24,951 bases of DNA, taken from assembly GCA_002269645.1 (NCBI GenBank), contig NIVC01003409.1:1-24951 (forward strand), given 5' to 3'. The first letter of the stretch is position 1. The number at the start of each line of letters is the position of its first letter. The notes below the pieces were generated by a model, which did not search any database, was not told the DNA's origin, and saw nothing but the letters and a program-made list of their open reading frames with translations. The position numbers were made by a program, and so were the translations under genes. This DNA is from Macrostomum lignano (lineage: Eukaryota). Of this stretch, positions 1 to 24,951 are shown piece after piece.

Positions 1-195
1 GACAGACCGACAGACGGACAGACAGACTGACAGACACAGAACGACAGACAGACAGACAGACAGACAGGCAGGAAGGCAGGCAGACAGACAGACAGGCAGA
101 CAGACAGACACACACAGACAGACAGGCAGACAGACAGGCAGACAGACAGACCGACAGACACACACAGACAGACAGACAGACACTAAGGCACTAGG

Positions 196-228
<33 letters not shown>

Positions 229-312
229 AGGCAGGCAGGCAGGCAGACAAACAAACAGACAGACCGACAGACACACAGAACGACAGACACAGTCAGTCAG
301 ACAGACAGACAG
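1..312 (+). repeat. Imperfect (GACA)n / (GGCA)n tetranucleotide microsatellite, truncated by window edge
   Basis: Continuous gacagacagaca... with interspersed ggca/caca variants from base 1 to ~312. Confidence 0.97.
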
Positions 313-403
313 ATGCATGTTCATCAGTTATCAGCCTAAAAAAGGCTGTCCCATCAAACAGTAGTAGTTTTCCAACGATTCCTGCAACCCAAGCGCCATC
401 TTC

Positions 404-625
404 TCAGAAAGGCGGCGGCTTCGGAAGTACAATGTAGAAAACCGCAAGGCCAGTGGCGCAGCCTAAAACGTACGAGAATGTAGCAATTTTATATGGTTGA
501 ATGGCCTCGCTACAGTCATTCTGGACAGCGCCTGCGCTAGGGTTGGCTGCAGACGCAGCCACACTACTAGCAGGGGCAGTAGTAGTTGCGGATTCGACAG
601 CACGCTTTAGATTGTTCCCAGAAAT
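404..625 (-). CDS. Candidate terminal exon (exon 2) of a small secreted/type-I membrane protein: Ser/Thr/Ala-rich stalk, TM helix, short tail
   Basis: Minus-strand acceptor ...CCGCTTGCTCAG| at 626-628. 222 nt open in phase 0: ISGNNLKRAVESATTTAPASSVAASAANPSAGAVQNDCSEAIQPYKIATFSYVLGCATGLAVFYIVLPKPPPF*. A 21-aa hydrophobic stretch (IATFSYVLGCATGLAVFYIVL) lies near the end. Absent from the ORF track because it has no own start codon. Confidence 0.55.
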   Translation of the reverse strand: MSGNNLKRAVESATTTAPASSVAASAANPSAGAVQNDCSEAIQPYKIATFSYVLGCATGLAVFYIVLPKPPPF

Positions 626-660
626 CTGAGCAAGCGGACTTAATTAACGGCCTGTCGCAC

Positions 661-837
661 CTGGCTGCCCAGGCTTTGCCAAAGTCGCCGCGGCACTGCG
701 ATTGACTTGGGCAGTCCTTGCAATTGTTGGGGCTCCCTCGCTGTCGCGATACTGGCCAGGGGGCAGGCAGGCAGGGGAACTGCCAGCATGGGCAGCACCA
801 GCGCCAATGTTGTTAAAAGGACCAACTGCAGCTGCAT
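661..837 (-). CDS. Candidate exon 1 of the same gene, signal-peptide-like N-terminus
   Basis: ORF-track ORF 640..837 begins MQLQLVLLTTLALVLPMLA-VP (hydrophobic h-region). Donor CAG|GTGCGA after codon 59 (phase 0) joins in frame to the 404-625 exon across a 35-nt GT..AG intron (626-660). An acceptor-like TTTCAG lies 13 nt upstream of the ATG (851-853). Confidence 0.5.
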
Positions 838-950
838 GAAGGTGGTGTGACTGAAATTTGATGGAGACTGTCTATGAATGCTTTTTTCCTGTGTCTGTTT
901 GTCATAGTTTCCGCATTAGTATCTGCCAGTCTATCTGCCACCTGCCTTGA

Positions 951-978
<28 letters not shown>
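951..978 (+). repeat. (GT)14 dinucleotide microsatellite
   Basis: Perfect gtgtgt run. Confidence 0.97.
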
Positions 979-981
<3 letters not shown>

Positions 982-2524
982 TGCATTAGGCATTTCTTGG
1001 GACAAGCGTGTATAAACTGACCCGTGCTATTAGGACCAAAAATGTGTTGGGCCAGGCCCAATAAGTGCGTCCCGACACTTCCAAAAATGAATTCTATTGA
1101 AATGAAAAAATATTCATTGGAACCGTCTTTCGATTCTCCTTCAAAAATCAATGTCATTTTTTCATATTTTTAATCAAACACGGGGAATCTAATGATTTGC
1201 AGTGTCCTAAGAAGTTTAAAAAATTATGCGAACTGATGGTCTGATCCAACAGAACAATTGGGTCTCAAATCGGAATTCTCGTTTTATTACAATATTTCTT
1301 ACAATATCAAGAAAGTCTACTACAAGTAACAGATAGAGGTTCTCCACAGGGCTGCCAATCGACACTTGAAAGGATCCTGACATTTGGCATCGTGTTTACT
1401 ATAAAATATGAAATAATTTAATAAAGATTTAGAATATTACAATAAGCATACAAACCTTATAGATTTAGTATATTTAGATTTTTGCATAGAAACAGCTAGC
1501 ATCTAAATTCATTAGCTTCCAATTTCACTTATACACGAAACATGGCAAATTAAGGTTACATCCGCCTGTGCCCTCGGCCATTTTAACTGAAATTCTCGTT
1601 TTCAGTCAGCTGCATTAATCTATTTGTCATATGTGAATGGGTATTAACTGACTCAAGTTAGTGACTGGAGGCCATTAACGTAAAGTGACACTTTGAGTGA
1701 GGTAGTTTTCCGGTGGAAATTCTCACAGTCTTATGAAGCGCTTTTAGAGCAAAGAAATAAAGGGCAAAGAAAAACTTTGCATTTCCCGAGAAACAAGGAC
1801 GAGTATTAAGGGAAACGTTTAATCTCTAAGGCTTTAAATGACTTCCTTATTGGCCTGGGTTTGGGCAGCTATACTATGTAGCAAAATTTTTCTAGAATTA
1901 TGATAATTATCGTCTGGTATACTGAAAAGTACTGAGATACAAGAAACTTAAGATGACTGCATGGACTGCTAGCACATGTTTGAGTGTCACTGTCACTGTA
2001 AAGTCTAAATCGATGACTAGTTGGCCCAAAACTAACTACTAGGCCTTCCTGAAAAACAATTCTGCTTATCTTGGATCGTAAAGATAAACCCACGTACAGA
2101 GCAGAAGTGTTAGGACAAGCGTGTACAAGACCCAGGCAATCCCTTACCCAGGCCACGTGTACATTCCTATCGCGGCGGGGGGAAGCGGGGAGGAGAGGCG
2201 GGCGCAAGGGAGTCAGGATAAAGTTTACACTGAAGTTGAGGCCTACAAGAGGAAGAGCCAATTCTAACGGAAAGGTACATGTAGAAGTTCCCTTTGACAA
2301 ACGGCGTACTGCATATGTTCAAACGAATATAATTCATTTACGAGACCTGCACTACACAGACAAAATGTGCCACGTCACAAGAGTTTCCATGCATGACCTG
2401 GCATGAAAAGACTTGGCTAGGAACCATTACACATATGTAAGTAGAATTTAAAATTCTTTTTAAAATTTTATGATTAAATAAAAACTTAACCGGAATTTAC
2501 ATATGTACTTTTCTAAAATTCCAG

Positions 2525-2587
2525 ATACGTTGATATCGATAAGCTACCGTTTTCTTCTATAACAAACAGATTTGCCTTCATTGTCAA
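2525..2587 (+). CDS. Candidate small internal exon (63 nt, phase 2-2)
   Basis: Acceptor ...TTCTAAAATTCCAG|, donor |GTAAGT. Only the phase-2 frame is open (YVDIDKLPFSSITNRFAFIV). An upstream donor |GTAAGT lies at 2437. Confidence 0.35.
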
Positions 2588-2766
2588 GTAAGTCTTGTCT
2601 CGTACTCGTATATGTCGTATTTTTTGTACGTTGAAAAAATAATAAGCAGCCTAGTAATACTCTGAGCTCAGTGAAATATAAGAGAGGCGGCACGATCACC
2701 TTATTTATCAATTAATTTACAACAGCCAGTTGAGCAATCATAAGTAGGCAAAATTTACACTTCTAG

Positions 2767-2863
2767 GAAGAACAAATTTTACTAAAAGTTTCAATCAAAA
2801 CATTTAGGAAAGAAATCTCGCATGACACATCGCCCACAGTACTAGAGACTTGGAGAAATACAT
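2767..2863 (+). CDS. Candidate internal exon (97 nt)
   Basis: Acceptor ...ACACTTCTAG|, donor |GTGAGT. One open frame: EEQILLKVSIKTFRKEISHDTSPTVLETWRNT. In-frame links to its neighbours are not resolved. Confidence 0.35.
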
Positions 2864-2977
2864 GTGAGTTTGCTGGGCAACTAATATAATATATTACTGT
2901 TATAATTCGATAGTCAAATTATTTTTCTACTCAAAGCAGTATTATTACATAACTAAAGAACAGTATAAAATGACAGC

Positions 2978-3208
2978 ATTCTAGAACGAGAAACAAAGCT
3001 TACTGCAAAGGCAAACGCCAAAGAAAAGCAGGGCAGAGTCAGCAACAAAAAAGAAGCTCATCTGATTGGGAAGATGGGCGGTCAGCAAAGAGATAGGATC
3101 TCAGAAAATTGCAACTCCCAGTAACTGAAACTTAATTGCAATAAGTGTTTTGTTTTCTAGGGCATTATTTAAAACAAGCAAGCCTGCCTGCAGTCAGCTA
3201 AGGGCAAA
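2978..3208 (+). CDS. Two candidate exons (~2978-3120 and 3161-3208) joined by a 40-nt intron (3121-3160)
   Basis: Intron GTAACT...TTTTGTTTTCTAG. Splicing removes the in-frame TAA and gives ILERETKLTAKANAKEKQGRVSNKKEAHLIGKMGGQQRDRISENCNSQ-ALFKTSKPACSQLRA. The 48-nt exon is open only in the phase that matches the upstream exon and ends at |GTAAGT. The 5' boundary of the first exon is uncertain. Confidence 0.45.
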
Positions 3209-3422
3209 GTAAGTTGCTGCGGCACTATCGAGAAAGTGAAATTTGTACTCCATCTAACTGACACAAGCAGCACCGTTGGGACAAACTACGAATATTTTAA
3301 TTGTACAGATTTAAATTTTCAGCAATGAAGCATTTATTAGAACAGCGACATTTAAATCTGTTTTCAAACAAATCAGACAGATTTCTCAATAAGTGATTTT
3401 TCTTTTGTGCGCCCACGCACAG

Positions 3423-3605
3423 GTTCGTCCGCATTCAAACTCGCCGCTGCATCCGTCATTTATTCATTGCTGCTCACAAGCCGCAGCAGCAGCAGCAGCA
3501 GCAGCGCTATCCGTGCAGGCAGTCAGTCTATTTGTGAATTTTCTGGTGGATCTGAAGAAAACCCGTCCGGCACAGGATTAAAGAGAAAGAGACGATCTGT
3601 TTTGG
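3423..3605 (+). CDS. First (5'-unique) exon of the array, 183 nt, phase 1-1, poly-Ser version
   Basis: Acceptor TTTTCTTTTGTGCGCCCACGCACAG| (3421-3422), donor G|GTGAGT (3606). Open: xSSAFKLAAASVIYSLLLTSRSSSSSSSAIRAGSQSICEFSGGSEENPSGTGLKRKRRSVL. Confidence 0.55.
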
Positions 3606-5381
3606 GTGAGTATTATCTGCTGTAGAAGTATTGTACACCAGAGTACTTGTGTTACTTGGTAGAGCACAATTCAAAAGCAATGCAACAATCTCAGTGGCAT
3701 TGTTGGGACACAAGCTACAAACGCAATGAATAGTAAACACAGCCCAGCCTAGCTCAAGGCTAGTAATTTGTTGGGCATTTATTGGGACATTGCAGCCAGG
3801 CCTATTTTTTGAACAGCATTTGTTGGGTCGCACTTATTGGGACAATACTGATTCTAATCGCGACTACTTCTGAGTTCTGACTTTTCAAAACAGACCCAGC
3901 ATTAGTTGAACACGTTCTATTAAAGGGTTCCTTTATAGCCTATTAATGATTACTAAAGCAAGCCTATCTTAATTGATTTCTTTTCCTCGCAGATTCTGAA
4001 GTCAGCCACGCCAGCGACATGCCTAAGAGACAAGAATGCGCTTTAACGATCAGCAGCGAGCATTCTGATCTCGCCGCTGCATCCGTCATTTGGTTCACTT
4101 GCTGCTCACAAGCCGCAGCAGCAGCAGCAGCAGCAGCAGCAGCTATCCGTGCAGGCAGTCAGTCTATTTGTGAATTTTCTGGTGGATCTGAAGAAAACCC
4201 GTCCGGCACAGGATTAAAGAGAAAGAGACGATCTGTTTTGGGTGAGTATTATCTGCTGTAGAAGTATTGTACACCAGAGTACTTGTGTTACTTGGTAGAG
4301 CACAATTCAAAAGCAATGCAACAATCTCAGTGGCATTGTTGGGACACAAGCTACAAACGCAATGAATAGTAAACACAGCCCAGCCTAGCTCAAGGCTAGT
4401 AATTTGTTGGGCATTTATTGGGACATTGCAGCCAGGCCTATTTTTTGAACAGCATTTGTTGGGTCGCACTTATTGGGACAATACTGATTCTAATCGCGAC
4501 TACTTCTGAGTTCTGACTTTTCAAAACAGACCCAGCATTAGTTGAACACGTTCTATTAAAGGGTTCCTTTATAGCCTATTAATGATTACTAAAGCAAGCC
4601 TATCTTAATTGATTTCTTTTCCTCGCAGATTCTGAAGTCAGCAACGCCAGCGACATGCCTAAGAGACAAGAATGCGCTTTAACGATCAGCAGCGAGCATT
4701 CTGATCTCGCCGCTGCATCCGTCATTTGGTTCACTTGCTGCTCACAAGCCGCAGCAGCAGCAGCAGCAGCAGCCGCTATCCGTGCAGGCAGTCAGTCTAT
4801 TTGTGAATTTTCTGGTGGATCTGAAGAAAACCCGTCCGGCACAGGATTAAAGAGAAAGAGACGATCTGTTTTGGGTGAGTATTATCTGCTGTAGAAGTAT
4901 TGTACACCAGAGTACTTGTGTTACTTGGTAGAGCACAATTCAAAAGCAATGCAACAATCTCAGTGGCATTGTTGGGACACAAGCTACAAACGCAATGAAT
5001 AGTAAACACAGCCCAGCCTAGCTCAAGGCTAGTAATTTGTTGGGCATTTATTGGGACATTGCAGCCAGGCCTATTTTTTGAACAGCATTTGTTGGGTCGC
5101 ACTTATTGGGACAATACTGATTCTAATCGCGACTACTTCTGAGTTCTGACTTTTCAAAACAGACCCAGCATTAGTTGAACACGTTCTATTAAAGGGTTCC
5201 TTTATAGCCTATTAATGATTACTAAAGCAAGCCTATCTTAATTGATTTCTTTTCCTCGCAGATTCTGAAGTCAGCCACGCCAGCGACATGCCTAAGAGAC
5301 AAGAATGCGCTTTAACGATCAGCAGCGAGCATTCTGATCTCGCCGCTGCATCCGTCATTTGGTTCACTTGCTGCTCACAAG

Positions 5382-5419
<38 letters not shown>

Positions 5420-6026
5420 TATCCGTGCAGGCAGTCAGTCTATTTGTGAATTTTCTGGTGGATCTGAAGAAAACCCGTCCGGCACAGGATTAAAGAGAAA
5501 GAGACGATCTGTTTTGGGTGAGTATTATCTGCTGTAGAAGTATTGTACACCAGAGTACTTGTGTTACTTGGTAGAGCACAATTCAAAAGCAATGCAACAA
5601 TCTCAGTGGCATTGTTGGGACACAAGCTACAAACGCAATGAATAGTAAACACAGCCCAGCCTAGCTCAAGGCTAGTAATTTGTTGGGCATTTATTGGGAC
5701 ATTGCAGCCAGGCCTATTTTTTGAACAGCATTTGTTGGGTCGCACTTATTGGGACAATACTGATTCTAATCGCGACTACTTCTGAGTTCTGACTTTTCAA
5801 AACAGACCCAGCATTAGTTGAACACGTTCTATTAAAGGGTTCCTTTATAGCCTATTAATGATTACTAAAGCAAGCCTATCTTAATTGATTTCTTTTCCTC
5901 GCAGATTCTGAAGTCAGCCACGCCAGCGACATGCCTAAGAGACAAGAATGCGCTTTAACGATCAGCAGCGAGCATTCTGATCTCGCCGCTGCATCCGTCA
6001 TTTGGTTCACTTGCTGCTCACAAGCC

Positions 6027-6068
<42 letters not shown>

Positions 6069-6672
6069 CTATCCGTGCAGGCAGTCAGTCTATTTGTGAA
6101 TTTTCTGGTGGATCTGAAGAAAACCCGTCCGGCACAGGATTAAAGAGAAAGAGACGATCTGTTTTGGGTGAGTATTATCTGCTGTAGAAGTATTGTACAC
6201 CAGAGTACTTGTGTTACTTGGTAGAGCACAATTCAAAAGCAATGCAACAATCTCAGTGGCATTGTTGGGACACAAGCTACAAACGCAATGAATAGTAAAC
6301 ACAGCCCAGCCTAGCTCAAGGCTAGTAATTTGTTGGGCATTTATTGGGACATTGCAGCCAGGCCTATTTTTTGAACAGCATTTGTTGGGTCGCACTTATT
6401 GGGACAATACTGATTCTAATCGCGACTACTTCTGAGTTCTGACTTTTCAAAACAGACCCAGCATTAGTTGAACACGTTCTATTAAAGGGTTCCTTTATAG
6501 CCTATTAATGATTACTAAAGCAAGCCTATCTTAATTGATTTCTTTTCCTCGCAGATTCTGAAGTCAGCACGCCAGCGACATGCCTAAGAGACAAGAATGC
6601 GCTTTAACGATCAGCAGCGAGCATTCTGATCTCGCCGCTGCATCCGTCATTTGGTTCACTTGCTGCTCACAA

Positions 6673-6703
<31 letters not shown>

Positions 6704-8579
6704 CTATCCGTGCAGGCAGTCAGTCTATTTGTGAATTTTCTGGTGGATCTGAAGAAAACCCGTCCGGCACAGGATTAAAGAGAAAGAGACGATCTGTTTT
6801 GGGTGAGTATTATCTGCTGTAGAAGTATTGTACACCAGAGTACTTGTGTTACTTGGTAGAGCACAATTCAAAAGCAATGCAACAATCTCAGTGGCATTGT
6901 TGGGACACAAGCTACAAACGCAATGAATAGTAAACACAGCCCAGCCTAGCTCAAGGCTAGTAATTTGTTGGGCATTTATTGGGACATTGCAGCCAGGCCT
7001 ATTTTTTGAACAGCATTTGTTGGGTCGCACTTATTGGGACAATACTGATTCTAATCGCGACTACTTCTGAGTTCTGACTTTTCAAAACAGACCCAGCATT
7101 AGTTGAACACGTTCTATTAAAGGGTTCCTTTATAGCCTATTAATGATTACTAAAGCAAGCCTATCTTAATTGATTTCTTTTCCTCGCAGATTCTGAAGTC
7201 AGCCACGCCAGCGACATGCCTAAGAGACAAGAATGCGCTTTAACGATCAGCAGCGAGCATTCTGATCTCGCCGCTGCATCCGTCATTTGGTTCACTTGCT
7301 GCTCACAAGCCGCAGCAGCAGCAGCAGCAGCAGCAGCTATCCGTGCAGGCAGTCAGTCTATTTGTGAATTTTCTGGTGGATCTGAAGAAAACCCGTCCGG
7401 CACAGGATTAAAGAGAAAGAGACGATCTGTTTTGGGTGAGTATTATCTGCTGTAGAAGTATTGTACACCAGAGTACTTGTGTTACTTGGTAGAGCACAAT
7501 TCAAAAGCAATGCAACAATCTCAGTGGCATTGTTGGGACACAAGCTACAAACGCAATGAATAGTAAACACAGCCCAGCCTAGCTCAAGGCTAGTAATTTG
7601 TTGGGCATTTATTGGGACATTGCAGCCAGGCCTATTTTTTGAACAGCATTTGTTGGGTCGCACTTATTGGGACAATACTGATTCTAATCGCGACTACTTC
7701 TGAGTTCTGACTTTTCAAAACAGACCCAGCATTAGTTGAACACGTTCTATTAAAGGGTTCCTTTATAGCCTATTAATGATTACTAAAGCAAGCCTATCTT
7801 AATTGATTTCTTTTCCTCGCAGATTCTGAAGTCAGCCACGCCAGCGACATGCCTAAGAGACAAGAATGCGCTTTAACGATCAGCAGCGAGCATTCTGATC
7901 TCGCCGCTGCATCCGTCATTTGGTTCACTTGCTGCTCACAAGCCGCAGCAGCAGCAGCAGCAGCAGCAGCGCTATCCGTGCAGGCAGTCAGTCTATTTGT
8001 GAATTTTCTGGTGGATCTGAAGAAAACCCGTCCGGCACAGGATTAAAGAGAAAGAGACGATCTGTTTTGGGTGAGTATTATCTGCTGTAGAAGTATTGTA
8101 CACCAGAGTACTTGTGTTACTTGGTAGAGCACAATTCAAAAGCAATGCAACAATCTCAGTGGCATTGTTGGGACACAAGCTACAAACGCAATGAATAGTA
8201 AACACAGCCCAGCCTAGCTCAAGGCTAGTAATTTGTTGGGCATTTATTGGGACATTGCAGCCAGGCCTATTTTTTGAACAGCATTTGTTGGGTCGCACTT
8301 ATTGGGACAATACTGATTCTAATCGCGACTACTTCTGAGTTCTGACTTTTCAAAACAGACCCAGCATTAGTTGAACACGTTCTATTAAAGGGTTCCTTTA
8401 TAGCCTATTAATGATTACTAAAGCAAGCCTATCTTAATTGATTTCTTTTCCTCGCAGATTCTGAAGTCAGCCACGCCAGCGACATGCCTAAGAGACAAGA
8501 ATGCGCTTTAACGATCAGCAGCGAGCATTCTGATCTCGCCGCTGCATCCGTCATTTGGTTCACTTGCTGCTCACAAGCC

Positions 8580-8611
<32 letters not shown>

Positions 8612-9854
8612 TATCCGTGCAGGCAGTCAGTCTATTTGTGAATTTTCTGGTGGATCTGAAGAAAACCCGTCCGGCACAGGATTAAAGAGAAAGAGACGAT
8701 CTGTTTTGGGTGAGTATTATCTGCTGTAGAAGTATTGTACACCAGAGTACTTGTGTTACTTGGTAGAGCACAATTCAAAAGCAATGCAACAATCTCAGTG
8801 GCATTGTTGGGACACAAGCTACAAACGCAATGAATAGTAAACACAGCCCAGCCTAGCTCAAGGCTAGTAATTTGTTGGGCATTTATTGGGACATTGCAGC
8901 CAGGCCTATTTTTTGAACAGCATTTGTTGGGTCGCACTTATTGGGACAATACTGATTCTAATCGCGACTACTTCTGAGTTCTGACTTTTCAAAACAGACC
9001 CAGCATTAGTTGAACACGTTCTATTAAAGGGTTCCTTTATAGCCTATTAATGATTACTAAAGCAAGCCTATCTTAATTGATTTCTTTTCCTCGCAGATTC
9101 TGAAGTCAGCCACGCCAGCGACATGCCTAAGAGACAAGAATGCGCTTTAACGATCAGCAGCGAGCATTCTGATCTCGCCGCTGCATCCGTCATTTGGTTC
9201 ACTTGCTGCTCACAAGCCGCAGCAGCAGCAGCAGCAGCAGCAGCAGCTATCCGTGCAGGCAGTCAGTCTATTTGTGAATTTTCTGGTGGATCTGAAGAAA
9301 ACCCGTCCGGCACAGGATTAAAGAGAAAGAGACGATCTGTTTTGGGTGAGTATTATCTGCTGTAGAAGTATTGTACACCAGAGTACTTGTGTTACTTGGT
9401 AGAGCACAATTCAAAAGCAATGCAACAATCTCAGTGGCATTGTTGGGACACAAGCTACAAACGCAATGAATAGTAAACACAGCCCAGCCTAGCTCAAGGC
9501 TAGTAATTTGTTGGGCATTTATTGGGACATTGCAGCCAGGCCTATTTTTTGAACAGCATTTGTTGGGTCGCACTTATTGGGACAATACTGATTCTAATCG
9601 CGACTACTTCTGAGTTCTGACTTTTCAAAACAGACCCAGCATTAGTTGAACACGTTCTATTAAAGGGTTCCTTTATAGCCTATTAATGATTACTAAAGCA
9701 AGCCTATCTTAATTGATTTCTTTTCCTCGCAGATTCTGAAGTCAGCCACGCCAGCGACATGCCTAAGAGACAAGAATGCGCTTTAACGATCAGCAGCGAG
9801 CATTCTGATCTCGCCGCTGCATCCGTCATTTGGTTCACTTGCTGCTCACAAGCC

Positions 9855-9886
<32 letters not shown>

Positions 9887-10496
9887 TATCCGTGCAGGCA
9901 GTCAGTCTATTTGTGAATTTTCTGGTGGATCTGAAGAAAACCCGTCCGGCACAGGATTAAAGAGAAAGAGACGATCTGTTTTGGGTGAGTATTATCTGCT
10001 GTAGAAGTATTGTACACCAGAGTACTTGTGTTACTTGGTAGAGCACAATTCAAAAGCAATGCAACAATCTCAGTGGCATTGTTGGGACACAAGCTACAAA
10101 CGCAATGAATAGTAAACACAGCCCAGCCTAGCTCAAGGCTAGTAATTTGTTGGGCATTTATTGGGACATTGCAGCCAGGCCTATTTTTTGAACAGCATTT
10201 GTTGGGTCGCACTTATTGGGACAATACTGATTCTAATCGCGACTACTTCTGAGTTCTGACTTTTCAAAACAGACCCAGCATTAGTTGAACACGTTCTATT
10301 AAAGGGTTCCTTTATAGCCTATTAATGATTACTAAAGCAAGCCTATCTTAATTGATTTCTTTTCCTCGCAGATTCTGAAGTCAGCCACGCCAGCGACATG
10401 CCTAAGAGACAAGAATGCGCTTTAACGATCAGCAGCGAGCATTCTGATCTCGCCGCTGCATCCGTCATTTGGCTGCTCACTTGCTGCTCACAAGCC

Positions 10497-10532
<36 letters not shown>

Positions 10533-13500
10533 AGCTATCCGTGCAGGCAGTCAGTCTATTTGTCTTTTCTGTGAATGGATCTGAAGAAAACCCGTCCGGC
10601 ACAGGATTAAAGAGAAAGAGACGATCTGTTTTGGGTGAGTATTATCTGCTGTAGAAGTATTGTACACCAGAGTACTTGTGTTACTTGGTAGAGCACAATT
10701 CAAAAGCAATGCAACAATCTCAGTGGCATTGTTGGGACACAAGCTACAAACGCAATGAATAGTAAACACAGCCCAGCCTAGCTCAAGGCTAGTAATTTGT
10801 TGGGCATTTATTGGGACATTGCAGCCAGGCCTATTTTTTGAACAGCATTTGTTGGGTCGCACTTATTGGGACAATACTGATTCTAATCGCGACTACTTCT
10901 GAGTTCTGACTTTTCAAAACAGACCCAGCATTAGTTGAACACGTTCTATTAAAGGGTTCCTTTATAGCCTATTAATGATTACTAAAGCAAGCCTATCTTA
11001 ATTGATTTCTTTTCCTCGCAGATTCTGAAGTCAGCCACGCCAGCGACATGCCTAAGAGACAAGAATGCGCTTTAACGATCAGCAGCGAGCATTCTGATCT
11101 CGCCGCTGCATCCGTCATTTGGTTCACTTGCTGCTCACAAGCCGCAGCAGCAGCAGCAGCAGCAGCAGCAGCTATCCGTGCAGGCAGTCAGTCTATTTGT
11201 GAATTTTCTGGTGGATCTGAAGAAAACCCGTCCGGCACAGGATTAAAGAGAAAGAGACGATCTGTTTTGGGTGAGTATTATCTGCTGTAGAAGTATTGTA
11301 CACCAGAGTACTTGTGTTACTTGGTAGAGCACAATTCAAAAGCAATGCAACAATCTCAGTGGCATTGTTGGGACACAAGCTACAAACGCAATGAATAGTA
11401 AACACAGCCCAGCCTAGCTCAAGGCTAGTAATTTGTTGGGCATTTATTGGGACATTGCAGCCAGGCCTATTTTTTGAACAGCATTTGTTGGGTCGCACTT
11501 ATTGGGACAATACTGATTCTAATCGCGACTACTTCTGAGTTCTGACTTTTCAAAACAGACCCAGCATTAGTTGAACACGTTCTATTAAAGGGTTCCTTTA
11601 TAGCCTATTAATGATTACTAAAGCAAGCCTATCTTAATTGATTTCTTTTCCTCGCAGATTCTGAAGTCAGCCACGCCAGCGACATGCCTAAGAGACAAGA
11701 ATGCGCTTTAACGATCAGCAGCGAGCATTCTGATCTCGCCGCTGCATCCGTCATTTGGTTCACTTGCTGCTCACAAGCCGCAGCAGCAGCAGCAGCAGCA
11801 GCAGCGCTATCCGTGCAGGCAGTCAGTCTATTTGTGAATTTTCTGGTGGATCTGAAGAAAACCCGTCCGGCACAGGATTAAAGAGAAAGAGACGATCTGT
11901 TTTGGGTGAGTATTATCTGCTGTAGAAGTATTGTACACCAGAGTACTTGTGTTACTTGGTAGAGCACAATTCAAAAGCAATGCAACAATCTCAGTGGCAT
12001 TGTTGGGACACAAGCTACAAACGCAATGAATAGTAAACACAGCCCAGCCTAGCTCAAGGCTAGTAATTTGTTGGGCATTTATTGGGACATTGCAGCCAGG
12101 CCTATTTTTTGAACAGCATTTGTTGGGTCGCACTTATTGGGACAATACTGATTCTAATCGCGACTACTTCTGAGTTCTGACTTTTCAAAACAGACCCAGC
12201 ATTAGTTGAACACGTTCTATTAAAGGGTTCCTTTATAGCCTATTAATGATTACTAAAGCAAGCCTATCTTAATTGATTTCTTTTCCTCGCAGATTCTGAA
12301 GTCAGCCACGCCAGCGACATGCCTAAGAGACAAGAATGCGCTTTAACGATCAGCAGCGAGCATTCTGATCTCGCCGCTGCATCCGTCATTTGGTTCACTT
12401 GCTGCTCACAAGCCGCAGCAGCAGCAGCAGCAGCAGCAGCAGCTATCCGTGCAGGCAGTCAGTCTATTTGTGAATTTTCTGGTGGATCTGAAGAAAACCC
12501 GTCCGGCACAGGATTAAAGAGAAAGAGACGATCTGTTTTGGGTGAGTATTATCTGCTGTAGAAGTATTGTACACCAGAGTACTTGTGTTACTTGGTAGAG
12601 CACAATTCAAAAGCAATGCAACAATCTCAGTGGCATTGTTGGGACACAAGCTACAAACGCAATGAATAGTAAACACAGCCCAGCCTAGCTCAAGGCTAGT
12701 AATTTGTTGGGCATTTATTGGGACATTGCAGCCAGGCCTATTTTTTGAACAGCATTTGTTGGGTCGCACTTATTGGGACAATACTGATTCTAATCGCGAC
12801 TACTTCTGAGTTCTGACTTTTCAAAACAGACCCAGCATTAGTTGAACACGTTCTATTAAAGGGTTCCTTTATAGCCTATTAATGATTACTAAAGCAAGCC
12901 TATCTTAATTGATTTCTTTTCCTCGCAGATTCTGAAGTCAGCCACGCCAGCGACATGCCTAAGAGACAAGAATGCGCTTTAACGATCAGCAGCGAGCATT
13001 CTGATCTCGCCGCTGCATCCGTCATTTGGTTCACTTGCTGCTCACAAGCCGCAGCAGCAGCAGCAGCAGCAGCAGCAGCTATCCGTGCAGGCAGTCAGTC
13101 TATTTGTGAATTTTCTGGTGGATCTGAAGAAAACCCGTCCGGCACAGGATTAAAGAGAAAGAGACGATCTGTTTTGGGTGAGTATTATCTGCTGTAGAAG
13201 TATTGTACACCAGAGTACTTGTGTTACTTGGTAGAGCACAATTCAAAAGCAATGCAACAATCTCAGTGGCATTGTTGGGACACAAGCTACAAACGCAATG
13301 AATAGTAAACACAGCCCAGCCTAGCTCAAGGCTAGTAATTTGTTGGGCATTTATTGGGACATTGCAGCCAGGCCTATTTTTTGAACAGCATTTGTTGGGT
13401 CGCACTTATTGGGACAATACTGATTCTAATCGCGACTACTTCTGAGTTCTGACTTTTCAAAACAGACCCAGCATTAGTTGAACACGTTCTATTAAAGGGT

Positions 13501-16500
13501 TCCTTTATAGCCTATTAATGATTACTAAAGCAAGCCTATCTTAATTGATTTCTTTTCCTCGCAGATTCTGAAGTCAGCCACGCCAGCGACATGCCTAAGA
13601 GACAAGAATGCGCTTTAACGATCAGCAGCGAGCATTCTGATCTCGCCGCTGCATCCGTCATTTGGTTCACTTGCTGCTCACAAGCCGCAGCAGCAGCAGC
13701 AGCAGCAGCAGCAGCTATCCGTGCAGGCAGTCAGTCTATTTGTGAATTTTCTGGTGGATCTGAAGAAAACCCGTCCGGCACAGGATTAAAGAGAAAGAGA
13801 CGATCTGTTTTGGGTGAGTATTATCTGCTGTAGAAGTATTGTACACCAGAGTACTTGTGTTACTTGGTAGAGCACAATTCAAAAGCAATGCAACAATCTC
13901 AGTGGCATTGTTGGGACACAAGCTACAAACGCAATGAATAGTAAACACAGCCCAGCCTAGCTCAAGGCTAGTAATTTGTTGGGCATTTATTGGGACATTG
14001 CAGCCAGGCCTATTTTTTGAACAGCATTTGTTGGGTCGCACTTATTGGGACAATACTGATTCTAATCGCGACTACTTCTGAGTTCTGACTTTTCAAAACA
14101 GACCCAGCATTAGTTGAACACGTTCTATTAAAGGGTTCCTTTATAGCCTATTAATGATTACTAAAGCAAGCCTATCTTAATTGATTTCTTTTCCTCGCAG
14201 ATTCTGAAGTCAGCCACGCCAGCGACATGCCTAAGAGACAAGAATGCGCTTTAACGATCAGCAGCGAGCATTCTGATCTCGCCGCTGCATCCGTCATTTG
14301 GTTCACTTGCTGCTCACAAGCCGCAGCAGCAGCAGCAGCAGCAGCAGCAGCTATCCGTGCAGGCAGTCAGTCTATTTGTGAATTTTCTGGTGGATCTGAA
14401 GAAAACCCGTCCGGCACAGGATTAAAGAGAAAGAGACGATCTGTTTTGGGTGAGTATTATCTGCTGTAGAAGTATTGTACACCAGAGTACTTGTGTTACT
14501 TGGTAGAGCACAATTCAAAAGCAATGCAACAATCTCAGTGGCATTGTTGGGACACAAGCTACAAACGCAATGAATAGTAAACACAGCCCAGCCTAGCTCA
14601 AGGCTAGTAATTTGTTGGGCATTTATTGGGACATTGCAGCCAGGCCTATTTTTTGAACAGCATTTGTTGGGTCGCACTTATTGGGACAATACTGATTCTA
14701 ATCGCGACTACTTCTGAGTTCTGACTTTTCAAAACAGACCCAGCATTAGTTGAACACGTTCTATTAAAGGGTTCCTTTATAGCCTATTAATGATTACTAA
14801 AGCAAGCCTATCTTAATTGATTTCTTTTCCTCGCAGATTCTGAAGTCAGCCACGCCAGCGACATGCCTAAGAGACAAGAATGCGCTTTAACGATCAGCAG
14901 CGAGCATTCTGATCTCGCCGCTGCATCCGTCATTTGGTTCACTTGCTGCTCACAAGCCGCAGCAGCAGCAGCAGCAGCAGCTATCCGTGCAGGCAGTCAG
15001 TCTATTTGTGAATTTTCTGGTGGATCTGAAGAAAACCCGTCCGGCACAGGATTAAAGAGAAAGAGACGATCTGTTTTGGGTGAGTATTATCTGCTGTAGA
15101 AGTATTGTACACCAGAGTACTTGTGTTACTTGGTAGAGCACAATTCAAAAGCAATGCAACAATCTCAGTGGCATTGTTGGGACACAAGCTACAAACGCAA
15201 TGAATAGTAAACACAGCCCAGCCTAGCTCAAGGCTAGTAATTTGTTGGGCATTTATTGGGACATTGCAGCCAGGCCTATTTTTTGAACAGCATTTGTTGG
15301 GTCGCACTTATTGGGACAATACTGATTCTAATCGCGACTACTTCTGAGTTCTGACTTTTCAAAACAGACCCAGCATTAGTTGAACACGTTCTATTAAAGG
15401 GTTCCTTTATAGCCTATTAATGATTACTAAAGCAAGCCTATCTTAATTGATTTCTTTTCCTCGCAGATTCTGAAGTCAGCCACGCCAGCGACATGCCTAA
15501 GAGACAAGAATGCGCTTTAACGATCAGCAGCGAGCATTCTGATCTCGCCGCTGCATCCGTCATTTGGTTCACTTGCTGCTCACAAGCCGCAGCAGCAGCA
15601 GCAGCAGCTATCCGTGCAGGCAGTCAGTCTATTTGTGAATTTTCTGGTGGATCTGAAGAAAACCCGTCCGGCACAGGATTAAAGAGAAAGAGACGATCTG
15701 TTTTGGGTGAGTATTATCTGCTGTAGAAGTATTGTACACCAGAGTACTTGTGTTACTTGGTAGAGCACAATTCAAAAGCAATGCAACAATCTCAGTGGCA
15801 TTGTTGGGACACAAGCTACAAACGCATGAATAGTAAACACAGCCCAGCCTAGCTCAAGGCTAGTAATTTGTTGGGCATTTATTGGGACATTGCAGCCAGG
15901 CCTATTTTTTGAACAGCATTTGTTGGGTCGCACTTATTGGGACAATACTGATTCTAATCGCGACTACTTCTGAGTTCTGACTTTTCAAAACAGACCCAGC
16001 ATTAGTTGAACACGTTCTATTAAAGGGTTCCTTTATAGCCTATTAATGATTACTAAAGCAAGCCTATCTTAATTGATTTCTTTTCCTCGCAGATTCTGAA
16101 GTCAGCCACGCCAGCGACATGCCTAAGAGACAAGAATGCGCTTTAACGATCAGCAGCGAGCATTCTGATCTCGCCGCTGCATCCGTCATTTGGTTCACTT
16201 GCTGCTCACAAGCCGCAGCAGCAGCAGCAGCAGCAGCAGCAGCGCTATCCGTGCAGGCAGTCAGTCTATTTGTGAATTTTCTGGTGGATCTGAAGAAAAC
16301 CCGTCCGGCACAGGATTAAAGAGAAAGAGACGATCTGTTTTGGGTGAGTATTATCTGCTGTAGAAGTATTGTACACCAGAGTACTTGTGTTACTTGGTAG
16401 AGCACAATTCAAAAGCAATGCAACAATCTCAGTGGCATTGTTGGGACACAAGCTACAAACGCAATGAATAGTAAACACAGCCCAGCCTAGCTCAAGGCTA

Positions 16501-18114
16501 GTAATTTGTTGGGCATTTATTGGGACATTGCAGCCAGGCCTATTTTTTGAACAGCATTTGTTGGGTCGCACTTATTGGGACAATACTGATTCTAATCGCG
16601 ACTACTTCTGAGTTCTGACTTTTCAAAACAGACCCAGCATTAGTTGAACACGTTCTATTAAAGGGTTCCTTTATAGCCTATTAATGATTACTAAAGCAAG
16701 CCTATCTTAATTGATTTCTTTTCCTCGCAGATTCTGAAGTCAGCCACGCCAGCGACATGCCTAAGAGACAAGAATGCGCTTTAACGATCAGCAGCGAGCA
16801 TTCTGATCTCGCCGCTGCATCCGTCATTTGGTTCACTTGCTGCTCACAAGCCGCAGCAGCAGCAGCAGCAGCTATCCGTGCAGGCAGTCAGTCTATTTGT
16901 GAATTTTCTGGTGGATCTGAAGAAAACCCGTCCGGCACAGGATTAAAGAGAAAGAGACGATCTGTTTTGGGTGAGTATTATCTGCTGTAGAAGTATTGTA
17001 CACCAGAGTACTTGTGTTACTTGGTAGAGCACAATTCAAAAGCAATGCAACAATCTCAGTGGCATTGTTGGGACACAAGCTACAAACGCATTGAATAGTA
17101 AACACAGCCCAGCCTAGCTCAAGGCTAGTAATTTGTTGGGCATTTATTGGGACATTGCAGCCAGGCCTATTTTTTGAACAGCATTTGTTGGGTCGCACTT
17201 ATTGGGACAATACTGATTCTAATCGCGACTACTTCTGAGTTCTGACTTTTCAAAACAGACCCAGCATTAGTTGAACACGTTCTATTAAAGGGTTCCTTTA
17301 TAGCCTATTAATGATTACTAAAGCAAGCCTATCTTAATTGATTTCTTTTCCTCGCAGATTCTGAAGTCAGCCACGCCAGCGACATGCCTAAGAGACAAGA
17401 ATGCGCTTTAACGATCAGCAGCGAGCATTCTGATCTCGCCGCTGCATCCGTCATTTGGTTCACTTGCTGCTCACTTGCTGCTCACAAGCCGCAGCAGCAG
17501 CAGCCGCTATCCGTGCAGGCAGTCAGTCTCTTTGTGAATTTTCTGGTGGATCTGAAGAAAACCCGTCCGGCACAGGATTAAAGAGAAAGAGACGATCTGT
17601 TTTGGGTGAGTATTATCTGCTGTAGAAGTATTGTACACCAGAGTACTTGTGTTACTTGGTAGAGCACAATTGAAAAGCAATGCAACAATCTCAGTGGCAT
17701 TGTTGGGACACAAGCTACAAACGCATTGAATAGTAAACACAGCCCAGCCTAGCTCAAGGCTAGTAATTTGTTGGGCATTTATTGGGACATTGCAGCCAGG
17801 CCTATTTTTTGAACAGCATTTGTTGGGTCGCACTTATTGGGACAATACTGATTCTAATCGCGACTACTTCTGAGTTCTGACTTTTCAAAACAGACCCAGC
17901 ATTAGTTGAACACGTTCTATTAAAGGGTTCCTTTATAGCCTATTAATGATTACTAATGCAAGCCTATCTTAATTGATTTCTTTTCCTCGCAGATTCTGAA
18001 GTCAGCAACGCCAGCGACATGCCTAAGAGACAAGAATGCGCTTTAACGATCAGCAGCGAGCATTCTGATCTCGCCGCTGCATCCGTCATTTGGTTCACTT
18101 GCTGCTCACAAGCC

Positions 18115-18153
<39 letters not shown>

Positions 18154-18174
18154 GCTATCTGTGCAGCAGTCAGT
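3440..18174 (+). repeat. Tandem array of ~636-bp units (23 complete + 1 partial), each one exon plus one intron, with an internal variable (GCA)n tract
   Basis: The same 101-aa antisense ORF recurs at 3528, 4164, 4797 ... 17507 (23 times, spacing ~615-650). Units are near-identical except at and around the CAG tract (about 4-13 triplets). Confidence 0.98.
3993..4241 (+). CDS. Representative repeated symmetric exon (copy 2; 249 nt, phase 1-1). Further copies start at 4629, 5262, 5905, 6555, 7190, 7823, 8458, 9097, 9733, 10372, 11022, 11658, 12293, 12929, 13565, 14201, 14837, 15467, 16093, 16731, 17358
   Basis: Branch-like TACTAAA, then TTGATTTCTTTTCCTCGCAG|AT ... TTG G|GTGAGT. G+AT gives Asp, so copies splice in frame: DSEVSHASDMPKRQECALTISSEHSDLAAASVIWFTCCSQ(A)nIRAGSQSICEFSGGSEENPSGTGLKRKRRSVL. 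The intron is 387 nt (4242-4628). Confidence 0.6.
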
Positions 18175-18177
18175 TAA
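17993..18177 (+). CDS. Last (3'-unique) terminal coding exon of the array
   Basis: Same acceptor and 5' half as the middle copies. It then diverges after the (GCA)12 tract: ...SQAAAAAAAAAAAAAAAICAAVS* (TAA 18175-18177). No GTGAGT donor follows. Confidence 0.5.
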
Positions 18178-18297
18178 TTCATGAGTTTTTTGGCGGAGCT
18201 GGTTATTTTTTTAATTTTCTGAATCGAGAAGCCGATTAACTGCTGTGTGCTTCACTGGAATATTATTTAGAGGACGCATTTTTTGCAGTCTGTTTCT

Positions 18298-18303
18298 AAT
18301 AAA
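18298..18303 (+). promoter_or_regulatory. Candidate polyadenylation signal AATAAA for the exon-array gene
   Basis: AATAAA about 120 nt after the terminal-exon stop. The hexamer alone is weak evidence in AT-rich DNA. Confidence 0.35.
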
Positions 18304-18380
18304 ATCCGGTGCAATGACCGCGGTAGAGCTCTAGCATTTGCTTTTTATAGTATTTGTGTATATTCTTTTTCAAGCTATGC

Positions 18381-18629
18381 TGGAATTGTTGGGACAGCCC
18401 TATCCACACTGGCTATGGTGGAATTGTTGGGACAGCCCTATCCACACTGGCTATGGTTGAATTGTTGGGACAGCCCTATCCACACTGGCTATGGTGGAAT
18501 TGTTGGGACAGCCCTATCCACACTGGCTATGGTTGAATTGTTGGGACAGCCCTATCCACACTGGCTATGGTGGAATTGTTGGGACAGCCCTATCCACACT
18601 GGCTATGGTGAAATTGTTGGGACAGCCCC
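18381..18629 (+). repeat. 38-bp minisatellite, ~6.5 copies (TGGAATTGTTGGGACAGCCCTATCCACACTGGCTATGG)
   Basis: Units start at 18381, 18419, 18457, 18495, 18533, 18571, 18609. First triplets are TGG,TGG,TTG,TGG,TTG,TGG,TGA. Confidence 0.95.
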
Positions 18630-19249
18630 ATACTATAGTGTGTGCTGGCTTCTGCTATAGTGTGGTTCATTTCCGCATCCTTTTACGTAGCATTCTGTGG
18701 GTCCGAATAGCTGACATGTACCTTTTGAGTAATTCTAGTGATTGTGTCATAATCAATAAAGTACATTTTTATGAACAGTGGAGTTTCGCTACAGAATTGT
18801 TTTTTCCCAGTGGCACTAAATGTAGCAAATTTTGTTTATTCAGATCGTAAAATTTTTTTGATATGTGTCAATGTCGTTTGTCTTCGATAACCTTAAAGTC
18901 CCTTGCCATTTACCATCCTGTCTTCTATAATCTATGATCGCTGAAATTATCTGGTGAAATTTGACGCGCTGATATTATTGCCTTAGTGGAATTCAGCAAG
19001 ACACCAGGGTTTTTTAATTCTGTTTTAGACAAGTATACATGTACAATCTGTTGTGAGTTCAATGCACCTCGAAAAATGCTTTCCAACTGTTTTCAGTAAG
19101 CCAAAAGCATGTTGTCAATAAAAATCTATTTGGTGGGTTGAAAATTGCCTGTGTGGGGACGTGTGTGTGTGTGATTTTTCGTGTGTCGGAGCAGTCCCAA
19201 TATGTGCAAGTTTTTGCACACTTGGCCAATAAGTGCCTCGTGCACGTTT

Positions 19250-19765
<516 letters not shown>

Positions 19766-20650
19766 AGAGATTATCTATACTCCGACAATAGTGTTACTGC
19801 GTCCGAACTCCGAATGTGGAAGCCACAAGCACATAGATATCAAAGCTGTCTGATGTTGCTCATTAGGATGACACTCATTAGGGCCAACCATCAGGGCGCA
19901 GAGAATCGTACACGCTTGACGATTCGAAAGTCAAGGACCCATGTACACCCTGTGTGAGCGTGTGTATGAGTGCAGTGCCCGCGTACAGTATTGCGCGCTT
20001 GTATTGTGCTCAAGAGTTCTTGTTTAGTCAACAGGCCATGACAGTAGAAAAAGACACATTGGTCTTCGCTCCGTTCGGACGCCAGTAAAATCACTGTCTC
20101 ACTCTCCTATTGACCCCGGGTAGGAAATCATTTAGGTCTTAGTTTACCTATATGCTGTTGAAACGACCCAGGCCTAATTAATTTTGTTATTATTTTCTCT
20201 ATAAAAATTCGACAACGCGCAGTGCTTGCACCATTCGTTTACGTCTGCATCCGGCGTCTGTTTGCCATCGTCGCCTCAGCTACGCATGCACCACCAGTTT
20301 AAAGCGTTGCGCTGCGACAAAAAGACCAAGTCTTGTCAGCAGATCAACGTCACGAACAGGTTAAACGAGGTTAGACCGAGGGTTGAAGTAATTAATAGTT
20401 AATAATTATAATAGTCATGCAGATATCAGCTGCGATACATTATAGTTGTTTTCTATCCCCGCTTTCCGCTTGACAAAATTATTATTACCTAGCTATGTTT
20501 ACATTATTGTTATTAAAATTAGTTCACGCACTGAGGGATTAGTTTTTAGATGGTGGTCCATTTACCTGCCATCGTTAGCATTCAAGGTGTCGGTTTGGAC
20601 TTTTGACACTCACTCATTTAAGAAATGTTGTGCTTTGTGTGAGCTAACAG

Positions 20651-21968
20651 GAATCTTGTTCATTAATGAACAACCGATTCACCAACCGTGCCAATCAAAG
20701 AGTCGCCGATTCACCAATCTTGTCATTCTAAGAGTCGCCGATTCACCAATCTTGTCATTCAAAGAGTCACCGATTCACCAATCTTGTCATTCTAAGAGTC
20801 ACCGATTCACCAATCTTGCCAACCAAAGAGTCACAGATTCACCAATCTCGTCATTCAAAGAGTCGCCGATTCACCAATCTTGTCATTCAAAGAGTCGCCG
20901 ATTCACCAATCTTGTCATTCAAAGAGTCGCCAATTCACCAATCTTGTCATTCAAAGAGTCACCGATTCACCAATCTTGTCATTCAAAGAGTCGCCGATTC
21001 ACCAATCTTGTCATTCAAAGAGCCGCCGATTCACCAATCTTGTCATTCAAAGAGTCGCCGATTCACCAATCTTGTCAACCAAAGAGTCACCGATTCACCA
21101 ATCTTGTCATTCAAGAGTCGCCGATTCACCAATCTTGTCATTCAAAGAGTCGCCGATTCACCAATCTTGTCATTCAAAGAGTCACCGATTCACCAATCTT
21201 GTCATTCAAAGAGTCGCCGATTCACCAATCTTGTCATTCAAAGAGTCACTGATTCACCAATCTTGTTATTCAAAGAGTCGCCGATTCACCAATCTTGTCA
21301 TTCAAAGAGTCGCCGATTCACCAATCTTGTCAACCAAAGAGTCGCCGATTCACCTATCTTGTCATTCAAAGAGTCGCCGATTCACCAATCTTGTCATTCA
21401 AAGTGTCGCAGATTCACCAATCTTGTCATTCAAAGAGCCGCCGATTCACCAATCTTGTCATTCAAAGAGTCGCCAATTCACCAATCTTGTCATTCAAAGA
21501 GTCGCCGATTCACCAATCTTGTCATTCAAAGAGTCACCGATTCACCAATCTTGTCATTCAAAGAGTCACTGATTCACCAATCTTGTTATTCAAAGAGTCG
21601 TCGATTCACCAATCTTGTCATTCAAAGAGTCGCCGATTCACCAATCTTGTCAACCAAAGAGTCACCGATTCACCAATCTTGTCATTCAAAGAGTCGCCGA
21701 TTCACCAATTTTGTCAACCAAAGAGTCGCCGATTCACCTATTGTGTCATTCAAAGAGTCGCCGATTCACCAATCTTGTCATTCAAAGAGTCACTGATTCA
21801 CCAATCTTGTTATTCAAAGAGTCGTCGATTCACCTATCGTGTCATTCAAAGAGTCGCCGATTCACCAATCTTGTCAACCAAAGAGTCACCGATTCACCAA
21901 TCTTGTCCTTTAGACTGCTTTATTAGCTCTCCCATTCAGCGAGCCTCTGATTCACCAATCCTGTCATT
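20651..21968 (+). repeat. 32-bp tandem satellite, ~40 copies (ATTCAAAGAGTCGCCGATTCACCAATCTTGTC), degenerate at both ends
   Basis: Period 32 (e.g. 20761 to 20793). The core runs ~20673-21907. It generates the overlapping KESPIHQSCHSKSRRFTNLVIQRVADSPILSF ORFs in all three plus frames. Confidence 0.97.
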
Positions 21969-22882
21969 AATTTTAGTCTTTTAAACTTGACCAACACAAT
22001 GGCACTATGTCATATGCATAGCAATAGTCCATTCTTATTAAAAAAATAGCTTATCTAGTTCGTCATTTTCTCTAATTACAAAGCCTAATTTGCTTAATTA
22101 AGTACTCTCAAGTTAGCGCTAAAAGTTTTTTCGCCTACCGCTTACTCAAACCTGTAGACCACGCAGCCACAATCCCACAACCTTGTTCACCTTAGCAATA
22201 TTTTGCACCCTTTCTTTATTTACTACGTGTAATTAATGTTAATATTTTTTATTGTCCAATTACCAGCTATGAAAATAATTTAAATCGTAAACGAGAACTA
22301 TTTCGCTATAAAAATTCTCACACAGTGCCCCAGTCCTGAAACAGCCAAGAAACGGACAGCCACACTGTCTAGATGGCTTCAGATATTTAATTCGGCGTCC
22401 AAGGTTGTTTAATTGCGATAATTGTTGCCTTTTTACAATATTTTTTAAAATAGAGCGATTAGCTAAAATGCACAATAAAATGGCGCTGGAGTTTTCCCAG
22501 TTATCTATAGCTAGTGTACTCTTAAGAGTTCATCAACTGTACTATGCATACACCTTGATGAAACACATAGAGATTCGAGCTAGATTTTGACTGGAGTTTT
22601 ATTATTGAATACGTCTATAATACTATCACACTAGATTAGTAGATAGTAGTGTTTTAATGACACCCCGGCACAATAGCAGCGCTTATTATAAGGCACATTT
22701 TTAAAAAGTAAATATCATTCCATGTGGCTGGCGCCGTTTATTCTAGTGTATATGATGTACAATCTGTAAAACGATTCTTGACTAGATTTTCTACCCCAAG
22801 CGTACATTGTTCAGCTTTTCCCACCGTGTCGTCACTTTAATTTACACCAGATGGATAAGAATCGACTGTTAATACACGCAGA

Positions 22883-22997
22883 CAGTGTACATTCATGAAG
22901 GGAAGTGGGCGATGCGTTCTAAAAATAACCGTTAACCTTTAGTTTGTTCGAGGGTGACTGTTATTTTTAGCAAGCTTCGCCTCGTGAATGTACATTG
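22883..22997. mobile_element. Short palindromic MITE-like element (~115 bp)
   Basis: CAGTGTACATTCATGA...GGCGATGCGTTCTAAAAATAACCGTTA pairs with TGACTGTTATTTTTAGCAAGCTTCGCCTCGTGAATGTACATTG, with a 9-nt bulge on the left arm. Ends are CAGTG/CATTG. No clean TSD. Confidence 0.55.
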
Positions 22998-23948
22998 ATT
23001 GAATTCCGATGCTAAAAATAACTTCCGTCCTTTCTATCCTGTGTACACGCTCACCCCTCTTACCTAAAGTTTAGTCAGCAGTAAAATTTTATTAATACGT
23101 ACATCCACAACGAAGACAAGAATTTTAATGTTCCGATTATTGTAGGCCGTTTGATACGTCATTTGTTTGTTTTGTTGCAAGAGTACATTAGCAAGATAAA
23201 CCAATTAGATTCCAAAATACGCTCGTAAATAAATCTAAGTTTTCTTTATTATTGTCCTAATTTTTCAAAGTTCCTACACGAAGTTCTTTGCCTGCCAGTT
23301 AAAATAATCACAATCGTGCTTCTTGTTGTCCCGCAAGCACAGCAGACGGTTTTATGAAGTAGCTCTGCAACAAGCTAAATAGTATTGCTTTTTCAAACCA
23401 AAAAATCAAATGTTTTACCATTTACTGTCTTTTTATTATGATGCCATTTTTTTAATTTAAAATTGAATTTATGCCATTACGTTATATTTGAGAGCAAGTT
23501 GTAATATTTTTGGTTATTTTTACAGCAAGCCTTAGATTTGCTGAAGGTTTTTGGTTGCTGTCAAGTGAAATCTGGCTTGAGTTGGAGTAGGACGGTTTTA
23601 ATGAGAATTTGTTTTACTTTCGATTGTCAAATCACTCTCTTTTGACTAGATGTGTTGTGTTGTGAAAATAATTATATAAATTGTTTATGTTTTAAATGTG
23701 TTTGTTTTTTGTTTTTAAATCGGTTTAATTTTTTAGCTGATGATAGTGGTGTCTGTTATACATACACTACATGTCTAATTTTCAACTTTTTTAGCTCGTA
23801 TAATTACAATTAACGAGTCAGTGTTTATTGTTGTTTTCTAGTCAGAAGTCAGTGTATAATATTTTGTTTTTCATCAACGCTTTAGTGCTAATTCTACAAA
23901 TTTATCCATAAATTGCATTTTTCGTTGAAGAGACACGTGCACCTGACG

Positions 23949-24337
23949 GGGGCGCTTCATAAGACCTAGATTTCACAACGCCTAAAGCACATGACTTCAC
24001 AACGCCTAAATTTCGTATCACCTAAATTTAACAACACCTAAAACGAAAATGCATCCTATTCCATATCGCCTAAATTTCACAACGCTTAAAATCTGCATGC
24101 TCTTTCATATCGCCTAAACTTCATTTCGCCTAAATTTCACACACACCTAAAACTGAATGTGAAGGAGAGAAGCAAAGATTTTAGGCGTTCTGAAACTTAG
24201 GCGACATAAAATTTAGGCGATGTGAATGAGGCTGCATTTTCGGTTTTAGGCGTTATGAAATTTAGGCGATATGAATTTAAGGGTTGTGAAGTGTGGTGTT
24301 TTTAGCGTTGTGAAATTTAGTTCTTATGAAAGCGTCC
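23949..24337. mobile_element. Foldback/MITE-type non-autonomous DNA transposon with long TIRs built from CGCCTAAA modules
   Basis: Left end GGGGCGCTTCATAAGACCTAGATTTCACAACGCCTAAA matches the reverse complement of the right end (GGACGCTTTCATAAGAACTAAATTTCACAACGCTAAAA). Arm similarity extends ~150 bp. Flanks ACCTGACG (23941-23948) and AACTGACG (24338-24345) look like an 8-bp TSD with one mismatch. Confidence 0.8.
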
Positions 24338-24538
24338 AACTGACGCATGCAAAGTTACTTTTTTGCCGTTCAATAATGCTATACAAACTATTTATGTTGA
24401 AATTGCTATCCGTTGAGTTAGAATTTTTATGCTACTTGTTGTCTCGCACTGCTTATTGTCGCATAATAATAATTATTATTAAACTATAGTGCACCGCATG
24501 ATACTATTGTTGTACCTATCTGTCTTTTCATTTTGTAG

Positions 24539-24684
24539 AGCCACAATCGACAGCACACGCATCAAAGCGGGTGTCTGCGGCCGGCAATAATCAGACAGGC
24601 ATTGATGGCGTAGCTTCATGCTCATTCTGGCCTGCTGCTGCTGCTGCTGTTGCCAGCCCAGGCAGTCCGGCACAGTGCGATTAA
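24539..24684 (+). CDS. Candidate phase-1 exon with poly-Ala tract, ending in TAA (or spliced earlier)
   Basis: Acceptor TCTGTCTTTTCATTTTGTAG|. Only one frame is open over the whole stretch: xPQSTAHASKRVSAAGNNQTGIDGVASCSFWPAAAAAVASPGSPAQCD*. Confidence 0.3.
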
Positions 24685-24709
24685 AAAAGCCAACCCAATG
24701 CGGTATTAA

Positions 24710-24937
24710 GAGTTATCAGCGTGTTGCGTCACGCCTCCGAGCGGTTGGCGCCCTATCGTGGCCAATTTCTGCGAATGTTCGCTAGACGGCGAGCTGCTTG
24801 AAACTGGCGACAAAGAGCAGAACGTAGCTGAGGCTGTTGAAGCCGACAAAGACGGCGGGGAGTTGACGCCTACAGTTCAGGAGGAGATCAACAAAGATGC
24901 AGACGATGACTTTGTTAACATCGAATCAATCAATCCG
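24710..24937 (+). CDS. Candidate acidic coding segment ending at a donor; gene probably continues beyond the window
   Basis: Open frame ...FCECSLDGELLETGDKEQNVAEAVEADKDGGELTPTVQEEINKDADDDFVNIESINP followed by |GTAATT (24938). Codon-like GAx/GCx usage. The 5' boundary was not found. Confidence 0.4.
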
Positions 24938-24951
24938 GTAATTGTTCAGCA

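Follow-up and report, generated by a model that had tools for sequence, protein, structure and literature searches.

A tandem array of an exon-intron cassette in Macrostomum lignano that probably varies in copy number under concerted evolution

Positions 3423 to 18177 of contig NIVC01003409.1 of Macrostomum lignano (assembly GCA_002269645.1, forward strand; 24,951 nt, the whole of which is called the window here) hold 24 copies of an exon, which we consider likely to form a copy-number-variable tandem array of a 636-bp exon-intron cassette that evolves in concert, in a gene found only in M. lignano. The array is a new example of an established type and not a fresh birth of exons pinned to a CAG tract. 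The first-pass annotation had described the middle exons as chimeras of the first and last exons, generated when two older exons mispaired and crossed over within the tract; its observation was partly confirmed, and its interpretation is partly supported. If true, that interpretation would have provided a rare snapshot of a microsatellite nucleating exons, whereas the evidence points instead to an established dynamic array.

Organization of the array

The exon copies lie ~636 bp apart and were counted by means of an anchor, CTCGCCGCTGCATCCGTCATTT, that occurs 24 times. Each cassette consists of exon and intron and measures 636 bp (period range, 626 to 650 bp), and the units run head to tail, each with a complete exon, an intron, and canonical splice sites. 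All 23 donors in the window (TTTTGG^GTGAGT, with ^ marking the junction) are identical, as are the 23 acceptors (cag^ATTCTGAAG), which are of the polypyrimidine-CAG type. Leaving the tract aside, 16 of 23 units match the consensus exactly, and extra private changes occur in the end-adjacent units u1, u2, u20, u22, and u23 compared to interior units. The features of the array are as follows.

3423-3605, plus strand: first copy, 183 nt, with its own acceptor (cacag^GTTCG) followed by 8 private nt and a diverged left core
3431-3474, plus strand: outer-left core, which shares homology with the standard and has escaped homogenisation (local alignment score of 78, versus 20 +/- 2 for shuffles)
3483-3505, plus strand: tract of the first copy, with the left core (3431-3474) before it and a fully standard 3' half after it
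3606-3992, plus strand: standard intron, 387 nt (GTGAGT...CGCAG), repeated 23 times in the array
3993-17605, plus strand: 22 middle exons with their introns; exons of 240 to 263 nt, phase 1-1
17993-18177, plus strand: last copy, with a standard 5' half, a tract at 18115-18153, and a private, diverged 3' part
18156-18201, plus strand: outer-right core, which shares 78% identity with the standard 3' half (TATCTGTGCA-GCAGTCAGTTAATTCATGAGTTTTTTGGCGGAGCTG; z = 10 against shuffles)
18298-18303, plus strand: AATAAA, a candidate poly(A) signal read from the sequence, ~120 nt past the stop of the last copy
18374-18628, plus strand: 38-bp minisatellite, 6.7 copies, immediately downstream of the array

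Each middle exon contains a (GCA)6-14 tract, which specifies poly-Ala in the only long open frame, and the standard intron contains the motif TTGGGAC three times. In the last copy, the poly-Ala frame ends in a TAA stop at 18175-18177. The first copy is 100% standard from its tract through intron 1, and its 5' end is private.

Homology to the unit is limited to the interval from 3431 to 18201, and no significant homology to the unit was found beyond these positions. The array measures 23 periods plus a core of ~110 to 135 nt (about 44 nt, the tract, and about 47 nt), in which it both begins and ends. In the window, copies 2 to 23 do correspond to the 5' half of copy 24 joined to the 3' half of copy 1, as had been annotated. 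The outer halves of the two terminal copies, taken in that annotation to be unique, have private ends, but homology of copy 1 to the standard begins with GCATTC at 3431 (9 nt to the left of the block annotated as shared), and copy 24 remains homologous for 46 to 47 nt beyond the tract, to 18201, at 78% identity. The outer-left core reads GCATTC-AAA versus GCATTCTGAT in the standard and AT versus GG, and it has a 2-nt deletion found in the window only. Because the array starts and ends inside the same short core, every middle exon is necessarily composed of the 5' half of the last copy and the 3' half of the first. Internal copies do combine the 5' part of a downstream parent with the 3' part of an upstream parent, which is equally true of any array of N periods plus a shared core.

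Sister loci and concerted evolution

Four sister loci (L001 to L004) are syntenic with the window, with flanks that are 98.9% (L003), 97.3% (L002), 96.0% (L004), and 95.8% (L001) identical to its own. Copy number varies between loci while the flanks stay conserved: 24 in the window, 11 in L003, 8 in L001, at least 17 in L002, and at least 5 in L004, where the sister arrays of L001 and L003 are complete, the counts for L002 and L004 are lower bounds, and long-read assembly of near-identical repeats may introduce errors into copy numbers and 1-nt variants. The genome of M. lignano is a hidden tetraploid, and its Mlig_3_7 assembly is redundant (PMC5704211; PMC5730564); within it, the syntenic loci, at least five in number, represent homeologues or additional copies of a chromosome. 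Exon number can be seen to range from 8 to 24 among near-identical homeologues of a recent polyploid. The first-type exon starts the array in all five loci, and UniProt fragment models begin exactly at its first codon (VRPHSNS or VHPHSNS); the last-type exon ends the arrays of the window, L001, and L003. The un-expanded two-exon allele envisaged in the first-pass annotation (first-type exon, one intron, last-type exon) was absent from the five syntenic loci, all of which are from M. lignano, and the 22-nt anchor had no match in JGI metagenome contigs.

Unit distances were 0.4 to 1.0% within a locus and 0.6 to 1.5% between loci. At eight diagnostic columns, loci differed from one another while every unit within a locus agreed (the window and L003, for instance, have cag^ATTCTG..AGCCAC, and L001, L002, and L004 have cag^CTTCTG..AGCAAC), and the locus-specific states were also present in the inner halves of the terminal copies. 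The outer cores were about 11% (left) and 22% (right) diverged from the standard, versus 1 to 4% among loci, and divergence so much greater than that among loci fits an amplification begun by exchange between two older short paralogous segments. Concerted evolution enters the terminal copies and does not pass through them, and the geometry of the array alone can mimic a "chimeric exon."

Three types of right edge of the tract, reported in the first-pass annotation, are indeed present in the window: GCAGCTATC in 14 copies, GCAGCGCTATC in 6 (copies 1, 5, 6, 8, 14, and 21), GCAGCCGCTATC in 3 (copies 3, 23, and 24), and another sequence in 1. They had been taken as ancestral markers of copy 1 and copy 24, a role that they do not fill: the variants are confined to the window, and 41 of 41 copies in the four sister loci, all four first copies included, carry GCCGCTATC.

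Switch points and a second family

Mapping informative sites by aligning the copies, as had been proposed, left an uninformative interval in the window of ~12 to 16 nt, the tract, and 6 nt. Among loci, the switch points move and lie on both sides of the tract, at odds with the claim of a crossover inside it. The first copy has AT in the window, L002, and L003, as against the standard GG in L001 and L004; in the latter two loci the first copy is standard up to the 22-nt anchor, AT being the ancestral state. The last copy of L001 is standard to about +20 nt, through GGCAGTCAGT, and that of L003 differs to the left of the tract (GCCAAGCT versus CACAAGCC). Switch points outside the tract were thus found in L001, L003, and L004, as well as in the first copy of the second family described below, and the crossover cannot be placed inside the tract. 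An A in the middle units of L002 (TTTAG) was considered as a spread from the first copy (TTTAT) and rejected; the neighbouring base is mismatched, and a G>A change of separate origin is no less likely.

A second family (P0030 and P0031; UniProt A0A1I8HX90 and A0A1I8FV09), compared as predicted proteins of another assembly, is ~55% identical to the window family and has first-, standard-, and last-type exons of its own; it has no NCBI-annotated member. Since it shares the layout at this identity, the first/standard/last architecture is old. With the terminal exons also common to all loci, the array is not the recent snapshot of exon birth that had been proposed. In the second family, the last copy leaves the standard right after QEQQQTL, the equivalent of the tract, and in the first copy the switch comes about 25 residues before the tract. 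The tail of its last copy, GAGFFIVSES, resembles GRAGYFLSF of the window family.

Transcription and coding status

Transcript-based NCBI models P0001, P0004, and P0008 join exons at SVL^(A/D)SEVS, as conceptual splicing does, and on the basis of these models the array is transcribed, and its splicing uses the GT-AG sites visible in the sequence. The status of the units as protein-coding exons is uncertain, and there is little short of an even chance that the array is a non-coding, transcribed, and noisily spliced macrosatellite whose open frame is incidental, a reading compatible with a concertedly evolving cassette array. In this assembly the exons, once joined, do not keep one reading frame: 8 of the 22 middle exons (4, 5, 6, 8, 12, 14, 21, and 23) have a length not divisible by 3, and the other 14 are multiples of 3. 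A non-coding status would also be consistent with the change of TGG to TAG in 12 of 16 L002 units and one L004 unit, with the similar divergence of exon and intron between loci (3 diagnostic sites per 249 nt of exon, 5 per 387 nt of intron), and with gene models that between them draw on all three frames, on two alternative donors, and on one alternative acceptor. Most of the exon changes that separate loci are non-synonymous. A Pfam search returned nothing above threshold (sub-threshold noise only, e.g., Bd3614_N at 20 bits versus a cut-off of 25), and homologues outside M. lignano were found neither in a 5.8-billion-protein search nor in a 1.84-billion representative search; P0029, a candidate for such a homologue, proved to be an unrelated repeat protein with 30% identity.

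Against a non-coding reading stands the poly-Ala frame itself, which is uninterrupted in the two diverged families, in 7 of 8 L001 exons, and in 10 of 11 L003 exons. Between the two families, which differ at ~45% of residues, the homologous frame is maintained for about 80 codons, and alignment gaps span whole codons. In GLKRKRRSVL^AS(E/K)VSNASDMPKR, 22 of 23 positions are conserved between the two families, versus ~40% elsewhere. The exons are also symmetric (phase 1-1), and two indels in the first copy of the window sum to -3. If translated in the poly-Ala frame, the units would yield a repetitive polypeptide with a conserved 14-residue segment, SVL(A/D)SEVS(N/H)ASDMP, flanked by RKRR and KR; conserved segments with dibasic, putative cleavage sites would alternate with diverged spacers. 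The AUG supplied with the spliced leader belongs to another frame, which stops within exon 1; no in-frame ATG occurs upstream, and the first in-frame Met lies in exon 2. Some UniProt models are labelled "Secreted protein." For M. lignano genomics, this repeat family breaks gene models, which results in many UniProt fragments in three reading frames.

A short, poorly coding exon and intron repeated head to tail and spliced would also suit a host gene for intron-encoded small RNAs, like SNORD115/116 or C19MC. Rfam, however, gave no match at E<=1 for one unit and none at the gathering score for the whole window, and the intron fold was nothing unusual compared to shuffled sequence (z = -0.55); on these results intron-encoded snoRNAs or miRNAs were ruled out, and we regard such a host gene as extremely improbable. 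A minus-strand open reading frame of 101 aa in each unit was found to be without support and was taken as incidental.

Origin of the array and alternative explanations

Concerted evolution of the cassette probably proceeds as follows. Misaligned 636-bp units undergo unequal exchange and gene conversion, which expand, contract, and homogenise the array, and the (GCA)n tract is in addition altered by slippage. Exchange extends only as far as homology does, and the outer ~45 nt of the terminal copies adjoins unrelated DNA; these outer parts mostly escape homogenisation and drift, so that every internal exon comes to resemble a chimera of a last-copy 5' half and a first-copy 3' half. Given 23 periods plus a core of ~110 to 135 nt, the simplest origin would be an exchange between two older short paralogous segments ~636 bp apart. 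From the presence of the layout in all loci and in the second family we infer that such a founding exchange is older than the separation of the five loci, and probably older also than the split from the second family. The preference for two short cores as the ancestor, over a longer array truncated on either side, derives from the geometry of the array.

The second of these ancestral states corresponds to a longer or older array that deletions cut at arbitrary points, or to an inserted block of units, whose terminal partial copies, being beyond the reach of homogenisation, drifted and which had no two-exon ancestor. Any truncated array consists of N copies plus a fraction, the most diverged terminal copies are the usual edge effect, and near the ends units carry more private changes; the motif TTGTTGGGAC also recurs beyond the last copy, roughly as far away as its place in the intron would predict, a weak collinear signal. 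Both breaks, however, would have to lie no more than about 50 nt from the same tract in a 636-nt unit, which by chance is a matter of a few percent, and there is no significant intron or exon homology outside the core (p = 0.07 on the right and 0.27 on the left). We consider this course of events unlikely, at perhaps one chance in a few. Rated lower still, as improbable, is the origin put forward in the first-pass annotation, in which two paralogous exons mispaired at (GCA)n/(CAG)n and a single crossover in the tract gave rise to a hybrid exon that was recently amplified. An exchange between two older paralogous exons agrees with the geometry (23 periods and a tract-bearing core) and with the old, diverged outer parts of that core. 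The tract fills more than half of the uninformative interval in the window, and departure of the second-family last copy directly after the tract-equivalent also favours a crossover there. The position of the switch points argues the other way: they vary by locus and fall outside the tract (to the left in L001 and L004, to the right in L001, and to the left in the last copy of L003), and in the first copy of the second family they lie well to its left. The confinement of edge variants to the window, with GCCGCTATC throughout the sister copies, the lack of a two-exon state in the five loci, and the same layout in a family of ~55% identity, which makes the event not recent, speak against it as well.

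Comparison with known systems

The concertedly evolving cassette array has several counterparts. Kringle IV type 2 of human LPA is a 5.5-kb unit of two exons with a defined kringle domain and an intact frame; its copies are near identical, introns included, vary widely in number among alleles through unequal exchange, and are flanked by older, diverged, non-homogenised paralogues. The array described here is likewise a head-to-tail exon-intron cassette within a gene, with variable copy number and diverged ends, but its unit is 636 bp with one exon of ~249 nt, no recognisable domain, a trinucleotide tract, and a doubtful frame. Hybrids of the Lepore and haptoglobin Hp2 types arose by unequal crossing-over, with parental and recombinant alleles known and the breakpoint mapped. 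The internal copies here have the same composition (5' from the downstream and 3' from the upstream parent), whereas the search turned up no two-copy parental allele and later conversion has blurred the breakpoint. Ribosomal DNA, satellites, and coding minisatellites (mucins and involucrin) form concerted tandem arrays with divergent edge repeats. With these the array shares greater identity within than between arrays, per-locus variants, and diverged terminal repeats; it differs in that each unit comprises a complete spliced exon plus intron and the number of repeats sets the number of exons, not the length of one.

Neuropeptide and antimicrobial polyproteins are multi-copy peptide precursors with dibasic processing sites. 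The array resembles them in a short conserved segment that is repeated between RKRR and KR with less conserved spacers. Unlike them, it has no definable N-terminal start codon or signal peptide and no amidation glycine, its spacers each contain a long hydrophobic stretch, and many units are frameshifted or carry a stop. We offer only as a speculation, and as a rather improbable one, that the array represents a Macrostomum-specific type of gene, marked by the first/standard/last architecture of the two families: a multi-copy precursor of SVL(A/D)SEVS(N/H)ASDMP cut at RKRR/KR, in which peptide dose would be set by cassette copy number, over a 3-fold range among homeologues. Its array would go back to an exchange between two short cores with a trinucleotide tract derived from a signal-peptide-like exon.

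Sequences flanking the array

Degenerate exon copies were sought in the flanks of the window, and none, including a look-alike at 3160-3209, was significant; the upstream flank showed no homology to the intron (z = 0.2; p = 0.27). A k-mer diagonal signal suggesting that the downstream flank is homologous to the intron was traced to the 38-bp minisatellite, and with the minisatellite left out the semi-global alignment gave p = 0.07. The minisatellite core, GTGGAATTGTTGGGACA, agrees with an intron motif at 16 of 17 positions, and the minisatellite may be a remnant of intron-like sequence.

Layout of the array and its terminal copies

The locus is best accounted for as a copy-number-variable array of exon-intron cassettes that undergoes concerted evolution, with the outermost ~45 nt on each side left unhomogenised. 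On the plus strand of the window, 24 exon-like copies lie between 3423 and about 18300 at a spacing of 626 to 650 bp. All 23 donors (TTTTGG/GTGAGT; the slash marks the splice boundary) and all 23 acceptors (polypyrimidine-CGCAG/ATTCTGAAG) are identical, and 16 of 23 anchor-to-anchor units match the consensus when the tract is left out. This tract, (GCA)6-14, occurs in every exon copy and explains the period-3 rows in TRF and most of the spacing variation. Copy 12 (10449-10634) has a small local scramble, TTTGTCTTTTCTGTGAATGG in place of TTTGTGAATTTTCTGGTGG, and a 3-nt insertion; in copy 23, 11 nt are duplicated in tandem (TCACTTGCTGC; 17460-17485, 2.4 copies) directly left of a short tract. 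The terminal copies read as follows, "standard" denoting the consensus middle copy.

Copy 1, 3423-3605, plus strand: own acceptor, then 8 private nt
Copy 24, 17993-18177, plus strand: standard as far as the tract, then GCTATCTGTGCAGCAGTCAGTTAA; stop codon at 18175-18177

Copy 1 aligns with the standard exon beginning at GCATTC (3431). A few sites to the left of its tract are peculiar to the first copy; the tract and everything after it, intron 1 included, are 100% standard. The 3' half of copy 24, which the first-pass annotation had called unique, is not so: it stays 78% identical to the standard over 46 to 47 nt, to 18201 (z = 10). No significant homology to the unit was found left of 3431 or right of 18201, and an AATAAA lies about 120 nt past the copy-24 stop codon. 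The shared core comprises the tract with about 44 nt on its left and about 47 nt on its right, and the array equals 23 full periods plus this core, so that middle exons necessarily combine the 5' half of the last copy with the 3' half of the first, a composition noted earlier and borne out by this geometry.

Sister loci

Four more loci syntenic with the window were identified in GCA_002269645.1.

Sister loci of the window array (locus; flank identity to the window; copies; state of the array)
L003; 98.9%; 11; complete
L002; 97.3%; at least 17; runs off the contig end
L001; 95.8%; 8; complete
L004; 96.0%; at least 5; cut by unrelated DNA at 11384

Such homeologous or extra-chromosome copies are expected, since M. 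lignano is a hidden tetraploid whose sequenced line has extra large chromosomes (PMC5704211) and its assembly is redundant (PMC5730564). The same first-type exon, cacag/GTTC(G/A)TCCGCATTCAAA, opens the array at every locus, and the same last-type exon, CAGTCAGTTAATT, closes it at both complete loci. The un-expanded two-exon allele proposed as the ancestor was looked for at the sister loci, and neither the window nor any of L001-L004 is in a two-exon state. From 11384 of L004, unrelated sequence breaks this fifth array inside an intron and continues to the contig end; either an assembly join or an insertion, perhaps of mobile DNA, could explain this. On the minus strand of L003 (1-20371), the gene table puts the whole array within a 981-residue model with a TIR_2 domain, none of whose exons align to the window; an antisense gene may thus contain the L003 array within one of its introns.

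Homogenisation and switch points

Units differ by 0.4 to 1.0% inside a locus versus 0.6 to 1.5% between loci. Several sites are fixed per locus, among them cag/A..AGCCAC in the window and L003 versus cag/C..AGCAAC in L001, L002 and L004, and a T in 23/23 window units that is C at the other loci. The terminal copies carry locus-specific states in their inner halves, which therefore take part in homogenisation; their outer ~45 nt do not.

The first-pass annotation had two paralogous exons mispair at their CAG tracts, with a crossover inside the tract. In the window, the last first-copy-specific and the first last-copy-specific site are separated by about 12 to 16 nt, the tract and 6 nt, so the window alone cannot place such a crossover, and across loci the switch points vary. 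First copies of the window, L002 and L003 read ATTT-AT-TTCAC, with the standard GG in L001 and L004; AT is ancestral by parsimony because the three loci that carry it belong to both flank lineages. In the first copy of L001 and L004, the replacement of first-copy by standard sequence reaches as far as a 22-nt anchor, over 20 nt to the left of the tract. The last copy of L001 is standard through CTATCCGTG..GGCAGTCAGT and last-copy-specific only thereafter, whereas that of the window and L003 departs from the standard already at +6 and, in L003, also left of the tract (GCCAAGCT versus CACAAGCC). Nor do the tract edges serve as copy-1 and copy-24 markers: the right edge is GCCGCTATC in 41/41 copies of L001-L004, the four first copies included. 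The window-specific forms GCAGCTATC and GCAGCGCTATC, present in 14 and 6 copies, depart from GCCGCTATC by 3 nt and 1 nt respectively. Relative to L003, window copy 1 (3461-3505) has lost 2 nt to the left of the tract and 1 nt at the tract's right edge (sum, -3); the reading frame is shifted within the tract and restored on both sides of it.

A second array family and the age of the layout

The exhaustive protein search recovered P0030 and its cluster mate P0031 (UniProt A0A1I8FV09 and A0A1I8HX90), proteins of a second M. lignano array, compared here from proteins alone, with a unit of about 55% identity (ASKVSNASDMPKREDSTSTINSEHSDIADALATSCLLAAQEQQQTLLMQTGCSQSIDDLSCGAKDNSSGKGLKRKRRSVL) and a degenerate tract (AAQEQQQTLLMQ). 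This family has its own first-type exon, diverging left of TINSEHSD about 25 residues ahead of the tract equivalent, and its own last-type exon, diverging right after QEQQQTL and ending GAGFFIVSES (compare GRAGYFLSF in the L001 last copy). Barring two separate origins, the first/standard/last layout is therefore older than the family split, and in both cases the window does not capture an exon being born. The earlier observation was real but needed correction: array geometry was fairly described, whereas too much was read into the tract as crossover site, the markers do not hold, and an old and dynamic array was mistaken for a birth event. The array may have begun from two short paralogous cores or may be a longer array with truncated ends.

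Transcripts and coding potential

All protein matches came from M. lignano, and no homologues beyond it were found by a word-indexed search of 5.8 billion proteins or an exhaustive search of 1.84 billion representatives. Our exon-exon junctions are reproduced exactly in the NCBI gene models P0001, P0004 and P0008, from the Mlig_3_7 annotation (RNA-seq with StringTie/TACO and TransDecoder; PMC5730564). UniProt fragments cover three frames (poly-Ala, poly-Gln and poly-Ser) and use two alternative donors (GGCA/gtcagt and AACCC/gtccgg) and one alternative acceptor (atcagcag/CGAGC); splicing is therefore real but noisy.

Just one long frame is open; in it the tract reads as poly-Ala, and the module has 80 to 85 residues, (D)SEVSHASDMPKRQECALTISSEHSDLAAASVIWFTCCSQ(A)nIRAGSQSICEFSGGSEENPSGTGLKRKRRSVL, on phase 1-1 exons. 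In favour of coding, both families keep the homologous frame open and align with whole-codon gaps, GLKRKRRSVL/AS(E/K)VSNASDMPKR is identical at 22/23 positions between families versus about 40% elsewhere, and the frame is intact in 7/8 L001 and 10/11 L003 exons. Against it, 8/22 window exons are frameshifted, a TGG>TAG change (TTTGGTTCAC to TTTAGTTCAC) occurs in 12/16 L002 middle units (2526-11318) and one L004 unit (9218), exon differences between loci are mostly non-synonymous, divergence is about as rapid in exons as in introns, and there is no in-frame ATG upstream of exon 1. The TAG stops the poly-Ala frame and, in L002, has spread across the array. UniProt fragments start exactly at the first codon of exon 1, which suggests that a spliced leader is trans-spliced at the exon-1 acceptor. 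The leader ends in ATG (PMC8629364); if trans-spliced, it would open frame 0, which stops inside exon 1 and also speaks against coding. Also against coding, searches gave neither a Pfam domain nor an Rfam family, and the intron fold was not unusual. A minus-strand 101-codon ORF over the intron and exon 3' end of every unit (e.g., 3528-3833) was taken as incidental, without database support.

Repeats around the array

The window has 79 TTGGGAC 7-mers versus 1.9 expected: three per intron (3703-17843), with two near-variants, one per unit of a 38-bp minisatellite (18374-18628; motif at 18389-18623), and others at 997, 3276 and 19194 (minus strand). Between the minisatellite core, GTGGAATTGTTGGGACA, and the intron, 16/17 positions agree. 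This sharing may reflect common minisatellite ancestry or a motif frequent in the M. lignano genome. Further repeats in the window are as follows.

1-313: (GACA)n, left of the locus
19251-19765: (TGTC)n, reverse complement of (GACA)n, right of the locus
20674-21907: 32-bp minisatellite CCGATTCACCAATCTTGTCATTCAAAGAGTCG, 38.6 copies, 92% identity

Together (GACA)n and (TGTC)n bracket the locus as an inverted pair of microsatellites, and it is at these that the window stops aligning with L003 and L001. The 32-bp minisatellite, which yields long spurious ORFs, is not alignable to L003, where a different long minisatellite occupies the corresponding place.

What the first reader, a model, noticed from the sequence alone, without database searches (positions are those of the whole stretch)
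3423..18303. A 636-bp 'satellite' that is a 24-fold array of splice-competent symmetric exons: possible repeat polyprotein or cassette-exon diversification gene
Seen in sequence: every unit has a strong acceptor and a G|GTGAGT donor in phase 1-1, so any subset of units can splice in frame (junction G+AT = Asp). The array opens with a unique-5' exon and closes with a unique-3' exon that carries a stop and a downstream AATAAA, which is a complete gene architecture. Established knowledge: symmetric exons tolerate duplication and skipping, and large tandem exon arrays occur in Dscam-type and repeat-protein genes. Inference: this may be a recently expanded gene producing ~83-aa repeats, or a large combinatorial isoform set. 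I do not recognise the peptide as any known domain. The ORF track misleads by showing ATG-started 60-100 aa fragments.
Basis: partly seen in the sequence, partly recalled or inferred. Interest (0 to 1): 0.85.

Follow-up and report, generated by a model that had tools for sequence, protein, structure and literature searches.

The report
Spliced exon array inside flatworm repeat element
The 636-bp repeat is a real, transcribed array of near-identical exon-plus-intron units in the flatworm Macrostomum lignano, but it sits inside a multi-copy, inverted-repeat-bounded element, and about a third of its units here are frame-broken, so it is a young, partly decayed repeat-peptide gene family and not a Dscam-like diversity generator.

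Summary
The array is real. It has 23 GTGAGT donors, 23 CAG acceptors, 24 exon pieces and 387-nt introns, 20 of 23 identical. The window is the whole contig NIVC01003409.1 of Macrostomum lignano (Mlig_3_7). GenBank annotates a partial RNA-seq-derived CDS (BOX15_Mlig029855g16) that uses the predicted SVL|DSEV junction.

Three claims fail:
- Only 14 of 22 internal exons have a length divisible by three, so the fully spliced 6-kb mRNA has no through ORF (longest open stretch 625 aa).
- No ATG serves the main frame in exon 1 or upstream.
- Intact units encode essentially one peptide, so there is no cassette diversity.

The array lies in an element (981-19245) with 38-bp imperfect terminal inverted repeats. 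The same boundaries recur at six or more loci with unrelated flanks, carrying 7 to 23 or more units.

Pooled over 110 exons, substitutions are 9 nonsynonymous (one nonsense, in 11 units) to 2 synonymous. Exons vary as much as introns.

A divergent paralogue keeps the frame, the phase and the PKR and KRKRR sites.

Best reading: a lineage-specific, element-borne, spliced repeat-polyprotein gene family expanded by unequal crossing-over; this copy is decayed. Coding function is unproven.

The parts
981..19245 (+). Whole repeated element: left arm (981-3422), exon-intron array, right arm (about 18321-19245)
   Evidence: The same block, with the same two end points, occurs in loci L001, L002, L005 (both ends) and L006, L007, L009, L012 (one end). 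Flanks beyond the ends are unrelated between loci.
981..1018 (.). Left terminal inverted repeat (GTGCATTAGGCATTTCTTGGGACAAGCGTGTATAAACT)
   Evidence: It aligns to the reverse complement of 19209-19245 with 29 of 38 matches. The score is 29, against 16.2 +/- 2.3 (maximum 26) for 300 shuffles. It starts exactly at the homology boundary and is conserved in every locus that reaches this end.
19209..19245 (.). Right terminal inverted repeat (...CCAATAAGTGCCTCGTGCAC)
   Evidence: Every copy is followed by GTTT(GT)n and preceded on the left by (GT)n-like sequence ending in GTTT.
3423..3605 (+). First exon: 14 unique bases plus the 3' two-thirds of a unit, preceded by the acceptor tttttcttttgtgcgcccacgcacag|
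   Evidence: The main frame is open but has no ATG. The length is a multiple of 3 in all 7 loci; this copy carries a compensated -2/+2 shift that gives a poly-Ser reading. Four database models start exactly here with V[RH]PHSNS.
3993..17605 (+). 22 internal exons (240-263 nt) separated by 387-nt introns. Exons: 3993-4241, 4629-4874, 5262-5517*, 5905-6167*, 6555-6802*, 7190-7435, 7823-8070*, 8458-8709, 9097-9345, 9733-9984, 10372-10634*, 11022-11270, 11658-11905*, 12293-12541, 12929-13177, 13565-13813, 14201-14449, 14837-15079, 15467-15706, 16093-16343*, 16731-16970, 17358-17605* (* = length not divisible by 3)
   Evidence: The intact unit peptide is DSEVSHASDMPKRQECALTISSEHSDLAAASVIWFTCCSQ(A)8-12IRAGSQSICEFSGGSEENPSGTGLKRKRRSVL.
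3606..3992 (+). Representative intron (GTGAGT...CCTCGCAG), 23 copies
   Evidence: 20 of 23 copies are identical. It shows no structured-RNA signal (z = -0.55) and no Rfam match even at E <= 1. It carries 5 TTGGG[ACT][AC]-type motifs, 3 of them exact TTGGGAC.
4101..4143 (+). (GCA)n microsatellite inside each exon (poly-Ala in the main frame); example from unit 1
   Evidence: It is the only hypervariable part of the unit and the source of the length differences and of the GC indels that break the frame.
14278..15531 (+). The only annotated GenBank CDS in this contig: BOX15_Mlig029855g16, partial (156 aa, protein P0047)
   Evidence: One search places it on NIVC01003409.1, a contig of 24951 nt. 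Residues 54-134 match exon 14837-15079 at 100%. The annotation is derived from RNA-seq by StringTie, TACO and TransDecoder.
17993..18320 (+). Terminal exon: the 5' two-thirds of a unit, then unique sequence (3' end approximate)
   Evidence: The main frame ends ...AAICAAVS* at 18175-18177. Other loci carry an alternative intact ending ...AIRAGSQLIDEFSG[RG]AGYFLSF*.
18298..18303 (+). AATAAA polyadenylation signal
   Evidence: It is the first AATAAA after 3400; there is none inside the array.
4055..4057 (+). Alternative acceptor A2 (atcagcag|CGAGCATTCTG), present in all 23 units
   Evidence: It is implied by the junctions RSVL|A|SILISPLHPSF... in 12 database models. These are UniProt/ML2 models only, and I could not check how they were made.
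4200..4202 (+). Alternative donor D2 (AAAACCC|gtccgg), present in all 23 units
   Evidence: It is implied by LKKT|H/P|SEV junctions in 20 models. A2-D2 exons are 135-147 nt, phase 1-1 and open in 15 of the 22 units tested. The same caveat applies.
4157..4159 (+). Alternative donor D3 (GCAGGCA|gtcagt), present in all 23 units
   Evidence: It is implied by AIRAG|N/T|SEV junctions in 5 models. The same caveat applies.
18374..18628 (+). 38-bp minisatellite (6.7 copies) in the right arm; each copy carries TTGTTGGGAC
   Evidence: Copy number differs between loci.

Best explanation
The window is a complete contig of the flatworm Macrostomum lignano. The 636-bp repeat is the internal array of a multi-copy element (981-19245) bounded by imperfect 38-bp terminal inverted repeats.

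Shown: each unit is one exon of about 249 nt plus one 387-nt intron.

Inferred: the array arose when a two-exon segment, whose exons already shared a (GCA)n-containing stretch, was amplified by unequal crossing-over or replication slippage. It is still being resized, because complete and partial copies at other loci hold 7 to 23 or more units.

Shown only through RNA-seq-derived gene models: the array is transcribed and cis-spliced unit to unit at the GTGAGT/CAG sites.

Inferred: transcripts probably begin at the acceptor at 3423, possibly by spliced-leader trans-splicing, and end after the AATAAA at 18298.

The main frame encodes a repeat polyprotein of about 83 aa per unit. Each unit carries a furin-type site (R-K-R-R|S) and a dibasic site (P-K-R|Q). 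Cleavage would release one conserved 14-residue peptide, SVL[D/A]SEVS[H/N]ASDMP, that spans the exon junction, plus one variable peptide of about 60 residues, per unit.

I take the family to be, or recently to have been, a lineage-specific secreted-peptide precursor gene carried on a mobile or dispersed element. The copy in this window is partly decayed. Eight of 22 units are frame-broken and there is no start codon for the main frame, so at best it yields ORFs of 2 to 7 units starting at the Met inside a unit.
For: Array anatomy.

Species and annotation:
- The only relatives among 5.8 billion and 1.8 billion proteins are M. lignano models.
- P0047 maps to a contig of exactly 24951 nt, NIVC01003409.1.
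- The GenBank models come from StringTie, TACO and TransDecoder runs on RNA-seq and use the canonical junction. That junction occurs 46 times in 27 models.

Dispersed element:
- The block end points are identical at loci whose flanks are unrelated.
- The inverted repeat starts exactly at both end points.
- The transcript cluster Mlig029855 has gene numbers up to g39 and lies on ten or more contigs.

Coding hints:
- The main frame is open in exon 1 in 7 of 7 loci, including a compensated -2/+2 shift in this window.
- 74 of 110 pooled units are intact, and the visible internal units are all intact in two arrays, L005 (7 of 7) and L012 (6 of 6).
- The divergent B-type paralogue P0035 is 53% identical per unit. 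It keeps an ORF over four exons, the same junction phase, and near-identical PKR and GLKRKRRSVL blocks (12 of 14 and 11 of 12 residues), while the middle diverges (7 of 30).
Against: There is no sign of purifying selection within the A/C family:
- Variable sites are 10 of 214 in exons and 14 of 387 in introns.
- Exon substitutions are 9 nonsynonymous to 2 synonymous. One is TGG->TAG, carried by 11 of 101 units and dominating the L003 array.
- Indels per nucleotide are equal in exon and intron, about 1e-3.

Other points against:
- No ATG or signal-peptide exon serves the main frame.
- The spliced-leader ATG opens a different frame that stops after 53 codons.
- The fully spliced mRNA of this copy has no through ORF.
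- There is no Pfam domain and no confident fold: the AlphaFold2 single-sequence model has mean pLDDT 42.
- Cysteines are not conserved between the A and B units.
- The target-site duplication is ambiguous, no transposase or empty site was found, and the ends always lie in (GT)n.
- Alternative junctions and the 5' end at 3423 rest on UniProt models whose method I could not verify.
Confidence: 0.55

Rival explanations
1. Non-coding reading. The array is simply the internal satellite of a transposable or dispersed element that happens to be transcribed, perhaps by read-through from host genes, and spliced because the amplified fragment contained an old exon-intron-exon piece of a dead gene. The open frame is a young relic and no protein matters.
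For: - The substitution pattern looks neutral: 9 nonsynonymous to 2 synonymous, a nonsense allele in 11 units, and exons no less variable than introns.
- 33% of pooled units are broken.
- There is no start codon or leader exon.
- Copies sit inside introns of unrelated genes on either strand.
- The family is restricted to one species and has no domain.
- The predicted structure is of low confidence.
Against: - The B-type paralogue keeps the frame, the phase and both basic sites at 53% identity.
- Exon 1 stays in frame in 7 of 7 loci, with one compensated double shift.
- Two arrays show only intact internal units: L005 (7 of 7) and L012 (6 of 6, in a locus that lacks the array's right end).
- Within-family variants are few (11), and many indels may be PacBio errors, so the test for selection has little power.
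Confidence: 0.35
2. One reading: a Dscam-like cassette-exon gene in which choice among 22 alternative exons creates a large set of isoforms.
For: The units are symmetric (phase 1-1) when intact, and each has identical strong splice sites.
Against: - There is nothing to choose between. Intact units in this window encode one peptide apart from poly-Ala length and a single H/N change; across nine loci there are essentially two forms.
- Gene models contain two to five consecutive units, so inclusion is not mutually exclusive.
- No constant exons encoding a larger protein flank the array.
Confidence: 0.02
3. A host-gene array for intronic small RNAs, like the SNORD116/115 or C19MC clusters: the exons are non-coding and the conserved 387-nt intron carries the product.
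For: The introns are more uniform in length than the exons and 20 of 23 are identical. The repeated exon-intron architecture resembles those clusters (from my own knowledge).
Against: - No Rfam family matches at gathering score over the window, or at E <= 1 over two units.
- The intron folds no better than shuffles (z = -0.55).
- Intron identity is explained by the youth of the array, because the exon parts outside the microsatellite are equally uniform.
Confidence: 0.03
4. Assembly artefact: a 1-2-copy locus inflated by the assembler.
For: The contig is small (24951 nt) and comes from a PacBio-based assembly of a very repeat-rich, partly duplicated genome. The exact number of 23 units cannot be verified here.
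Against: Arrays of 7, 9, 10, 14, 16, 17 and 19 units lie on nine other contigs, four of them with both element ends. They differ in microsatellite lengths and variant units, which collapsed or inflated copies would not produce.
Confidence: 0.05

Closest known systems
Tandem-repeat-containing DNA elements that seed satellites (for example the foldback element Tetris of Drosophila virilis, and tandem-repeat-bearing MITE or Helitron-like elements of bivalves) - from my own knowledge
   Same: It has short terminal inverted repeats, a short recurring motif near the ends (here TTGGGAC), an internal head-to-tail array whose copy number differs greatly between insertions, many copies in the genome, and no transposase in the copy.
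   Different: Here the monomer is a complete exon plus intron with working splice sites. The array is spliced into an mRNA with a long open frame. The superfamily is unknown, the target-site duplication is ambiguous (GTTT within GT microsatellite), and mobility is not proven by an empty site.
Intragenic exon-cassette copy-number arrays, for example the kringle IV type 2 repeat of human LPA (5.5-kb units, 1 to more than 40 copies) - from my own knowledge
   Same: Near-identical exon-plus-intron units lie in tandem, symmetric phase lets all copies be spliced in series, copy number is highly variable, and unequal recombination drives the growth.
   Different: LPA units encode a known folded domain in a single-copy gene with a normal start and signal peptide. 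Here the unit has no known fold, a third of the units are frame-broken, no start exon is visible, and the whole gene is repeated at many loci inside an element.
Repeat polyprotein precursors cut at regularly spaced basic sites (nematode polyprotein allergens such as ABA-1, fungal Kex2-processed repeat proteins, multi-copy neuropeptide precursors) - from my own knowledge
   Same: Tandem peptide units in one frame are punctuated by an R-X-K/R-R site and a dibasic site. The short stretch between the sites is the best conserved part between paralogues.
   Different: No N-terminal signal peptide is demonstrable, processing is untested, each unit is a separate exon with the conserved peptide split by the intron, there is no sequence similarity to any of these families, and there is no evidence of selection within the family.
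Dscam-type mutually exclusive exon clusters
   Same: A tandem array of similar exons, each with its own splice sites.
   Different: The exons are identical rather than diversified, several are included together, and no constant exons flank the array.

Membership tests
Dscam-type mutually exclusive cassette-exon array | The alternative exons differ in sequence, so that the choice creates protein diversity | tested here: not met
   13 of the 14 intact units in the window encode the same peptide apart from poly-Ala length. The 74 intact units from nine loci give essentially two forms.
Dscam-type mutually exclusive cassette-exon array | Exactly one exon of the cluster is included per mRNA, between constant exons | tested here: not met
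   Gene models carry two to five consecutive units. No constant coding exons were found in the arms.
Basic-site-processed repeat polyprotein or multi-copy peptide precursor | Tandem peptide units in a single continuous reading frame | tested here: inconclusive
   Runs of up to 6 intact units occur in the window, and the 7 internal units of L005 are all intact. The full spliced mRNA of this copy has no through ORF; its longest open stretch is 625 aa.
Basic-site-processed repeat polyprotein or multi-copy peptide precursor | Regularly spaced proprotein-convertase sites (R-X-K/R-R or KR) | tested here: met
   Every intact unit has L-K-R-K-R-R|S and P-K-R|Q. Both are conserved in the 53%-identical B-type paralogue.
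Basic-site-processed repeat polyprotein or multi-copy peptide precursor | An N-terminal signal peptide after a start codon | tested here: not met
   No ATG serves the main frame in exon 1 or any upstream phase-1 exon. The only candidates are indirect: the Met inside unit 2 followed by the Ala-rich stretch, or the spliced-leader ATG plus alternative donor D2.
Basic-site-processed repeat polyprotein or multi-copy peptide precursor | Demonstrated cleavage products | not testable with these tools
   This needs proteomics or peptidomics.
Class II (terminal-inverted-repeat) transposable element, non-autonomous | Terminal inverted repeats at the exact ends of the repeated block | tested here: met
   A 38-bp repeat with 29 matches starts at both homology end points. 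Its score of 29 exceeds all 300 shuffles (maximum 26). It is conserved in all loci.
Class II (terminal-inverted-repeat) transposable element, non-autonomous | Copies at multiple unrelated genomic sites | tested here: met
   There are six distinct left flanks, and seven right flanks that collapse to six distinct ones because L007 and L011 are the same. No other pair is homologous apart from one 247-bp repeat shared by L002 and L006. This gives a minimum of six sites.
Class II (terminal-inverted-repeat) transposable element, non-autonomous | A target-site duplication of fixed length that differs between insertions | tested here: inconclusive
   Every copy is flanked by ...GTTT| and |GTTT... within (GT)n-like sequence. 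The same 4 nt at all sites cannot be told apart from element sequence or a strict target preference.
Class II (terminal-inverted-repeat) transposable element, non-autonomous | An empty site or an autonomous partner with a transposase | not testable with these tools
   No eukaryotic genome collection was available. No transposase-like ORF or Pfam hit was found in the arms. The attempt to reach a homeologous myosin locus failed.
Satellite or tandem-repeat DNA | Head-to-tail monomers of fixed length with high identity | tested here: met
   There are 23 periods of 627-650 bp, about 99-100% identical outside the (GCA)n tract.
Intronic small-RNA host-gene array (SNORD116/115 or C19MC type) | A structured small RNA (snoRNA or miRNA hairpin) in each intron | tested here: not met
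   There are no Rfam hits and the intron fold gives z = -0.55.
Spliced-leader trans-spliced mRNA of M. lignano | SL-containing reads that map to the acceptor at the 5' end of exon 1 | not testable with these tools
   The evidence is only indirect. There is an AG acceptor with a pyrimidine tract at 3423, four models start exactly there, and the SL ends in ATG. The acceptor does not match the enriched [T/C]TNCAG motif.

The most novel reading that the evidence does not exclude
A mobile element carries its own intron-rich gene, a peptide-precursor cassette whose dose is set by unequal crossing-over (7 to 23 or more units). It is expressed wherever it lands because its first exon opens with a spliced-leader acceptor. 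Each unit releases a conserved 14-residue peptide, SVL[D/A]SEVS[H/N]ASDMP, between the RKRR and KR sites. In addition, each unit may be read in two overlapping frames through paired alternative splice sites. The long form uses A1-D1 (83 aa, poly-Ala). The short form uses A2-D2 (45-49 aa, poly-Gln, hydrophobic LSVQAVSLFVNFLV). Both forms are phase 1-1.
Probability: 0.12. Interest if true: 0.75.

Novelty: new variant of a known kind. Interest (0 to 1): 0.45.

Why it matters
If the family is functional, it would be a rare case of a spliced, multi-exon peptide-precursor gene that travels on a repeat element and changes its dose by tandem exon amplification. That would give a concrete view of how orphan secreted-peptide genes arise and expand in a regenerating flatworm model.

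If it is not functional, it is still a clean example of an 'exonised satellite': a tandem repeat whose every unit is recognised by the spliceosome. Such arrays inflate gene counts. Here 40 or more partial 'hypothetical protein' models come from one repeat family. They also place strong splice sites inside introns of host genes such as a myosin heavy chain and a TIR-domain gene. Either way, annotators of M. lignano should treat the Mlig029855, Mlig026960 and Mlig003618 models as one repeat-borne family.

Tried and rejected
- Known domains. Pfam gave nothing above cut-off for the unit, the SL-ATG fusion, P0001, P0035 or the ORFs in the arms. The PF14442 hit on P0001 sits at the cut-off with no individual stretch passing, so I treat it as spurious.
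- Remote homologues. An exhaustive phmmer search of 1.8 billion representatives found only M. lignano relatives; the one outside hit (P0033, a bacterial repeat protein, E = 2e-5) is spurious.
- Structure. The AlphaFold2 model of P0001 has mean pLDDT 42, so I ran no fold search.
- Structured RNA. Rfam, tRNA scan and intron folding were all negative.
- Minus-strand ORF. The 101-aa ORF repeated in each unit has only sub-threshold Pfam hits, spans intron and exon, and I regard it as mechanical.
- Expression data. The gene identifiers Mlig029855, Mlig026960 and Mlig003618 do not occur in the searchable literature or in the supplements of two M. lignano papers.
- B-type DNA for dN/dS. P0034 and P0035 are not on record with contigs, and no GenBank B-type model was found.
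- Empty-site test through a homeologous myosin gene. The protein search returned no M. lignano myosin.
- Method behind the UniProt (ML2) gene models. The paper is not held, so the alternative junctions A2, D2 and D3 and the 5' end at 3423 remain unverified.
- B-unit middle versus the +1 frame of the A unit. The resemblance is only weakly above shuffles (score 29 against 20.1 +/- 3.7), so it is a hint and not a result.

Full report
**What is in the sequence**

The repeat finder gives 23 copies spaced 627-650 bp apart, mode 636. Exact-string searches find 23 donors (TTTTGG|GTGAGT) and 23 acceptors (CAG|ATTCTGAAG). These define three kinds of exon:
- a first exon (3423-3605) that matches the 3' two-thirds of a unit;
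- 22 full internal exons of 240-263 nt;
- a terminal exon from 17993 that matches the 5' two-thirds of a unit and then diverges.

The 23 introns are 386-387 nt long and 20 are identical. Almost all length variation lies in a (GCA)n microsatellite inside the exon. The terminal exon has a main-frame TAA at 18175-18177. The first AATAAA after position 3400 is at 18298.

**Where the description fails**

Only 14 of the 22 internal exons have a length divisible by three. The other eight start at 5262, 5905, 6555, 7823, 10372, 11658, 16093 and 17358. They are shifted, mostly by a 2-nt GC indel at the 3' end of the microsatellite, and run into stops.

Joining all 24 exons gives a 6.0-kb mRNA with 50-63 stops in every frame. 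Its longest open stretch is 625 aa, covering exons 14-21.

Exon 1 has no ATG in the main frame. The suggested upstream exon 3161-3208 puts a stop into that frame. No ATG-started phase-1 exon with a GTRAG donor exists anywhere in the 2.4 kb upstream.

The claims that 'any subset splices in frame' and that this is 'a complete gene architecture' therefore do not hold for this copy. One caveat applies: the contig comes from a PacBio-based assembly, so some single-base shifts could be errors.

**Whose genome, and is it expressed**

A two-unit peptide query found only Macrostomum lignano proteins, at 90-97% identity. An exhaustive phmmer search of 1.8 billion representatives added nothing outside this species.

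Cluster look-up showed that P0047 (BOX15_Mlig029855g16, partial) lies on a contig of exactly 24951 nt, NIVC01003409.1 of assembly Mlig_3_7, at 14278-15531. The window is that whole contig.

The GenBank models of this assembly are built from RNA-seq with StringTie and TACO, from mapped de novo transcripts, and from TransDecoder. All of them that I retrieved join units at the predicted junction...KRKRRSVL|D/A-SEVS.... Transcription and splicing at the canonical sites thus have indirect experimental support. I could not look at reads.

Loci fetched for related gene models share with the window a block that starts at 981 and ends at 19245. Beyond those two points the flanks are unrelated, both to the window and to each other. 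There are six distinct left flanks. There are seven right flanks, which collapse to six because two are the same. This gives at least six insertion sites.

The first 38 bp of the block are an imperfect inverted repeat of the last 37 bp. There are 29 matches, and the score of 29 exceeds all 300 shuffles, whose maximum was 26. Both ends are conserved in every copy.

Every copy lies in (GT)n-like sequence and has GTTT directly outside each end. A target-site duplication therefore cannot be assigned cleanly.

The copies carry 7, 9, 10 and 23 donors where both ends are visible, and 14-19 where one end is cut off. The transcript cluster Mlig029855 has gene numbers up to g39 and lies on ten or more contigs.

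One copy sits in a 15-kb intron of a myosin heavy-chain gene on the same strand. Another sits inside a TIR-domain gene model on the opposite strand.

The arms have no transposase-like ORF or Pfam hit.

A motif, TTGGGAC, recurs on the plus strand:
- 3 exact copies (5 counting TTGGGC/TTGGGT variants) in each intron;
- 7 times in the 38-bp minisatellite of the right arm;
- once in the left inverted repeat, once at 3276, and once inverted near the right end.

The wider pattern TTRTTGGGWC has 99 matches against 0.11 expected.

The simplest reading is a non-autonomous, inverted-repeat-bounded element with an internal tandem array. Mobility itself is inferred, not shown.

**Is the frame under selection?**

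I pooled 110 internal exons and 118 introns from nine non-redundant loci.
- Outside the microsatellite, 10 of 214 exon positions vary, against 14 of 387 intron positions.
- The 11 exon substitutions comprise 9 nonsynonymous and 2 synonymous changes.
- One nonsynonymous change is TGG->TAG. It is carried by 11 of 101 units and fills most of the L003 array.
- Indel frequency per nucleotide is the same in exon and intron, about 1e-3.
- 74 of 110 units are intact. The internal units visible in L005 (7 of 7) and L012 (6 of 6) are all intact.

This is the pattern of a very young, neutrally drifting or error-laden array. It gives no positive evidence for coding, but with only 11 variants it cannot exclude it.

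Several observations point the other way.
- Exon 1 is a multiple of 3 and open in the main frame in 7 of 7 loci. The window's copy achieves this through a compensated -2/+2 shift.
- A divergent paralogue known only from UniProt (P0035, the 'B type') is 53% identical per unit. It keeps an ORF across four exons, the same junction phase, and near-identical blocks at both exon ends: ASxVSNASDMPKR (12 of 14 residues) and GxGLKRKRRSVL (11 of 12). The middle of the unit, cysteines included, diverges (7 of 30).
- The conserved stretch is continuous across the splice junction. It is bounded by R-K-R-R| and |K-R. A peptide precursor would show this pattern if its product were the 14-mer SVL[D/A]SEVS[H/N]ASDMP.

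I could not obtain B-type DNA, so dN/dS could not be computed.

**Start of translation**

The M. lignano spliced leader ends in ATG. Position 3423 is an AG acceptor preceded by a pyrimidine tract. Four database models start exactly there.

If the leader is added, its ATG opens a different frame: MV[RH]PHSNSPLHPSF...LSVQAVSLFVNFLVDLKKTR[PL]AQD*. With the canonical donor this frame stops after 53 codons in this window's copy. It would enter the main frame only through an alternative donor, D2 (ACCC|GTCCGG).

The main frame otherwise has to start at the Met inside unit 2 (MPKRQEC...).

Alternative sites A2, D2 and D3 all have AG or GT in every unit. The A2-D2 short exon is also phase 1-1 and open in 15 of the 22 units tested. 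But these junctions appear only in UniProt models from the older ML2 assembly, and I could not check how those were made. An ab initio predictor keeping frames open would produce the same picture. I therefore treat trans-splicing and dual-frame use as hypotheses.

**Other readings tested**

- The intron carries no recognisable RNA family and folds no better than shuffles. This argues against a snoRNA or miRNA host array.
- The unit has no Pfam domain. The AlphaFold2 single-sequence model is of low confidence, with pLDDT 42.
- A Dscam-like role is excluded, because the intact units are the same peptide and models include several units in series.
- An assembly artefact is unlikely, given nine further contigs with arrays that differ in unit variants and microsatellite lengths. 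The exact count of 23 remains unverified.

**Verdict**

The thing is a recently amplified exon-plus-intron cassette array. It most likely grew by unequal crossing-over between two exons that shared the (GCA)n stretch. It lies inside a multi-copy inverted-repeat-bounded element of M. lignano and is transcribed and spliced.

It most likely belongs to a lineage-specific gene family for a basic-site-punctuated repeat polyprotein. The copy in this window is partly decayed and lacks a visible start.

My confidence in the structural statements is about 0.85. My confidence that some member of the family makes a functional protein is about 0.45. The non-coding 'exonised satellite' reading is the main rival.

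It is a new variant of known kinds (tandem-repeat-bearing elements, and exon-cassette copy-number arrays) rather than something categorically new. It is already present in GenBank as partial hypothetical proteins, but I found no description of it in the literature I could search.

Noticed in passing
window 3700-17843 (introns), 18386-18623, 997, 3276, 19194: The motif TTGGGAC (wider pattern TTRTTGGGWC: 99 matches, all on the plus strand, 0.11 expected) occurs 3 times exactly (5 counting TTGGGC/TTGGGT variants) in each intron, 7 times in the 38-bp minisatellite, once in the left inverted repeat, once upstream of exon 1, and once inverted near the right end. It looks like subterminal protein-binding repeats of the element.
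   Followed up: partly
window 20674-21907: A 32-bp minisatellite (38.6 copies, 92% matches) lies outside the element. It produces long artefactual ORFs in all three plus-strand frames.
   Followed up: no
window 1-313 and 19251-19765: (GACA)n at the left contig end and its reverse complement (TGTC)n (about 131 copies) directly after the element's right-hand (GT)n. A GACA tract also lies about 4 kb downstream of the L001 copy.
   Followed up: partly
window 23999-24290: Degenerate 16-bp repeats (TTTAGGCGATATGAAA and its complement) in an AT-rich stretch near the right contig end.
   Followed up: no
L003:1871-12147: In this copy 9 of 16 internal units carry the same TGG->TAG nonsense change, so the change spread within one array by homogenisation. 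The array runs off the contig end.
   Followed up: partly
L005:5447-14783; L002:6208-16038: One element copy sits in a 15-kb intron of a myosin heavy-chain gene on the same strand. Another sits inside a 981-aa TIR_2-domain gene model on the opposite strand. Strong splice sites inside host introns could disturb host splicing.
   Followed up: partly
proteins P0034 and P0035 (UniProt A0A1I8FV09, A0A1I8HX90): A divergent 'B-type' array of the same family, with unit ASKVSNASDMPKREDSTSTINSEHSDIADALATSCLLAAQEQQQTLLMQTGCSQSIDDLSCGAKDNSSGKGLKRKRRSVL. The middle of the unit weakly resembles the +1 frame of the A unit (score 29 against 20 +/- 3.7 for shuffles).
   Followed up: partly
window 4057-4200 and the equivalent in every unit: A shorter exon form using alternative acceptor A2 and donor D2 (135-147 nt; poly-Gln and the hydrophobic LSVQAVSLFVNFLV) is also phase 1-1. 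It is open in 15 of the 22 units tested: the 14 intact long-form units plus 6555-6802. It is seen only in UniProt/ML2 models.
   Followed up: partly
window 3528-17833, minus strand: A 101-aa GTG-started ORF recurs in nearly every unit on the minus strand, spanning intron and exon 3' end. It has only sub-threshold Pfam hits and is probably mechanical.
   Followed up: partly
window 18160-18180 versus L001:11280-, L006, L007: There are two terminal-exon types. C-type arrays end ...AIRAGSQLIDEFSG[RG]AGYFLSF*. A-type arrays, this window included, have a 1-nt deletion and end early at ...AICAAVS*.
   Followed up: yes
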